Source: an uncultured virus (IMG/VR IMGVR_UViG_3300032309_002680)
Lineage: Duplodnaviria; Heunggongvirae; Uroviricota; Caudoviricetes
IMG/VR virus record: IMGVR_UViG_3300032309_002680
DNA length: 64,000 nucleotides
Reading direction: 5' to 3' (one strand)
Positions within the stretch are counted from its first letter, which is position 1, and each line of letters opens with the position of its first letter. Position numbers and translations under genes: made by a program. The notes beneath the pieces were generated by a model. The model was given only the letters and a program-made list of their open reading frames with translations. It did not search any database and was not told where the DNA came from. Positions 1-64,000 of this stretch are shown here, piece after piece.

Positions 1-336
1 AAAGGTGCATGGGAAATTACTTTGAGGTTAACCGAACCTAATAAGAAAATAACTATACCTGCATATACACAAATAGCAGCATTTATGCCCTTTTCCGCCG
101 CCGCACTTAATAATAGTAAAATTACCGTTAAATATAATGAAAGAATGTTAGAAGATTTTCCACCTGAAGATCAACATGCATATGTAGATAGTCAAACAGA
201 ACTTGGTAAAGGTACTGGACTTTATCGAAAAGGAATCGATCTAAGTGGCAAGAAATTAGGAGAACATGAAATATCCAAATTCACTCTCTTTTTCGACGAT
301 TCACTAGACCGAGAATATAGGAGCTATAATGTATGA
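1..336 (+). CDS. 5'-truncated DUF6065-like / dUTPase-like-fold phage protein
   Basis: Frame is open from base 1 (KGAWEITLRLTEPNKKITIPAYTQIAAFMPFS). This resembles the 'I..GTP..Q..PF' motif of the ORFs at 15190 and 16579. Confidence 0.45.
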   Translation, partial: KGAWEITLRLTEPNKKITIPAYTQIAAFMPFSAAALNNSKITVKYNERMLEDFPPEDQHAYVDSQTELGKGTGLYRKGIDLSGKKLGEHEISKFTLFFDDSLDREYRSYNV

Positions 337-1081
337 ATATAATCAAATAATAATTAATTCTATGCCTAGGAGTGGTTCTACTTGGGCGCAATACCTACTA
401 GCAAAAAGTATTAATCGTAGAGAGGGAGACCCTCTAGATTCTGACATAAATTCAATTAATACCAGCCCTATCCCAGACGGCAAGAACTTTGTTATGAGAT
501 GCAATAATATAATCGGTTTATATGGATTGTATGCTCCAATAAAACAAATGACTATTATTAGAGATCCAAGAGACATAATTCCTTCAGTTATAACTAAAAC
601 ATATGGAGGTGCAGGAGATACAGTGTCTGCTGGGGTGGTTATTCCTGCAGAGATACCTAACATTAATATAGATGATCAGATTTACGCACAAATACAGATA
701 TACAAGGGGTATGCGTCAGCAACTTTAGAAAATTTTAAAAATCTTAATGTTTTTACTTTTGATCAGGTCACAAAAGACATAAATTTTTTTACAAAGACAA
801 TGCTTGGAGAAGACTTAGCTCTTTCAAATGAAGATTACAGTAAATTTTTAGAAAAAGCAAGAAAAGAAATAAGAGTGCATGCTTTGTCTCACCCAGGATA
901 CACTAATGCCGTGCCAGAAAAAAAACCTGGAATTTACGATAAGATTAAGTTTGTATACAAGCTTAAAGAACATTCAGAAGCTTTAGAAAAACATTTTGAA
1001 GAAATTGAAGATCTCTATAATGAAGTTACGAATATGTGTAAACAATTTGAAAATGATTTTAAGGCGTCTAAATCCTCTTAA
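329..1081 (+). CDS. Sulfotransferase-family protein
   Basis: 5'-PSB loop MPRSGSTW near the N-terminus and a 3'-PB-like motif IIRDPRDIIPS. Confidence 0.7.
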   Translation: MYEYNQIIINSMPRSGSTWAQYLLAKSINRREGDPLDSDINSINTSPIPDGKNFVMRCNNIIGLYGLYAPIKQMTIIRDPRDIIPSVITKTYGGAGDTVSAGVVIPAEIPNINIDDQIYAQIQIYKGYASATLENFKNLNVFTFDQVTKDINFFTKTMLGEDLALSNEDYSKFLEKARKEIRVHALSHPGYTNAVPEKKPGIYDKIKFVYKLKEHSEALEKHFEEIEDLYNEVTNMCKQFENDFKASKSS

Positions 1082-1167
1082 TGGCACTCCTAGACCAAAT
1101 ATGTGTGAAATTGTCTTAAAATGACTCTCAGGGGCCTAAAATGGATAATCTGCAGGTTTAGGTAAAG

Positions 1168-1329
1168 TTATTTTCTAAATAATTTTTTAAATTTATACTT
1201 GAATAATTTAAATTTTATATACATGTTGTATTCAACGTCCCCTGGCTGATAGTTTTTACCAGAAAAATGATACCAATTGCCTTCAGAAGAGGGGCTGTTA
1301 GTAAATTTAGAAAAATATCTTGGGCTCAT
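1168..1329 (-). CDS. Small hypothetical protein, 53 aa (MSPRYFSKF...KKLFRK)
   Basis: Read by hand. ATG at 1329 lies 6 nt after a TATAAT box (1341-1336); TAA at 1170-1168. Below the ORF-track cut-off. Confidence 0.6.
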   Translation of the reverse strand: MSPRYFSKFTNSPSSEGNWYHFSGKNYQPGDVEYNMYIKFKLFKYKFKKLFRK

Positions 1330-1351
1330 AATCTAATTATACACCTTATTA

Positions 1352-1390
1352 AAATATAAACCCAGACAGAGGCGGGTCCGTCTGGGTTTA
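1352..1390 (-). terminator. Intrinsic terminator-like hairpin
   Basis: 11-bp inverted repeat at 1357-1367 / 1380-1390, followed on the minus strand by TATTTT. Confidence 0.6.
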
Positions 1391-1434
1391 ATGCATTCTA
1401 AAAGAACGCAACTGCAAACCATAAGTTTGCATCT
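1352..1434 (-). ncRNA. Candidate ~80-nt three-hairpin small RNA
   Basis: Lies downstream of a TTGACT-17-TACTAT promoter. Hairpins: TGCAAAC/GTTTGCA, TGCGTTCT/AGAATGCA and terminator-like TAAACCCAGAC/GTCTGGGTTTA followed by a T-rich tail. Confidence 0.45.
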
Positions 1435-1439
1435 ATGCA

Positions 1440-1468
1440 ATAGTAAAATATTTTAATTTATAAGTCAA
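1440..1468 (-). promoter_or_regulatory. Sigma70-type promoter
   Basis: TTGACT (1468-1463), 17-nt spacer, TACTAT (1445-1440). Confidence 0.6.
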
Positions 1469-2900
1469 TAGGTTTAATTGTAGCTTTTATTTTTCTTAAA
1501 GGTCTGTATGAAACGTGTGATTGACCACCTGGATTCTTTTTCTTTGTCTTTAAATCAAAGTTTGCAAATATATTTAATAAAATTACTTTCATCTCTAACA
1601 TGGCAAACATATCTCCTATGCATTTCCTAGACCCCATTCCAAATGGAAAGTATGATCCTCTTGGGAGATTAGATTCAAAATCTTTAGTCCATCTTTCTGG
1701 CATAAATTTTTCTGGGTTTTCGTATATTTTTGGATTATTATGGATTGGGTAAGAGCTTAAGACAATATTGGCTCCTTGTGGAAAAAAATGACCATCAATA
1801 ATAGAATCTTTCTTGCAAAATCTTGGCTGTATCCAAAGAGGAGGAAAAATTCGTAATGTTTCTTTAATTACAGATGAACAAATTTCTGCATTAGATACTA
1901 GCTCTATAAAATTATCATCATTTCTTTTTGAAAGGATTTGCTGTGATTCTTTTTTCATAAGATCAAGATATTTAGGATTGTCGTTTATGTTGCATATTGC
2001 AAAAGCTAAGGTGTTAGCAGTAGTTTCAAAGCCAGCTAGCAAAAGTGTAAGTATTTCATTGTTTATGTCTGATAAAGATAAATTGCTTTCTGGATCTTGA
2101 TATGATTTTATAAAAACATTTAAAAGGTCATCTGAATCTACAGGGTTTGCAATTCTTTCATCAATAGTTGTTTTAACAAAATTAAAAAGCTCTATTGAAG
2201 ATTCTCTAAATTGTTTAAATATTGGTAGGTTGGAATGATCAAATCTGTGCAGTAACGGGGACACGGTTCTTTCGGCATTTGCTACACAAATATCCATGTG
2301 TTTTTTTATAAAAGCGGTTTTTTCTTTAAAATCAATACCAAATAAAGATTGACAAACTATTTCTAAAGTTAAGTTGACCATTTCAGTGTGCACTTCTATA
2401 TATTTATTATTCTTCCACTCAGACATTCTGTTTTCAGACTTAATACACATGATATCAAAGTAATCTTTTTGTATTTTTTTATAGCTTAAGCTTGGCTGTG
2501 CAATAGCCCTTCTTTCAGTATGAGTAGGCTCTTCCAAGGTAAGCATTCCTTCGCCACCAAATTTTCTAATTCTGTTCCAGGCCCTACCTTTTGAAAAATT
2601 ATTTTTTTGAGCCACGGATATTTGGTAGGCAGCTTCTGGAGAAAATGCTGCAATAAAAAGTTCGTTATTTACAAAAAAAGAAAAAACTTCTCCATGTTTT
2701 TTTGACATTTTTAATAAATTTTTTGCTCTGTTTCCTTGTTTTATATGGTAATTAGATTTCAGTTTTATTATTTTTGGTATTTTTTTTAATAAATTTCTTT
2801 TTTCTAAAGTTTTTAAATTCATTGGTTTTAAATAGAACATGTGTTTTGAAAAATAAAAAAATGGAGGAATATTTAGCTGATTTTTTTTAGACATCTTCAT
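1458..2900 (-). CDS. Cytochrome P450
   Basis: I-helix AGFETTA, K-helix ETLR, meander PERW, haem-binding FGMGSRKCIG; about 480 aa. Confidence 0.95.
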   Translation of the reverse strand: MKMSKKNQLNIPPFFYFSKHMFYLKPMNLKTLEKRNLLKKIPKIIKLKSNYHIKQGNRAKNLLKMSKKHGEVFSFFVNNELFIAAFSPEAAYQISVAQKNNFSKGRAWNRIRKFGGEGMLTLEEPTHTERRAIAQPSLSYKKIQKDYFDIMCIKSENRMSEWKNNKYIEVHTEMVNLTLEIVCQSLFGIDFKEKTAFIKKHMDICVANAERTVSPLLHRFDHSNLPIFKQFRESSIELFNFVKTTIDERIANPVDSDDLLNVFIKSYQDPESNLSLSDINNEILTLLLAGFETTANTLAFAICNINDNPKYLDLMKKESQQILSKRNDDNFIELVSNAEICSSVIKETLRIFPPLWIQPRFCKKDSIIDGHFFPQGANIVLSSYPIHNNPKIYENPEKFMPERWTKDFESNLPRGSYFPFGMGSRKCIGDMFAMLEMKVILLNIFANFDLKTKKKNPGGQSHVSYRPLRKIKATIKPIDL

Positions 2901-3102
2901 TACTATCTACAGAAGTAAAAGAAGGAACGGGTCCAAGCAAAAAACCTTTTTCGTGATAGTCAATCATTTTTTGAACTTCTTCTGGCTCAGCAACTGATTT
3001 CGATATTAGAACTAATAAATCATATATCCTGTGCAACATAATATAATTAACCATTGGAAGGTTATCTTCTAAGTTTTGAGAAGGCTCTTTTTCTTCATTC
3101 AT
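2887..3102 (-). CDS. Hypothetical protein
   Basis: 71-aa ORF overlapping both neighbours in the minus-strand run. Confidence 0.65.
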   Translation of the reverse strand: MNEEKEPSQNLEDNLPMVNYIMLHRIYDLLVLISKSVAEPEEVQKMIDYHEKGFLLGPVPSFTSVDSNEDV

Positions 3103-3277
3103 TGGGTCTACCTATGTCTAGCCAAAATATTTCTCGACCCATAGAGTCTGTTTCTTTTATTTGACCACCGTCAGTAGGAACCTCTTGATTTAACAAGTTT
3201 TTCAATAGACTCATAACGGTTACTCCCAATTGTTGTTTTATAACTGCAAGAAAGGCAGTATAAATATATTCTATCAT
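3095..3277 (-). CDS. Small hypothetical protein (true start possibly ATG 3214)
   Basis: ORF bridges 3171-3389 and 2887-3102; start uncertain. Confidence 0.4.
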   Translation of the reverse strand: MIEYIYTAFLAVIKQQLGVTVMSLLKNLLNQEVPTDGGQIKETDSMGREIFWLDIGRPNE

Positions 3278-3389
3278 TTAAATCTACATTAGGCATAAGA
3301 AAGCCTTGATCCATGGGACATTCAAGTCTAGGAACAAGGCCTTCTTCCGATAGGGCTATATATTTAGATACGATTTGTATCTTTTTCAA
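3171..3389 (-). CDS. Small Zn-ribbon-like protein
   Basis: CPMD...CLSC motif; AGGAG RBS upstream. Confidence 0.6.
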   Translation of the reverse strand: MKKIQIVSKYIALSEEGLVPRLECPMDQGFLMPNVDLNDRIYLYCLSCSYKTTIGSNRYESIEKLVKSRGSY

Positions 3390-3398
3390 TATGGCTCC

Positions 3399-3956
3399 TT
3401 ATTGTTTAGGGAAATCTTTTACAATATCCTGGGCTTTGCCTGTCGAAGCAGACCATGATGACCAATCTTTACCGCCCTTAGTCATAAAATACGTTATCTC
3501 TGCGTTTGTTACTGGATCAAATAATTCCTTATTTGAAACTAAATTAAATTTTTCTAATCTGTCTACGCCAAGTTCCCCTAGCATATTAATTTGAAAAATT
3601 CCGTAAGATTTATCTCCAGTCGATTTGTTATCGTTTAGAGCAAGCGGTCTCCCGTTTGATTCTACCCTTGCAAAAGACCAAGCTGTTTTTAAACTAGCTC
3701 CTTCAAATCCAACAGCCCACAGCAAATCTTTTAAATCTTCTGGGGTAAGCATTTGAGAGTGCTTATAAGTTTCATTGCTGAACTTATCTAGTATTTCTCT
3801 TTTTAGTTGTTTTTCAGTTTTTTGTATTTCTACAGTTAAAGCTTGAGAAGCCGTAGGCCCTGGTTGGACGGAAAATAAAAATAGTACTACTACTCCTATT
3901 GCCATCCAGTTATGGACTACATCACTCAAACGTTCTTTAATTTTCTCCATTGGCAT
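3399..3956 (-). CDS. Lysozyme-like / lytic transglycosylase with N-terminal hydrophobic segment
   Basis: Catalytic-Glu motif ARVESNG, SYGIFQIN, LFDPVTNA, WSSWS; AAGGAGG RBS. Confidence 0.8.
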   Translation of the reverse strand: MPMEKIKERLSDVVHNWMAIGVVVLFLFSVQPGPTASQALTVEIQKTEKQLKREILDKFSNETYKHSQMLTPEDLKDLLWAVGFEGASLKTAWSFARVESNGRPLALNDNKSTGDKSYGIFQINMLGELGVDRLEKFNLVSNKELFDPVTNAEITYFMTKGGKDWSSWSASTGKAQDIVKDFPKQ

Positions 3957-3982
3957 TCCTCCTTTAGAGATAACGAACTATA

Positions 3983-4012
3983 ATAATACCATTAGAAACA
4001 AGAATAAGTCAA
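3983..4012 (-). promoter_or_regulatory. Promoter for the minus-strand block
   Basis: TTGACT-18 nt-TATTAT with TGG immediately before the -10 box. Confidence 0.5.
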
Positions 4013-4208
4013 TCTAGTCAACTAGTATTTTTTGTGTAAAGTACTGATTTAGCGTTTATATATAACTATTTAAGTTATTAAACATTGTTTTAGTTGAGTA
4101 ATAATAATTTTTTAAAAAATTTATAAACACTTCTTTTTATAAATAAAGTTTGATACACTTAGACCTCATCCAAAAATAATTAAACGCTAAGCGAAGAAAA
4201 AGGTATAT

Positions 4209-6143
4209 ATGTCAAAAATTATTGAAAACCCATATGAAAATTTTATTGCATTGTCTCGTTATGCAAGATGGATCTCAGAAGAAAACCGTCGTGAGACATG
4301 GGCAGAAACAGTAGATAGATATTTTGACTACATGGTAAAGTATCTTAAAGACAACAATGGCTACGTCCCAGAACCAAATTTATTAAAAGAATTAAAAGAA
4401 TCTGTTTACAATCGTGATGTAATGCCATCAATGAGATCTGTAATGACAGCAGGACCTGCTTTAGATAGAGACCATGTTGCAGGATATAACTGTTCGTTTA
4501 TACCAGTAGATTCTCCACGATCATTTGATGAGACAATGTATATACTTATGTGTGGAACTGGAGTAGGATTTTCCGTTGAGTATAAATACATTAATAAACT
4601 TCCAGCTATTCCAGAGTCTTTTGAAAAATCTACAACAGTAATTATTGTTGAAGATTCTAAGTCTGGTTGGGCAAAAGCGTTTCGTGAACTTTTAGCCCTT
4701 CTTTGGTCTGGTCAAGTTCCTTCAATTGATGTAAGCAAACTTCGTCCCGCTGGCGCAAGACTTAAGACTATGGGCGGTAGGTCATCAGGACCACAGCCAT
4801 TAGTTAACTTGTTTGATTTTACAATTGCAAAATTTAAATCTGCAGCAGGTAGATCCTTTAAACCAATTGAGGCACATGACATTATGTGTAAGATTGGAGA
4901 AATTGTAGTAGTTGGTGGAGTTAGAAGGTCTGCATTAATTTCTCTTTCTAATATTAATGATATTGAAATGGCACAAGCAAAAACTGGTAATTGGTGGGAG
5001 CATAATGGACAACGTGCTCTTTCAAACAACTCTGTTGCGTATTCTCGTAAACCAGAGATGGAGCAATTTATTGCAGAATGGAAATCTTTATATGATTCAA
5101 AATCAGGAGAACGAGGTATATACAATGTGGCCGCAGCTCAAGCGCAGGCAGCCAAGTATGGAAGAAGAGATCCAAATATACACTACGGAACTAACCCTTG
5201 TTCAGAAATTATTTTACGTCCTTATCAGTTTTGTAATCTTTCAGAAGTCGTACTACGTGAAAAAGATACAAAAAAAGATATTGAGCGTAAAGTAGAACTA
5301 GCAACAATTCTTGGAACATGGCAGTCTACTTTTACTAATTTTAAGTACCTTCGTAAAATTTGGAAAGATAACACAGAAGAGGAAAGATTACTAGGGGTAT
5401 CTCTGACTGGACAATTTGGTCATCAGTTTATGTCTGGAAAAGAAGACTTGGTGTCTTTAGAAGCATTTTTAATGACTCTTAGAGAAAAAGCTAGAGAGAC
5501 AAATAAAAAAGAGGCAGGAAATCTTGGAATTCCAGAGTCTGCTGCTATTACATGTGTAAAGCCATCGGGAACAGTATCTCAACTAGTTGGAGTATCTTCA
5601 GGAATGCATGCTTGGCATTCTCCGTATTACATTAGAACAGTTCGTGGCTCAAAAGGAGACCCAATATCTACATTTTTAAAAGAAGTTGGAATTCCAGTAG
5701 AGGATGACGTTATGAAGCCAAACGACACCTATGTATTTTCGTTTCCAATGAAAGCTCCAGACGGGGCTGTGGTTAGAAAAGATTTGACGGCAATCGAACA
5801 CTTAAATATTTGGTTAGTTTACCAACGTGCATGGTGTGAGCATAAGCCATCTATCACAGTTTCAGTAAAAGAAGATGAATGGATGGAAGTAGGAGCTTGG
5901 GTATATAAAAACTTTGATGAAGTTTCTGGTATATCTTTTTTGCCCATGTCTGATCATTCATACAAGCAGGCTCCGTACCAAGAAGTTTCTAAATTAGAAT
6001 ACGAAGACCTGGTTGCAAAAATGCCTAAAGAAATTAGATGGGCAGACTTGTATTTTTACGAAACAGAAGATGGCACATCTACAAATGCCACTCTTGCCTG
6101 TAGCTCAGACGGAAACTGCGAGCTAGTAGATATTTCTTCATGA
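4209..6143 (+). CDS. nrdJ: Class II (adenosylcobalamin-dependent) ribonucleotide reductase
   Basis: PSMRS, YNCSF, GGVRRSA, TNPCSE, KPSGTVS and a C-terminal Cys pair; no small-subunit gene nearby. Confidence 0.92.
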   Translation: MSKIIENPYENFIALSRYARWISEENRRETWAETVDRYFDYMVKYLKDNNGYVPEPNLLKELKESVYNRDVMPSMRSVMTAGPALDRDHVAGYNCSFIPVDSPRSFDETMYILMCGTGVGFSVEYKYINKLPAIPESFEKSTTVIIVEDSKSGWAKAFRELLALLWSGQVPSIDVSKLRPAGARLKTMGGRSSGPQPLVNLFDFTIAKFKSAAGRSFKPIEAHDIMCKIGEIVVVGGVRRSALISLSNINDIEMAQAKTGNWWEHNGQRALSNNSVAYSRKPEMEQFIAEWKSLYDSKSGERGIYNVAAAQAQAAKYGRRDPNIHYGTNPCSEIILRPYQFCNLSEVVLREKDTKKDIERKVELATILGTWQSTFTNFKYLRKIWKDNTEEERLLGVSLTGQFGHQFMSGKEDLVSLEAFLMTLREKARETNKKEAGNLGIPESAAITCVKPSGTVSQLVGVSSGMHAWHSPYYIRTVRGSKGDPISTFLKEVGIPVEDDVMKPNDTYVFSFPMKAPDGAVVRKDLTAIEHLNIWLVYQRAWCEHKPSITVSVKEDEWMEVGAWVYKNFDEVSGISFLPMSDHSYKQAPYQEVSKLEYEDLVAKMPKEIRWADLYFYETEDGTSTNATLACSSDGNCELVDISS

Positions 6144-6303
6144 GGCTAGATTCTAAGACATCTTACAAGATTTTTTTAGAAAATACTGTTCCTAAAAATA
6201 ATTTTTATATTATGCCCGAAATCATTTTCAACCTATCTGCTATATATATAGTAAACAGCCTAATTCTACAAGGCTGGAGATCCCTAACTGGGCACTAGGC
6301 AGA

Positions 6304-6332
6304 TTGTCAATATTTATTTATGGTAGTATAAT
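6304..6332 (+). promoter_or_regulatory. Sigma70-type promoter for the holin/fibre module
   Basis: TTGTCA-17 nt-TATAAT. Confidence 0.65.
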
Positions 6333-6390
6333 GTAATTGGGGTAAAACCCAAAATTCCTGGGCGCAATGCTCAGAAATAGGAGGATCTAA

Positions 6391-6615
6391 ATGAAAAAAG
6401 ATCTTAAACAGAATGGACTATTAGAAATGCAAGAAAAAATTCTAGCAGCACTAGCAAGTTATGGTCGCCACTTTTTAGGTGCGGCAATTGCCTTGTACAT
6501 GACAGGGAACACAAACCCTAGAGACCTTATGATGGGTGGAATCGCAGCTTGTGCCCCCGTTATCTTGAAGGCGTTAAATCCAAATGAACCAGCTTTTGGA
6601 TTTACCAAGAAGTAA
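6391..6615 (+). CDS. Putative holin
   Basis: Small protein with two hydrophobic segments and a basic C-terminus; AGGAGG RBS. Confidence 0.6.
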   Translation: MKKDLKQNGLLEMQEKILAALASYGRHFLGAAIALYMTGNTNPRDLMMGGIAACAPVILKALNPNEPAFGFTKK

Positions 6616-6686
6616 ATCTTACTCGATTGGGATAGCTCCTGTGCTAAAATTGGCATAGGAGTTTTCCTATTTAGGAGTACTAGCAA

Positions 6687-7034
6687 ATGGCAGGACAAAA
6701 AAATTGGGAAGTAGATCAAAATACAACCCACACGTTTGAGGCAATTTATCAAGATCAAGATGGAAATCCCATAGATCTAACTGGCGCTTCTGCAAAAATG
6801 CAAGTCCGTGATGTAAAAGGCGGAACTAAATTAGCTTTTACCCTAACATCGCCATCTGGCGGAATTGTAATAGACCCCACTAACGGTAAGCTAACAATTA
6901 AGATGACACCAACACAAACAAGCAAGTTATTTTATCCAAAGTCATCATATGACATAATGGTTACAGATAGCAATTCAAATAAAATAAAACTACTTGAAGG
7001 CTTTATATCTCTTAGTAGATCGGTAACCATCTGA
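6687..7034 (+). CDS. Virion structural protein, BppU-N/LtfC-like beta-sandwich
   Basis: DQNTT..., PIDLTGASAKMQVR and YDI motifs typical of this domain. Confidence 0.6.
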   Translation: MAGQKNWEVDQNTTHTFEAIYQDQDGNPIDLTGASAKMQVRDVKGGTKLAFTLTSPSGGIVIDPTNGKLTIKMTPTQTSKLFYPKSSYDIMVTDSNSNKIKLLEGFISLSRSVTI

Positions 7035-7483
7035 TGCCAGAGCAAGTATTTATATCAGGAGTAAAAAATCAAGTAGTTGTTAATTCTCCAGGACCACAAG
7101 GACCTGCTGGAAGAACAATATTAAATGGCTCTGGAGCACCCTCAAATAATTTGGGTACAGCTGGAGATTTTTATTATGATATTGTAACAACAAAATTCTA
7201 TGGGCCAAAACTTAATGATTTGTCTTGGAGCAATGCTCAACAGATAACATTAGTTCAGACTCCAGGAGAATTTGCTTTTTCTAGCTCTTGGTCTTTACAA
7301 AATCTTGTTTTATCAGCAGGAGTGTATTCTATAGAAATAACACACAATCTTGGATTTAGCCCAAACGTAACAGTAAAAGCTAGTTCAGGAGATATCTTAG
7401 AAACTGAAGTAGATTACAACAGTTTAAATAAAATAACGCTGAGAATGGCTCAACCATTTTCAGGGACAGCATATCTGTCATAA
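7034..7483 (+). CDS. Fibre-associated structural protein with short collagen-like GPQGPAG stretch
   Basis: GPQGPAG, GDFYYD and ITHNLGFSPNVTV motifs. Confidence 0.55.
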   Translation: MPEQVFISGVKNQVVVNSPGPQGPAGRTILNGSGAPSNNLGTAGDFYYDIVTTKFYGPKLNDLSWSNAQQITLVQTPGEFAFSSSWSLQNLVLSAGVYSIEITHNLGFSPNVTVKASSGDILETEVDYNSLNKITLRMAQPFSGTAYLS

Positions 7484-7495
7484 AGGAGAAACAAA

Positions 7496-8467
7496 ATGGC
7501 AAGACAATTTGTAGTAAATCTTGATCTAAATAAAAATGAACTTTTAAATGCTAGAGTTCAAAATTTAGCAAGCGCACCATCGTCACCAGTATCAGGACAG
7601 ATTTATTTTAATACATCAAATAATATTTTATACTTTTTTGATGGAACAAATTGGATCTCAACTTCTGGTTCATTAGAAGTAATTCAAGACGCAATTGGTC
7701 AATATGTAGTTGGTGGGCAATCATTAACTGCCTCATACAACGACACTACTGGCGTAACAACAATAGACCTAGACAATACCGCCGTTACAGCTGGCACATA
7801 CGGTTCAATTACCAAGGTACCAACATTTACTGTTGACCAGCAAGGAAGAATAACAGCAGCAAGCGATACCAATTTAGTCATCCCGCTAGATACTCAAACA
7901 ACAGGAGATTATGTAGCAACTATCGTTGGAACAGCAAACGAAGTTACTGTTTCCCCAAATAGTGGACATACATCCGCAGTAACAATTGGATTGCCAGACA
8001 ACGTAGAAATTACTGGAAATCTGCAAGTTGGCGGAAACCTAAATGTTATTGGAACTGTTAATTCTGTAAACACAACACAGATTAATATTGAAGATAACAA
8101 GGTAAAACTTAACAGTAATGCAACAGGAGCACCAACTGTAGATGCTGGAATCGTTGTAGAAAGAGGAAGTGCCCCAGACGCAGAAATTCTTTGGGACGAA
8201 ACCTCAGATCAATGGAAACTTGGTAGCACTGGAGCACCTTACCATGCAATTGCAAGAAAATACTCAGAAACAATTGGAGATGGATCTTCAACTGTTTTTC
8301 AGGTATCTCATTTCTTAAATACAAGAGACATAGCAGTTACTGTTTATGACATATCAAGTAAAGAAGAAGTTATTGTAGATACAACACACTCAACTTTAGA
8401 TATAGTTTCAATAGGATTTGCTGTAGCACCTACGGCTAGCCAATATAGAGTTGTCGTAGTAGGCTAA
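7496..8467 (+). CDS. Fibre/appendage structural protein
   Basis: Thr/Gly/Val-rich; AGTYG...PTFTVDQQGRITAA fibre motif. Confidence 0.6.
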   Translation: MARQFVVNLDLNKNELLNARVQNLASAPSSPVSGQIYFNTSNNILYFFDGTNWISTSGSLEVIQDAIGQYVVGGQSLTASYNDTTGVTTIDLDNTAVTAGTYGSITKVPTFTVDQQGRITAASDTNLVIPLDTQTTGDYVATIVGTANEVTVSPNSGHTSAVTIGLPDNVEITGNLQVGGNLNVIGTVNSVNTTQINIEDNKVKLNSNATGAPTVDAGIVVERGSAPDAEILWDETSDQWKLGSTGAPYHAIARKYSETIGDGSSTVFQVSHFLNTRDIAVTVYDISSKEEVIVDTTHSTLDIVSIGFAVAPTASQYRVVVVG

Positions 8468-8468
8468 A

Positions 8469-8819
8469 ATGTCTAAAAAGGTTAAATCTTTATTAAACAT
8501 AGTTTCTCTTGCTTCCGACCCACAGGGAAGCATGGGAGACTTGTTTTTTAATTTAACTGACAGAGCCTTAAAGATACATGATGGAAATGGGTGGGTTTCT
8601 TTAACAAGAGATCTTTCTTTTTTGCCACACACACACGACTATGATGGCAACGTTCATACAGTAGACGTAAACGAATTAGATTTTGAAACAATAAATGAAA
8701 ATTCAATAATTGAAGAACAAAACCCTGTTATAATTGGGTATGACGGCGGAGTCCCAGACTCTCAGCTAAACATAATAAATAATGCAGTAACAATGGATGG
8801 TGGCACAATTGGCAACTAG
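8469..8819 (+). CDS. Small structural protein of the fibre module
   Basis: GDLFFN...KIHDGNGW motif; in-operon position. Confidence 0.5.
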   Translation: MSKKVKSLLNIVSLASDPQGSMGDLFFNLTDRALKIHDGNGWVSLTRDLSFLPHTHDYDGNVHTVDVNELDFETINENSIIEEQNPVIIGYDGGVPDSQLNIINNAVTMDGGTIGN

Positions 8820-9366
8820 TTTTCCAACAAGCTTAGACACTTTAACAAACCCGACAAGCACGAACAGTTTAGCAAGTCCTTCACACGCAGATCAACACAT
8901 AAATGCCAATGATGCTATTGAAGCAATTGAAGCAAAAATTGGTATAAATGGTTCTACCGATGTAAACTCAATTCAGTACAAAGTAGCAGCGGTACAGACA
9001 ACACTTTCAAGTTTGTCTAATACCACTAACGAAACAGTTACTCTTTTAGGTCTTGAAGGAAACAACGATTTAACTGTAAGTGATATAGAAAACAAAACAA
9101 CATTAGATACATTTTCAAAAACAGCTTTTAGGACAGTAAACTATCAGTTACAGCTTTCCAGAGGAAGTCTTTATGAAACATCAGACATTGTAATTCTGAA
9201 TGATGGAACTGATATAAACGTATCACAATCAAACATTATTTCTAATACAAATATTAATCTTGCAAACGTTACATTTGAAGAAAATTCAGGTATAATAGGT
9301 TTATGCGTAACTCCAACGAGTACAGCAGTTACTGCAAGATATATTAGAACAGCAATAAAAATATAA
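8797..9366 (+). CDS. Fibre-module structural protein (probable start TTG 8809)
   Basis: C-terminal domain resembles that of 9386-10684 (FRTVNYQLQ vs YRSAKLVVK). Confidence 0.55.
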   Translation: MVAQLATSFPTSLDTLTNPTSTNSLASPSHADQHINANDAIEAIEAKIGINGSTDVNSIQYKVAAVQTTLSSLSNTTNETVTLLGLEGNNDLTVSDIENKTTLDTFSKTAFRTVNYQLQLSRGSLYETSDIVILNDGTDINVSQSNIISNTNINLANVTFEENSGIIGLCVTPTSTAVTARYIRTAIKI

Positions 9367-9385
9367 GCAGTAAAAGGGGATAAAA

Positions 9386-10684
9386 ATGGCAACAGTAGTA
9401 AAAAACTTTAGAATAAAATCAGGCCTTGTAGTTGAAGGTGCAACAGGCACAATCAATGGCCAAAATATACTTACAGAAACAGGCGGAGATGCCTACATCC
9501 TTAACCTTGTTGGAGGAGCCACTCTTGTAACATCTGTTGAGTCAACACAGATGGAAGTTATTGCTGGAGAACTTAATATTAAATCTGGCGTATTTGACGC
9601 TTCAGGTTCCGCAGCAGCAGCACAATCTGCAGCAATTTCTGCAGCAGCCTCAGATGCAACAACTAAGGCTAACGCCGCTCAAGCAGCAGCAATTTCTGCA
9701 GCAGCCTCAGATGCAACAACTAAGGCTAACGCAGCACAATCTGCAGCAGCCTCAGATGCAACTACTAAGGCTAACGCAGCACAATCTGCAGCAACCACTG
9801 CAGCAGCCTCAGATGCAACTACTAAGGCTAACGCCGCTCAAGCAGCAGCAGAAGCAACTGCAGCAGCAGCTCTTTCATCTGCAATATCCACAGAGGTTTC
9901 AAATCGTAATACAGCAATTTCAGGAGCAGTAAGTACATTAGTAGACGGCGCACCAGACCTTCTTAATACATTAAATGAACTTGCAGCAGCAATTAATGAT
10001 GACGCTAATTACACAACAACTATTACAACAGCTTTAGGAACAAAAGCTCCTCTAGCATCACCAGCGTTGACTGGAACACCTACTGCGCCAACCGCAGCAG
10101 CAGATACAAATACTACTCAAATAGCTACAACAGCTTTTGCTAAAGCAGAAGCAGATGCAGCCCAAGCAGCAGCAGAAGCAACTGCAGCCTCAGATGCAAC
10201 TACTAAGGCTAACGCAGCACAATCTGCAGCAGAAGCAACTGCAGCCTCAGATGCAACTACTAAGGCTAACGCAGCCCAAGCAGCAGCAGAAGCAACCGCA
10301 GCAGCAGCTAATACAGCACAGCAAAACGGAACCACAGCATTTACAGCAATTAATTACAACTCTGTTGCTAAGCAAGTTGCAGCAACAACTGGAAATATTG
10401 TAAACGCTGCAGCAACAACTGCTATCTCATGGGCAGCAGCAGATTACCGAAGCGCTAAGCTTGTAGTTAAAGCAAAAAATGGTAGCCACACTCAGGTATC
10501 AGACCTAGTAGTTACACTTGATACTTCTAACAACGTAGCAGTTTCTGAATATGGAATTACATATTCAAACGGAACAGAGTTAGCTGCAGTAACCGCAGAT
10601 TATTCTGGCTCAGATGTAAGAATTCGTGTAACCCCAGCAAACAATAACACTGAAGTTGTTGTAGTTGGAACATTAATTAAATAA
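9386..10684 (+). CDS. Ala-rich coiled-coil fibre protein
   Basis: Six AASDATTKANAAQ repeats and a DGAPDLLNTLNELAAAINDD fibre motif. Confidence 0.75.
   Translation: MATVVKNFRIKSGLVVEGATGTINGQNILTETGGDAYILNLVGGATLVTSVESTQMEVIAGELNIKSGVFDASGSAAAAQSAAISAAASDATTKANAAQAAAISAAASDATTKANAAQSAAASDATTKANAAQSAATTAAASDATTKANAAQAAAEATAAAALSSAISTEVSNRNTAISGAVSTLVDGAPDLLNTLNELAAAINDDANYTTTITTALGTKAPLASPALTGTPTAPTAAADTNTTQIATTAFAKAEADAAQAAAEATAASDATTKANAAQSAAEATAASDATTKANAAQAAAEATAAAANTAQQNGTTAFTAINYNSVAKQVAATTGNIVNAAATTAISWAAADYRSAKLVVKAKNGSHTQVSDLVVTLDTSNNVAVSEYGITYSNGTELAAVTADYSGSDVRIRVTPANNNTEVVVVGTLIK
9644..10273 (+). repeat. Six near-identical GCAGCCTCAGATGCAACWACTAAGGCTAACGC units
   Basis: Four copies between about 9644 and 9835, two between about 10184 and 10273. 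Confidence 0.85.
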
Positions 10685-10752
10685 TTAAATAAAGGGCCAG
10701 GGGAGAGCCTGAAATCTCCCCAAAAAAACAATTAGGGGATATGTGAACTTAA

Positions 10753-11112
10753 ATGGCAACAACAGATAAAAACTTTAGAATAAAGAACGGACTCAATGTC
10801 GCAGGATCTGCCACATTCCAGTCTTCAGTCATATTAGGAACAACCCCTTTAAGATTCGATACAGCATCAAATAAATTACAAATTCAATTAGATAATGCTT
10901 GGGTTAACGTTGCACTTGCAACAGATCTCCCAGATCTATCTGAAGAAATTTCATTTATGGACCTTGGTCTGGCAATCGATTATAATGGAGAGCCTATATA
11001 CACAGTTCAAGCCAACGGAGTAGATAATTCAGGCACAACTGGTGTAGCTAGTGGTGGAGATCCCTCTACCTCTTCATTTCAACTTGTTTTTGATTCAGGT
11101 TCAATAGCATAA
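10753..11112 (+). CDS. Small fibre-module protein
   Basis: N-terminus MATTDKNFRIKNGLNV parallels MATVVKNFRIKSGLVV of the 9386 gene. Confidence 0.6.
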   Translation: MATTDKNFRIKNGLNVAGSATFQSSVILGTTPLRFDTASNKLQIQLDNAWVNVALATDLPDLSEEISFMDLGLAIDYNGEPIYTVQANGVDNSGTTGVASGGDPSTSSFQLVFDSGSIA

Positions 11113-11164
11113 CAAAAAAAAATGATATAATATATCATAACTAAAGCAGTAAAAGGGGAATAAA

Positions 11165-12619
11165 ATGTCAACAGTAAGAATTCAAATTCGCAGAGGTACT
11201 GCAGCACAATGGACTGCAGCAAATCCAACTCTAGCCGCAGGAGAAATGGGCGTAGAGTCAGATACTAGAAAAACTAAAATTGGAACAGGTTCTACTGCTT
11301 GGACAGCCCTAGCTTATGCAAACGTTGTTCCTTCAGACTTATCAAATACACTTAGTGACTATCTTGAGGTAGCCGATAGAGGAGTTGCCAACGGAGTTGC
11401 ATCATTAGATGCCCAAGGACAGGTCCCAATTAATCAATTAGGAAATGTAATTGACGCAGCCCCTGGAGTACTAGATACTCTTAACGAGTTAGCAGCAGCC
11501 ATCAATGATGACGCAAGTTTTGTAACTACAATTAACAATAGCATTGCAACTAAATTAGCACTTGCTGGCGGAACAATGACTGGCGTTATTGCAATGGGTA
11601 ATAACAAAATCACAGGTCTTGCAACACCAACAGCAGATTATGATGCATCAACTAAGAAATATGCAGATGATCTACAAACACAGACAGTAGCAGGAATTGC
11701 ATCACACGCTGCTATTAGTACAAACGTTCACGGAGTAGCAGACATGGCAGCATTGGCAACAATGACATATGTCAGCACTGAAGTAACTGCACATAGCAAT
11801 GACACTACGAACGTACACGGAATTGGAAACACAGCATTACTTGCAACTCAAGAATATGCTACTAACGCAGTTACGGCAGAAGCAACTGCCAGAGGTGCAG
11901 CAATTGCAGCAGAAGCAACTGCTAGAGCAGCAGCAATTACAGCTGCCGCTACCACAGCAGCAACAAATTTAGATACCCACACCGCAGATACAACAAGCGT
12001 ACACGGTATTTCAGACACTTCATTACTTGCACTTAAATCAGAAGTTGCTGCAGTAACAGCCGCATCTCTTGGATTAGGTAACGTTACAAATACATCAGAT
12101 GCCGATAAGCCAGTTTCAACAGCACAGGCAACAGCAATAGCTGCAGCTCAAGCAGCAGCAATTGCAGATGCAACATCACAAGTTAATGCAGTAATTGCAT
12201 CAGCACCAGGAGCACTAAATACTCTTGACGAACTAGCAGCAGCACTTGGAGACGATGCAAACTACGCAGCATCAATTACAACAGCATTAGCTGGTAAAGT
12301 AGATTCATACACACCAATTGTAGAAAAAACAGCATCATACACATTGACATCTCTTACTGAAAGAGACGACTTAATTGAAGTAAATTCAACAAGCCCTTGC
12401 GTAATTTCAATTCCAGAGGACGCAACAGTAAACTATCCAGTAGGAACTTCTTTGGATATTCTTCAGACAAATACTGGAGAAGTATCAATTGCACCAGTTA
12501 GCGGAAATGTTACTGTTAACGCAACACCAGGATTAAAACTACGTACTCGGTGGTCATCTGCAACTATATTTAAGAGAGCAGCAAACACTTGGGTCGTTTA
12601 TGGAGATCTTAAAGCTTAA
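11165..12619 (+). CDS. Fibre protein with Mtd-N/hyaluronidase-N-like domain
   Basis: QIRRGTAAQWTAANPTLAAGEMGVESDT; two TL.ELAAA..DD motifs; HGI repeats; LGLGNVTNTSDADKPVS. Confidence 0.75.
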   Translation: MSTVRIQIRRGTAAQWTAANPTLAAGEMGVESDTRKTKIGTGSTAWTALAYANVVPSDLSNTLSDYLEVADRGVANGVASLDAQGQVPINQLGNVIDAAPGVLDTLNELAAAINDDASFVTTINNSIATKLALAGGTMTGVIAMGNNKITGLATPTADYDASTKKYADDLQTQTVAGIASHAAISTNVHGVADMAALATMTYVSTEVTAHSNDTTNVHGIGNTALLATQEYATNAVTAEATARGAAIAAEATARAAAITAAATTAATNLDTHTADTTSVHGISDTSLLALKSEVAAVTAASLGLGNVTNTSDADKPVSTAQATAIAAAQAAAIADATSQVNAVIASAPGALNTLDELAAALGDDANYAASITTALAGKVDSYTPIVEKTASYTLTSLTERDDLIEVNSTSPCVISIPEDATVNYPVGTSLDILQTNTGEVSIAPVSGNVTVNATPGLKLRTRWSSATIFKRAANTWVVYGDLKA

Positions 12620-12660
12620 TTTAAAATAATTAATTTAAATAATATAAAGGGGATAATAAA

Positions 12661-13977
12661 ATGGCAAGAGGTAAAAAAGCAGGTAAAGTATCACAGTCAG
12701 CAAATGACTTTTTAGAGCCAAAGGCACCAACGTCAGTAACCGCAACAGACGTAGGTTCAGGTCGTGCATTCAATAATGGACGGGCTGATGTAACATTTTC
12801 TTTACCAGCAGACTCACCTGCAGCCACATCCTACACAGTAACATCCTCTCCAGGATCATACACTGCGTCAGGAGCATCATCTCCAATATCTGTAACTGGT
12901 CTACAATCAAATACAGCATACACATTTACAGTTATAGCAACAAATGCAGTTGGAAACTCGCCAGCATCTAGTGCGTCTAGTAGCATTACTGCAACAACAG
13001 TTCCTGCTACAATTGGAACACCATCAGCAGCAAACAATGGAGCACAAAACAATCGGGCTTCCTGGTCAACACCAGCAGACGGTGGATCAGCAATTATTGA
13101 TTATTATGTAGAAGATAATGGTGGAGGCGGAGACGACAATAAGACCGTAGCAGTTGGAACAAACAGCGTAGATTTTGCAAGCCAAAACAATGACTTTGTT
13201 TGGAACTTTAGAGTACGGGCTAGAAATGCTAATGGAAGTGGAGAATTTTCTCCTTATTCAGGAAACATTACTACAACCCCATTCAGCTTTGCACCGTTCG
13301 GCTTCACACCGTTCGGCTTCACACCGTTCGGCTTCACACCGTTCGGCTTCACACCGTTCGGCTTCACCCCAGGAAAATCAATTGGAGCAGATACATTAAT
13401 TCATTCAAAGGTTCCTGAAGGTCTTGTGTTAGCTCACAACGTTTCTGCAGGAGATATTTTGTACTCAGCAGCAATTGATGATTTGCCAATGGACGGCGTA
13501 GGACTAGAAGAAATTATTGAATCTTGGTCATCTACTTCACCACAAATTAATACTGATATAGAAACAACAGTGGTATCTATTTCAGCAAATATTGCAATGA
13601 CTACCTATGTAATTAATGGAAATAAATATACAAATACTCACTGGGTATTAGCTAAAAGAGACGGAGTAGCAAGATTTATTTCAGCAAATGAAATTGTAGA
13701 AACAGATTTAATTTACTCTCCAACATTTAGTGACTGGCAGCCAATTATTGAGCTAAGAGTTTCAGAAGGACCAGAGTTAGTTATTACTATTAACACAGAG
13801 CCTTATGACGTATTCTTTACAGACAACTCTTTAGTCCACGACTCAGTTAGACTAGACATAACATCACCTAACGTTATTACTGAGCCAAACCAAAGCGTTT
13901 CTGAATCTCTAGAGGTACTTTACCAGCAATGGAAAGACTCTACAGCAGGAGACACCGACCCTACAACTCCTGCCTAA
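12661..13977 (+). CDS. Fibronectin type III x2 + (PFGFT)n repeat + Hint domain protein
   Basis: FN3 motifs (VTGLQSNTAYTFTVIATNAVG; FRVRARNANG); PFSFA(PFGFT)5; Hint block A SIGADTLI, block B TNTH, block G FFTDNSLVHD. Confidence 0.8.
   Translation: MARGKKAGKVSQSANDFLEPKAPTSVTATDVGSGRAFNNGRADVTFSLPADSPAATSYTVTSSPGSYTASGASSPISVTGLQSNTAYTFTVIATNAVGNSPASSASSSITATTVPATIGTPSAANNGAQNNRASWSTPADGGSAIIDYYVEDNGGGGDDNKTVAVGTNSVDFASQNNDFVWNFRVRARNANGSGEFSPYSGNITTTPFSFAPFGFTPFGFTPFGFTPFGFTPFGFTPGKSIGADTLIHSKVPEGLVLAHNVSAGDILYSAAIDDLPMDGVGLEEIIESWSSTSPQINTDIETTVVSISANIAMTTYVINGNKYTNTHWVLAKRDGVARFISANEIVETDLIYSPTFSDWQPIIELRVSEGPELVITINTEPYDVFFTDNSLVHDSVRLDITSPNVITEPNQSVSESLEVLYQQWKDSTAGDTDPTTPA
13279..13371 (+). 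repeat. 15-bp tandem repeat CCGTTCGGCTTCACA x5 plus one diverged unit
   Basis: Units start at 13294, 13309, 13324, 13339 and 13354 (the last ends ACC). A diverged unit CCATTCAGCTTTGCA starts at 13279. Confidence 0.97.
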
Positions 13978-13982
13978 TAAGC

Positions 13983-14624
13983 ATGCTTAATTTAGTTAAG
14001 CATATTTACAATATGGGATTTGTTGGTGCAAAATCAACAAAAGGTTTTATTTTTCCAATATTTAGAAAATATCCTAAATATATAAAAGGATCCTGGATTC
14101 AATGGACATTAATGCAAGACGTACATGGAAATAGAGGAATTGAATGCCTTTACCTTAATGATAAAAATCCATCTGGAACATTAATATTTTCTAATTTTAT
14201 AAATAATGACTATCCTACTTCATGGATAGATATTTTAAATATACAAGACGATAAAGAAAAAAATTGTAAAGATGCCGTAGTAAACAGAGTTTATTGCCAG
14301 CCCTACTACAGAAGAAAAAAGATAAATATTTCCTTAGCTATATTAGGGTATACTGTTTGGTGGGCAAAGTATAATGTTAGAGTTAGACAAGGTCTTTCTG
14401 CAAGCAAAGCTGCTTCTAATATGCAAAAACAATCAGCTAAATTAATATTGGCTTTAAAATTTAAAAGATCTAAAAATAAAAAAAATGAGAATATAGTTTT
14501 GGGAGAGTCAAAAGAAATTATTCTAGAGCAAGATTTAGAGCACTTCAAAGATCCTATTTTGCCAGCAACTTGGCATTCTCTCAGACCTTACGAAAAAACC
14601 CCAAATGAAATTTTAGAGAAATAA
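13983..14624 (+). CDS. GNAT-like acyltransferase (putative)
   Basis: VNRVYCQPYYRRKKI resembles GNAT acetyl-CoA-binding motif A; ATG at 13983 follows the upstream stop. Confidence 0.45.
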   Translation: MLNLVKHIYNMGFVGAKSTKGFIFPIFRKYPKYIKGSWIQWTLMQDVHGNRGIECLYLNDKNPSGTLIFSNFINNDYPTSWIDILNIQDDKEKNCKDAVVNRVYCQPYYRRKKINISLAILGYTVWWAKYNVRVRQGLSASKAASNMQKQSAKLILALKFKRSKNKKNENIVLGESKEIILEQDLEHFKDPILPATWHSLRPYEKTPNEILEK

Positions 14625-14629
14625 AAATT

Positions 14630-15190
14630 ATGATAACAAAACTAGAAAACATTAGAAACGAATTCTTATATAAACAATATAAAGATATGATTGACTCAAT
14701 GTATGAAGAAGTAGGTTCTGCAAAATGGGGAGTCAGAACAAAAATTAAAACAAAAAAAATTTCTTTGATTGATTATAGAACTTTTAACTTTTTTGGAATG
14801 TACCATAAAGAGATATATAAATTATACCTAGAGATATCTAAAGTTGTCAAAGAACAGTGTCAAATAAATAGCATAAATTTTGAAAAAAATTATTATTATT
14901 TATTAGGAAATATATTAGATCAATCTGTTAGTGAGTTTCTGGTTACAACCCCAGACAGAACAAGATTAAATTTTTCTGGGGTATATGTAATTAAAAGTAA
15001 TGGAAATAAAATGATAATTAATGAAAAAGAAGTAGATACCTTAGAGGGTACCTTGATTATGTTTAATAAAGGAGATATAATAGATTTTTGTGATACAATA
15101 AATAAAGACAGCGTGTTTTTGTATTTTTCTGTATCCACACTACAAAATTTACACAGGCAGTACTATCAGAAATGGATACCGTTAGCTTAA
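14630..15190 (+). CDS. Degenerate paralog of the 17332/17979 2OG-Fe(II) oxygenases
   Basis: FNFFGMYHKEIYKLYLEIS..KEQC..I.FEK..Y and C-terminal WIPL align by eye with 17332; metal-binding His residues are missing. Confidence 0.55.
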   Translation: MITKLENIRNEFLYKQYKDMIDSMYEEVGSAKWGVRTKIKTKKISLIDYRTFNFFGMYHKEIYKLYLEISKVVKEQCQINSINFEKNYYYLLGNILDQSVSEFLVTTPDRTRLNFSGVYVIKSNGNKMIINEKEVDTLEGTLIMFNKGDIIDFCDTINKDSVFLYFSVSTLQNLHRQYYQKWIPLA

Positions 15191-15903
15191 TGAAAATTGA
15201 ATTTCTTCCAAAATATAGAGGCCTTGAGAAGATATTCCCACAGCCTCAATCAGTATCCTCGTTGCTTCCAGAATGGTGGAAAAAACAAAAAAGCTATTTA
15301 AATGACGATACATCCGTTCACAGTGGGAACATGTTATTAACAGTAAAAAAATGTCAAGCAGTTTTTGACTCTATGACTTTTGGATACTATTTGCTTTGTC
15401 CCATGGATCTAAGCATAGATGCCACTGGAGACACATTAACAATTGATATTCCAAACGATACAAGAGAGTTCCAGAAATTTTTATTAGCCCACCATTTATC
15501 TGAACAAATTCAGGAGTATCCTATACCTAATAATTTTCACAAACAGGTTATAAGAATACATCCAATGTGGGTTGTTAGAACAGAGACAGGATATAGTTGC
15601 TTGTTTGTAAACCCAATGCACGGATCAAAAAGCCCTCTACAGGCCATCCCAGGGTTAATAGACACCGATAAGTATGTTTCTGATGGCTATTTGTCCTTTT
15701 TTGTAGAAAAGGGATTTAAGGGAGTAATTGAGCAAGGAACTCCAATTGTTCAAGTTATTCCTTTTAAGAGAGACGACTGGGAAAGCTCTCTTAATAAAGA
15801 AAAAGATTCCGATACTCAAATCAGAGCCCAGCAACTTTCGGTTAGATCGGTTTTTAGAAACGGTTATAGGAAAAAAATGTGGTCGAAAAAAATATTTCGA
15901 TAA
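15190..15903 (+). CDS. DUF6065-like / dUTPase-like-fold phage protein
   Basis: LPEWWKK, TVKKC..VFDSM.FGY, GLIDTD, GTPIVQVIPFKRDDW; TAATG overlap at 15190. Confidence 0.6.
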   Translation: MKIEFLPKYRGLEKIFPQPQSVSSLLPEWWKKQKSYLNDDTSVHSGNMLLTVKKCQAVFDSMTFGYYLLCPMDLSIDATGDTLTIDIPNDTREFQKFLLAHHLSEQIQEYPIPNNFHKQVIRIHPMWVVRTETGYSCLFVNPMHGSKSPLQAIPGLIDTDKYVSDGYLSFFVEKGFKGVIEQGTPIVQVIPFKRDDWESSLNKEKDSDTQIRAQQLSVRSVFRNGYRKKMWSKKIFR

Positions 15904-16589
15904 ATAAAAGTTTTCCCATATTAAGGGCACCATTTGAATCTAACTCTTGGCTAGAAATGTCTTCAATGAGCTTTAAAGATATTTTAAAAGAGTGTAACGT
16001 TTTTTATGATTGGGCAACCTGGGAACAAGTTTTAAAAAAATATAAAGACAATGTTTTAAAACCAATAAACCTATATGTAGATAATTTTGGGATTAAGCCA
16101 GAAGTAGAAGTAGTTTCTAAAAATGAAATTAATTTAATATACAAGAACTACTCAGACATTTTATGGCAAGGACACCCCACAAGTAATAAACAAATATCAA
16201 GTATATTCTATGCATCCGAAAAAGCCATGGTCAGGCAGTTTTATCCATCGTTTTTGTCTATTGAAAGCTTTAAGGAATTGTTAGACCAAAATGATTTTAA
16301 GCAGGCCTCTGATAGAATTTTTAAGATATATGTTCCTTGGATTATTGATTGTTCTGCAGAATACAGCATAAAAAACATTAAAAAAGACCCAGTAATCTGT
16401 ATTATAGAGAGCACTGGAGTCTTTGAAAAAACCGACAATAATGATATAATAAAGGAACCAACTTTTATAGATTTTTGTTTTTTATCTAATGGAAAGCAAA
16501 TAAACCTAATAGAGAGAAATACTCCACTATTTTATATTTCTATAAAAGCTACAGAAAAGGTTATTCAAAAAATTATTAATGAGCAATAA
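15879..16589 (+). CDS. Hypothetical protein, possibly a diverged paralog of the flanking DUF6065-like genes
   Basis: KIYVPWII and IERNTPLFYI echo WKIPWH and IKKGTPIFQV of the 16579 gene. Confidence 0.45.
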   Translation: MVEKNISINKSFPILRAPFESNSWLEMSSMSFKDILKECNVFYDWATWEQVLKKYKDNVLKPINLYVDNFGIKPEVEVVSKNEINLIYKNYSDILWQGHPTSNKQISSIFYASEKAMVRQFYPSFLSIESFKELLDQNDFKQASDRIFKIYVPWIIDCSAEYSIKNIKKDPVICIIESTGVFEKTDNNDIIKEPTFIDFCFLSNGKQINLIERNTPLFYISIKATEKVIQKIINEQ

Positions 16590-17331
16590 CAATTTAATAA
16601 TCAAATTTACCCCAGCAGAGGTTAATCTTAATTTTGAGCCAAAAGACTATGCGCCACCATCTCCTGCAATAAATAAATTGCCAGAATGGTATAGAAAGCT
16701 TTCTAGGTTTCAAACATCTAATGATTTGTCAAAGTTGTTCCCAGTAAATGATAGAGGCACTGATGGTAGTGCTGGTTCTACTAAATTGTGTATGCCATTT
16801 CTTGATTCCCTATCGGCAGGTTACATGTTTTGCTTAGAAGATGATATTGAAGTAACTTTAGATAAAAGCGGGTTTCCTTCTATTAAAAATACAAATAATT
16901 TTATGTTGGTTGATAAAAGAAATATGGTTGAGGTTGCAGTTCCACACGAACACCACCCTATGCATTATGGATGGAAGATCCCTTGGCATTGCGAAACTCC
17001 ACCAGGGTATTCTATTTTAATTACACACCCACACAATAGGCACGACCTACCCTTTACTACTCTTTCTGGAATCATAGACTCTGACGATTGGAACGCACCA
17101 GTGTTTACAGCATTTTTTCTAAAAAGAAATTTTATGGGAACTATTAAAAAAGGAACTCCTATATTCCAAGTTTTTCCATTTAAAAGAGAAAACTGGGAAA
17201 TGTCATTAGATTATTCTAAAGAAGATATTGTGCAAAAAAAGATTAAAGAAGAAAAAAGAAGAATATCAATATATTCATACTATAAAGACTTTGTATGGAA
17301 AAGAAAAACCTACACGAGGAAAGAGGAATAA
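16579..17331 (+). CDS. DUF6065-like / dUTPase-like-fold phage protein
   Basis: LPEWYRK, TKLCMPFLDSLSAGY, TPPGYS.L.THP.NR.DLPF, GIIDSD, GTPIFQVFPFKRENW. Confidence 0.6.
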   Translation: MSNNNLIIKFTPAEVNLNFEPKDYAPPSPAINKLPEWYRKLSRFQTSNDLSKLFPVNDRGTDGSAGSTKLCMPFLDSLSAGYMFCLEDDIEVTLDKSGFPSIKNTNNFMLVDKRNMVEVAVPHEHHPMHYGWKIPWHCETPPGYSILITHPHNRHDLPFTTLSGIIDSDDWNAPVFTAFFLKRNFMGTIKKGTPIFQVFPFKRENWEMSLDYSKEDIVQKKIKEEKRRISIYSYYKDFVWKRKTYTRKEE

Positions 17332-17982
17332 ATGGAGTATCTATTGTCTGGAAAAAATAAACCTAGTGGAAAACCCCACAAGTTTTTTGAAAGAATTTTG
17401 GACAACGACTTAAAAGAGTTGTCTTTGTTTTTACAAGATCAGTATTCTAAAATTGAAAATTTAAGCATGAAAGGCATTACCGAGGTGTCTAAATCGGATT
17501 ACTGGAAAGAGTCTGGTAGCGTATCTACAATAAAATGGAGAGACTATAATGTTTTTCAATTTTACCACCCAGGGATATACAATTTGTATAAGGAGCTGTC
17601 TAGTGTAATTAAAGAAGCTTGCTCTTATTATGAAATTGATTTTGATAAACAAAAATATATGGTTCAGGGATGGTTTAATATAAATTATTCAGAAGTTGGA
17701 AAGCTAGATTGGCACGACCACGGAGGTCCTTATGCTCCTTATTTCCATGGATTCTATTGCGTAAAAGCAGAACCTTCAATTACTTATTATAAAGTTTTTG
17801 AAAAAGAAATTGAAAATCATAACATAGACAATCGAATGATTGTTTCAGAAATGGGTCACCCGCATGCTATGGGTAATTGGGACTGGGAAGGTCCTAGAAT
17901 TACAATTGCCTACGACATAATGCCACTAAATTCTATTATTGAAGCAAAAGCAAGTCCTCAACATTGGATTCCGCTATTATGA
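17332..17982 (+). CDS. 2OG-Fe(II) oxygenase-like protein
   Basis: WFNIN...WHDH, HGFYCV, distal HPH and RITIAYD. Confidence 0.7.
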   Translation: MEYLLSGKNKPSGKPHKFFERILDNDLKELSLFLQDQYSKIENLSMKGITEVSKSDYWKESGSVSTIKWRDYNVFQFYHPGIYNLYKELSSVIKEACSYYEIDFDKQKYMVQGWFNINYSEVGKLDWHDHGGPYAPYFHGFYCVKAEPSITYYKVFEKEIENHNIDNRMIVSEMGHPHAMGNWDWEGPRITIAYDIMPLNSIIEAKASPQHWIPLL

Positions 17983-18644
17983 AAGAAAAAAAAGATCAAA
18001 GATTTTTTGAAAGAACTTTAGATAACAATTTAGAAAATCTTTATAATTTTTTGTTAGAAAAAAATAATGAATTAGTTGAACAGGCAAGCAAAGAAATGGG
18101 AGAAGGTTTAGACAAAGCGCTAGCCCAAGATCCAGGAATTCTGGATGCTATTGCTACAAAAAATAGTGAAAAATATAATCTTTGGACATTTGACAACCCA
18201 GAAATAAAAAAGTTAAAAGAGGCTATTGCCGACATGACAAAAGAAGCTTGCGAGTACTATGAGTATAAAGATAGTTCGTCAAAATTTATTACTCATGCTT
18301 GGTTTAATTTAGATAGAAAAATAGATGATCTTCGTCAGTCTGTAGACCCAAGAAAAGAAAGTTCGTTTTTTCATGACCACATGGACGGATCAGGATTTCC
18401 GCAGCTACACGGATTCTACTGTGTAAAAGCAGAGCCTTCAAGCACTTATTATAAAATTAACAATAAAGATATCTTTGAAAATGTTAATAAAAACAACAGG
18501 GCTATTTTATCGGAAACTGGCAATCCACACGGTAGAGGTAATTGGTACGAAGATGAACCAAGAATGACAATAGCCTATGATGTTATTGTGGTTCCAAATG
18601 GACCAATGGGCATAGATAGTGTTTTTGTGGATCTGTTTGAATGA
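17979..18644 (+). CDS. 2OG-Fe(II) oxygenase-like protein, tandem paralog of 17332
   Basis: Shares FFER.LDN.L, HDH, HGFYCVKAEPS.TYYK, PH and R.TIAYD; ATGA overlap. Confidence 0.7.
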   Translation: MKEKKDQRFFERTLDNNLENLYNFLLEKNNELVEQASKEMGEGLDKALAQDPGILDAIATKNSEKYNLWTFDNPEIKKLKEAIADMTKEACEYYEYKDSSSKFITHAWFNLDRKIDDLRQSVDPRKESSFFHDHMDGSGFPQLHGFYCVKAEPSSTYYKINNKDIFENVNKNNRAILSETGNPHGRGNWYEDEPRMTIAYDVIVVPNGPMGIDSVFVDLFE

Positions 18645-19462
18645 AAGACATTGGCATAGTTTTATATTCTTTTCAAAATAAAGATTTAGTCGATTTGGTT
18701 GAAAAAAATATAGAAAATTCCAGTGGTTTAAACAATTTATTTTTTTATATAATTGATCAAAACAATATTGATAGAAAAAAAATCTTAAAATCTAAATATC
18801 CAAATGTAAAAATTTATTATAAGTATGTAAAATGGGATAGCATTAAGAGCCCAGTTTTGCATAAACAAGAAGGTTATAGGCTTTTTCAAAAAGAATACTT
18901 TTTGTTAATCGGAGACGGGGTAAGTCTAAATAAAAATTGGGATGAGGATCTTATTGAAAAAATAGAATTTCTTAGCTTAGAAGGAGAATGCGTTCTGTCT
19001 GGAAACCATGAGATAGTCCCATATTTAGAAAATCCGTTTGTTATTTCATATAAAAAAGAGCCTATTTTTCAAGAAACTTTAACAAAATATATAGACAAAG
19101 ATTTTATTTTTACAAAGTCTAAATCTTTTTTATATAACAAATTGCCAGGTTATTTAAAGTACCATGGAGAAAAAGAGCACCTATCAATATATTTTAATTT
19201 AATAAAAATTTTTGCCCTTCCAACAAATTTTTTTAAAAATGAAACAGTTGAGCTAGATAAAATTGAATATTTGCCTTTTTCTGTATATCACGGGTATAAT
19301 GAGTTTGTGAGCAAATGGAGTTCAAGCATTAAGCAGTTGTTTGGATTCGAAGTATTAAGCCTACCATTTTCTACAGATGATGTTTCGTATGACCCCTCTG
19401 GGTCCTTAACGGACAAAGTCGGTGGAGAGAGATATTTAAACTTTAAAGGAGTAATAAATTGA
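18641..19462 (+). CDS. GT-A glycosyltransferase, GT60/GlcNAc-transferase-like (diverged)
   Basis: EYFLLIGDGVSLNKNWDEDLI and YHGEKEHLSI resemble the GT60-like Y.LQIDSH..F...WD..LI and F.GEE..LS motifs; the DxH motif is altered. Confidence 0.5.
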   Translation: MKDIGIVLYSFQNKDLVDLVEKNIENSSGLNNLFFYIIDQNNIDRKKILKSKYPNVKIYYKYVKWDSIKSPVLHKQEGYRLFQKEYFLLIGDGVSLNKNWDEDLIEKIEFLSLEGECVLSGNHEIVPYLENPFVISYKKEPIFQETLTKYIDKDFIFTKSKSFLYNKLPGYLKYHGEKEHLSIYFNLIKIFALPTNFFKNETVELDKIEYLPFSVYHGYNEFVSKWSSSIKQLFGFEVLSLPFSTDDVSYDPSGSLTDKVGGERYLNFKGVIN

Positions 19463-20007
19463 GTAGCATGATAAAAATTGTAGAAGACTTTATATCAGAA
19501 CAAGATGCGTTTGCTCTAATAGAAGAGATGCAATCTCCGTCTAAAATAAATCCGTACCCAGAATACTATAAAGACAGAAATGGTGGTACTGCTTTTCCAT
19601 ATAACAACAGGGTGATGGACATATTAAAAAAATATTCAGTAAGAGCAAATCACATTCAAAAAGAATTTTTTAATTTAAAAGACAAAGTAATCGTTACCAA
19701 GGCTTTTGGATCGTGGTGGCAGCCAGGACAAAGTGGAAGTCCTCACATAGATGCAATTGAAAAAGAGCCTTTTATAGAATATAGCACCGTCATTTATTTA
19801 AATGATGACTACGAAGGCGGAGAGATCTATTTCCCAAAACAAAATTTTGAACATAGGCCCAAGTCCTTGTCAGCTATTTTTTTTCCAGGAAACAAATATG
19901 AATACTTACATGGAGTAAAAGAAATAACTAAAGGAAATAGATTTACCGCACTTTATATGCAATCTACAAAAGTAGATTTCGCTGATCCAGACTTTGAGGT
20001 ATTGTAA
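19459..20007 (+). CDS. Prolyl-4-hydroxylase-like 2OG-Fe(II) oxygenase
   Basis: HID...YLNDDYEGGEIYF...HGVKEI..GNR. Confidence 0.85.
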   Translation: MSSMIKIVEDFISEQDAFALIEEMQSPSKINPYPEYYKDRNGGTAFPYNNRVMDILKKYSVRANHIQKEFFNLKDKVIVTKAFGSWWQPGQSGSPHIDAIEKEPFIEYSTVIYLNDDYEGGEIYFPKQNFEHRPKSLSAIFFPGNKYEYLHGVKEITKGNRFTALYMQSTKVDFADPDFEVL

Positions 20008-20660
20008 TGAATAGAGAAATTCTCTCACTTGGAATGGCTTACTATAAAAATATCATACCAGACCCAGCATCTTTAATTAAAAAAATTGAAGATTTAGAAA
20101 TAAAAAGAAGCGAAACTAATGGATATGAGTCTTTGTATGTTAGAGGATGGCAGCCTTGGGACTACGACCATGGTGGAAAAGAAAAAACTGTTTTTTGCTG
20201 GCAAAAGTTTATACCAAAATCTGAAGATATTCCAAAAGATGATTTATTTTATAACGAGCAAAAAGAAATATCAGATGTATTATTTGGAGCACTAGAAAAA
20301 GGATTACAAGATTATTTTTCTATTTATCCATACTCTCAAAAAAATATTAAATCAAGAGAAAAAACAATGCATCTTTTAAAGTATAAAGAGTCAGGATTCT
20401 TGCCAGCACACTCAGACCACGGAATTAGCAGCAGAGTTTTATCGGCATTACTTTATTTAAACGACGATTACGAAGGAGGAAATATTAAATTTGAGCATGC
20501 AGGTGTAACTTTAAAACCAGAAGCTGGTAGCTTATTGTTTTTTCCTTCTAATTATATATACGTACACGAGGTCTCTGCAGTAACTTCTGGAATTAGATAC
20601 GCTCTTCCAAACTGGTACCACAATAGGTCTAAGGCCTACTATTCGGATGGCACAGAATGA
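20007..20660 (+). CDS. Prolyl-4-hydroxylase-like 2OG-Fe(II) oxygenase
   Basis: HSD...YLNDDYEGG...FFPSNYIYVHEV..V.SG.RY. Confidence 0.88.
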   Translation: MNREILSLGMAYYKNIIPDPASLIKKIEDLEIKRSETNGYESLYVRGWQPWDYDHGGKEKTVFCWQKFIPKSEDIPKDDLFYNEQKEISDVLFGALEKGLQDYFSIYPYSQKNIKSREKTMHLLKYKESGFLPAHSDHGISSRVLSALLYLNDDYEGGNIKFEHAGVTLKPEAGSLLFFPSNYIYVHEVSAVTSGIRYALPNWYHNRSKAYYSDGTE

Positions 20661-21346
20661 CCGTTTTAGTAGTCGGAGCAGTAAGAGGAATAGGAAACGA
20701 AGTTGCCAAAAGGCTAGTGTCTTTAGGTCATGATGTTATTGGAGTAGGAAGGCATATTAGGACCCCCACAAGCAATGACTCTTTTGAATACATACAGACA
20801 GATATTGTTGACCAAGAAAAACTAGATAATTTATTTAAAAATATAAAATCAAGAAATATTGTTATTTCTGGAATTGTAAATTGTGCTGGAGCTTATTGGA
20901 CATCCCCAGCGTATGGTGAAATTTTTCCACAAGTTGAGCAAATGATGGATATTAATGTTTTGGGCCCATATAATGTCATATCTAAATTTCTTCCACTTGT
21001 AAATCCAAACAAGCACACCCCAATAATTAATATATCAAGTTTGGCGGCCCATTATCTGAATTCAGAATCTATGTATTCAGCATCCAAGGCAGCATTAGAA
21101 ACATATACAAGGTCTTTAGCTAAACAAGTTTGTGGTACTGGAATTAGGCCAAATTGCATTGCTCCAGGGCCGATAAGAACTAGATTTACAAAGTTTATGC
21201 CAGAAGAGTATTTTCAGTGGGTGTTAGGCGGTCAAATTATTCCTAAAGAGTTTACAGTACACGATATAGCAAATGTAGTAGAGTTACTTTTTGATGAGAA
21301 GTCTTCTAGCCTGTCTGGTCAAGTTTTTCACATAGGAGGATATTAA
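20657..21346 (+). CDS. Short-chain dehydrogenase/reductase (SDR)
   Basis: GAVRGIG, VNCAG, NISS, YSASK, N.IAPG. Confidence 0.92.
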   Translation: MTVLVVGAVRGIGNEVAKRLVSLGHDVIGVGRHIRTPTSNDSFEYIQTDIVDQEKLDNLFKNIKSRNIVISGIVNCAGAYWTSPAYGEIFPQVEQMMDINVLGPYNVISKFLPLVNPNKHTPIINISSLAAHYLNSESMYSASKAALETYTRSLAKQVCGTGIRPNCIAPGPIRTRFTKFMPEEYFQWVLGGQIIPKEFTVHDIANVVELLFDEKSSSLSGQVFHIGGY

Positions 21347-21371
21347 AAGTCCCTGATGGTACAATTTAATC

Positions 21372-23072
21372 ATGTCGTATAATCTTAGAGTTTTATCAGA
21401 CAATCCGCTGGCTTTTTGGCCAAGCGGAACAGATGATATTTCTGGATTCGACAACCAGGTATCAATAGTCGGATCGGTAGATAATACAAATTTACCACTA
21501 GTTATTGGTGCAGAAAACTCTTCAAAACTTTCTGGAACTGCCGCCATTACCTACATAGATATAGATGGTATTGCAACTAAAAATTTTTCCGATGATCAAT
21601 TTTCTATAGAATGCTGGGTTAGGGTAAATACTACCTCTTCTTTAGAAATACCAATTGTAGGAGACTCTTCTAATGATATAGGACTATTTTATAAAAAAGG
21701 TAATATAGTATTTTCAATAGGTACAGAGTATATAGAGTACACCGTTCCTTTCTTAAAAAAATCTATATATATAGTTGCAGTATATAATAAGAATAAAATT
21801 ATACTGTATATAGATGGAAAGATAGAAGCAGAAAAAGATCTGTCTAGCTTTTCTTTTTCAAATGAATCTATTTTAATAAAGTCGGGACCAGTAAACAATA
21901 GTTTAGACTATATGCTTTTAAATTGTGTATCTTTTTACAGAAGTTCTTTAACTAAAGATCAAATTTTATCTCATTATTTAGAAAATAAATCTTTAAGCCC
22001 TACTCAAATAGTTTACCCAGATCAAGGTAATTTTTTTGAACTTACAGATAAATCAATTTCAACAAAGTATTCCTATTCCTATCCAGCCAATAAGTCATGG
22101 CAGTATTTTATTAACGATAATAATTTATATTATAACTCTCAAAAAGAATTTATCGGTGTTGTAAAGGGAAACGGAGATTCACAATCTATTGTTATTGAGG
22201 ATTTTATTACAATTCCAAGCGGACCAGAGATGAACTCTTCAAGAATTGAATGGGACGGGGATAACGGAGTTTCTGTTTCAGTAAGTGTCGATGGTCAAAA
22301 CTATCAATCTTGCGTTAATGGACAACCGATACCCCAGTATTCATTAAGCTCTTTTAGTCAAACAAGAAATTTATATATTAGAGTTTATTTTACAACATCA
22401 GACGATAGCGTGTACTTGCCATCCTTAAAATTTTTATCTATAAGCTTTTATAACAATCAAAAAATTTACTCAAAAAATTCTTCTAATTATATAGCCAGCC
22501 AGCAAGACATCCCTGTAAGCAATAACAAATATGAAATACTTTCTACAGATAACAGAAACGGCATCAGCTTAAAAAATCTTTCATCGTTTTATATAAATAC
22601 GACAACCCCAACAAAATCGATAGAGTTTTTTTATACACCGTATTCTATTCAAAATGGAGGGTTGGTTACATCTGTTGCTACAAGCGGGTACAGTGAAAGT
22701 AGCCTTACTTGGTCAAGCAATACAATATCTAAAAGCAATATATCCAAAATATACGTTAATGGGGTAGATAAGACAAGCCAGACTAATATAAATAATTTGT
22801 TTTTAAAAGATTCTCTTCACCACGTTGTTATTGTTTTTGAAAATAGCATATATGGAGAAATTTCTATTAATAAATCTAGCGTTTTGGGAGGGCAAAGCCT
22901 ATATCAGAATTTGGCTATTTATGAATCAGCCCTGAGTGCCGAAAAAGTTCAGGATCATTTTAATAAATATGTATCTTCCCAAGGTACAATTATTGAAGAT
23001 CAACTAGGTAAAATGTCAGAGCTGTCGGTTGATTATTTCAATTCTGACTGGATAGTGGTACAAAATATTTAA
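21372..23072 (+). CDS. LamG/concanavalin-A-like domain virion protein
   Basis: VLSDNPLAFW, FSIECWV, LYIDG motifs; leaderless-type start. Confidence 0.65.
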   Translation: MSYNLRVLSDNPLAFWPSGTDDISGFDNQVSIVGSVDNTNLPLVIGAENSSKLSGTAAITYIDIDGIATKNFSDDQFSIECWVRVNTTSSLEIPIVGDSSNDIGLFYKKGNIVFSIGTEYIEYTVPFLKKSIYIVAVYNKNKIILYIDGKIEAEKDLSSFSFSNESILIKSGPVNNSLDYMLLNCVSFYRSSLTKDQILSHYLENKSLSPTQIVYPDQGNFFELTDKSISTKYSYSYPANKSWQYFINDNNLYYNSQKEFIGVVKGNGDSQSIVIEDFITIPSGPEMNSSRIEWDGDNGVSVSVSVDGQNYQSCVNGQPIPQYSLSSFSQTRNLYIRVYFTTSDDSVYLPSLKFLSISFYNNQKIYSKNSSNYIASQQDIPVSNNKYEILSTDNRNGISLKNLSSFYINTTTPTKSIEFFYTPYSIQNGGLVTSVATSGYSESSLTWSSNTISKSNISKIYVNGVDKTSQTNINNLFLKDSLHHVVIVFENSIYGEISINKSSVLGGQSLYQNLAIYESALSAEKVQDHFNKYVSSQGTIIEDQLGKMSELSVDYFNSDWIVVQNI

Positions 23073-23135
23073 ATATATTTAAAATATGGCAAAGATCTGG
23101 ACTTTATTTTGAAATAATGGTAAACTTAGGGAACA

Positions 23136-23480
23136 ATGGATATAAAAAACTTTAAACAAACGTCTGTAGAAGAAACAACTCTAGGGATATACGTCTGGGA
23201 GATGCCTGACGGAAGATGGGTTGGAGACGATGATGGCAACTATCTTTCAATTACCTCATTAAAAGGAAATAGATCAAGAATTGATGCTCTTGCAAGAGAA
23301 GCCAGATCTTATGGAATTTATGAAGGCAGCCCTTTATTTTTATCAAATAGAAGGAAGATAGATGACGAAGAATTTGAGCATCAAAAACAAAGATTAGAGT
23401 GGGGATTAGTCCCAGATGCTTTAGACGTTGGAAGCTATAAAGATGAAATGAAAGCGTTAAGACAAGGAAAATCCAAATGA
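23136..23480 (+). CDS. Hypothetical protein upstream of portal
   Basis: 114-aa ORF with a TGGACT-17-TAAACT promoter; overlaps the portal start. Confidence 0.7.
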   Translation: MDIKNFKQTSVEETTLGIYVWEMPDGRWVGDDDGNYLSITSLKGNRSRIDALAREARSYGIYEGSPLFLSNRRKIDDEEFEHQKQRLEWGLVPDALDVGSYKDEMKALRQGKSK

Positions 23481-25066
23481 TAGAATTTCTAACCGAAGAC
23501 AATAGTTTTGTTCAAAACATAGATATTTCAGACTCGTCAGACTTTTCTAGATTTCATAACAAAGCCCCTGTTCTAGACAGCGACCCATTCAATATAACAG
23601 AATCAGAATTAAAAAAGGTTCAGGGTTTGGGCAATAACTTTCGTAGAAAAATGTCTAGAGAGTTATCAAAAAGATTTGTTGGTCAAGACGGAACAGCCAC
23701 ACAACAGAATCTCATGCAGCAAGCAGTTACTGGTTACGCAATGTTTGACTTGGTTGAGCCAACATATAACATGGAATACCTTTCTAAAATTTATGAAATT
23801 TCACCATACAACTATGCAGCAATTAACGCAAAGGTTGCCAACATTGTTGGACTTGGGTATACTTTTGTTGAAACAAAAAAAGCAAATGATGCTCTAGATA
23901 ATATTGAAGATCAAAAGCAATTAGATCGAGCTCGAAAGAAGTTAAATAAGCTTAGACAAGATTTAGACGCTTGGCTAGAAAAAACTAACGAAGAAGAAAC
24001 TTTCACAGAAACATTAATAAAAGCCTATATTGACCTAGAGGCAACTGGAAATGGATTTATTGAAATAGGAAGAACAGTTGCAGGTAATATTGGATACATA
24101 GGACACATACCAGCAAAAACCATGCGTGTTCGTAGACTAAGGGATGGATTTATTCAGCTTCTTTATGGAAAGGCAGTGTTCTTTAGAAACTTTGCAGATT
24201 TAGAAACACCAAACCCAATTGCAGATGGATCAGATAGACCAAATGAAATTATTCATTTAAAGAAATACACACCAATGAACAATTATTATGGATTGCCAGA
24301 TATTGTTTCTGCACAAAACGCAACCGCAGGAAATGAATTTGCTGGTAAGTATAATTTAGACTATTTTGAAAACAAAGCCGTACCTAGATATATTATTACC
24401 GTTAAGGGAGCCAAGCTCTCTCCAGAGTCAGAGCGTAAACTTTTAGAATTTTTCCAAGTTGGATTAAAAGGAAAAAATCATAGGTCCTTGTATGTCCCAC
24501 TTCCAGCAGATAGCCCAGATTCAAAAGTTGAATTTAAAATGGAGCCAATTGAAGCTGGAACTCAGGAATCATCATTTAACGTGTATCGTAAGTCCAACAG
24601 AGACGAAATTCTTTTAGCCCACAGAGTTCCAATAAATAAAATAGGAGTTCCAGAAGGAATTAGTTTAGCCTCTGCAAGAGACGCAGATAAAATGTTTAAG
24701 GAACAGGTGTGTAGACCAGCACAAGACATTTTAGAGAAAAAATTAAATAGAATTATATTAGAAAAAACAGATGCGGTAATGCTAAAGTTTAATGAATTAA
24801 CTTTAACAGACGAAGACACCCAGTCTAAAATTGATGAAAGATATTTAAGAATGCAGGTAATTACCCCTAACGAAGTTAGAATTAGGAAGGGAATGATTCC
24901 TCGAGATGGCGGGGATCAGGTTGTAGATTTAAAAGCTCAGGAGAAATCTGAGCAAACCGCACAAGCCCTAAATTCTAGAAAAAGAACTCAGGAAAGATCT
25001 GCCAATTCACCAGATAATTCTGGGGAGGGCAGAAATGAAAAAGGTGGGGGAAGAGTCACCGAATAA
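23477..25066 (+). CDS. Portal protein
   Basis: DLEATGNGFIE, EIIHLK, YYGLPD, YFEN.AVP, ILLAHRVP, ITPNEVR. Confidence 0.92.
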   Translation: MIEFLTEDNSFVQNIDISDSSDFSRFHNKAPVLDSDPFNITESELKKVQGLGNNFRRKMSRELSKRFVGQDGTATQQNLMQQAVTGYAMFDLVEPTYNMEYLSKIYEISPYNYAAINAKVANIVGLGYTFVETKKANDALDNIEDQKQLDRARKKLNKLRQDLDAWLEKTNEEETFTETLIKAYIDLEATGNGFIEIGRTVAGNIGYIGHIPAKTMRVRRLRDGFIQLLYGKAVFFRNFADLETPNPIADGSDRPNEIIHLKKYTPMNNYYGLPDIVSAQNATAGNEFAGKYNLDYFENKAVPRYIITVKGAKLSPESERKLLEFFQVGLKGKNHRSLYVPLPADSPDSKVEFKMEPIEAGTQESSFNVYRKSNRDEILLAHRVPINKIGVPEGISLASARDADKMFKEQVCRPAQDILEKKLNRIILEKTDAVMLKFNELTLTDEDTQSKIDERYLRMQVITPNEVRIRKGMIPRDGGDQVVDLKAQEKSEQTAQALNSRKRTQERSANSPDNSGEGRNEKGGGRVTE

Positions 25067-25120
25067 TTATTAGGCAACCAGTATTTGCCTTATATACAAT
25101 ACCGTTATAAAATTAGGCAT

Positions 25121-26431
25121 ATGAATATTGAAAAATCTTATTGGTCCAGCAATGGAGATAATATTAGCCTATCGGTCCCTTTTACAAAGGTTGATCGAGA
25201 GAAAAGAACCGTCTCTGGTTTTGCTACTTTAGACAACGTAGATCAAACAGGAGATGTAGTTACAGCAGAAGCAAGCATGAGAGCTTTTGAAAGATTCCGT
25301 GGCAACATTAGAGAGATGCATGGTCCTAACGCTGTAGGCAAAATGGTTTCTTTTAAACCAGAAACATTTTATGATCCAAAGTCAAATGATTTTTATAGTG
25401 GAGTATATGTAGATGCATACATTTCAAAAGGCGCACAAGATACATGGGAAAAAATTCTAGACGGAACACTTGCAGGATTTTCAATTGGTGGAAAGATTAA
25501 AGAGTCTGACAATCAAGTAAACAAAGCAACTGGGCAAACAGTTAGATTTATTAAAGAGTATGCTTTGATGGAGCTGTCAGTAGTAGATTCTCCAGCAAAC
25601 GAATTATGTAATATTCTATCTATTGAAAAAATGAATGGGCAATTAATTTTTAAAGGAATTTCTACAAACTTAAAAACAGAAAATATTTTTTATTGTGAAG
25701 ACAGCGACTCTGTATTTATGTCAACAGACGCTGAATTCAATTCACCAATAACTGGCAAGCAAGCAAGTTTAATTGGCTGGGTAGAAACTGATGATATAAA
25801 CAAAGCAAAAGAAATAGAAAAGATTCTTGCTTCATTTAAGAAGTCAAGATTAACGTTGCCTGAAACACAAACAATCGCAAAACAGGCAAACGCACAAGGA
25901 GGTAATGAAGTGTCAGAAAACACAGAAACCGCAGTGGTTGAAGAAACCGCAGCAGTAGAAGTAGAAGTTGTTGCAGAAGCAACAATTGAAAAAGCTATTA
26001 CAGAAGACGTATTAGTAGATGCTTCTGCCGAAATCGTTGAAAAAGCAACAGACGTCTCTGATGAGATTGTTGTTGAAAAACCTGATTTTGCAAAAATGTT
26101 AGGTGATTTAAAAGGCTTTTTCTCAGAAACTCTAAACAAAGCTTCAGAAGAAAACGCAGCACAAGTTACAACTATTAAAAATGCAGTTGAAATTTTAAGC
26201 AAAAGCGTAGAAAGCAAAATTACAGAGTTGGCAGAACAACACTCAGAGCTCAGCAAAACTGTTGAGAACATCAAAAACACGATTGATGGAGTAGAAAAGC
26301 GTGTCGATGCAGTAGAATCAGAGACTGCAATTAAGAAATCCTCAGACCTTGGCGGGTCTAGGGAAGTAAAAGTCCAAAAATCAAAATGGAACGGTTCTTT
26401 CCTCGGTTCCGTAAACGAACTAATAAAGTAA
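25121..26431 (+). CDS. Prohead protease with C-terminal acidic scaffold region
   Basis: VSGFAT...REMH...GFSIGG...ELSVVDSPAN protease domain, then an E/V/A-rich coiled coil. Confidence 0.85.
   Translation: MNIEKSYWSSNGDNISLSVPFTKVDREKRTVSGFATLDNVDQTGDVVTAEASMRAFERFRGNIREMHGPNAVGKMVSFKPETFYDPKSNDFYSGVYVDAYISKGAQDTWEKILDGTLAGFSIGGKIKESDNQVNKATGQTVRFIKEYALMELSVVDSPANELCNILSIEKMNGQLIFKGISTNLKTENIFYCEDSDSVFMSTDAEFNSPITGKQASLIGWVETDDINKAKEIEKILASFKKSRLTLPETQTIAKQANAQGGNEVSENTETAVVEETAAVEVEVVAEATIEKAITEDVLVDASAEIVEKATDVSDEIVVEKPDFAKMLGDLKGFFSETLNKASEENAAQVTTIKNAVEILSKSVESKITELAEQHSELSKTVENIKNTIDGVEKRVDAVESETAIKKSSDLGGSREVKVQKSKWNGSFLGSVNELIK
25910..26431 (+). CDS. Nested in-frame scaffolding protein (putative internal start)
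   Basis: AAGGAGGT at 25896-25903 precedes an in-frame GTG at 25910, where the acidic region begins. Confidence 0.55.
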   Translation: MSENTETAVVEETAAVEVEVVAEATIEKAITEDVLVDASAEIVEKATDVSDEIVVEKPDFAKMLGDLKGFFSETLNKASEENAAQVTTIKNAVEILSKSVESKITELAEQHSELSKTVENIKNTIDGVEKRVDAVESETAIKKSSDLGGSREVKVQKSKWNGSFLGSVNELIK

Positions 26432-26452
26432 GAAATAAGGAGAAATAAAATA

Positions 26453-27499
26453 ATGAGCAATGAAACATTAGAAAAGACAATCGCAGCTGGTACAACAGCA
26501 ACAAGTACTTTTGCGTCCACTACTGGTGGTACAGGTACACACGCTGGTTCCGAAAACGGAAACGGTGGTTTGCTTAACCCAGAACAGTCAGCTCGCTTCT
26601 TAGACTATATGTTCGATGCAACCGTAATTGGAAAAGTCGCACGTACCGTTCGAATGAGAGCAGACACTGCAGAAATTGACCGCATGTCAGTAGGCGAAAA
26701 GCTTATGAAACTTGCAACAGAAGGAGATGACACTGCTTCAAACGCAGCAGTTACTTTCTCAAAGATTTCTTTAACAACAAAGAAATTGCGCCTAGACTGG
26801 GAGCTTTCAACTGAGTCTCTAGAAGACAACATTGAGGGTGCAGATCTAGAAGATCACATCGCAAGATTGATGGCAACACAAGCAGGAAACGACATTGAGG
26901 ATGTAATCCTTAATGGTGTCGGCAGCGGATCAGATGCACTGTACAAGGCATTCCAAGGAGTTGTAGCTAAATCTAAGGCCAATGGCCGAGTTGTAGCTGG
27001 AGCTGGAGCTGGAGTTTCTCGTGAGCTATTTAACAAGGCATTAAAAGCAATGCCACGTAAATACATGCAACGTCGTGGAGACCTTCGCTTCTTAGCAGGA
27101 TCAAACCTAATTCAGGATTTCCTATATGCTAACAGCATTGGCACAAACCAGACAATCCCACAAGATATCGCATCAAGCGTTATCCGTGGTGCAACACCAG
27201 GACTTGGTGGAGCAGCAGGATATGTAGCACCTTTCGCATTTGGTATTCCAATTGTTGAAGTACCACTTCTTCCTGAGACACAAACAGGTACATATGCAAG
27301 CCCATCAGGTTCACACGGAGATATCCACTTGACATTCCCAAATAACGTAGTTATTGGTATCAAGCGCGATGTAACTGTTTACCGATTCTTCTGGCCTCGT
27401 AAGGACTCCATTGAGTACACAATGTATACTCGAGTTGGCGTTCAAATCGAACAACCAGATGCTTGGGTAGTTGTAAAAGATGTTAAGGTTGCTTCTTAA
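26453..27499 (+). CDS. Major capsid protein (HK97 fold)
   Basis: GGLLNPEQSARF, ESLEDNIEG, position after the protease, strong RBS, downstream terminator. Confidence 0.92.
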   Translation: MSNETLEKTIAAGTTATSTFASTTGGTGTHAGSENGNGGLLNPEQSARFLDYMFDATVIGKVARTVRMRADTAEIDRMSVGEKLMKLATEGDDTASNAAVTFSKISLTTKKLRLDWELSTESLEDNIEGADLEDHIARLMATQAGNDIEDVILNGVGSGSDALYKAFQGVVAKSKANGRVVAGAGAGVSRELFNKALKAMPRKYMQRRGDLRFLAGSNLIQDFLYANSIGTNQTIPQDIASSVIRGATPGLGGAAGYVAPFAFGIPIVEVPLLPETQTGTYASPSGSHGDIHLTFPNNVVIGIKRDVTVYRFFWPRKDSIEYTMYTRVGVQIEQPDAWVVVKDVKVAS

Positions 27500-27524
27500 T
27501 TAAGAAATAATCTATTTATCTAAA

Positions 27525-27560
27525 GAAAAGCCTCCAATTTAATTTGGGGGCTTTTCATTT
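27525..27560 (+). terminator. Intrinsic terminator after capsid gene
   Basis: GAAAAGCCTCCAA / TTGGGGGCTTTTC stem followed by a T-rich tail. Confidence 0.8.
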
Positions 27561-27607
27561 GAATTTACTAGTGATATAATTAAACGACCTAACCAAAAGG
27601 AGAACAT

Positions 27608-28003
27608 ATGTCATTCGAGACATTGAAATTATCTGAATTAAAGAAGGCAGCCGAAGACTTCGGCGTAGACGCAAGTGATTTAAAAGGAAAAGCCGACATT
27701 ATTGCGGCGCTAACAGAAGACGGGGTAACCTGGGAAGTGTATAGTAAAGCAATTAAAGATGTTGAAGAAGCTAAAGAAGAAATTGAAGTATTACCAAGAT
27801 TTGATTTAAATCAAGAAATAGATCCAAATTCTTTGTTAGTTAAGATGGAAAGAGACAATTACAGATACGATGCTTTAGGATTTACTTTTACAAAAGAACA
27901 TCCATTCGTTGCAATGTCTGCAGAAGCTGCTCAAGAAATTTTTGATAAGGAGGAAGGTTTTAGATTAGCTACCCCAAGGGAAGTTCAAGACTTCTACAGT
28001 TAA
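27608..28003 (+). CDS. Hypothetical head-region protein
   Basis: N-terminus resembles a Rho-N/HeH helical motif (LKLSELKKAAEDFGV...KADII); AAGGAG RBS. Confidence 0.6.
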   Translation: MSFETLKLSELKKAAEDFGVDASDLKGKADIIAALTEDGVTWEVYSKAIKDVEEAKEEIEVLPRFDLNQEIDPNSLLVKMERDNYRYDALGFTFTKEHPFVAMSAEAAQEIFDKEEGFRLATPREVQDFYS

Positions 28004-28017
28004 TTTAACCTTTTAAA

Positions 28018-29004
28018 ATGGCAGAGATTTATGTAAATAGCAGGACTCCAATAAAAAGCAAAATATATTGGGAGTCTGAACTTGTCAGTCCAGACACAGT
28101 TACAGTAAAAGTTTACGATGTTACAGAGGATCCTTCTATAGTCCCTGCCATTTCCCCAACTACAATCTTAACAACACTTACGGCCACTAGCGTAGAAACA
28201 GATTCTGGATCGTATCAAGTTATATTGCCTTTTAACTATACGGAAAGAAATAGAAGTTTCAAGCTAGTTTGGTCGTATTTAATTTCTGGAACAGAGGGAT
28301 ACCATGCATCATATGTTGATGTAGTCACTCCTTACATAAACATTAATGAGCATTTGCAAGATCTAAATTTCGGATCAGACCCTAGCGATCCAAATTATAA
28401 AAATTATCAAGAGATTCAATCTGCAGAGAGGTATGCTAGAAAAATTATAGAAGGACATACAGGTCAAGAGTTTTACTTATACCAAGACGTAGAAGTAGTA
28501 TACGGATCAGACTCAGACGTATTAGTATTACCTTATAAAATAAATAAACTAAATAAACTGTATTCTAATGATATCCTTTTAATTGACAATCAATCTGTCC
28601 CTGCTGTCAACAACTGGATATTTAATCCAATTATTTCAGAAACTGGTTTTGGAATTAGAATTAATAAAACTAATTCAATAGACAATGCAGTTTATACTGC
28701 AAATGGATTTGTGCCACCTAGCGTTAATGATAGCGAAGGTTCTTTATTTGGAAAAAATATTAGATACACAATTCATGGTGAATTTGGATGGGACAGGGTT
28801 CCAACAGAAGTTAGCCAAGCTTGTATTGAGTTAATGAAAGATTACTTTTCTAAAGATTCTGTCTGGAGAAACAAATACGCAAAAAATGTTCAAGCATTTG
28901 ATTGGAAATTTGAATATAACTCTAGCGCATATGCTGGAACTGGAAACGCCTACGCAGACCAGTTACTAAGCTCATATGTTTTAAGTAATATGGTAGTAAT
29001 TTAA
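28018..29004 (+). CDS. Head-tail adaptor
   Basis: Position; IEGHTGQEF, G.FGW..VP..V..A, TGN.YADQLL. Confidence 0.65.
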   Translation: MAEIYVNSRTPIKSKIYWESELVSPDTVTVKVYDVTEDPSIVPAISPTTILTTLTATSVETDSGSYQVILPFNYTERNRSFKLVWSYLISGTEGYHASYVDVVTPYININEHLQDLNFGSDPSDPNYKNYQEIQSAERYARKIIEGHTGQEFYLYQDVEVVYGSDSDVLVLPYKINKLNKLYSNDILLIDNQSVPAVNNWIFNPIISETGFGIRINKTNSIDNAVYTANGFVPPSVNDSEGSLFGKNIRYTIHGEFGWDRVPTEVSQACIELMKDYFSKDSVWRNKYAKNVQAFDWKFEYNSSAYAGTGNAYADQLLSSYVLSNMVVI

Positions 29005-29432
29005 TGATAGATTTAATACAGTCCATGTTGCCTATGAACTTGGATATCTATAGACAAACAGATATTCAAGATGATGATACTGGTGCTATAAAAAAAGAAT
29101 GGTCTTATTATTCAACAATTCCATGCTATGCAAAAAGCATTATAAGTAATTCTTCAACTTCTAGATCTGGAGACACCCAATCCTTTTCCAACAAATACAA
29201 AAATGAGCAAAATATTCAAGTTCGTACCGAAAGTAAAATATCTTTAAGGCACAAGGTTTCAAACATTAAAGACAGGGACGGAAAATCAATTTGGACAGAG
29301 CAGGACTATCCATCAGAGACACCCACAGTATTTGAAGTTATTGGAAGTAGTCCTATAACAGATCCATTTGGTAGAGTAATTGGTTATAATTCTTCTCTAA
29401 AGAGATCGGAGAATCAGCAAATTGGAATCTAA
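29004..29432 (+). CDS. Head-tail stopper/connector
   Basis: Position and size; QDDDTGAIKKEW motif. Confidence 0.55.
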   Translation: MIDLIQSMLPMNLDIYRQTDIQDDDTGAIKKEWSYYSTIPCYAKSIISNSSTSRSGDTQSFSNKYKNEQNIQVRTESKISLRHKVSNIKDRDGKSIWTEQDYPSETPTVFEVIGSSPITDPFGRVIGYNSSLKRSENQQIGI

Positions 29433-30210
29433 CGTAATGCTGCTTCAAGCAGCCTCTGGTCTTGAAAGATTAATGTATAACAAAAGCCCAAAGGGAATTA
29501 TTAAAGACAGTAATATCGCACAAATTTCTGCTGCTTTATATTATCAAGCAAATGTAATTGCCAAATTAAGCAATAGTAAAAAGTTTAAAAGTGCTTTTAA
29601 AAAAGTAGTGTTTAATCAAATAGAAAAAGATTTTGGGCAATACATAGATTCACAAGCAAGATCAAAGCCAAAAGCATTTCACCATGTATATGAATGGGGT
29701 AAGACTGGAAGCGCAAATGATAGATTGTTTAGTTTAACATCTTTAGATTCTGCAGGAATATCTTTTAAAGTTAATTTTAAATTTGAACCATCAAAAACAT
29801 TTGTCCCTGGACCAGAAAAACAAAGGAAACACGTATTTCAAAACAAAGCGTCTGTGATGGAGTCAGGAATGGCTCTTAAAATTGCTCCACGCCATTCTGA
29901 GAGGTTAGTATTTGAATCCAATGGTGAGACAGTCTTTATGCCCAAAGGGGCTTCAGTGACCGTTAAAAGGCCAGGAGGACCTAGTGTTAAAAATCAATTT
30001 ACTTTACAATATTCAAGATTTTTTAGCGGGAACCTTGTAAGCTCATCTATTAAGAAATCTGGATTTAAAGATATATTTAATTCAGCTTCAATGAAAGCAT
30101 TAAAAATACCAGCAACAATTAAAACAGTTCAATATTCATTTTCTCCAAATTCAATTAGAAGCATAGCGGACTCAGCAGTAGAGATGTCATTTGGAGGGTC
30201 CTTAGTATGA
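29422..30210 (+). CDS. Neck/tail completion protein (putative)
   Basis: Position; HHVYEWG motif. Confidence 0.5.
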   Translation: MESNVMLLQAASGLERLMYNKSPKGIIKDSNIAQISAALYYQANVIAKLSNSKKFKSAFKKVVFNQIEKDFGQYIDSQARSKPKAFHHVYEWGKTGSANDRLFSLTSLDSAGISFKVNFKFEPSKTFVPGPEKQRKHVFQNKASVMESGMALKIAPRHSERLVFESNGETVFMPKGASVTVKRPGGPSVKNQFTLQYSRFFSGNLVSSSIKKSGFKDIFNSASMKALKIPATIKTVQYSFSPNSIRSIADSAVEMSFGGSLV

Positions 30211-30719
30211 CAGTAAATTATAAACTAGATGCAATTCTAGAAATAAGAAAATTTTTATGGTCTAAATTGGTGGCAGCTGAAATATTTGATGAAAACGAAT
30301 ATTTTAGCGATAGTATAAACGACAAGATAGTTCCCATTATTCCAGTCCAACAGGTATCTGAAATGGATCAATTTTTGAGTGGAAAAAAACATATAGTTTA
30401 TGACAAAATTGGAACCTCATATGAGGAAAATTGGATGGTATGCTGTGAGCAGATACTCTTTACTATTTACTCCCCAGATGTTTCAGAAATCAATGAGATT
30501 AGGAATTTTATGATTGATGAATTTAGAAGGGTAGATGAGTCCGCAAGAGACGTAAATAGGTTTGCAAGCCTGTCTAATAAATTCAAATTTTTTAGCATTT
30601 TTGTAGCCGATATATCCCCAACAGAGCCATCAGAAGAAATGCAGGGTCTAATGTCTTCAGATGTCATTCTGGAAGTAAAGTATGCCAGAATGGTAGATGG
30701 GGTAGGAAGATTTCTATAA
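30207..30719 (+). CDS. Tail terminator-like protein (putative)
   Basis: Immediately precedes the tail tube gene. Confidence 0.5.
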   Translation: MTVNYKLDAILEIRKFLWSKLVAAEIFDENEYFSDSINDKIVPIIPVQQVSEMDQFLSGKKHIVYDKIGTSYEENWMVCCEQILFTIYSPDVSEINEIRNFMIDEFRRVDESARDVNRFASLSNKFKFFSIFVADISPTEPSEEMQGLMSSDVILEVKYARMVDGVGRFL

Positions 30720-30720
30720 G

Positions 30721-30749
30721 TTGCTTTTGGTTGACTTGTTCCGTATAAT
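30721..30749 (+). promoter_or_regulatory. Promoter for tail tube gene
   Basis: TTGCTT-17 nt-TATAAT. Confidence 0.55.
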
Positions 30750-30825
30750 TGCCTTAGAGGAAAGAAGCCTAGCCAGCTTGATTAAAAGATTTTAATATGT
30801 ATACATATATAGGAGGAATAAATTA

Positions 30826-31575
30826 ATGTCACAAAATACAGGTAATGCCAGAAATATTCTTGTTGGTGCATCTCCACTGTTTTTATCAGTAGAAGATTCA
30901 ACAACATCAGGATATGTAGAAAACATGGTTCCAGGTACTGCCATCTCAGGCGCGACTGGACGTAACAAGACAGTTCCAGCATTTAAGAATGGTACAGCAG
31001 CAGTTGGTCAGACACCAGCAGTTGCAGGAGAGTCATACACTACAACTCTTAACGGAGTAGATACAATATCATCAGGTACAGCATCAGCAACAACAGGTGC
31101 TGCATACCGTAACGTAGGTTTTACAAACAACGGTTTGCAAATTACTTACAACCCAACATACGACTCAGTGACTGTAGATCAGTTACTTGATACAGCAAAA
31201 CTGTTTAAGTCTGCTATGGAGGTTATGATTGCAACAGAATTCGCAGAAGGTACTCTTGAGAACGTTCTTGCGGTATTCGGACAAAAGCAATCAACATTAA
31301 GTGGTTCGACACTTGGACTTGAGGCAGGTGCACTTGGTGCAGCTCCAGTTGAGCGTCAATTAGTTGCAATTGGACAAGCTCCAACAACTGCAGAATCATC
31401 AAAAACTGAGCGTGTATATTATGCACGTCGTGTTCTTTCTGTACAACAGTCACAGTTCTCTTTGGCTCGTAACGCAGCATCAACATTCCCAGTAACATTC
31501 CGTTTGCTTCCATCAGGCGCAGCGGGAGACGCAGGTTCAGAATACGGTACAATCGTAGACCGTACCTGGTTATAA
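30826..31575 (+). CDS. Major tail (tube) protein
   Basis: NILVGA, VGFTNNGLQITYNP...VDQLLD, PVTFRLLP; strong RBS and downstream terminator. Confidence 0.85.
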   Translation: MSQNTGNARNILVGASPLFLSVEDSTTSGYVENMVPGTAISGATGRNKTVPAFKNGTAAVGQTPAVAGESYTTTLNGVDTISSGTASATTGAAYRNVGFTNNGLQITYNPTYDSVTVDQLLDTAKLFKSAMEVMIATEFAEGTLENVLAVFGQKQSTLSGSTLGLEAGALGAAPVERQLVAIGQAPTTAESSKTERVYYARRVLSVQQSQFSLARNAASTFPVTFRLLPSGAAGDAGSEYGTIVDRTWL

Positions 31576-31596
31576 TTAATATAAATTAATTAATAG

Positions 31597-31627
31597 AAGC
31601 CCCCCATTATTTGGGGGGCTTTTTATT
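31597..31627 (+). terminator. Intrinsic terminator after tail tube gene
   Basis: AAGCCCCCCA / TGGGGGGCTT stem followed by TTTATT. Confidence 0.85.
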
Positions 31628-31680
31628 GCCCTTATGTTTGCTATATGTTATAATAATTTTAACTATCCAAGGAGGATAAA

Positions 31681-32019
31681 TTGGCAACAACAGTATATGA
31701 TGTAGAAGAAATTGAACTTCAAAATGGAGCAAAGGTCAAGCTAAAGCCATTGACAATTAAAGCATTGCGAAAGTTCATGGCAGAAATTAAAAAGACAGAA
31801 ACTGCAGCAAATGAAGATGAAACACTTTCAATTTTAATTGCAGCAAGCGGAATTGCAATTGAGTCACAAGTACCAGAATTAGTAGCAGACAGGGATAAAT
31901 TAGAAGACGCACTAGACATGCCGACAATTAATCGAATTCTTGAAGTTTGCGGAGGAATTAAACTTGACGACCCAAACCTGGAAGCGGCACGAGCTCTAGT
32001 TGGTCAGAACTCGATTTAG
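31681..32019 (+). CDS. Tail assembly chaperone (gpG-like)
   Basis: Between tube and tape measure; GGAGG RBS with TTG start; slippery site near the 3' end. Confidence 0.8.
   Translation: MATTVYDVEEIELQNGAKVKLKPLTIKALRKFMAEIKKTETAANEDETLSILIAASGIAIESQVPELVADRDKLEDALDMPTINRILEVCGGIKLDDPNLEAARALVGQNSI
31971..31977 (+). other. -1 programmed ribosomal frameshift site C CCA AAC
   Basis: X XXY YYZ heptamer in the correct phase; the -1 frame is open from 31971 to the stop at 32339. Confidence 0.8.
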
Positions 32020-32339
32020 CCGCTCTCTTAGGGGAAGTTTTTCTTTTAGGTAATTGGAAAAATTACGAAGAGCTAGAAGAAAATCTTTCAATGCCAGAAA
32101 TAATTCAAACCTTTAAATCTATGCACAAAACGGAAGATGAAAAAAGAAAGTTTTTAGCATCTTTGCAAGGAGTTAACTTAAACGAAAGCTCTGTAGAAGA
32201 AAGCAATAGTTTTGAGGATATAAAAAGAAAGGCTCTGGGTATACAGGCAAGTGCAGACGACGTAGTCTCACTACAAGGAAGTTATGCTTCTGAAGCAGGC
32301 TTTGGAATTGGCGCAGGCTTAGGATACTCAAGGGTGTAA
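31971..32339 (+). CDS. Frameshifted extension of tail chaperone (gpGT-like)
   Basis: -1 frame reads PGSGTSSSWSELDLAALLGEVFLLGNWKNYEELEENLS into the listed 32091 ORF. Confidence 0.75.
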   Translation, partial: PKPGSGTSSSWSELDLAALLGEVFLLGNWKNYEELEENLSMPEIIQTFKSMHKTEDEKRKFLASLQGVNLNESSVEESNSFEDIKRKALGIQASADDVVSLQGSYASEAGFGIGAGLGYSRV

Positions 32340-32349
32340 AATAATATAG

Positions 32350-35300
32350 ATGGCTGAAGATCAGATAGTAACCAGAATAGTCGCTACGGCAGACTTTTCA
32401 AACCTTATTGTAGACTTGAACAAGGTTTCTTCAGCCTTAACTAATTTACAGACAAAACTAAACGCAACAAACAAAAACCTCTCAGCGCAAGCGGCGGTAA
32501 TGAACCGTTCCTTTGCAGAAACAATGAGAAGCACTGGGCAATTTTCTACCCACTTCGTAAACCTTCAATCTGATGTAGAGAAATTTGGATCTCAATTAGA
32601 TAAAGGTCAAATAAAATTAAGACAATTTTTTCAGGTATATCAAGGTCATGTAAAAACAAATAGTGGAATTGTAAGACAGTTAGCTGCTCAACAAGTGCAG
32701 TTACAGAATGCCATATTGCAACCACTAGGAAAAAACTCTGAAGGATTAATGCAATACAATGTTCATATTCCAACAGGATTAGATAAAGTAAAAAATAGAA
32801 CAGCTCTAGCAAGACAAGAGTTGCAAATTATGAACAGAGTAATTCAAGAAGGAGCAAACTCTTTAATTAACTGGGGTAAAAATACTCAGTGGGCAGGACG
32901 TCAGCTAACAGTAGGTTTAACAATACCACTTGCAGCTTTTGGTAAAGCTTCAGCAGATGCATTTAGAACCGCAGACCAAGAATTAACTAGATTAACTAAG
33001 GTTTATGGAGGCTTAACTGCTAAATCTTCTTTAGAGTTGGCAAAGATAAGAGCAGATGTTTCAGCAACAGCATCAGAGTTAGCAAAAGGATATGGAGCAT
33101 CATTTAAAGAAACTCTGGGTCTTGCAGCGGACATTGCTGCAACTGGAAAAGAGGGAGACGATCTTTTAGGATCTATTAAAGAAACAACTCGTCTTGCAGT
33201 TCTTGGTGAAGTTGATAGACAAGATGCAATGAAAGCTACACTTGCAATTCAGTCAGCTTTTAAGCAAAACACAGATGAGTTAGCAGAATCAATTAACTTT
33301 TTAAACGCAGTTGAAAACCAAACATCAACAACTCTTGGAGATTTAGTAGAAGCAATTCCTAAAGCGGGACCAGTAATAAAAGGTCTAGGAGGAAGTGTTC
33401 AAGATCTTGCTTTGTATTTAACAGCAATGAGAGAAGGCGGAATTAATGCAACAGAAGGAGCAAATGCTCTTAAGTCTGCACTAGCTTCTTTAATTAACCC
33501 AACAGATGTAGCTGTTGCTAAATTTTCAGAATTTGGAATTAACTTAAAAGCAATTGTAAATGATAATGCTGGAAACGTTACCGATACACTATTGGCTTTA
33601 CAGGAAGGATTAGATAATCTAAACCCTTTGCAAAAATCTCAAGCAATTGAGCAATTGTTTGGAAAATTCCAGTTTTCAAGAATTAGTGCATTGTTTGAAA
33701 ACTTAGGAAAACAAGGAAGCCAAACTCTAGAAGTAATGGATTTAATGAAAGCAAGCTCTCAAGATCTAGCTAACATTGCTGGACGAGAATTAGCGATGGT
33801 TACAGAATCTGCTTCTGGAAAATACAAGAGAGCTTTAGAATCACTTAAAGCAGAACTTGCTGGCGTAGGAGAACAGTTTTTAACAATTAATACTCACTTA
33901 ATAAATATTGTTAGTGGAATTTTAAAGTTTATAGATAAACTACCCGCTCCATTAAAATCATTATTAGCTTTCTTTGGAGGACTGACAGCAGTTGCAGGAC
34001 CTTTAATTATGTTAACTGGTGTTCTTGCAAACTTCTTTGGATACATAATAAAAGGAGCGTCTCAATTTAGAGCGTTGTTTAAAGGTGGTGCTGGATGGAA
34101 ACTCCTTACCCCAGACATTCTTGCTGCCAATAAAGCGGGAGCCTTAGTAGAGGCTACTTTCTACAGTGATGCAAAAGCAGCAGACATTCTTCAACAATCT
34201 ATAACTAGACTTTCTGCTTCTTACAATAAGCTTGCAACAGATGCTAATAGTGCAATTATAGCTACAAACCCAGGCGTATCAACAATGGCAGGAAATTCTG
34301 TTATCGCAGCAGGCGGAAGATCAGTAAACCCTAATAGCCCTTACATTGGAGCAATTGGAACAAGAGCTGCAGCACACCACAACCCAGTTTCTGCAATGAA
34401 CAAAGACCAAAAAAATAGTCAAACAATTCACTCATTTACACCACAACCAATTCCTGTAAATCAAAAAATAGGTGCTGTTCCTCAAATATTTTCAACAGGA
34501 AATTTGCCAGAGTACGAAGGATTAACTACATCAAGAGGAGTATCAACTGGAATAGTTGCTGGAGAAGCAGCTAAGTGGCACGCATTAATGGGAACTTTGT
34601 CTATGATGTCAAAAAGAGAGGTTGCTGATTTAAAGAAAGAAATTGCTAGAACGGGTACATTTAGTGCAGACATAAATAAAACATTTGGACAGTTGCTTCC
34701 AGCAATGACTCAGTTAACAACAAATGCTGCAAGCCAATCAGCAGCAGTAGTAGCTCAATTAAAAGCAGGAAAAATTAATCTTGACGCTGCTCGTGCAAAA
34801 ATAATTGCTATTAATGCTGAGCTAGAAATGTTAATGTCTCAAACAACTTCTCAGATGGCTGCTAGCATGGGTAAAACTGCAAACTTAACACAAGTTCCTT
34901 TGATAAATCAACCAGTTGTCAGCCCTAAAGGTAAAGCCAATATTAAAGAAATTTTTAGAGCAAAAAGACCGTCTGCTCAAATAATTGATAAAATTGCTAG
35001 AGCGCTTGGAGTTAGAACTTACGGAGCAGGATATTCTAACGAAACTACTATTCCTAAAATGAATACTGGCGGAATTGTTCCTGGAACTGGTAACACAGAT
35101 ACTTATCACACTACTCTACCAGCAGGAGCTTTTGTTGTAAACAAACAAGCTACAGCAGAAAATATGGATATTCTTGGTCCAATGATGGGAATGAATAAGG
35201 GCGGAGAAGCCCCTGGAGTTCCAGTAGTTCTTACTCCTGGAGAAGCAGTAATTGATCCGTACACAGCACAAAATAATATAAAAACTCTTTATGCCATAAA

Positions 35301-38300
35301 TGGCCCAGGAGCACAAGGTCCTGGCTATATTAAAGGCGGAAAAATAGCATTACAAAGAACTCATATAACAGATGATTTAAGCGGATTGGCTTTACTTCTT
35401 CCAAAATGGGTAAACATGGGAGTTAATGCAAATGGAGAAGGACTTACTGGAAGCAGAATTGCTTCTGGAATTAGAGAAACTTTAAATGCTGGATATGATC
35501 CAAACGATTTAATGAATGAAGCTGCTGTCACTTTAGGTGGAGACAAATCGCAAGCATCTAAAATAAATAAAAAAGCATTAAATAGATTATTAATTGTTTT
35601 AGAAGAAGAAAAAAATTCTAATAGATTAATTGGCGGAAAGAATGATCCGTTTGGATTTGAAAAATTAGCAAAACGTATATATCAACCAGCACTACGTGGA
35701 ATTAAAATTGATCCATCAAAAGCTGGTGGACTAACTAATCTTTATTCTGCAATATCTCAAATATTTACCAGAAGGTCTAAAAAAGTATTAACAAGAGATG
35801 AAGCAATTACTCGTGGAATACTAAGCGGTAAAAAAACTGGATCTAAAGAAATGGGCGAGATAGTTGAAAGAAAAGATGGCCGTAAAACTTGGGTAGGTCA
35901 AAATAAAACAATTGGCTCAAACGTTCCTTCTTGGGCAAGAGGAACAAATTTACCAACACTCCTAACAACAGCAAGCGGAATAAGTCATGCTCTTAAAATA
36001 ATAGATAAAAATAATCCAAAATCTCCACAGACTAGAGCACCACTACCACCAGTACCTGGAAAATTTAATCCGTATGCTCGTGGCATTCACCCAAATAATT
36101 ATTCAATACCCTCACACGGAAGATCAGCATTCCTTGGAATGCCATTAAAGAAATTAGCACAAGGTTGGGCCAACCCAAGGTACATAGGTCCAGACCCACG
36201 CTCAGAAGCATTGAACAGAAAATGGAGAATGGGATACAACAGGGGTGGCATGGTCGGTGGCTTGCAGGCTTCCCCTAGAGGATATAACGCTGGTGGAATG
36301 ATTGCACAAATGCTTTTACCAATGCTTGGATACATGGGTGGGCAATCAATAGGAACTCAAGTTGGTGGCACAGGTGGAGGCTTTGCTGGTGGAATAATTG
36401 GATCAATGATTCCTTCAATGTTTATGGGAAGCATGGGGGCAAATAGAACTAAAACGGCTCCAGGATCTGATGAGGCTTATGAGAAATACGGAAATCGTGT
36501 AGGTAAATCAGCTTTAGCAAATAATAAATTTTCATTATCTTTAGCAAATTCAGCAGCACAAGGATCTAAGGTATCTAGAGTTCTGACCACTCTTATAGGA
36601 GGGTTAACAAAAACAAATCTTGTAGTAGGCGGAGTAACACTTGCTCTGGGAGTTGGATATAAAGCATTTAGGGATTATCAAGAAGGAGTTAGACTAAATG
36701 TATCTACTTTTGGTCTAACCGAAGAAGCTGCAGAAAAAGCTGGACTAAAGGTAACAAGCTATAATTCAGCCATTAAAGATTCTATTGGGACAATAAACGC
36801 AACTATTGAAAGAAATAAAATGCTTTATGAAAGCATGAACTCTGCTGGAATTCCAATTAAGATGACTATTGCAGAGTATAAAAAATTAAAAGAAGAAGTT
36901 AAAATAAGCATGAGTGATTCTATTGAGGCAATTAATAGAATGAAAGAAACAGATCTAAAAGATTATGCAGAAAGACTAAAAGCTCAAATGATCTCAGCTG
37001 GAGCTTCCGCAGATGAAGCTTCTAAAAAAATATATGCAGCATTTGCTTTGTCTGAAAAGTTTGCGCTAGCAGGATCTTCAACATTAGGAAATATGGGATT
37101 TAATAACATAAAAGACGGAATAACTGCAGCAATAGAGGCCTACAAGGTATTTAACGACACAGTTAAAAACGAAAGTCCAGATGCTCAGGGAATGGCATTA
37201 ACAACATCTTTGGATGCAGTAAATAAGGCTATAGAAGAATCAATTGCTCTTAGCGAAAAGAAAGCTAAGGCAGACAAGTCTGGAAAGACTGTAGTGATAT
37301 CTAGATCTCAAGCAGAAATTGAAGTTATTAATAAAATAAAGTCTAAAGTTTCTGAACAAACAAATGTTTCTCAAGGGCTACTAAATAGTATTTTTGATCA
37401 AAACAAAGAAGCAAAGAAATTTCTTTCTTTGCAAGATACCGCTTTAAGTGTTATGCAAAAATTAAGGCTTCAAGCTCAAGGATATACTGGAGACTTATCA
37501 ATGGGCGCACTTGCAGCAGATCGACTGTTTTCAATGAGAGCTGCAATTGAATCTAATGTTACGGCGTTTTCTACTTCTCAAAGTGGTCCATTATTTGGAA
37601 TATCTCAAAAATTAAAAATTGCTCAAGAGCAGTATAAAAAATTAGGATTAGCATCTCAAGGTGCTAGCGTTAAGCAGCAAATTGACTCAAGAAAAGCTGG
37701 CGAAGCAATTGATGCAAAAATTAAAAAGATTCAAGAAGAGGCTGATGCAAGGCGTAAAGCATTAACTCAAACACTAAAGGATGAAGATTTCTTAACTCAA
37801 GTTAAGAAAAAACAACTAGAATATCAAGATGCCTTATCTGCTGGAGATATGTCGAGGGCAGCTCAAGCACAGCTAGATATTAAGTCAATGAACAAACAAC
37901 AGCAAACTGATAAAGCAATACAATCAATTGATGACAAAGAAAAGTTTGACATTGGCAAATTAGAATCTCAAAGAAAAGCACTTTCAGACGCTAATCAAAA
38001 ACTTGCAGACAGTGCTTCACTAGCTGGAAATGGGTTGCAAAAGTTTGCAAAAGAAATAGAAGGTTATCAATCAACAATTTCTAAATACAATAATTCATTG
38101 ACAAACTACCTTACACTTTTAAAAAGTAATGATGGAAAGAAAAGTATGGAAGGTCCTGCAGCAGAGTTCCTTAACGAAATTAAAAATATTCCTGGCGTGA
38201 CTCTGCCAAATAAATTTGCTGGCCCAAGACCAAAATCAAGTACTGAAATGGCATATGAAATTGTTTCAGGTTACTCAGAATTATTAAAAACTATAAATAC

Positions 38301-38772
38301 AGACACAGCTGTTATTAATGTTAAATCGGCCGAAATTGATGATAAATCAAAAGTACCAGAAAATAGAAATTATGCACGTGGTCCTATGGGCACTACTGGA
38401 AGAGGAGCTTCTGGATACGTGCCTCAAATTCCAAAAACTACTACCTATACAGAAAAGCCATCGTATGCTGCAGGAAGTTATTTTAGTTATACACCAGGAT
38501 CTCCTATTAAAAAATCAATGGGTGGATTAATTAAGATGTCCACAGTTCCTAGAATGTCTGCTGGCGGTCCAGTAATAAATACCGTTCCTAGATACAATAA
38601 GGGAGGAATTGTTAATAGTTCAAATAGCTCATCATCTTCTTCGGTAAGAATTGAAACCCTATCAATAAACTATCCAACAGCACCAACCAATGCAAAAGAG
38701 TTCTTTGCTCAAGTTGAAGAGATAGCAAGACAAAAAGGAATTAAAGTACTAGCAGGAGGGAGGTCAGTATAA
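32350..38772 (+). CDS. Tape measure protein
   Basis: 2140 aa, Ala/Gly-rich and helical, with a TP901-like core; follows the chaperones. Confidence 0.93.
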   Translation: MAEDQIVTRIVATADFSNLIVDLNKVSSALTNLQTKLNATNKNLSAQAAVMNRSFAETMRSTGQFSTHFVNLQSDVEKFGSQLDKGQIKLRQFFQVYQGHVKTNSGIVRQLAAQQVQLQNAILQPLGKNSEGLMQYNVHIPTGLDKVKNRTALARQELQIMNRVIQEGANSLINWGKNTQWAGRQLTVGLTIPLAAFGKASADAFRTADQELTRLTKVYGGLTAKSSLELAKIRADVSATASELAKGYGASFKETLGLAADIAATGKEGDDLLGSIKETTRLAVLGEVDRQDAMKATLAIQSAFKQNTDELAESINFLNAVENQTSTTLGDLVEAIPKAGPVIKGLGGSVQDLALYLTAMREGGINATEGANALKSALASLINPTDVAVAKFSEFGINLKAIVNDNAGNVTDTLLALQEGLDNLNPLQKSQAIEQLFGKFQFSRISALFENLGKQGSQTLEVMDLMKASSQDLANIAGRELAMVTESASGKYKRALESLKAELAGVGEQFLTINTHLINIVSGILKFIDKLPAPLKSLLAFFGGLTAVAGPLIMLTGVLANFFGYIIKGASQFRALFKGGAGWKLLTPDILAANKAGALVEATFYSDAKAADILQQSITRLSASYNKLATDANSAIIATNPGVSTMAGNSVIAAGGRSVNPNSPYIGAIGTRAAAHHNPVSAMNKDQKNSQTIHSFTPQPIPVNQKIGAVPQIFSTGNLPEYEGLTTSRGVSTGIVAGEAAKWHALMGTLSMMSKREVADLKKEIARTGTFSADINKTFGQLLPAMTQLTTNAASQSAAVVAQLKAGKINLDAARAKIIAINAELEMLMSQTTSQMAASMGKTANLTQVPLINQPVVSPKGKANIKEIFRAKRPSAQIIDKIARALGVRTYGAGYSNETTIPKMNTGGIVPGTGNTDTYHTTLPAGAFVVNKQATAENMDILGPMMGMNKGGEAPGVPVVLTPGEAVIDPYTAQNNIKTLYAINGPGAQGPGYIKGGKIALQRTHITDDLSGLALLLPKWVNMGVNANGEGLTGSRIASGIRETLNAGYDPNDLMNEAAVTLGGDKSQASKINKKALNRLLIVLEEEKNSNRLIGGKNDPFGFEKLAKRIYQPALRGIKIDPSKAGGLTNLYSAISQIFTRRSKKVLTRDEAITRGILSGKKTGSKEMGEIVERKDGRKTWVGQNKTIGSNVPSWARGTNLPTLLTTASGISHALKIIDKNNPKSPQTRAPLPPVPGKFNPYARGIHPNNYSIPSHGRSAFLGMPLKKLAQGWANPRYIGPDPRSEALNRKWRMGYNRGGMVGGLQASPRGYNAGGMIAQMLLPMLGYMGGQSIGTQVGGTGGGFAGGIIGSMIPSMFMGSMGANRTKTAPGSDEAYEKYGNRVGKSALANNKFSLSLANSAAQGSKVSRVLTTLIGGLTKTNLVVGGVTLALGVGYKAFRDYQEGVRLNVSTFGLTEEAAEKAGLKVTSYNSAIKDSIGTINATIERNKMLYESMNSAGIPIKMTIAEYKKLKEEVKISMSDSIEAINRMKETDLKDYAERLKAQMISAGASADEASKKIYAAFALSEKFALAGSSTLGNMGFNNIKDGITAAIEAYKVFNDTVKNESPDAQGMALTTSLDAVNKAIEESIALSEKKAKADKSGKTVVISRSQAEIEVINKIKSKVSEQTNVSQGLLNSIFDQNKEAKKFLSLQDTALSVMQKLRLQAQGYTGDLSMGALAADRLFSMRAAIESNVTAFSTSQSGPLFGISQKLKIAQEQYKKLGLASQGASVKQQIDSRKAGEAIDAKIKKIQEEADARRKALTQTLKDEDFLTQVKKKQLEYQDALSAGDMSRAAQAQLDIKSMNKQQQTDKAIQSIDDKEKFDIGKLESQRKALSDANQKLADSASLAGNGLQKFAKEIEGYQSTISKYNNSLTNYLTLLKSNDGKKSMEGPAAEFLNEIKNIPGVTLPNKFAGPRPKSSTEMAYEIVSGYSELLKTINTDTAVINVKSAEIDDKSKVPENRNYARGPMGTTGRGASGYVPQIPKTTTYTEKPSYAAGSYFSYTPGSPIKKSMGGLIKMSTVPRMSAGGPVINTVPRYNKGGIVNSSNSSSSSSVRIETLSINYPTAPTNAKEFFAQVEEIARQKGIKVLAGGRSV

Positions 38773-39230
38773 TGACAGCAATGGTATTGCCAGTTGGCTC
38801 TTTATTAAAACTTAACTCAACAATAAGTTTATCTGAGCATAATAGACAACCCGTATCTTTGAACAAAATAAGAATTGAAAAAACTCAAAGAATGGCAAAT
38901 GGAACAATGCGTAAGTTCTTTGTTTCAGAAAAAGAAAGCATAAACGTTTCTTGGTCCATGCTTCCTTCTCATTCAACAATGACTGTAGACGGCGGGTATG
39001 GAGCGGTAGATATAAAGTCTTTCTATGACGGAACTGCTGCAAAGGCCTCTGGGTCTTTGTCTGGAAGATCTACTTTTGATGTATCCATAGTGTATGGCGG
39101 AACCACAAAAACAATGGAAATGATATTTACCGCATGTTCTTTTGAAATAGTAAAAAGAAACGTAAAAGAAAATTCAACAGATACTCCTCAAGAATTTTGG
39201 AACGTATCTCTTACAATGGAACAGGTATAA
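38772..39230 (+). CDS. Distal tail / minor tail protein
   Basis: Directly after the tape measure; RMANGTMRKF motif. Confidence 0.6.
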   Translation: MTAMVLPVGSLLKLNSTISLSEHNRQPVSLNKIRIEKTQRMANGTMRKFFVSEKESINVSWSMLPSHSTMTVDGGYGAVDIKSFYDGTAAKASGSLSGRSTFDVSIVYGGTTKTMEMIFTACSFEIVKRNVKENSTDTPQEFWNVSLTMEQV

Positions 39231-42200
39231 TGATAGATTCAAGTAAAACCAATTTGCTTAATTTATTTAAGCAGCAAAAATCAGTAACTTCAGATGCTGG
39301 TTTGGTTATAGAGTACAACATGAATTCTATGATTGATGGAATAACTGTTTCTTCAGCAACGGCAGATTCTTCATATACTTCTCAGATTTCTGACTGGCCT
39401 TCAGGAAAACCAAACCCTTATAAAAAATTGTTTCCTGTAGATTCTATAATAAAACCATTTAGACCACTAGAGTCAGGTATAAAGTATTATGTTTTTTCAT
39501 CTGTAGATACTCCAGCGAATAGTTTTTCAAAGTATAGAACAGTTCAATATCCCTCAACTCAGCCAAGAATATATATTCCTGGAGAAAAAACTGAGTATAA
39601 ATATTGGCTAGGAGCAAAAAATACTAATATTGATCTAACTGTAAAGTATAAGCAAGACACGGTTATTGAAGGAAACAAAAATGCTTTATCAAATAAAATT
39701 GTAATTAGATTTGAAAAAAATCATTTCCTGCCAACCAACTATTCCTTGTTAATTACTAAGTCTGACAATACAACTCAATCAGTTGGCCCGTTCTCTACAC
39801 CAGCAGACGGAAATATCGTATTAAACTATAATGGAACTTCTTGGGTAAACACGGCTTTGGTAGAGCCAATAACTTACTCAACTCCAATTTCTATTAAATC
39901 AATTAAACTTACTGCAACAAATTCAAATCTTGGAGGAATGATCGGGGTAATTGAATTATCAGCAAGATGGGTAAAAGACATATCCTTAGATTTAGTTGAC
40001 TTTGACATAAGCAAAGAGTCTTCATCTTCTTCCACGGACATACTCCCAGTAGGATTTGTTACCGCAAACAGCATGTCAGCAAATATTGCTAAGTATAATC
40101 AGGTAACATCTCAGATAGTTTCTTATGTTAGAGATTCTGTTGAGTTTGATAGCTCATTGTTGTACCTAGTAAAAAATGCTGAGCTGCGCCCATTCTTTAA
40201 TGTATACCATAGCAACGCAACAACCGTTTCTGGTTCTTACGACAAAGTCTCCCAAGGATTTTATTACATTAATGATTTTAACATAGATGAGTATGGAAGC
40301 GCAGCAATATTTTCTTTAGATGGCTCTAAGTATTTAATGGAAACCGTATGCCCAGATATTGTGTGTGAATTCTATCCTGTAACTGCAATTATTAGAAGAC
40401 TTCTAGACTCAATAGGTTTTGCTAGCTACAGATTTAATTTGAATGAAACAAGTGAAAAATCAATTCCTCAAGTAAATTATTGGTGGACAGATGATTCCAA
40501 AACAGTTTGGGAAGCAATTCAAGAGCTATGCAGAGATATCCAAATGAATGCATTTTTTGATGAAAACAATATCCTGCAATTTTACAGCAGAGATTATATC
40601 TATGACACAGCAAGACCAATATCCTGGACATTTTACAACGAAACAGATGGAACCACTCTTCCAAACATTATTAAATTTAATAAAAAAGATATAGTTGGAG
40701 CAAACTACGTAAAAGTTTTGTGGGAAACACAGATGACTTCAGATTATATAGGTACTTCTGGATCTCTTTGGAACGCTCCTACTACATTATTAAGTGCAGG
40801 AGGATTATCTCAAGATATTAGCGCTTTGGAAAATACCTACTTGACTATTGATTCTCAAACAACAGACGTATATGCAGAGCAACAGTCTTTTTATAATTTT
40901 TCTGGGTATGTTCTTATAGATTCAGAGATTATTGAATATGATGCAATGGAATATGATTGCGTATTTCTAGATGGAAGCACTGGAAAAGTAAACGTAGAGT
41001 CCGCAGCAGATATAAATAAATACAGATCTTTGTGTAAAGCTGGTTACTCAGATGTAAATAATCCTTCTTCTAGCGCATACTTTAAGCCAAGCGGAAGATA
41101 CAGAATTAAAAAAAGAGGGGCCCTGGGAACCGTGGCAGCTAAACATGATGCCGCAAACAGTAATCTAGGAAATTGGGAATTAAGAAACGTTACATTTGAT
41201 CCGTCCCAAAAGTCTACATCAACTGGAACTACTACAAACTGGGATCTATTTTATGATTTAAGGGTTACACAACTTACATCTAGTAGTGTGTCTATTGATT
41301 TTGTAGTTCCCGCAACAGTGCCAACTTCTTACGTTATAAAAGCTTTGAAGTCAGATGGAGGAAGTGTTTTTAGCGAAATTTTTGAAGAGGTAGTCAATAT
41401 ACCTGCTGCAACTGGCAATCCCCCATTTACAATATCTAACTTAAGTCTAGGAAGATACATTTTTGAAGTAACCCCAAAGTCTGGATCTTCTTCAGGTAAA
41501 GTAATGAGAAGTGGAAAGTTTACATTATCTAGCATTACGAATGCAGCAACTATTTCTTCAAATCCAGTTTCTGCAACAAAAATATATCCAAGCAAATCTT
41601 ATTTTAAGATGTCGAATCCAAATACATCAAAAAATCAATACAACATTGCTTATAGAAATTTTGAAGGAATGTCTTTGTCTACATCAACAACAAACTCATC
41701 TCTTCCAACATACGGCTTGCCCTCACCTTTATTATCAGAAAAATATTATGCTTTTGGTACAAGTATATTCTTAGACACAGATATTAACACAAAAGGTGTT
41801 TCCGCAGGTTTGGGATTTTTTGTAAACCATACAGGAAAAACTGGGTATTATGTTATTTTAGAAACCACGAAGTCTGCTGTTTCAAAAGAGACTAAATCAG
41901 TTAGAATTATAAAGGCAGACGGATCTTCAATAAAAACCTTAGCTGATTCACAAAAAACATCTACTACAACTTTTGAGGGAGTATTTGGTGGAACTCAATA
42001 CAATGTCGACGTTAGAGTAAAAGTTTCTGGTAGCAAGGTTTATATTAATGCATACATTAACGGATTTATTATTACGGCAGTAGACGTAAGCTCTTCCTCT
42101 GGAACCACAGTTAATTCAATCCTTTCAACAACTAAAACCGTAGCATTGGCATGCGGGTCTGGCGAGATAGCAGTAGACTACGTATACGGCACAGACATAG

Positions 42201-42889
42201 ATGTAAGCCAGTACGAAACTTCCTATAACAATAGAAACTTATATGCTGGCCAATATTCAGATGATTTGCTTGACATGAGTTTTGGAGATTTAATTTATAA
42301 TACTGGAAACTCTGATCCAGTTCTTAAAAACCAGACGGTAGATGATTTTGGAACAGTTGTGAGAGAGATCTATTATGTAAAGACTAAATTAAACTCTAGA
42401 CCAGCATTCCCAATTAAATGGTCTACTGGTAGCAACCAAGCAGTTAGCCTGATTGGTAAAAAGATTTCTAATTTTGAAGCAGAAGCTTATGTGCTAAACA
42501 ATACTTCTTCAACTGTTCCTTTAAGCGATGGCGCACTGGCCTCCTTATACGTAATAGGAAATGATTTATATCCTTCTGGAACTATGGAGTACTCTACAGA
42601 TACCAGCAGTGAGTATGCAAACAAGGAGCCCGTAATATTTGAATCTAGGTGGCTTCAGTCAGAATATGATGTAAAAAATCTTGCTGAATTTATTAAAACA
42701 AAGGCAGTAAACAAAGGAAAGATTATAGAAATAGAGACCTTTGGAAACCCAATGCTTTCTGTGGGAGACATAGTTTCAGTTAAATATGCATATCAAAATC
42801 TTCAGGAAACTCAAAAAATGATTATTACTAACGTAAGCCAATCTTTTCTAGAAGGGATTTCTACCTCGATTACTTGCAGAACTCTGTAA
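39230..42889 (+). CDS. Large minor tail / baseplate hub protein
   Basis: Position; VWEAIQELC..IQ.NAFFDE and GNP.L.VGDIV motifs; TAATG overlap at 39230. Confidence 0.7.
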   Translation: MIDSSKTNLLNLFKQQKSVTSDAGLVIEYNMNSMIDGITVSSATADSSYTSQISDWPSGKPNPYKKLFPVDSIIKPFRPLESGIKYYVFSSVDTPANSFSKYRTVQYPSTQPRIYIPGEKTEYKYWLGAKNTNIDLTVKYKQDTVIEGNKNALSNKIVIRFEKNHFLPTNYSLLITKSDNTTQSVGPFSTPADGNIVLNYNGTSWVNTALVEPITYSTPISIKSIKLTATNSNLGGMIGVIELSARWVKDISLDLVDFDISKESSSSSTDILPVGFVTANSMSANIAKYNQVTSQIVSYVRDSVEFDSSLLYLVKNAELRPFFNVYHSNATTVSGSYDKVSQGFYYINDFNIDEYGSAAIFSLDGSKYLMETVCPDIVCEFYPVTAIIRRLLDSIGFASYRFNLNETSEKSIPQVNYWWTDDSKTVWEAIQELCRDIQMNAFFDENNILQFYSRDYIYDTARPISWTFYNETDGTTLPNIIKFNKKDIVGANYVKVLWETQMTSDYIGTSGSLWNAPTTLLSAGGLSQDISALENTYLTIDSQTTDVYAEQQSFYNFSGYVLIDSEIIEYDAMEYDCVFLDGSTGKVNVESAADINKYRSLCKAGYSDVNNPSSSAYFKPSGRYRIKKRGALGTVAAKHDAANSNLGNWELRNVTFDPSQKSTSTGTTTNWDLFYDLRVTQLTSSSVSIDFVVPATVPTSYVIKALKSDGGSVFSEIFEEVVNIPAATGNPPFTISNLSLGRYIFEVTPKSGSSSGKVMRSGKFTLSSITNAATISSNPVSATKIYPSKSYFKMSNPNTSKNQYNIAYRNFEGMSLSTSTTNSSLPTYGLPSPLLSEKYYAFGTSIFLDTDINTKGVSAGLGFFVNHTGKTGYYVILETTKSAVSKETKSVRIIKADGSSIKTLADSQKTSTTTFEGVFGGTQYNVDVRVKVSGSKVYINAYINGFIITAVDVSSSSGTTVNSILSTTKTVALACGSGEIAVDYVYGTDIDVSQYETSYNNRNLYAGQYSDDLLDMSFGDLIYNTGNSDPVLKNQTVDDFGTVVREIYYVKTKLNSRPAFPIKWSTGSNQAVSLIGKKISNFEAEAYVLNNTSSTVPLSDGALASLYVIGNDLYPSGTMEYSTDTSSEYANKEPVIFESRWLQSEYDVKNLAEFIKTKAVNKGKIIEIETFGNPMLSVGDIVSVKYAYQNLQETQKMIITNVSQSFLEGISTSITCRTL

Positions 42890-42913
42890 TTATCTAAATG
42901 GTATAATATTAAA

Positions 42914-43729
42914 ATGACAATAGGATCACAAGATATAGTAAATAAAAAAACTATAAAAAGAATACCGTCTAAGAATATAGCCAAGACGTCAAAGGTTGTG
43001 CTTAAAACTACAGACCCAGACCTATTGTGGCTAAGGCCAGACGAAGCTATTCTTAAAAATGATTCGGGATATATTTATTCTAAGCAAGTATCTCGTCCTT
43101 ATCCTGGAGACGAATCTGGTGGGGATAATCCACCTGGAGACAATGAAGAAAAAGAAAATGACGCAGAGGTAGATACAGTAGATTTATCGGACATAGAGTC
43201 AATAACTTTTGAAGAATATTATGATGCTGCAGCTAAGACTACTAAATATAATGCATTAATTAAAATTAAAAACACAAGCCAATACGCATCTAATACAGTA
43301 GGTGTTGATGCAAGAATCTACGACGCAGCAAGTTCATCTTATGTGGCAGCAGCAAATTCTTCAAACCCAAGTAATTTTATTACACCAACTCCATCTGTTC
43401 CGTCTGTGATATTTGATAGAACTGGTTCTACAGGATTATCTTGGGGATGGAATGATTCAAGTGGTCTTGGTTCATATGATTCAATATCTTACGAATGGAT
43501 TATAACAACTTTAAAAAATGGCGGGACAACTGTAAGTTCAGGATCAAAAACATACCCTTCCTCTTCATCTTACGGCATAGGAGATAGCGGAAAGAATAGA
43601 CAATATAAAGTTAGCTCATCTGGAGGAGATACCCCAGCTTCTTCTTCAGCAAGATGGCTATCGGTAAGGGCTGTAGTAACTGGAACTAATAATAAAAAAT
43701 ATTATTCAAGTTATTCTACACCAATCTAA
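42914..43729 (+). CDS. Minor tail protein (putative)
   Basis: Ser/Gly-rich with an FN3-like C-terminus; tail-module position. Confidence 0.5.
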   Translation: MTIGSQDIVNKKTIKRIPSKNIAKTSKVVLKTTDPDLLWLRPDEAILKNDSGYIYSKQVSRPYPGDESGGDNPPGDNEEKENDAEVDTVDLSDIESITFEEYYDAAAKTTKYNALIKIKNTSQYASNTVGVDARIYDAASSSYVAAANSSNPSNFITPTPSVPSVIFDRTGSTGLSWGWNDSSGLGSYDSISYEWIITTLKNGGTTVSSGSKTYPSSSSYGIGDSGKNRQYKVSSSGGDTPASSSARWLSVRAVVTGTNNKKYYSSYSTPI

Positions 43730-43738
43730 AGGAGAGTA

Positions 43739-44881
43739 ATGATAAAAGGAACTTATGTATTTTATGAAAACAATAAAGAGATTGCAAGATCTTCTAATAT
43801 AATTACCAAATTTGGAAAAAGGTATTTTTCTAAACTTATGGCTGGAAATGTGCCGTCTGCCACAAAGGACTTAGCGGTAGGGATTCATGATTCAAAAACA
43901 ATATCAGGAATTTCTTCTACAGGATCCGTTGTCACTTTTACAACTACTTATGAGCATGGGTTATTTGAAGGAAACAAGGTTAGCATATCTAATGTGTCTC
44001 CAACAGCATATAACTTTTTAAATGCAACAATAAGCTCTGTTCCTTCAACTACTACCTTTACAATTTTAGATTCAACAAATTTAGCCTATGTTTCTGGAGG
44101 AAACGTTTCTTCCGAAGTGGACACAAGATTAGGGTTTGAAATATACAGAACGCCAGTAAACTTAGGAAGCACAGATATTCAAATGGAAAACGGATTGCCT
44201 GTATATAATATAGTTTACAAAGCAACACTTCCTCAAGATTTAGCTGGAGTAATTTCAGAAATAGGAATTTACCCATCAACAAGATCTTCTGCAAATAGTT
44301 TTGATAGCAAGTTTATTGCGGATTTTGACAATTACCTAGACTGGACAGACTCAGATGGTTACAACCCAGAAACATCAGAAACTGGTGCAAGAGTTGGAAC
44401 TAATGTTTTGGTTATGCCTTCAAACGGCACTAGCTCAAAAGAATACACAACAAACACTTCTTTTGATTTAGAGGGATATAGCAACAACGATTCTATTACT
44501 TGTGCTTACTATAAGGGAGATAATAACCTAAGTAAGATTACAGTTAAATTTTACACATCTACTGGCAATTATTATTTTGTTGATTTGCCGTCAATTTCTG
44601 GAACTGGAAAAAAGATATCACAAGAAGTTTTGCTTTCTAGCTTATTTGGTAACGTAGTGGGTTCTCCAAATAAATCAGAAATTACAAAAATCGGAATCGT
44701 AATCACCCCAGTTTCTGGACAATCAACTTTAGTGGGCCTAGATGCAGTTAGAATTAATGATGAAGATACATTTGATCCGATATATGGTTTGGTAAGTAGG
44801 TCCATATTAAACTCACCATATTTAACAAAAACAGCTGGAAGGCAGATTGACGTAGAGTATAGACTGGAAGTAACATTCTAA
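43739..44881 (+). CDS. Minor tail protein (putative)
   Basis: NIIT.FGKR and ISEIGIYP motifs; tail-module position. Confidence 0.55.
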   Translation: MIKGTYVFYENNKEIARSSNIITKFGKRYFSKLMAGNVPSATKDLAVGIHDSKTISGISSTGSVVTFTTTYEHGLFEGNKVSISNVSPTAYNFLNATISSVPSTTTFTILDSTNLAYVSGGNVSSEVDTRLGFEIYRTPVNLGSTDIQMENGLPVYNIVYKATLPQDLAGVISEIGIYPSTRSSANSFDSKFIADFDNYLDWTDSDGYNPETSETGARVGTNVLVMPSNGTSSKEYTTNTSFDLEGYSNNDSITCAYYKGDNNLSKITVKFYTSTGNYYFVDLPSISGTGKKISQEVLLSSLFGNVVGSPNKSEITKIGIVITPVSGQSTLVGLDAVRINDEDTFDPIYGLVSRSILNSPYLTKTAGRQIDVEYRLEVTF

Positions 44882-46711
44882 ATGTCAGCCTATCAAGATT
44901 TATTAAAGGATAGCTCTAAGGTAGATCCTGGAGATAAGAATTACTTTATTGTAACAATTACTGACCTTGACGTAAACAATACATATCCTTTACAATTTAG
45001 ATGGAAAAGAGAAGGCGGAGCATTTTCCGCATGGTCTGCCACAAAAGCAATAACAACTCCAGGGGAGTCAGTTCCAGGAGAACCATCTCTTCCAGAAGGC
45101 AGTGTTACAGGAGAACCTGGATTAATTAGAGTAACATGGAGCGGAACAGATGCTGCTGGAAAAATTATATCCAATATAGATAGAGTAGATATTTATGTTG
45201 ACGGCGGTACTTTTGATGGAACTAAACCAACCTCAAGTTTTAAATCAGCTGGAACACAAACAATTGCCGCAGCTTCTGGAGAATATTTTGTAACCCTTTA
45301 TTCAGTTACATCTTACGGCAAGAAGTCTGCAGTAAGTAGTGCAAGACCAGTAGTTGTTCCAGGAATCGGAACAACAATTCTTCCTCCCCAAGACCCATCT
45401 ACGCCAACAATAGAAGCAGGACTTGCATCAATTATTGTTTCTTGGAATGGAAAGAAATCAGACGGGACTAGTAATTTTCCTACAGGAACTTTTGCAAGCG
45501 CCAAAGTTTACATAGGGACATCAGCTGATTTTGTTCCAAGTGATAATAACTGGGTTCATTCATTAAACTTTGCAAACGGAACTAATCAGGTATCAATCGG
45601 AGTTGGAACTGTAATTGATAAAAATGCTCAAACAAAATTACAATATGGCGTTCCATATTATGTTAAAATTAAAACTGTAAATGCAGCAGTGCCACCAGTT
45701 GAGACAACAACGGCAGTAGTTTCTAGTCCAACAAATATCACAGTAGAAAAATTGCCAGCAAGTGAAATTAAAACAGGATTCTTAGAAGCAGATGCGTACA
45801 TTAAAGCTGGCGCAAGCGGTGGAGCAAGAGTTGAAATAGGAGGATCCACTACACCATTAGTTATTTATGGAACAAACGGAACTACAAAACTTCTTGAATT
45901 TATTGGCGGTAATACAGGAACATTAGCAATTAATGGATCTGGAACATTTACTGGTAGCCTATCGATAGGATCAGGAAACACCGTATTTAAAGCAGACCCT
46001 GACAGCCTAACAACTCCTGGAATTTGGCTAGGACACGAAAATTATTTAAGTGCTCCATTCCGTGTTTCAAAAACTGGTTCATTAACAGCATCAGCTGGAT
46101 ACATTGGTGGATGGAAATTATTAGACAATTCATTGCAAAATGATGCAGGAACACTTAAAATAAATAGCGGCTTAGACCCAGCTATATTTTTAGGACCCGC
46201 TTCTGGTCAGCATATAAGACTAACTCCAGACTCAATAGCACATTATAATGGAAGTGGCACAACAGGAAAGTTTACGCTAACTGCTTCAAATGGAAATTTA
46301 ACAATATCTGGAGATATGGTTTCTTCAAATATATATATAGACGGAGATAAAAATACAGCTACTCAGTTTATAAAAAATGATGGATCTTTTAATTTAGGTA
46401 AAGGTGTAATGAGCTTTGGTGGAGGAGTGCCAACAAGACAAAATCCTTTACTTCTTAATACAGGGTACCTAAGATTTGATGTAGCCAGCTTAGCTGATTC
46501 TGTCATAGAATCGGATAGTAACAATTATGGTGGAGATAACTATTTGGTATTAAATCAAAGCGGAGAATTAACAAGAGGAAGAGCTTTGCATTACGGGGGA
46601 TCAACAGTTCCAACATCTTCAAATTTAGGAAGATATGTATATAATTCATTAACTTTATCTACAGAGTATGTAGATTTTGCACCAGGAGATTTATGGATGA
46701 CGGTAGACTAA
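44882..46711 (+). CDS. Tail fibre / minor tail protein with FN3-like domains
   Basis: FN3-like repeats; APFRV...G.LTA..G.IGGW fibre motif. Confidence 0.6.
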   Translation: MSAYQDLLKDSSKVDPGDKNYFIVTITDLDVNNTYPLQFRWKREGGAFSAWSATKAITTPGESVPGEPSLPEGSVTGEPGLIRVTWSGTDAAGKIISNIDRVDIYVDGGTFDGTKPTSSFKSAGTQTIAAASGEYFVTLYSVTSYGKKSAVSSARPVVVPGIGTTILPPQDPSTPTIEAGLASIIVSWNGKKSDGTSNFPTGTFASAKVYIGTSADFVPSDNNWVHSLNFANGTNQVSIGVGTVIDKNAQTKLQYGVPYYVKIKTVNAAVPPVETTTAVVSSPTNITVEKLPASEIKTGFLEADAYIKAGASGGARVEIGGSTTPLVIYGTNGTTKLLEFIGGNTGTLAINGSGTFTGSLSIGSGNTVFKADPDSLTTPGIWLGHENYLSAPFRVSKTGSLTASAGYIGGWKLLDNSLQNDAGTLKINSGLDPAIFLGPASGQHIRLTPDSIAHYNGSGTTGKFTLTASNGNLTISGDMVSSNIYIDGDKNTATQFIKNDGSFNLGKGVMSFGGGVPTRQNPLLLNTGYLRFDVASLADSVIESDSNNYGGDNYLVLNQSGELTRGRALHYGGSTVPTSSNLGRYVYNSLTLSTEYVDFAPGDLWMTVD

Positions 46712-46712
46712 A

Positions 46713-49373
46713 ATGGCATGGTACAGAAAAACTAAGCCAGAAACTTATTTAAATACCTCTGCAAGCAATTTTACAGATTCTTCAAAAAATTGGAGAAAGC
46801 ATTCAAACATTTATAGAAAAACTAGTGGTGACGAAACTGCCTCACTAACCGCAGTACCAGGCAGATATACGGATAGCACAAGAACCTGGAGAAGAATAAA
46901 AGCAATATATAAATTTTCTGGATCAAGTTGGCAAAAAGTTTTTTCAAAATTTTCAGGACAACCGTATACAACAAGAAATCCAGAGATAAGAGTTACTGGT
47001 TATAATGGACAACAGGTTGACTCCTATGAAATGATGGGCCCAGGATTAGATTCTATTGCTAGAGGATTAAGTGGAACTACGTACCTTTGGGGATGGGATG
47101 CAACTGAATATTGGGAAAACGTAAGTGATTCAACTGCAACAGAAAGATTTTTTTACAAATCAGATGTTGATTCTTTGCAAGACGGAGTAGGAAACGCTAC
47201 AGAAATTACAAACACCGAAAGCTCTGGAGATAAATTAAGAAATGCAAACGGATACATAGATTTACATGATGGCAAATTTATATTTTATAGAGTAAGAAAA
47301 ATAAATGGAAGTTCAATAGGTCAAGCAAACTCAGACGGAGTTTATTTAGTAAAACAGCCTTGCTCAATTTTATCAATTTCTTTTTATCAGAATAATTCTA
47401 TCCAAGCAGAAGTAGAAAAGTTAATTGCTTTTTCAGTAAGCAACAATTGGTATGATAAACCAGATTACTCTAAATCATACGTAGCCATACATGAACTAGA
47501 CTCTCAATTTCAATCACCTTCGTCGTCTACTTTAAAGCAAAAAATATTTTTGCAAGATTCAAGTGGTTCTGGAGGAGATAGGTATGTTTCGTATACGCCA
47601 AATTTAAGCGCATTAAATAAATACCTGTACGCTCAATTAGTTTTAAAAAACAGCTACAATGATTCTGATAACGACAACGCCCCAGGGTTTGATGTTTTGG
47701 ATAATATTGTTGCGCTAATTACAGGACCCGTTCCCAAAATAGTAACTGCGCCAGTTGCAACCTCACCTGCTTACAACACATTATCAGTAACAGACGGAGT
47801 TTGGGATTACACAGGGTCACAGTATTATCCAGTATCTTATAGCTATTTATGGCAATACAATGACCAAGGAAGTTTGTGGCTTAATATAAATCAAAGCGAA
47901 ACAGCTTCGGGCAGCGTTTTGAGTAATTCATTAGTTTTAAATACAAATTTTTACTCAGAAAATGCTTTACCAGTTAGGTGTGTTGTTACCGCAACAAACG
48001 TAAATGGAAGTAGCACCCCCTCAAATTCAAATTATGTTATGGTAACAGGAGGCACGGCCCCATCAGGAGGGTCAGCATCAATTAATGGCACAGGACAAAT
48101 CGGCTCGGCATTGACTTTAACAAAAACAGATGCAACAGGAATACCATCTCCAACGGTATCGTGGAAATGGAGAATTAATGACGGAGGATTTAGTGGAGGA
48201 ACATTTGCTGGAGGAACAATAGTTCAAAATGGCGGATCTACTTATACTCCAACATATACAATTGATGGGTGGACAAATAAGGTAAGAGCAGAGGTGACTT
48301 GGACAAATGGTGTTTCTCCAGATCAAGTTGTTATTACAAATGAAATAATTATATATCCAGTTTATACGGTGACATGGAACGTAAATGGTGGAGACACCAC
48401 ACATGCATCATCTACTTTCACTTCTGGTGGAAGCGTTACTGCCCCGACACCAACAAGAAGCGGATATACTTTTCTGTATTGGAGAAACACACCATCACTT
48501 GATTATACTTACTCAGTAAATGCTGGAGGCACTTTTTACCCACCAAGCCAAAATATTACAATGTATGCTAGATGGACACCTTTGCAATATACAGTAACCT
48601 ATGATGCAAATGGTGGATCCGTTTCTCCATCTTCTGCATCAGTAAATCAAGGAAGCTCAGTCACTTTGCCAACACCAACAAGAACTAATTACACATTTAG
48701 TGGATGGTATACCGCAACAACAGGTGGATCTTTAGTGGGATCTGGCGGAGATTCATATACGCCAACATCAAATATTACTATATATGCAAGATGGTCAGCA
48801 GTAACATATACAATCACATGGAATGCAAATGGTGGAACTGTTACTACAACAAGCTCTAATTTCACTTCAGGAAATTGTGTTACAGCACCAACACCAACAA
48901 GAGCTGGAGACTATCTGGTTGGAACTTGGCGTGATACCCCAAGCGGAGATTTCTTGTATTCAGTTGCACCAGGAGGAAATTTCTGTCCTCCAGATGGTAA
49001 TCGAACAATGTATATGAGATGGGTAGCCATAACATACGGTAGTTGCGAATATTATACTTTTACACAAAGCACAAGCAACTCTTGCAGCGGGTTTACGTTA
49101 ATTACTACAACTACTACAACATATTATTATAGAAGAAAAATTTACCATAATAATGTAGATACTGGAACTTGGGACTATAGTTGCTCATCAAGTTCAAATA
49201 GTAGCAGTACAAGTACACCAAACTCCACTACATGCGGATACGTTCCAAATCCATGTTCTTCAGGCCGTAGTGTAGTTAGGCTGTGCGGCTCGGCAGAGAC
49301 TGCAGCAGGATGCTGTCTACCAGGATCTTTATCTGGGTGTGGCGGAAGCGGAGCCACAAGCAGATCTTGCTAA
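46713..49373 (+). CDS. Tail fibre/adhesin with three Listeria-Bacteroides (InlB B-like) repeats and a Cys-rich tip
   Basis: Three YT.T...NGG...PTPTR...W...Y.RW repeats; 10 Cys in the last ~110 aa. Confidence 0.7.
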   Translation: MAWYRKTKPETYLNTSASNFTDSSKNWRKHSNIYRKTSGDETASLTAVPGRYTDSTRTWRRIKAIYKFSGSSWQKVFSKFSGQPYTTRNPEIRVTGYNGQQVDSYEMMGPGLDSIARGLSGTTYLWGWDATEYWENVSDSTATERFFYKSDVDSLQDGVGNATEITNTESSGDKLRNANGYIDLHDGKFIFYRVRKINGSSIGQANSDGVYLVKQPCSILSISFYQNNSIQAEVEKLIAFSVSNNWYDKPDYSKSYVAIHELDSQFQSPSSSTLKQKIFLQDSSGSGGDRYVSYTPNLSALNKYLYAQLVLKNSYNDSDNDNAPGFDVLDNIVALITGPVPKIVTAPVATSPAYNTLSVTDGVWDYTGSQYYPVSYSYLWQYNDQGSLWLNINQSETASGSVLSNSLVLNTNFYSENALPVRCVVTATNVNGSSTPSNSNYVMVTGGTAPSGGSASINGTGQIGSALTLTKTDATGIPSPTVSWKWRINDGGFSGGTFAGGTIVQNGGSTYTPTYTIDGWTNKVRAEVTWTNGVSPDQVVITNEIIIYPVYTVTWNVNGGDTTHASSTFTSGGSVTAPTPTRSGYTFLYWRNTPSLDYTYSVNAGGTFYPPSQNITMYARWTPLQYTVTYDANGGSVSPSSASVNQGSSVTLPTPTRTNYTFSGWYTATTGGSLVGSGGDSYTPTSNITIYARWSAVTYTITWNANGGTVTTTSSNFTSGNCVTAPTPTRAGDYLVGTWRDTPSGDFLYSVAPGGNFCPPDGNRTMYMRWVAITYGSCEYYTFTQSTSNSCSGFTLITTTTTTYYYRRKIYHNNVDTGTWDYSCSSSSNSSSTSTPNSTTCGYVPNPCSSGRSVVRLCGSAETAAGCCLPGSLSGCGGSGATSRSC

Positions 49374-49413
49374 TGTTATTGACTAAAGCAAATATAAATG
49401 TTAATATTTTAAT

Positions 49414-49875
49414 ATGCTAACAGACACAGACATATATTTTTTCTGGAAAGAAAATGAAAGCCCTAACGTAATAAGAAACCACATGGCTCTGGGATTTGGA
49501 ATAAATGGTAAATTAATTGCGGATATGGTTACCTATGTAGATTTTTACGAGCTGTTAATTGATTCTGATAAAATTATACCAATGAACGAAGACTGTTCTG
49601 TAGTTAATTTTATAAAAGATGGACAGACTATAGATACATTACAAACATCTTCATTCTTGGGTAGTCTTTTATGCAGCGAACCAGATTTTTTACCAATTTA
49701 CATATTTCCAAATAATGAACAATTAGAGAAAAACCGTAGGGTGGTTCCAGGATGGTTATATGATGAAAATGGAGAGTTTTTTATGCCTTACGAAGGATGG
49801 GACGATGAGATAATTGATGGAATGTATAATGTAGACAGAGAATATAAGTTATTAGAATTTTATACAGGAGAATAA
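49414..49875 (+). CDS. Hypothetical protein
   Basis: 153-aa ORF with its own leaderless-type promoter TTGACT-17-TAATAT. Confidence 0.65.
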   Translation: MLTDTDIYFFWKENESPNVIRNHMALGFGINGKLIADMVTYVDFYELLIDSDKIIPMNEDCSVVNFIKDGQTIDTLQTSSFLGSLLCSEPDFLPIYIFPNNEQLEKNRRVVPGWLYDENGEFFMPYEGWDDEIIDGMYNVDREYKLLEFYTGE

Positions 49876-50157
49876 ATGAGCAAATTTACAGAGTGGGAAG
49901 AAAAAAATAAAGCACAAATTAATGAACAAAAAAGAGTAGAATCTGAAAATCTTAAAAGTAATACAGTAGTTAGACCATGGGATCTTTTAAATCCAAATGA
50001 AACCAGGGCTACAGAAGAGGTAGCAAATTTAAGATACGAGATATGTAAAGAATGCCCTATGCTTATTCAAATAAGCAAACAGTGTAGAAAATGTGGGTGT
50101 TTTATGGCAGCAAAAACCAAGCTTTTGCATGCTACATGCCCATTAAATAAATGGTAA
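49876..50157 (+). CDS. Small Cys-rich protein (DUF6171-like)
   Basis: RYEICKECP...QCRKCGCFM..KTKL..ATCP..KW. Confidence 0.65.
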   Translation: MSKFTEWEEKNKAQINEQKRVESENLKSNTVVRPWDLLNPNETRATEEVANLRYEICKECPMLIQISKQCRKCGCFMAAKTKLLHATCPLNKW

Positions 50158-50206
50158 TATAGCCAAATAATATGGCAAATGCTATAATCTAACATGGAGG
50201 AAAACA

Positions 50207-50425
50207 ATGACATATGAATTAACAAATGAAGAAAAAAGCAAGGTTGTAGAAACAAGGCTTAAGAGTCTTGAGTATTCTATATACAATGTAAATCTTTCTA
50301 AAAGAGAAGAGAACGCAAAATCAACTCCCGATCAAGGAGCTCTTGCGGACTACAACATCCAGCTAGCAGATTTTAATTCTCGAAAGAGTCTTCTTGAATC
50401 AGAACTAGCACTACTAGAAGAATAA
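50207..50425 (+). CDS. Small coiled-coil hypothetical protein
   Basis: GGAGG RBS; TGCTATAAT box upstream. Confidence 0.65.
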   Translation: MTYELTNEEKSKVVETRLKSLEYSIYNVNLSKREENAKSTPDQGALADYNIQLADFNSRKSLLESELALLEE

Positions 50426-50433
50426 GATAAAAA

Positions 50434-50622
50434 ATGACAGATAAAGCAGAGTTAGTCGTTACAGCCCTGCAGCAACGCATAGGGGAAATTGTATCTAACT
50501 ATGAAACTCAGATAGCAGTATTGCGTGCAGAAATTACTTTACTAATAGATCAAAATCAAGAGCGTGAAAAGTCTATTAAAGAATACTCAGATAGCCTAGA
50601 CAATATTGTGAAAGAAGGTTAA
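50434..50622 (+). CDS. Small coiled-coil hypothetical protein
   Basis: 62-aa in-operon ORF. Confidence 0.6.
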   Translation: MTDKAELVVTALQQRIGEIVSNYETQIAVLRAEITLLIDQNQEREKSIKEYSDSLDNIVKEG

Positions 50623-50624
50623 TT

Positions 50625-51032
50625 GTGGCAACTTTAAAACAACCAATATTTAATGATGGAGAGCCTTTAGACGCTAGCAAATTAAACGATTTAAAAGATG
50701 GTTTAACAAAAACTTATCAAATTGCTCAAGGTCTACAAAATACTTTAGAAGACGGAACCACAACAATTCCAGTAATTTCTGGTGGTTCCATTACAATTCC
50801 AGCAGTAACTTCTGCTTCTGGAGGTCCGTCTGCAATAGTAGATTTGCCAGTAGATGCAAAGTTTAATGGAGAAACTCCTATTTATACAATTAGTATTGGT
50901 GGTGGCTCTATTAGTCCTGGAAGACAAATCACTCTCAGGATAATTAATGGCAAACAAGTTCAATACTTTTCTAACGGACCCGTTGGAGAGCTAAAAATAA
51001 ACTATATTGCTTTTAAAGAAAAGGCTAATTAA
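50625..51032 (+). CDS. Hypothetical protein, possibly structural
   Basis: FNDGEPLDASKLN N-terminus of the kind seen on fibre proteins. Confidence 0.5.
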   Translation: MATLKQPIFNDGEPLDASKLNDLKDGLTKTYQIAQGLQNTLEDGTTTIPVISGGSITIPAVTSASGGPSAIVDLPVDAKFNGETPIYTISIGGGSISPGRQITLRIINGKQVQYFSNGPVGELKINYIAFKEKAN

Positions 51033-51035
51033 ATA

Positions 51036-51101
51036 TTGACAGACTGTCATTATATGTTAAAATATAGGTAGTACTCAAAGTCACAAAATTGTGACTTTTT
51101 T
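51036..51101 (+). promoter_or_regulatory. Promoter with two inverted repeats at the start of the replication region
   Basis: TTGACA-16-TAAAAT; TGACAG-A-CTGTCA overlaps the -35; AAAGTCACAA-AA-TTGTGACTTT downstream. Confidence 0.55.
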
Positions 51102-51117
51102 AATTTAAGGATATTAA

Positions 51118-51933
51118 ATGTCTAACGACTTAAAATGGATGCTGTCATCAGATCAGCAATTTCCATATCAAGATGATAAAATGATTGATCTTTGGTTTAA
51201 GGTTATGAAGTGGTTTAAGCCAGATGTTGTAGACTATCTTGGCGACACAGATGATCAGGCTTGCTACAGTAGGTTTACAGAAGGAAAGCCAACAGAGTTT
51301 TTAAAGGCATACAAGAATGACGACGTAACAAATGATTTAGAGTTAATGCTAAAAGACATGAAGTTTGAGGCAAGTGGTGCCCGTGAATTTTATGAAAGAA
51401 CAAGAAAGATGCTTCCAAACGCACAACTATTCTCAGCGTTAGGAAATCATGATATTAGAATTTTTGATTATTTGGATAAGAAAATTCCTGAATATGCAAA
51501 GCATGTTACCCCAGAAGCTTTATGGAGTTTAGATTCATTAGGATATGATTATATTTATTATAATGAATTGCCAAAGAAACGTTTTGGAGATATCCACGTT
51601 CATCATGGAATTTCAATTTCAGCAACAGGGTCGGTTAGAAAAGACATGGAAGATTTACAAGTATCTTTAATCAGAGGACATTCTCATAGGATTGCATCTC
51701 ATTTAGTTACTTATGAATTAAGAAATAAAGGCAAGGGAGAAACTTTGCGTGGATATGAGATTGGTCATATGTGCGATGAAAAGGGTCCAGGAATGAAATA
51801 TACCCAGCATCATGACTGGCAAAAGGGATTTGCAATAGCGCATATTGAAAATGGAAAGTATCCACACGTTAATATGATACACGTATCACCAGACTATACT
51901 TGTGTAGTAGACGGGAAATTGTTTACTTTATAA
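51118..51933 (+). CDS. Calcineurin-like metallophosphoesterase
   Basis: SD.Q, LGD..D, GNHD, HHG, GHSHR motifs. Confidence 0.85.
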   Translation: MSNDLKWMLSSDQQFPYQDDKMIDLWFKVMKWFKPDVVDYLGDTDDQACYSRFTEGKPTEFLKAYKNDDVTNDLELMLKDMKFEASGAREFYERTRKMLPNAQLFSALGNHDIRIFDYLDKKIPEYAKHVTPEALWSLDSLGYDYIYYNELPKKRFGDIHVHHGISISATGSVRKDMEDLQVSLIRGHSHRIASHLVTYELRNKGKGETLRGYEIGHMCDEKGPGMKYTQHHDWQKGFAIAHIENGKYPHVNMIHVSPDYTCVVDGKLFTL

Positions 51934-52118
51934 TGAAATGTCAAAAGTGTAGAGGTAGAGTTTTTGTAGATAGAGTTTTTTCTCAAAAACTACATGTTGA
52001 ATTGTTCTGCATGCAGTGCGGGAAAAGGTGGATGATTAGTAAAGAAACGAGTGCGTTCGGAAAATGGCTAGAAAAAATGGATCAAAAGCACGCAAAAAAT
52101 TTCTCTATTTCTTCTTAA
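51933..52118 (+). CDS. Small Zn-ribbon protein
   Basis: MKCQKC...CMQCG; ATG at 51933 overlaps the upstream stop. Confidence 0.7.
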   Translation: MKCQKCRGRVFVDRVFSQKLHVELFCMQCGKRWMISKETSAFGKWLEKMDQKHAKNFSISS

Positions 52119-52543
52119 ATAACAAATTACATAAAGTAATTAGGTTATCTAGACCTAGGGACGAAGTAGTCGCCTGGTGCTATGTTGAGAAAAAAAGAAT
52201 GATGTATAGCTATTCCGAAGTTTTAAAAAAAATGGAAAACGCATATACGACAAAAGATGTAGGTTTAATTCTTGGAAGACATAAAGTTACAATTGAAGAG
52301 TATATCTTGCAAGGAAAAATAAAGAAACCTCAAAAGGTATATCCGATAAGTAATCCAGATAGCTTATGGTATAAGTTTATGTTTAGTGAGTCTGACATAC
52401 TTGACTTACATGCGTATATCCTAGAAGCTGGATATGTAAAAAATATACCCAGCAGGTCAGAATTAAGGGCACTTCTCAAAAACAATATTATATTGTATAC
52501 TAAAACTGAATCTGGATTCGTTCCAGTGTGGAAGGCGGACTAG
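52064..52543 (+). CDS. HTH (MerR/Xis-like) DNA-binding protein
   Basis: YTTKDVGLILGRHKVTIEEYILQGKI. Confidence 0.65.
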   Translation: MARKNGSKARKKFLYFFLNNKLHKVIRLSRPRDEVVAWCYVEKKRMMYSYSEVLKKMENAYTTKDVGLILGRHKVTIEEYILQGKIKKPQKVYPISNPDSLWYKFMFSESDILDLHAYILEAGYVKNIPSRSELRALLKNNIILYTKTESGFVPVWKAD

Positions 52544-52656
52544 TGGAAAAAAGCAGAGTTGTTACTTGTGATATTTGCAATAAAGATATAGAGGTTCGCT
52601 GGGGAATATTTGCTAATGAAACTTTAAATAGACACAAGAAGGCGGAGCATAAATGA
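52543..52656 (+). CDS. 37-aa C2H2-like Zn-finger mini-protein
   Basis: Read by hand: GTG start, ...CDIC...HKKAEH; overlaps both neighbours. Confidence 0.55.
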   Translation: MEKSRVVTCDICNKDIEVRWGIFANETLNRHKKAEHK

Positions 52657-52856
52657 CAACAGTAGTTAAGGTTGATCTATCCTTTACTAGAAACCTAGGA
52701 AATTTTGAAAGCATTAAAATTGGAATAGGCGTAGAAGACAATGTGCGTAATGGAGAAAATGTAGATACTGCCACTGAGCGTGTTTATAAATTTGTCGAAG
52801 AAAAGCTTATTGAAAAAACTCAAGAAATAGAGAAAGAATTAAAAAATGGAAAATGA
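52653..52856 (+). CDS. Hypothetical protein
   Basis: TRNLGNFESIKI motif; coupled to neighbours. Confidence 0.65.
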   Translation: MTTVVKVDLSFTRNLGNFESIKIGIGVEDNVRNGENVDTATERVYKFVEEKLIEKTQEIEKELKNGK

Positions 52857-53193
52857 TCTAGCCATTTCCCAGGCTGAAAAAAATAAACAGCCCTACATAA
52901 TGCTATGGAAATACGAAAAGCTTTACGAGGAAAAGTACGGCAAAAAACCAGTGTTGAATAAATTTAGAGATAAGATGGCGATGAAGGACGTTATTGAAAG
53001 CGTTGGCTTTGATAGAGGAATGACCCTTTTAGAATATTATTTTAAACTAATAAAGCATGGACATCCTTTAATATTTTTCTTATACAATTTTGACAAAATT
53101 GATTCTGCACAAAAAGAATTAGAAAAAGATAAGGCAAAAAGAAAAATTTTAAGAGAACAAACTAAAAAACTAGTAGAGGAAGTAGACGAATGA
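52846..53193 (+). CDS. Hypothetical protein upstream of helicase
   Basis: 115-aa coupled ORF. Confidence 0.65.
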   Translation: MENDLAISQAEKNKQPYIMLWKYEKLYEEKYGKKPVLNKFRDKMAMKDVIESVGFDRGMTLLEYYFKLIKHGHPLIFFLYNFDKIDSAQKELEKDKAKRKILREQTKKLVEEVDE

Positions 53194-54428
53194 ATACCGA
53201 AGCAACACTAATATCCGCAGTGTGTCAAAATAAAGACATTAGTACTCTGCTTGCAGATAACGTAGATGATCTTTTTACGTCACATAGGGATATTTGGGAG
53301 GGCTTAAAGTCTTACTATTATAAGTTTAAGGCTGTGCCAGAGGCTAGTGTTCTTCAGGAAAAGTTTCATGACTTTGACCCAGATATTAATGTAAAGGCTG
53401 AAACTGGATATTACCTAGATAAATTAAAAAATGAATACTTGTCTTCACAATTAAAAAACATACTTCTTCAATCTGGATCTGCTTTAAAGCAAGATGCTGC
53501 CTCAAGAGTACTTGCAGATATGCAAAGCAAATTGGCAAACCTTTCAAGGTTTACAAATAATGTAAGAGACTTAGACGTTATAGATTTAGACTCTGCAACA
53601 AGGCACTTCTCTTCAGTAAAAGACAGAGCTTCTGTAATGGGAGGAAGCCCAGGAATATTAACTGGATTCAAAGCAATAGATGCTGCATACCCAACTGGTA
53701 TGGCACCAGGACATTTAATTGTTGCTATTGGTTGGCCAGGAAAAGGAAAGACATGGTTTACTTCTTATCTTGCATGTAAAGCCTGGGAGCAAGGATTTAA
53801 GCCAATGATTGTTTCTTTGGAAATGTCTCCAGAAAATATGCGTGATCGTATTTATACAATGCTTGGGTCTGGATTATTTAAATCTAGCGATCTTTCTCGA
53901 GGAGATATTAATATTGATGATTTTAAATCTTGGGGTACTAAAAGATTTGAAGGAAAGAATAGTTTTGTTTTAGTTTCTAATGAAGGAAACACAGAAGTAA
54001 CTCCAGCAACTGTTCAAGGAAAGATAGATCAGCACAAGCCAGATTTAGTTATTTTAGACTATCATCAATTGTTTAATGATAATAAGAGAAGTCATTCTGA
54101 GGTAGAAAGAAACAGAAATATTTCTAGAGAGTTTAAATTGCTTGCAGTTTCAAACAACATCCCAGTTATAGATATTACAGCGGCAACAGCCGATGACGTA
54201 TCTGATCAAGATGATCCGCCAATGATGAGTCAAGTAGCTTGGTCTAAAGCGATAGAATATGATGCTGATATGGCAATGGCTATTCACAAGCATCCTGGAA
54301 CAAACTTGATTGAAGTTGTTTCTAGAAAGAATAGACACGGGCACGAGTTTGCTTTCCACTTAGACTGGGATATAAACAGAGGAATAATTAAAGAATTATA
54401 TGATTATGCACCAGCACAAAACAATTAA
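53190..54428 (+). CDS. dnaB: DnaB-like replicative helicase
   Basis: Walker A GWPGKGKT, SLEMS, VILDY, IEYDAD, KNRHG. Confidence 0.92.
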   Translation: MNTEATLISAVCQNKDISTLLADNVDDLFTSHRDIWEGLKSYYYKFKAVPEASVLQEKFHDFDPDINVKAETGYYLDKLKNEYLSSQLKNILLQSGSALKQDAASRVLADMQSKLANLSRFTNNVRDLDVIDLDSATRHFSSVKDRASVMGGSPGILTGFKAIDAAYPTGMAPGHLIVAIGWPGKGKTWFTSYLACKAWEQGFKPMIVSLEMSPENMRDRIYTMLGSGLFKSSDLSRGDINIDDFKSWGTKRFEGKNSFVLVSNEGNTEVTPATVQGKIDQHKPDLVILDYHQLFNDNKRSHSEVERNRNISREFKLLAVSNNIPVIDITAATADDVSDQDDPPMMSQVAWSKAIEYDADMAMAIHKHPGTNLIEVVSRKNRHGHEFAFHLDWDINRGIIKELYDYAPAQNN

Positions 54429-54699
54429 AAAATTTCAAATTGAAGTTTTTTTCAAAGAAGATTCTGATATGATTCGTATAAAAAATCAATACGAAAATAT
54501 TTTGACTCATGATATGAGATCAAAAGGATATGCCAGGGTACTTGACATAGACACAGCATTTTCGGTAGAATTTACAGGTGAAACATGGAAGTTCTTAATG
54601 ACCTTACATGGTATATATGTAGGAAGGAGGAAGGCATGGGAATCGTCAGGGATAACGCAAGGAAAAGTAATTCCACGCAGTATGCACCAAACCATATAA
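54400..54699 (+). CDS. Hypothetical protein
   Basis: 99-aa ORF between helicase and primase. Confidence 0.6.
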   Translation: MIMHQHKTIKKFQIEVFFKEDSDMIRIKNQYENILTHDMRSKGYARVLDIDTAFSVEFTGETWKFLMTLHGIYVGRRKAWESSGITQGKVIPRSMHQTI

Positions 54700-55634
54700 A
54701 GTCTGTTGTTAAAGAAATTGGACTAAGGATAATTAGTGAGTCTAATCATAATTTAGTTTTGTATTGTCCATTTCATAACAATACTCATACGCCTTGCTTT
54801 TATATTAGCGAAGAAAATGGAGCATGGATATGCTTCAACCCAGCATGTGCGGAATCTGGAAACATTATTCAATTAGTTAAAAGAATTTGTAATAAAAATG
54901 ATTTTGAAGCTATAAGATTGGTTTCAAACAAAGAGAGTGAGTCCTTAGATAATTTTGATATTCTTTTAAGCCAAGCCTTAGAAGATAAGCCAGAGTTTGT
55001 TGAGTTTGATTCCAAGAAATTAGATGAGCTTTATTTGGGACTAACTCTTAGTAAAGAAGCAAGAGATTATTTTGAGACAAGAGGGATAAATTCAGAGTCT
55101 ATGAATTATTTCAGACTGGGTTACTCTGAATCTCAAAACATGGTAGTTGTTCCAGTACACAGCCCAGACGGACTTCCAGTAGGAATAGTTGGAAGATCTA
55201 TAGTTGAAAAAAAATTTAAAAATAGTACCAACCTTCCCAAGAACCAAACATTGTTTAATATACACAGGGCAAAGAAAATTGGTAGCCACGTAATCATTGT
55301 TGAATCTAGTTTTGATGCTATCAGGGTACATCAGGCTGGATTCCCAAATGTTGTTGCCACTCTAGGGGGTCACCTATCAAGCAACAATCTTAATTTGTTA
55401 AATAGATACTTTACAAAAATTACTATAATGACAGACGCAGATTCAGCTGGCAGAGAACTTGGATTATCTATTTCTTCTAGTTTAAAAAATAAAGATATTC
55501 TTTGGGCTTCTTGTGAATATGGTAAAGTTTATCAAAATAATGCGAAAGACGCAGGAGATTTATCAGAAAAAGAAATTAAGGAATGCATAATAAATTCAGT
55601 GTCCGATGTGGAATACAAATCCTGGACATTATGA
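54636..55634 (+). CDS. dnaG: DNA primase (CHC2 Zn finger + TOPRIM)
   Basis: CPFH...CFNPAC, IVESSFD, D.D.AG, KDAGD; AGGAGG RBS before ATG 54636. Confidence 0.9.
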   Translation: MGIVRDNARKSNSTQYAPNHIKSVVKEIGLRIISESNHNLVLYCPFHNNTHTPCFYISEENGAWICFNPACAESGNIIQLVKRICNKNDFEAIRLVSNKESESLDNFDILLSQALEDKPEFVEFDSKKLDELYLGLTLSKEARDYFETRGINSESMNYFRLGYSESQNMVVVPVHSPDGLPVGIVGRSIVEKKFKNSTNLPKNQTLFNIHRAKKIGSHVIIVESSFDAIRVHQAGFPNVVATLGGHLSSNNLNLLNRYFTKITIMTDADSAGRELGLSISSSLKNKDILWASCEYGKVYQNNAKDAGDLSEKEIKECIINSVSDVEYKSWTL

Positions 55635-55685
55635 TACAATGGTAAAACAGATGGATCTATACCATCAACTACAAAAGGAGAAGAA

Positions 55686-56354
55686 ATGAGCATAGTAAAA
55701 GGTCTAAAAGACCTAAATAAAGCACTAGACAAGCCTGTATATTCAGGCGGAGAAGAAAATAAAGGTCGTTGGTTAAAAATTGAAGATGGAGAAAGCGTTA
55801 AGATTAGATTTCTTCAAGAGTTGGATGCAGATTCACCCAACTACAATGACAAACTCGGATGTGGATTTATTGCCTTAGAACATACCAATCCAAAAGATTA
55901 TCGAAGAAAAGCTCTAGACACCATGGAGTCAGAAGGACGCGACTGGGCGCAAGAACAACATCGCAAAGATCCAAAGGCTGGATGGAAAGCTAGAACCCGT
56001 ATTTATATCAATGTATTAGTTGATGACGGAAAGAATGATCCATATGTTGCAATATTGTCTCAGGGAACAAGTGGAAAAACAATTACTCCTACATTAATCG
56101 AATACGCTGGTGAAATGGGAAGTATTACAAATTTAAATTGGCGAATTAAAAGAAATGGTAGCAAGACAGACACAAGCTACACAATTATTCCTTTGGCCAA
56201 AGATGAAACACCTTTTGATTTTTCAAAATTAGAACTATTTGATCTTGAAAAAACTGCTGTAAGGAGTGTTCCATACGCAGAACAAGAGTCTTTCTACATG
56301 GGAGAGTCCTCACAAGAACTAGCAGTTGCCTCAACTGGTAGCGTAGAGTGGTAA
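55686..56354 (+). CDS. Single-stranded DNA-binding protein (gp32-like)
   Basis: DGESVKIRFL, IKR.G...DTSY motifs, acidic C-terminus, replication context. Confidence 0.7.
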   Translation: MSIVKGLKDLNKALDKPVYSGGEENKGRWLKIEDGESVKIRFLQELDADSPNYNDKLGCGFIALEHTNPKDYRRKALDTMESEGRDWAQEQHRKDPKAGWKARTRIYINVLVDDGKNDPYVAILSQGTSGKTITPTLIEYAGEMGSITNLNWRIKRNGSKTDTSYTIIPLAKDETPFDFSKLELFDLEKTAVRSVPYAEQESFYMGESSQELAVASTGSVEW

Positions 56355-56364
56355 ATTAAATATG

Positions 56365-56398
56365 CTGGGGGTGGCTCTTGCCACCCCTAGTTTTATTT
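56365..56398 (+). terminator. Intrinsic terminator after SSB
   Basis: CTGGGGGTGGC / GCCACCCCTAG stem followed by TTTTATTT. Confidence 0.8.
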
Positions 56399-56412
56399 AG
56401 TAAAATATAATT

Positions 56413-56619
56413 ATGACTACATACGATATACCAGATCCATTTCAAGAATTTGTGTATAATAAATATAAAAATTATGTAGGAGCAGTGTACAACATTTTTG
56501 CCAGAGAGTGGCATGTAAAGTGTGGCTGCTGCAAGAAAGATATATACGCACCAACTAAAAAAACATTAACTAGTACCAGGCTGTATCACACCAGAAACGA
56601 ATGTCAAGGCGGTTATTAA
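56413..56619 (+). CDS. Small Cys/His-containing hypothetical protein
   Basis: CGCC...H....C; leaderless-type promoter TTGCCA-17-TAAAAT. Confidence 0.6.
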   Translation: MTTYDIPDPFQEFVYNKYKNYVGAVYNIFAREWHVKCGCCKKDIYAPTKKTLTSTRLYHTRNECQGGY

Positions 56620-59600
56620 TGAGTTTTACACATCTACACGTTCATTCATATTATTCTTTAATGGACGGGCTTAATTCTCCAAAAGAGTTATGCCAAGCAG
56701 CAATAGACGCTGGCCAAACATCTATAGCAATTACAGATCATGGAACATTGTCATCCCACAGAGAAATGCAAATTGCTGCAAAAGAATTAGGCATTAAGCC
56801 AATTCTTGGAGTAGAAGCTTACATATCCCCAACAGATAGATTTGATAAATCGTCTGCAACAGACAAAAGCATACAAGCATACAACCACATTATCCTGCTG
56901 GCTAAAAATAAAAACGGATTAAAGAATATTAACTCATTACAAGAGATAGCTTGGAATGAAGGGTTTTACCATAAGCCTAGAATTGATATGGAGATACTAA
57001 AAGAATATGCAAAAGATATTATTGTTCTTTCTGGATGCCTTAATGGACTTATTAGTAAGTGCATTGAAAAAGAAGAGTTTGAGGAAGCGGAAAATATACT
57101 TAAAGATTTTAAGAAAACTTTTGGCGAAGATTTTTACATTGAGGTACAATCTCACAATCCAAAAGAAATAAATAGCAAGTTGCTAGAATTAGCAGACAAA
57201 CTAGGGATTAAGCCAGTAGCAACTGGAGATGCCCATTACGCAAAGGGCGAAGATAAGACTTTAGAAGAAGCAATGCTTATTCTATCTACATCTCCTAAAT
57301 CAGATAAGGAATCAGACTTTGAGGTTTCGAGGGGAATGGGAAATGTACTAGACAGACTTAATTACCTATATCCAGACAGAAGAATATCATTCCAAGACTA
57401 TAATTTATTTATTCAGACTAGAGAAGAAATTGAATCCGACTTTAACAAATGTGACATTAAACGAGTAGACATTTATGAAAATACTATGGAGATAGCGGAA
57501 AAAATTGGAGAATACGATTTTAACAGGGGTCTAGACCTACTCCCTATCCCAAAGACCAATGCCGACCAAAAGCTGTCTGATATGGCCTTTGAGGGCCTAG
57601 AAAGGCTACGCCTAAGAGAGAACTGGCTAGGAAATGACGTATATGACCAAAGGCTTATAGAAGAGCTTGAGATTATTAAAGATAAAAATTTCTCCTCTTA
57701 TTTTCTAGTTGTTGCAGATATGATTAATTGGGCTAAAGAAAATGACATAATGGTTGGCCCAGGACGTGGTTCGGCAGCAGGATCATTAGTTTGTTATGCC
57801 TTGGGAATTACAGATGTCGATCCAATTGAGTACGACCTTTTGTTCTTTAGATTTATTAACCCAGACCGTAACGATTTTCCAGATATTGATACTGATTTTG
57901 AAGATCGTCGACGCAAAGAAGTAAAAGATTATCTTAAGAAGAAATTCAAACACGTTGCGTCCATATCAACTTTTACTTATTTTAAAGACAAGGGAGTCGT
58001 AAGAGATGCTGCTCGTGTATTTATGGTTCCACTGTCTGATGTAAATAGGGCAATGAAGCAAGTTGATACATTTGAAGATTTTATGGATTCGCCTAATACA
58101 AAAGAATTTAGAATGAAGTATCCAGAAGTTTTATGGCTTGCAGAAAAGTTACGTGGAAAAATTAGAAGTGTTGGTGTTCACGCTGCTGGAGTAGTTGTGG
58201 CAAAAGAAGATTTAAGAAATTTTGCTCCAATAGAATCTAGAGAAGATCCTCAAGATAAAGTTTCGGGCAGAATACCAGTAGTTGCATACGACATGGATAC
58301 GGTTGCTGATATTGGATTAATTAAAGTAGATGCTCTTGGTCTAAAAACTCTTTCTGTTATTTCTGATACTATTAAAGCAATTAAAGAAAGATCTGGCAAA
58401 GAAATTAAATTGTCTCAATTAGACTTTAAAGATCCAAAGGTTTATAAAAATTTAAGCGAGGGTTATACTAAAGGAGTGTTTCAAGCAGAAGCAGTGCCTT
58501 ACACAAACTTGTTAATAAAAATGGGAGTAGATAAATTTGAAGACTTGGCTGCCTCCAACGCTTTAGTGAGACCAGGAGCTATGAATACAGTAGGAGTTTC
58601 TTACGTAGCAAGAAAACGTGGGCAAGAACCTACGCAATATGTTCATGAAATAATGCGTCCTTTTACAGAAAACACATATGGTGTTATCATATATCAAGAG
58701 CAAGTCATGCAGGCTTGCGTACACCTAGGTGGTATGTCTTGGTCAGAAGCTGATAAGGTTCGCAAGATTATCGGAAAGAAAAAAGATGCAAAAGAATTCG
58801 ACCAGTTCAAGGATCAGTTTGTTGCTGGGGCTTCAAAACACATTTCTGAGAAAAAGGCCCAGTCTTTATGGAGTGACTTTGAGGCTCATGCTGGCTACTC
58901 TTTTAATCGTAGTCATGCTGTTGCTTATTCCATGCTTACTTATTATACGGCTTGGCTTAAAACTTATTACCCTCTTGAGTTTATGTTCTCGGTTCTTAAA
59001 AACGAAAATGATAAAGATGCTAAAACGGGCTACCTTATTGAAGCAAAAAGATTAAACCTTAAGATACTTCTTCCAGACATAAACAATTCAAATGTTTATT
59101 TTTCATTAAAAGAAGATGCAATGCAATTTGGATTAGCAGATATAAAGTTTATATCTGACAGTATAGCTAACAAAATTATAGAGAGAAGGCCTTATGCCAA
59201 TTATTCCGATTTCATTCAAAAAGCCTCTGCGAAAGGTAGCGGGATTAATAGTAGGGCTGTATCTGCTCTTAATGCTATTGGTGGTGCTTCTTTTGAGGAC
59301 AATCCCAGAACTGGTAAGGAAAAAGAAAACTACTACGAATACCTAAGCATTCCTACCTTTACAGTAGATTTGCCACCAAGAATTAAATCACAGGCAAGAC
59401 CAATTTCAGAATTTGAAGACCTAGGATCTTTCCCTTTGTTTGGAATGGTTAAGAGCATTAAGAGGGGAACAGGTTGGTCACGAATTGAAATTGTAGACGA
59501 GACTGGTACCGTAGGTTTATTCCATACAGAGCAAACTCAAATTGAAACTGGACAGATGTATTTTATACTAGTTGGAGATAATAGAATTGCAAGGTATATT

Positions 59601-59897
59601 AAGGTTTCTGAAATAGACCCAAATGGAACAGATCTGTTTGTCGATTATTTATATAGAAAAGAATATGACATGGAAGAAGATGAGCAAATGGTAGTTAATT
59701 TTAGTCCATACAAAACTAAAGCTGGAAAAACTATGGCGCATATTGTCATGACAGACAAGAATAAGAATTTAACTAGAGCAATTGCATTTCCAACAATGTA
59801 TTCAAAAGTTTTAGGCAAAATGCGTGAAGGAATGAAAAGTAAGCCAGTTCTATCAAAACTAGATGATGGAACCTTAATGATAAAGGAGATAAAATGA
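56619..59897 (+). CDS. dnaE: DNA polymerase III alpha subunit (family C)
   Basis: PHP motifs HLHVHS, TDHG, GDAHY; GRGSAAGS; PDIDTD; HAAG; YSFNRSH. Confidence 0.96.
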   Translation: MSFTHLHVHSYYSLMDGLNSPKELCQAAIDAGQTSIAITDHGTLSSHREMQIAAKELGIKPILGVEAYISPTDRFDKSSATDKSIQAYNHIILLAKNKNGLKNINSLQEIAWNEGFYHKPRIDMEILKEYAKDIIVLSGCLNGLISKCIEKEEFEEAENILKDFKKTFGEDFYIEVQSHNPKEINSKLLELADKLGIKPVATGDAHYAKGEDKTLEEAMLILSTSPKSDKESDFEVSRGMGNVLDRLNYLYPDRRISFQDYNLFIQTREEIESDFNKCDIKRVDIYENTMEIAEKIGEYDFNRGLDLLPIPKTNADQKLSDMAFEGLERLRLRENWLGNDVYDQRLIEELEIIKDKNFSSYFLVVADMINWAKENDIMVGPGRGSAAGSLVCYALGITDVDPIEYDLLFFRFINPDRNDFPDIDTDFEDRRRKEVKDYLKKKFKHVASISTFTYFKDKGVVRDAARVFMVPLSDVNRAMKQVDTFEDFMDSPNTKEFRMKYPEVLWLAEKLRGKIRSVGVHAAGVVVAKEDLRNFAPIESREDPQDKVSGRIPVVAYDMDTVADIGLIKVDALGLKTLSVISDTIKAIKERSGKEIKLSQLDFKDPKVYKNLSEGYTKGVFQAEAVPYTNLLIKMGVDKFEDLAASNALVRPGAMNTVGVSYVARKRGQEPTQYVHEIMRPFTENTYGVIIYQEQVMQACVHLGGMSWSEADKVRKIIGKKKDAKEFDQFKDQFVAGASKHISEKKAQSLWSDFEAHAGYSFNRSHAVAYSMLTYYTAWLKTYYPLEFMFSVLKNENDKDAKTGYLIEAKRLNLKILLPDINNSNVYFSLKEDAMQFGLADIKFISDSIANKIIERRPYANYSDFIQKASAKGSGINSRAVSALNAIGGASFEDNPRTGKEKENYYEYLSIPTFTVDLPPRIKSQARPISEFEDLGSFPLFGMVKSIKRGTGWSRIEIVDETGTVGLFHTEQTQIETGQMYFILVGDNRIARYIKVSEIDPNGTDLFVDYLYRKEYDMEEDEQMVVNFSPYKTKAGKTMAHIVMTDKNKNLTRAIAFPTMYSKVLGKMREGMKSKPVLSKLDDGTLMIKEIK

Positions 59898-60124
59898 CAG
59901 ACAGCGCCTCAGAGATATTTAAAGCAATGAGTTCTTCAAAGATACTCGTAGCAATATTAAAAACTCAAAAAGAGGTTTTAGTCCCTATTGATATATTTTT
60001 TGGATTAGGGGATGAAGAGAATTTAAAGGTAGAGTTCGATGATGTTTCAAGAAATTTTGTATTTAAGTTGTCGGAAAATTCTGGCGAAAAAAATGCTATA
60101 ATGGAAGAAACAGAGAAAGAATAA
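59894..60124 (+). CDS. Hypothetical protein
   Basis: 76-aa coupled ORF with AAGGAG RBS. Confidence 0.6.
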   Translation: MTDSASEIFKAMSSSKILVAILKTQKEVLVPIDIFFGLGDEENLKVEFDDVSRNFVFKLSENSGEKNAIMEETEKE

Positions 60125-60126
60125 AA

Positions 60127-61131
60127 ATGACAATTTTAATGGAAGAGATTTTAGCAAAACTGGATTCAAAAACAAGAGACAGAGTTCAGTCTGCAGTAGA
60201 TGTTAAAATCATAAAACAAAAAACTCCAAGCATTGGTTTAAACTTAGCACTCAACGGTGGACTTGGACATGGAAGACAGGCCTTGGTATGGGGAAATAAG
60301 TCTTCTGGTAAATCTTCCTTTTGTTTGCAAATGATTGCTCTTGCTCAAAAAGAAGGAAAAACTTGCGCTTGGATTGACGCAGAGCATTCTTACTCTCCAG
60401 AGTGGGCAGAAAAATTAGGTGTTGACTCATCAAAACTAATATACTCGCCAGCTAAAACTATTAATGACATGGTGGACGTTGCAACAAAACTTATGTCTGC
60501 AGATATAGATATTATTGTAGTTGATTCAATATCAGCTTTGTTGCCTGCAATATATTTTGAAAAAGATGGCGACGAGTTAAAAGATTTACAAGATACAAAA
60601 CAGATAGGCGCAGAAGCAAAGGATATGACCCACGCAGTCAAAATGTTAAACTATGCAAACAAAAACACATTATTGGTTCTCATTTCACAGCAAAGAAACC
60701 AGTTTGGATCTATGCACGCCTCCCATATTCCAACAGGGGGAATGGCGGTCAAGTTCTTTTCTTCTACGGTCATTAAGCTTTGGTCCTCAGAAGCTGAGGC
60801 TAATGCTATCAAGGCAGGTATTAAAGTTGGCGATAAAATTATTGAACAGAGAGTTGGAAGGCCAGTCAATTGGATTGTCGATTACAACAAACTCGGCCCC
60901 CCTAATTTATCAGGACAGTACGACTTCTATTACCAAGGAGATCATTTAGGAGTTGACGATATTGGAGAAACTTTAGACGTAGCAGAAATGTGCGGATTAG
61001 TTGAAAAAGGTGGCGCTTGGTACACAGTTAACTCAGAAAGATTGCAGGGTAGAGCTAAAGCCGTACAGTATCTAAAGGATAATCCAAAAGTTGTTGAAAA
61101 ACTTAAGAAAGATATAGATGCTAAGATTTAA
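60127..61131 (+). CDS. recA: RecA/UvsX-like recombinase
   Basis: GNKSSGKS, WIDAEH, VVDSI, TGG.A.KF, GAWY. Confidence 0.92.
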   Translation: MTILMEEILAKLDSKTRDRVQSAVDVKIIKQKTPSIGLNLALNGGLGHGRQALVWGNKSSGKSSFCLQMIALAQKEGKTCAWIDAEHSYSPEWAEKLGVDSSKLIYSPAKTINDMVDVATKLMSADIDIIVVDSISALLPAIYFEKDGDELKDLQDTKQIGAEAKDMTHAVKMLNYANKNTLLVLISQQRNQFGSMHASHIPTGGMAVKFFSSTVIKLWSSEAEANAIKAGIKVGDKIIEQRVGRPVNWIVDYNKLGPPNLSGQYDFYYQGDHLGVDDIGETLDVAEMCGLVEKGGAWYTVNSERLQGRAKAVQYLKDNPKVVEKLKKDIDAKI

Positions 61132-62032
61132 TGACATTGAAAATGTAAAGGCATATAAGTTAATGGATGGAGCAATCCTGTACCAAAATGTTTTAAAAGA
61201 TACTGAATCAATACTGTCATTTTTTAAAGAAGCAGAATTATACAAAGAAGATGTGTACGTAATGAAAAAATTTCATAATTGGGGGCAGTACGGAGTAATG
61301 ACTGAAATTGACTCAACCAGCTACCATGGATTTACCCCAGAATATTTTGATCCAAATGATCAAGAGCAAGTAAAACAAAAATCGGTTTTTGAAAAACTTG
61401 AAGATGCTTACAATTTTGTTAAAAAAGATTTTATGATTAAATATGGAAATAAAGATATTTGGCCAAGTCATTATAGCAAAGTCGATCTTTTTAATGAATC
61501 TGAAAATACAAGAATTGCATTTTTGAAATATGATTTAGAGCTGGCAAAAAAAGCCGAACTACAAAAAATTAATTTTAGTGCTTTTCATAGCGATTTTTTT
61601 GAACAAGACATGGACACCCCTGGATATAAATTAATTTTTACTGTTATGATATATTTAAATGATGAATACGATGGAGGGGAAATATGTTTTTGGGATGGAA
61701 AAAAAATAGTAGGATACAAACCAAAATCTGGGGACATTTTTGTTTTCCCTTCTTGTGAGCCATTTTATCACGGAGTTTTAAATATTAATAAATCTGATCG
61801 GTACGCAATTAGAATGAACTACACCGCAATTACAGAAGGGTCAGAAGAATTTAAAAATGGAACCTTTACACCATCATTAAATTATACTAACTATAAAGTA
61901 GGATACAGATGGATAAAAGATGGAAATAAGTTTTACTCTAGCCCAGAAGCAGAAAAGCAAATTTCTACTTCCCCCCCATTAATTTTAAATTTAGATCAAA
62001 TGGAAAGAGTGTTAATTGATGCCAAACATTAA
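61118..62032 (+). CDS. Prolyl-4-hydroxylase-like 2OG-Fe(II) oxygenase
   Basis: HSD...YLNDEYDGGEI...FPS..PFYHGV......RY. Confidence 0.85.
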   Translation: MLRFNDIENVKAYKLMDGAILYQNVLKDTESILSFFKEAELYKEDVYVMKKFHNWGQYGVMTEIDSTSYHGFTPEYFDPNDQEQVKQKSVFEKLEDAYNFVKKDFMIKYGNKDIWPSHYSKVDLFNESENTRIAFLKYDLELAKKAELQKINFSAFHSDFFEQDMDTPGYKLIFTVMIYLNDEYDGGEICFWDGKKIVGYKPKSGDIFVFPSCEPFYHGVLNINKSDRYAIRMNYTAITEGSEEFKNGTFTPSLNYTNYKVGYRWIKDGNKFYSSPEAEKQISTSPPLILNLDQMERVLIDAKH

Positions 62033-62210
62033 TGAATTTTTTGATAAAAAAGAAATATTACAGCAATCTGCTTTAGAAGAAATTATTGGCACAAAGCCTT
62101 GCCATAAATGCGAAAAGAATGCAGAAAAAGCTTTTTGGGATCCATCAACCTTTACTCTTTCTTGGACATGCCCAGACGGGCACAATTCTCAGCACTTGGT
62201 GAACAGATAA
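62016..62210 (+). CDS. Small Zn-binding protein
   Basis: CHKC...CPDGH. Confidence 0.6.
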   Translation: MMPNINEFFDKKEILQQSALEEIIGTKPCHKCEKNAEKAFWDPSTFTLSWTCPDGHNSQHLVNR

Positions 62211-62521
62211 TGTCAGAAAAATCAGAAGCAAAAAGAGATGGTGCAAAGCAGCAAAAAAATAGTGGACGTGGGGATTACCAAAAAGGGGATGCTCAATGGG
62301 GCAATTTTGTGGTAGATTATAAAGAATATGAAAAAACAATTTCTGTTTCCAAAGATATGTGGGCTAAGATATGCACAGATACATTTAAGGTAAATAGAGA
62401 CAAGCACCCAGTACTTAAACTTGTTCTGGGATCTTCTGGCAATAAAGTAAGGCTTGCAGTAATTGAATGGTCATTGTTAGAACAACTAATAGAATCTGGA
62501 GAAGCTCATGGGATCAAATAA
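62210..62521 (+). CDS. Holliday-junction resolvase-like PD-(D/E)xK nuclease
   Basis: SE...A...G....NSG....KGD......VDYK; ATG at 62210. Confidence 0.65.
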   Translation: MSEKSEAKRDGAKQQKNSGRGDYQKGDAQWGNFVVDYKEYEKTISVSKDMWAKICTDTFKVNRDKHPVLKLVLGSSGNKVRLAVIEWSLLEQLIESGEAHGIK

Positions 62522-62645
62522 CAAAATTCCTTTTAATCCTACTGTTATTAAAAACGGTAGAATTATTAGAATTAGAAAAGACGGAACAATAAAGGCCGAT
62601 CTTGGGCCAGTTAAATCAAATAAAAAGAAGATTAAGCATGTCTGA
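62508..62645 (+). CDS. 45-aa basic mini-protein
   Basis: Read by hand (MGSNNKIPFNPTVIKNGRIIRIRKDGTIKADLG...); GGAG RBS; fills the gap between neighbours. Confidence 0.55.
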   Translation: MGSNNKIPFNPTVIKNGRIIRIRKDGTIKADLGPVKSNKKKIKHV

Positions 62646-62976
62646 GGATAAAAATACTCTTGAGTTAATTAGCTCAATTACAGAATTTAATGACCTTCAT
62701 GAATACATGAGCGATGAACAGCTAGACAAGGCTTTGTCAATTGTGGTAAAATTATTAATGAATCCAGATGTGCCTTCTGCCAAAGCACCATATTTGATTA
62801 TAGAGCTTCAAGCAATGTCAACTAAGTTTTCAATGATGGCTTCAGTTTATTCCACTATTGCAAAGGATAAGGCAGGCTCAGTTAATAATAATAAAAAGAA
62901 CATTTATTATTCAGCAAAAGAGTCTATAGACAAATTGGTAGATGCACTTAAATATGTAGTGAGGTATAATTCATGA
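62638..62976 (+). CDS. Hypothetical protein
   Basis: Helical ORF; ATG 62638 overlaps the upstream mini-ORF. Confidence 0.65.
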   Translation: MSEDKNTLELISSITEFNDLHEYMSDEQLDKALSIVVKLLMNPDVPSAKAPYLIIELQAMSTKFSMMASVYSTIAKDKAGSVNNNKKNIYYSAKESIDKLVDALKYVVRYNS

Positions 62977-63107
62977 AAAAGGCTTGGGCTTTAATTACGA
63001 TATCCGCAACAGCGATCCTTTCAGGTTTAGCGTTATCTAAATTTTTAAAATGGGTTGGGCAAGAAGAAGTTTTTGACTTTGACCTAAGTGATGATGTGGT
63101 AGACTAA
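62973..63107 (+). CDS. 44-aa single-pass membrane mini-protein
   Basis: Read by hand: MKKAWALITISATAILSGLALSKFLKWVG followed by an acidic tail; GAGG RBS. Confidence 0.55.
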   Translation: MKKAWALITISATAILSGLALSKFLKWVGQEEVFDFDLSDDVVD

Positions 63108-63110
63108 TAT

Positions 63111-64000
63111 ATGAAAACATTTTTGGCACAAGAGAAGTATCCAAAATATAAAAATATGATTAACAGCCAGACACATGTACCAGGACAAGATTTCTACCCA
63201 GTTTTAATTAAAAATCTTTTAACTGCCGATGAGTTAAAGGACCTTCAAGACATTTATGATAATTTTCCAGCAGATCAAATTAAAGTTCAGACCTACTCTG
63301 CTCACGCTAGTATTTATCCTACCCTTAAAAATAAAGAAGATATTATAAAAAGAGTTGAAAAATTAGCAAGCGAGGCTGTTGGAGAAGAGCTGGTAGTGCT
63401 AGATATTGAGGGGGCAAGGTATAGCAGAGAGTTTGGTTGGGAAGCAAAATTAGGTCCGCACTATGACGCAAGGCCAGTAGAAATGTATGTTTTAGATTTT
63501 CATGTTAAATCTAATGAAGATTGGAAATTAATTTTTGAATGTGATGAGTTTACCTTTGGAGACAATGAAGGATTACTGTTTAGCGGAACTGGAACAGTTC
63601 ACTGGAGAGACCCCATACGAATTAGAGATGATTCAAGAATCGATTTGCTATTTTTCTGGTTGCAACACAAAAATCCTAGACCAATTTCTGATCAACATTC
63701 AAAAAATATGAAAGAAAGAGAAAAATTCTTTTTGTCAAACATTAATCCAGTCAGGCCATTATCAAAAGATCAGTGGTGGAAACCAATTAAGATATCAGAA
63801 GCTGCTGAAAAACATCCACATTATCAAAAAATAAGCGCAGAAATTTTCAATCCAATTATTCAAAATGAAATTTATATGCACCCTATTTTTAATCAAGAAA
63901 AAGAAATGATTTATTCATCTTGTAAAATAAAAAATAATGAAATTGTCTCTGTTAATTTAGACGAAAATATGACAAAAAAGATTTCAGAAAAGATGTTGCA
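63111..64000 (+). CDS. 2OG-Fe(II) oxygenase, truncated by the window end
   Basis: Read by hand: ARYSREFG...LGPHYD...LLFSGTGTVHWR (HxD...H). Confidence 0.7.
   Translation, partial: MKTFLAQEKYPKYKNMINSQTHVPGQDFYPVLIKNLLTADELKDLQDIYDNFPADQIKVQTYSAHASIYPTLKNKEDIIKRVEKLASEAVGEELVVLDIEGARYSREFGWEAKLGPHYDARPVEMYVLDFHVKSNEDWKLIFECDEFTFGDNEGLLFSGTGTVHWRDPIRIRDDSRIDLLFFWLQHKNPRPISDQHSKNMKEREKFFLSNINPVRPLSKDQWWKPIKISEAAEKHPHYQKISAEIFNPIIQNEIYMHPIFNQEKEMIYSSCKIKNNEIVSVNLDENMTKKISEKML

What the first reader, a model, noticed from the sequence alone, without database searches (positions are those of the whole stretch)
12661..21346. Candidate phage peptide-modification system: FN3-(PFGFT)n-Hint protein followed by an 11-gene tailoring operon
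Seen: the last gene of the fibre module encodes two FN3 domains, PFSFA(PFGFT)5 and a Hint domain. It is followed with almost no intergenic space by a GNAT-like gene, five 2OG-Fe(II) oxygenase-fold genes (two prolyl-4-hydroxylase-like, two HDH-type, one degenerate), three DUF6065-like genes, a GT60-like glycosyltransferase and an SDR. Known: P4H enzymes hydroxylate peptidyl-Pro, GT60 enzymes (Dictyostelium Gnt1) add GlcNAc to hydroxyproline, and Hint domains self-cleave. Inference: the Pro/Phe/Thr repeat is the substrate of the adjacent enzymes, and Hint cleavage leaves it as the C-terminus of a virion protein. That would be a RiPP-like or extensin-like decoration pathway, possibly for receptor binding or surface shielding. 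I know of no characterised phage pathway of this form.
Basis: partly seen in the sequence, partly recalled or inferred. Interest (0 to 1): 0.9.

Follow-up and report, generated by a model that had tools for sequence, protein, structure and literature searches.

The report
Phage repeat-Hint protein beside hydroxylase cassette
An uncultured lake phage has a fibre-region protein with a Pro/Phe/Gly/Thr repeat capped by a self-cleaving-type (Hint) domain and followed by hydroxylase, sugar-transferase and other enzyme genes; the repeat is a testable candidate substrate, but related phages keep the same enzymes far from that gene.

Summary
Gene 12661-13977 encodes two FN3 domains, PFSFA(PFGFT)5 and a Ser-start Hint (bacterial-intein-like) domain. 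Eleven tightly packed co-directional genes follow.

Checked identities:
- two prolyl-4-hydroxylase-type oxygenases;
- two intact and one degenerate oxygenase of a second family (HDH; fold predicted);
- a classical SDR;
- a glycosyltransferase-like gene and a GNAT-like gene (both weak);
- two DUF6065-like genes, whose predicted fold is dUTPase-like, not a peptide-tailoring fold.

For the substrate idea: among 74 unique FN3-type relatives, the adjacent enzyme set follows repeat chemistry (oxygenases beside PFF 33/33, PFGFT 31/32, Pro-free FGA 0/8). The PFGFT peptide is kept through 84 synonymous DNA versions.

Against it:
- only 3-4 independent contrasts (p 0.25);
- P4H-like genes are scattered through the complete genomes;
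- in both long FGA-type records the same cassette sits 50-65 kb away, behind another Pro-rich protein gene.

Verdict: the repeat-Hint cassette is real and widespread. The enzyme link is plausible (about 0.4) but positional and unproven. My searches found no paper describing it. This scan has noted the same kind of system in eight other genomes.

The parts
11165..12619 (+). Upstream fibre-type protein (484 aa) with an Mtd_N N-terminal domain; places the finding at the end of the fibre module
   Evidence: Pfam Mtd_N 3.3e-15; many PHROG tail-fibre families
12661..13977 (+). FN3-FN3-PFSFA(PFGFT)5-Hint protein, 438 aa
   Evidence: 96% identical homologue in G001; 78 related loci
13279..13368 (+). 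Repeat tract PFSFA(PFGFT)5 (residues 207-236); holds a perfect 15-bp x 5.1 tandem DNA array at 13292-13367
   Evidence: Unit number ranges from 0 to 10 among unique PFGFT-class proteins, and 84 synonymous 15-mers encode PFGFT across relatives
13378..13842 (+). Ser-start Hint / B-type bacterial-intein-like domain (Ser240 to Asp394); Lys239 precedes the nucleophile
   Evidence: hhalign 98.5% to Cys-type relatives; PDB 2lwy 1.2e-4 and inteins; Ser, block-B His and terminal Asp each invariant in 45 unique domains
13843..13974 (+). 44-residue extension after the Hint domain; function unknown
   Evidence: alignment; extension lengths of 4-98 residues among relatives
13983..14624 (+). g231, GNAT-like (weak); ORF opens at 13929 but relatives align from 13983
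   Evidence: Acetyltransf_1 in 3 of 12 relatives, best E 0.014; present with Lys(-1) Ser-type Hint 33/33, absent 0/4 otherwise, from one evolutionary change; RNA-library contigs bridge the junction in 3 of 4 runs
14630..15190 (+). g186, degenerate paralogue of the HDH oxygenase family (metal-ligand motifs missing)
   Evidence: alignment A4
15172..15903 (+). D65a, DUF6065-like protein with a predicted dUTPase-like fold
   Evidence: phrog_7084 4.6e-46; PF19541 26.3 bits against cut-off 26.6; hhalign 95% to true DUF6065; model pLDDT 80.2; VIA top 22 hits all dUTPase/dCTP-deaminase fold, Z 9.4-5.6
15879..16589 (+). g236, unknown; always between the two DUF6065-like genes in the full cassette
   Evidence: relation to D65 not shown (hhalign 4.8%)
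16579..17331 (+). D65b, second DUF6065-like protein
   Evidence: phrog_7084 1.3e-33; PF19541 1.1e-4
17332..17982 (+). g216, HDH-family 2OG-oxygenase-fold protein (HDH...GHPH motifs)
   Evidence: alignment; model pLDDT 80.8; Foldseek 3bvc/2rg4 5e-5, then HIF and Dictyostelium prolyl hydroxylases
17964..18644 (+). g226, second intact HDH-family paralogue
   Evidence: alignment (38% identity to g216)
18641..19462 (+). GT273, glycosyltransferase-like protein (lead only)
   Evidence: no Pfam or PDB sequence hit; PF11397 in 2 of 7 relatives, E 0.036; Atlas neighbours GT2, score 0.96-0.97
19459..20007 (+). ox182, P4H-type 2OG-Fe(II) oxygenase; its subfamily occurs in 47 loci
   Evidence: phrog_61 8e-17; subfamily clustering; family profile against solved P4Hs 2e-15
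20007..20660 (+). ox217, P4H-type 2OG-Fe(II) oxygenase
   Evidence: PF13640 4.2e-15, 56.9 bits; invariant H135, D137, H187
20657..21346 (+). Classical short-chain dehydrogenase/reductase
   Evidence: adh_short 3.6e-36; NCBIfam hits (FabG-like, YmfI-like) all below cut-offs
21372..23072 (+). Laminin_G_3 (concanavalin-like) protein that bounds the block on the portal side
   Evidence: Pfam 6.6e-10; phrog_11584
61118..62032 (+). Further P4H-like oxygenase gene, 40 kb from the block
   Evidence: blastp 44% to OX subfamily 6; NCBIfam Fe2+-dependent dioxygenase 1e-4

Best explanation
The phage. This is a ~111-kb lake siphophage of an actinophage-like lineage.

The protein. The last gene of its fibre module encodes FN3-FN3, a length-variable aromatic repeat and a B-type intein-like (Hint) domain.
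- Inferred: the Hint domain shifts the Lys239-Ser240 peptide bond to an ester and cuts there. This would release an FN3 body whose new C-terminus is the PFGFT tract.
- Shown: the repeat-plus-Hint unit is a portable cassette. It sits on several unrelated N-terminal bodies in related phages.

The downstream genes. The 11 genes form a separable accessory cassette. It holds hydroxylases of two DSBH families, a glycosyltransferase-like gene, an SDR, a GNAT-like gene and dUTPase-fold proteins.
- Most likely (inferred): the oxygenases hydroxylate Pro in Pro-rich low-complexity tracts of phage proteins. In this phage the adjacent PFGFT tract is the nearest candidate, with a sugar possibly added to Hyp or Thr.
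- The dUTPase-fold DUF6065-like proteins probably do something else, possibly a nucleotide-binding role.

No chemistry is shown.
For: Fold and family:
- Hint assignment and catalytic positions.
- The OX profile's best solved relatives are peptidyl-prolyl hydroxylases: B. anthracis P4H 2e-15, P3H1 5e-15, Chlamydomonas P4H 1.5e-10, PBCV-1 P4H 4.4e-10. The HxD...H triad is invariant.
- The HDH model has a DSBH fold, with prolyl hydroxylases among its top hits.

Adjacency and matching chemistry, over 74 unique FN3-type relatives with usable downstream DNA:
- any DSBH gene in the block: PFF-type 33/33, PFGFT-type 31/32, FGA-type 0/8, PYSFT 0/1;
- GT: PFGFT-type (Thr-bearing) 26/32, PFF 0/33, FGA 0/8;
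- P4H-like genes per block: 4-7 with PFF, 0-4 with PFGFT.

Other points:
- L157, a distant contig, repeats the design with about 38 PPxFF units, a Cys-Hint and 5 P4H-like genes.
- The peptide is under selection: 84 synonymous 15-mers encode PFGFT, and 46 of 47 proteins with at least 4 units use 3 or more DNA versions.
- The PFGFT tract is the only Pro/aromatic repeat ORF in the window.
- Where the cassette is unlinked (G003, G006) it lies just downstream of another protein with a dense Pro/Glu tract.
- Precedent: the PBCV-1 viral P4H acts on Pro-containing peptides (passages of PMC7019647).
Against: - In G003 (FGA repeat) the cassette g236-D65-HDH-GT-OX-OX, in the window's order, lies about 60 kb from the FN3 gene.
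- In G006 the same set lies 50-56 kb away.
- So 2 of 2 long FGA-type records keep the enzymes. 'No Pro, no oxygenase' holds only for adjacency.
- P4H-like genes are dispersed: G002 has 5 (3 outside the block), G003 6, G004 13, G005 9. The window has one at 61118.
- Independent contrasts are few: 3-4, all concordant, sign test p 0.25. An earlier, smaller set gave 1-2.
- FGA-clade proteins carry PVPVPV linkers, giving 21-31 Pro over the whole low-complexity region, with no adjacent oxygenase.
- Several PFGFT loci lack P4H-like genes in the block: L092, L095, L096, L101, L142.
- The DUF6065-like proteins have a dUTPase-like fold.
- In G003 the relocated cassette is followed by a carbamoyltransferase.
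- Virion incorporation, cleavage and any modification are untested.
Confidence: 0.4

Rival explanations
1. Positional coincidence. The gap between the fibre module and the RNR/portal genes is a plasticity hot-spot where accessory cassettes land. The oxygenases hydroxylate other proteins, not the PFGFT tract. Candidates are the Pro/Glu-rich ~680-aa protein, collagen-like or PT-rich phage proteins, or host proteins.
For: - The cassette is unlinked in G003 and G006 and sits behind a Pro/Glu-rich protein gene.
- A remnant P4H-like gene lies about 2.4 kb downstream of that protein's homologue in G002.
- G003 has a collagen-like GXY protein and a PT-rich protein.
- Collagen-repeat proteins follow the block in some relatives (Pfam Collagen 6e-21).
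- Block content is very variable.
- Few independent contrasts exist.
Against: - Adjacent enzyme content matches repeat chemistry in every independent contrast available.
- The window clade's complete genome, G002, shows no collagen-like ORF.
- The pairing recurs in the distant contig L157.
Confidence: 0.25
2. The cassette acts on nucleotides, DNA bases, sugars or a small molecule. One possibility is a base-hydroxylation-plus-glycosylation pathway. Another is synthesis of a modified sugar or metabolite. The dUTPase-fold proteins would then be the nucleotide-handling parts.
For: - The DUF6065-like proteins have a predicted dUTPase/dCTP-deaminase fold (Z 9.4-5.6).
- No canonical dUTPase (PF00692) occurs in 4 genomes at least 99% complete; the control rings in 12 of 14 known genomes.
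- D65 lies next to RNR in FGA-type relatives and in haloarchaeal viruses.
- GT, SDR and, in G003, a carbamoyltransferase are typical sugar or small-molecule enzymes.
- Thymine-7-hydroxylase is among the HDH fold hits (rank 8).
- Iyer et al. 2010 proposed secondary metabolism for cyanophage dioxygenase arrays (passages of PMC2938197).
Against: - The P4H-type family's closest solved relatives all act on protein Pro or Lys.
- There was only a weak Tet_JBP hit (E 0.0045, far below cut-off).
- PFF-type blocks have many oxygenases but no GT (0/33).
- A shared fold does not show a dUTPase function. Catalytic motifs were not tested.
Confidence: 0.2
3. The oxygenases are auxiliary metabolic genes. They consume or sense 2-oxoglutarate to steer host physiology and have no dedicated phage substrate.
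For: Sullivan et al. 2010 proposed 2OG modulation for the multiple 2OG-Fe(II) oxygenases of cyanomyoviruses (passages of PMC3037559). Copies are dispersed through the genomes here.
Against: - The idea rests on cyanobacterial NtcA biology, and this phage is actinophage-like (capsid protein 58% identical to Streptomyces phages).
- It does not explain eight OX subfamilies kept in conserved order with GT, SDR and DUF6065-like genes.
Confidence: 0.05

Closest known systems
B-type bacterial intein-like (BIL) domains and Hedgehog-type Hint autoprocessing domains
   Same: - Profile similarity to the solved BIL domain 2lwy and to inteins.
- Nucleophile at position 1 and block-B His are invariant.
- The domain sits at the C-terminus of variable proteins with no C-extein to splice. 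N-terminal cleavage is therefore the expected reaction, as reviewed for B-type BILs (passages of PMC7765530).
   Different: - Ser rather than Cys nucleophile in this clade.
- Invariant terminal Asp in place of Asn.
- Always preceded directly by an aromatic repeat.
- Found on phage fibre-module proteins.
- Cleavage is untested, and whether any adduct forms is unknown.
Chlorovirus PBCV-1 prolyl 4-hydroxylase and Pro-rich peptide substrates
   Same: A virus-encoded small P4H-type 2OG oxygenase. The PBCV-1 enzyme (5c5t) is a 4.4e-10 hit of the OX profile. [quoted passage not shown]
   Different: Here there are 2-13 paralogues per genome, a second DSBH family, and GT, SDR and DUF6065-like partners. 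The host is bacterial. The proposed substrate is an aromatic repeat capped by a Hint domain. The role of the PBCV-1 enzyme is also unknown.
Tandem dioxygenase arrays of cyanomyoviruses (Syn9; S-CREM1)
   Same: - Arrays of diverse classical 2OG dioxygenases in a phage (passages of PMC2938197).
- S-CREM1 places a DUF6065-like gene, annotated 'triphosphate nucleotidohydrolase', next to at least seven 2OG oxygenases (six complete, one cut at the locus end). A JmjC gene and a tryptophan halogenase lie there too, and Gly-rich 'collagen-like' proteins lie upstream.
   Different: - No aromatic-repeat or Hint protein lies beside the S-CREM1 array.
- The passages read from Iyer et al. name no co-encoded phage substrate.
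- The phage lineage and host are different.
Mycobacteriophage virion glycosylation (Che8 and relatives)
   Same: Actinobacteriophages use their own glycosyltransferases to decorate virion proteins. This is described in passages of PMC11256854, which cite Freeman et al. 2023. The primary paper was not read.
   Different: Those glycans are on capsid proteins, and the passages read mention no hydroxylases, repeat tract or Hint domain. The GT assignment here is weak.
Skp1 hydroxyproline glycosylation (cytoplasmic P4H plus GT60 GlcNAc-transferase) in Dictyostelium
   Same: The logic of a cytoplasmic prolyl hydroxylase followed by a sugar transferase. The Dictyostelium prolyl hydroxylase 6t8m is a fold hit of HDH. 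PF11397 hits are weak. The link between PF11397 and Skp1 is recalled, not tested.
   Different: Similarity is at fold or weak-profile level only. The target here would be a repeat, not one defined Pro. No evidence of Hyp or GlcNAc.

Membership tests
Hint superfamily (B-type BIL-like) | Cys/Ser/Thr nucleophile as first residue of the domain | tested here: met
   Ser240 in the window; Ser in 45 of 45 unique Ser-type domains; Cys in the 6 Cys-type relatives
Hint superfamily (B-type BIL-like) | Block B Thr-x-x-His | tested here: met
   His 45/45; Ser or Thr at -3 in 42/45
Hint superfamily (B-type BIL-like) | Significant profile similarity to known Hint/intein/BIL domains | tested here: met
   Ser-type profile against PDB: 2lwy 1.2e-4, intein 9hth 1.5e-3, gp41-1 intein 9e-3. 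hhalign 98.5% to Cys-type relatives, which hit Intein_splicing at 1.9e-5. Pfam gathering thresholds are not reached.
Hint superfamily (B-type BIL-like) | C-terminal His-Asn of inteins and A-type BILs | tested here: not met
   Terminal residue is Asp in 45/45; the penultimate residue is His 34, Tyr 6, Phe 5. This fits B-type BILs, which lack the intein C-terminal motif (PMC7765530 passages). Cys-type relatives do end in His-Asn-Lys.
Hint superfamily (B-type BIL-like) | Horseshoe Hint fold and autocleavage activity | not tested
P4H-type 2OG-Fe(II) oxygenase (PF13640) | Profile match above the curated cut-off | tested here: met
   ox217: 56.9 bits against cut-off 27. ox182 has no Pfam hit but matches phrog_61 at 8e-17 and falls in the same blastp cluster.
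P4H-type 2OG-Fe(II) oxygenase (PF13640) | His-x-Asp...His iron triad | tested here: met
   H135, D137 and H187 are invariant in 15 representatives of 14 subfamilies plus the two window genes
P4H-type 2OG-Fe(II) oxygenase (PF13640) | Hydroxylation of peptidyl proline | not testable with these tools
   Closest solved relatives are peptidyl-prolyl hydroxylases; the substrate here is unknown.
DUF6065 (PF19541) | Profile match above the curated cut-off | tested here: inconclusive
   D65a 26.3 bits and D65b 22.2 bits against cut-off 26.6. 11 of 23 family members match at E up to 1. hhalign 95.3% to true DUF6065 genes of relatives.
dUTPase / dCTP deaminase superfamily | dUTPase-like beta fold | tested here: met
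   Predicted model (pLDDT 80.2). Every row shown by Foldseek (ranks 1-50) is a dUTPase or dCTP deaminase, E from 2.7e-3. The VIA-align wide search's top 22 hits have the same fold, Z 9.4-5.6, then drop to 4.7.
dUTPase / dCTP deaminase superfamily | Sequence-family membership and catalytic motifs | tested here: inconclusive
   No PF00692 or PDB sequence hit. The likeness of two conserved D65 motifs to dUTPase motifs III and IV is recalled, not tested. Activity is not testable here.
GT60 / PF11397 GlcNAc-transferase | Profile match | tested here: inconclusive
   2 of 7 relatives, best E 0.036, none for the window protein; no PDB sequence hit; Atlas neighbours are GT2.
GNAT acetyltransferase | Profile match | tested here: inconclusive
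   Acetyltransf_1 in 3 of 12 relatives, best E 0.014, none for the window protein; no PDB hit.
Classical SDR | adh_short profile, Gly-rich cofactor motif, Tyr-x-x-x-Lys | tested here: met
   124.9 bits against cut-off 26.6. GAVRGIG and YSASK can be read in the translation.
RiPP pathway | Short leader-core precursor peptide released as a small product | tested here: not met
   The precursor is a 438-aa protein with two folded FN3 domains. After the predicted cut the repeat stays on the FN3 body. No recognition-element or protease gene was identified.

The most novel reading that the evidence does not exclude
These lake phages carry a modular protein-finishing system. A Hint domain cuts itself off several different fibre-module proteins and exposes an aromatic/Pro repeat tail. 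A matched, mobile set of hydroxylases then decorates that tail; in the PFGFT variant a sugar transferase, an SDR and a GNAT-like enzyme tied to the Lys before the cut site would also take part. The result would be an extensin-like or mussel-adhesive-like appendage on the virion for adhesion or shielding. If so, the long-orphan phage 2OG-oxygenase arrays finally have a substrate.
Probability: 0.25. Interest if true: 0.85.

Novelty: new variant of a known kind. Interest (0 to 1): 0.62.

Why it matters
Arrays of 2OG-Fe(II) oxygenases are common in aquatic phages. Their function has been open since at least 2010, with proposals of secondary metabolism or 2OG modulation.

This locus offers a concrete, co-encoded candidate substrate that can be tested by mass spectrometry. 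It also shows a previously undescribed, portable 'aromatic repeat + Hint' cassette on phage fibre-module proteins.

If the link holds, it would be a new kind of virion post-translational chemistry. If it fails, the dUTPase-fold DUF6065 proteins and the two alternative cassette positions point to a different, equally unexplored pathway.

Searches behind 'undescribed': DUF6065 gave 0 papers. The Hint/BIL-with-bacteriophage search and the hydroxyproline-with-bacteriophage search listed nothing relevant. A 2025 marine-phage proteomics paper has no occurrence of 'hydroxylation'.

Tried and rejected
- Phage collection: megablast of the locus found no match. tblastn of the FN3 protein found one weak FN3-only hit.
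- PDB sequence searches with single sequences or profiles found nothing meaningful. This covers the window's C-terminal domain alone, D65, GT and g231. HDH gave only spurious WD40 hits with no significant stretch.
- hhalign of HDH against OX and of D65 against OX: no relation. g236 against D65: 4.8%.
- ESM Atlas holds no structure for D65a or GT273.
- NCBIfam named nothing beyond a generic SDR and weak dioxygenase hits.
- Promoter-like and terminator-like sites are not above shuffles: 65 against 53.5±7.8, and 11 against 8.1±3.5. Operon boundaries are therefore not resolved.
- Complex prediction of ox217 with residues 196-242 gave no verdict (score 0.01, controls not run).
- The bacterial-genome scan for DUF6065 returned only 7 loci. 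The one whose ORFs I profiled, L157, is a phage of the same design. Five others are MAG contigs of 3.8-17 kb, 73-79% identical to phage DUF6065 genes, binned in four unrelated taxa. So nothing was learned about a cellular context.
- RNA libraries: 24 lake or freshwater metatranscriptome runs hold at most 21% of the sampled words. The contigs laid show that relatives of the locus are present in RNA libraries. They cannot rank genes by depth or exclude DNA carry-over.
- The Lys(-1)/g231 association is perfect but comes from a single change on the tree, so it is not counted as support.

Full report
**What is there**

The window belongs to a siphovirus-type phage. Portal, protease, capsid protein and a 2140-aa tape measure lie downstream. 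A 95%-identical relative sits on a complete 110,973-bp genome with terminal repeats (G002). The capsid protein is 58% identical to those of ~130-kb Streptomyces siphophages.

ORF 12661-13977 (438 aa) follows two fibre-type genes. It reads as follows:
- two FN3 domains (Pfam fn3, two stretches, 6.6e-12);
- PFSFA(PFGFT)5 at residues 207-236;
- Pro-Gly-Lys;
- a ~155-residue domain starting at Ser240;
- a 44-residue tail.

The repeat DNA is a perfect 15-bp x 5.1 array.

**The C-terminal domain is a Hint domain**

Pfam does not see it in the window protein. Three results support the assignment:
- A profile of 11 Ser-start domains matches a profile of 6 Cys-start relatives at 98.5% (E 3.4e-15).
- Those relatives begin with Cys and end in His-Asn-Lys. 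They give weak Intein_splicing, PT-HINT and Hint hits.
- The Ser-type profile itself hits the solved bacterial intein-like domain 2lwy (1.2e-4) and inteins.

Over 45 unique Ser-type domains the nucleophile Ser, the block-B His and a terminal Asp (in place of the intein Asn) are each invariant. This is the pattern reviewed for B-type BIL domains, which cleave at their N-terminus (passages of PMC7765530). Cleavage here is inferred, not shown.

**The eleven downstream genes**

They are co-directional, with overlaps of 1-25 nt or gaps of 0-5 nt.

| Gene(s) | Reading | Basis |
|---|---|---|
| ox217, ox182 | P4H-type 2OG oxygenases | ox217 scores 56.9 bits on PF13640. The family profile's best solved relatives are peptidyl-prolyl hydroxylases (2e-15 to 4e-10). 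The HxD...H triad is invariant. |
| g216, g226 | second oxygenase family (HDH) | HDH...GHPH motifs. The predicted model (pLDDT 80.8) has a DSBH fold. Top hits are two uncharacterised marine proteins, then HIF and Dictyostelium prolyl hydroxylases. |
| g186 | degenerate HDH paralogue | lacks the motifs |
| last gene | classical SDR | |
| GT273 | glycosyltransferase lead only | |
| g231 | GNAT lead only | |
| D65a, D65b | DUF6065-like | |
| g236 | unknown | not shown to be related to D65 |

The D65 model (pLDDT 80.2) has a dUTPase/dCTP-deaminase fold by two independent aligners. This agrees with the 'triphosphate nucleotidohydrolase' label on its homologue in Synechococcus phage S-CREM1. None of four phage genomes that are at least 99% complete has a canonical dUTPase.

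**Relatives: the repeat-Hint cassette is real and portable**

A protein-based scan gave 78 loci. A PFGFT-pattern scan gave 67 stretches. Over the 144 loci analysed, 105 unique repeat-bearing ORFs were found.

Every FN3-type relative carries an aromatic repeat, but the unit differs: PFGFT, FGA, FGVFGFSP, PFFPPFF-type, PYSFT or PPxFF.

The C-terminus is one of four kinds: a Ser-type Hint, a Cys-type Hint, a short Cys-rich tail, or nothing.

The repeat-plus-Hint unit also ends other proteins:
- 914-944-aa proteins in the same genomes as the FN3 type;
- 277-307-aa proteins;
- 321-326-aa proteins with a PFF repeat; the one scanned (321 aa, L055) also has a PASTA domain.

PFGFT is encoded by 84 different 15-mers. 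In 46 of 47 proteins with at least 4 units, three or more synonymous versions occur within one protein. So the peptide, not just the DNA, is maintained.

Counts are over 74 unique FN3-type proteins with usable downstream DNA.

| Repeat type | Any DSBH oxygenase in the block | GT in the block | P4H-like genes per block |
|---|---|---|---|
| PFF | 33/33 | 0/33 | 4-7 |
| PFGFT | 31/32 (L096 has none) | 26/32 | 0-4 |
| FGA | 0/8 | 0/8 | 0 |
| PYSFT | 0/1 | 0/1 | 0 |

The chemistry fits. There is nothing to hydroxylate or glycosylate in FGA, Thr occurs only in PFGFT, and PFF is Pro-dense.

The statistics are weak. On the FN3 tree there are only 3-4 independent contrasts, all concordant (sign test p 0.25). 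An earlier, smaller set gave 1-2. The raw Spearman correlation (rho 0.72, n = 40) ignores relatedness.

g231 follows the gene in 33/33 cases with Lys before the Ser and in 0/4 otherwise, but this traces to one change on the tree.

**Results against the simple reading**

- P4H-like genes are not confined to the block. G002 has 5 (3 elsewhere), G003 has 6, G004 has 13 and G005 has 9. The window has another at 61118-62032.
- In G003, whose FN3 protein has the Pro-free FGA repeat, a cassette g236-D65-HDH-GT-OX-OX lies at 29.0-33.2 kb. It keeps the window's order and is 28-59% identical. The FN3 gene is at 91 kb, with only one D65 gene left beside it.
- G006 (L113, FGA-dominant) shows the same: HDH, g236, D65, HDH, GT, OX, OX at 57.8-63.2 kb, while its FN3 gene is near 6 kb.
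- So both long FGA-type records keep the enzymes.
- FGA-clade proteins also carry PVPVPV linkers without adjacent oxygenases.
- Several PFGFT loci lack P4H-like genes in the block.

**A point that softens this**

In both G003 and G006 the relocated cassette lies co-directionally 0.5-2 kb downstream of a ~680-aa protein (677 and 694 aa) with a dense Pro/Glu tract. In G002 a P4H-like gene lies about 2.4 kb downstream of that protein's homologue. So the cassette has two 'homes', each behind a gene encoding a Pro-rich low-complexity tract.

The Pfam 'Extensin-like' hit on that tract is compositional only. In G003 a carbamoyltransferase follows the cassette, which favours a sugar or small-molecule reading.

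**Other contexts**

- DUF6065-like genes occur next to RNR in haloarchaeal tailed viruses.
- In cyanomyovirus S-CREM1 one lies beside at least seven 2OG oxygenases (six complete, one cut at the locus end). A JmjC gene and a tryptophan halogenase lie there too, with Gly-rich proteins upstream. No aromatic-repeat protein lies there.
- L157, a 78-kb contig binned as Bacteroidia, repeats the whole design. It has FN3 x2, about 38 PPxFF units, a Cys-Hint, then OX, OX, DUF6065, an unknown gene, OX, OX, OX, LamG and portal.

**RNA libraries**

Relatives of the locus are present in lake metatranscriptome assemblies. Contigs bridge the FN3-Hint/g231 junction in 3 of the 4 runs laid; X3 does not. Contigs cannot show a single transcript, rank genes or exclude DNA.

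**Literature**

- Iyer et al. 2010 described tandem dioxygenase arrays in cyanophages. They proposed secondary metabolism there, and collagen-like or tail-collar substrates for bacterial hydroxylase/sulfotransferase clusters (passages of PMC2938197).
- Sullivan et al. 2010 proposed 2OG modulation (passages of PMC3037559).
- The PBCV-1 P4H acts on Pro-containing peptides (passages of PMC7019647).
- Mycobacteriophage virion glycosylation is known (passages of PMC11256854).
- I found no paper on DUF6065. The listings I searched show none on repeat-Hint proteins of phages.

**Earlier notes of this scan**

Eight notes describe the same kind of system in other genomes, mostly the PFF variant. They agree with my reading but are not independent evidence.

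New here:
- the PFGFT variant's enzyme set;
- the dUTPase-like fold of DUF6065;
- the portability of the repeat-Hint unit;
- the unlinked cassettes in FGA-type genomes.

**Verdict**

| Claim | Probability |
|---|---|
| Repeat-Hint protein is real | secure |
| Hint assignment | ~0.9 |
| Self-cleavage that leaves the repeat C-terminal | ~0.7 (plausible) |
| Adjacent oxygenases modify this tract (best single explanation) | ~0.4 |
| Other protein substrates, link positional only | ~0.25 |
| Nucleotide, sugar or small-molecule pathway | ~0.2 |
| 2OG modulation | ~0.05 |

Noticed in passing
window 61118-62032 (+) and window 1-336 (+): A further P4H-like oxygenase gene lies 40 kb from the block. A 5'-truncated DUF6065-like ORF sits at the window's first bases (31% to a relative's true DUF6065).
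   Followed up: partly
G003 29.0-39.2 kb (L158:17491-20236, L162:282-9205); G006 55.2-64.7 kb (L172): The relocated cassette (g236-D65-HDH-GT-OX-OX) lies downstream of a Pro/Glu-rich ~680-aa protein. In G003 the flanking genes are a signal-peptide-bearing subtilase-like protein, a weak proteasome-like protein and a carbamoyltransferase (Carbam_trans_C 5e-50).
   Followed up: partly
L006/L011/L012/L015 (e.g. L011:8747-9454); G001 24895-25591: A tetrapyrrole-methylase-family gene (TP_methylase 4.4e-20) is inserted between the GT and the first P4H-like gene. It occurs in some close relatives but not in the window.
   Followed up: no
L037-L081 group (e.g. L071:1021-1455, L044:5931-6383): FN3-PFF proteins that end in a Cys-rich tail instead of a Hint domain are followed by an unknown 145-aa gene (c5) in 18 of 20 cases, and mostly also by an unknown 151-aa gene (c11). 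Neither gene occurs with other C-terminus types.
   Followed up: partly
L055:8400-9362, L064:13261-14241, L070:10022-12122: Cys-Hint-type loci also encode a collagen-repeat protein (Pfam Collagen 6e-21). The next gene encodes a 321-326-aa protein with a PFF repeat and its own Hint domain; the L055 copy, the only one scanned, also has a PASTA domain.
   Followed up: partly
L151-L156: Six phage-like contigs sit in MAGs assigned to five different taxa: Acidimicrobiaceae (two contigs), Luteolibacter, Flavobacteriales, Beijerinckiaceae and Bacteroidetes. Five are 73-79% identical to phage DUF6065 genes and one is 43% identical. These are probably phage contigs mis-binned, so they are no guide to the host.
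   Followed up: no
KC292022.1 27031-27873 (L083) and 52 other phage records: DUF6065-like homologues (~29% identity) occur in haloarchaeal tailed viruses (Hafunaviridae). There they lie between the baseplate/tail genes and ribonucleotide reductase. This is the same module boundary as in the FGA-type lake phages.
   Followed up: partly
window 13329-14599: In lake metatranscriptome assemblies, the contigs covering the fibre gene, the FN3-Hint gene and g231 have much higher word depth than those covering the rest of the block. The tool warns that contig depth cannot rank genes.
   Followed up: partly
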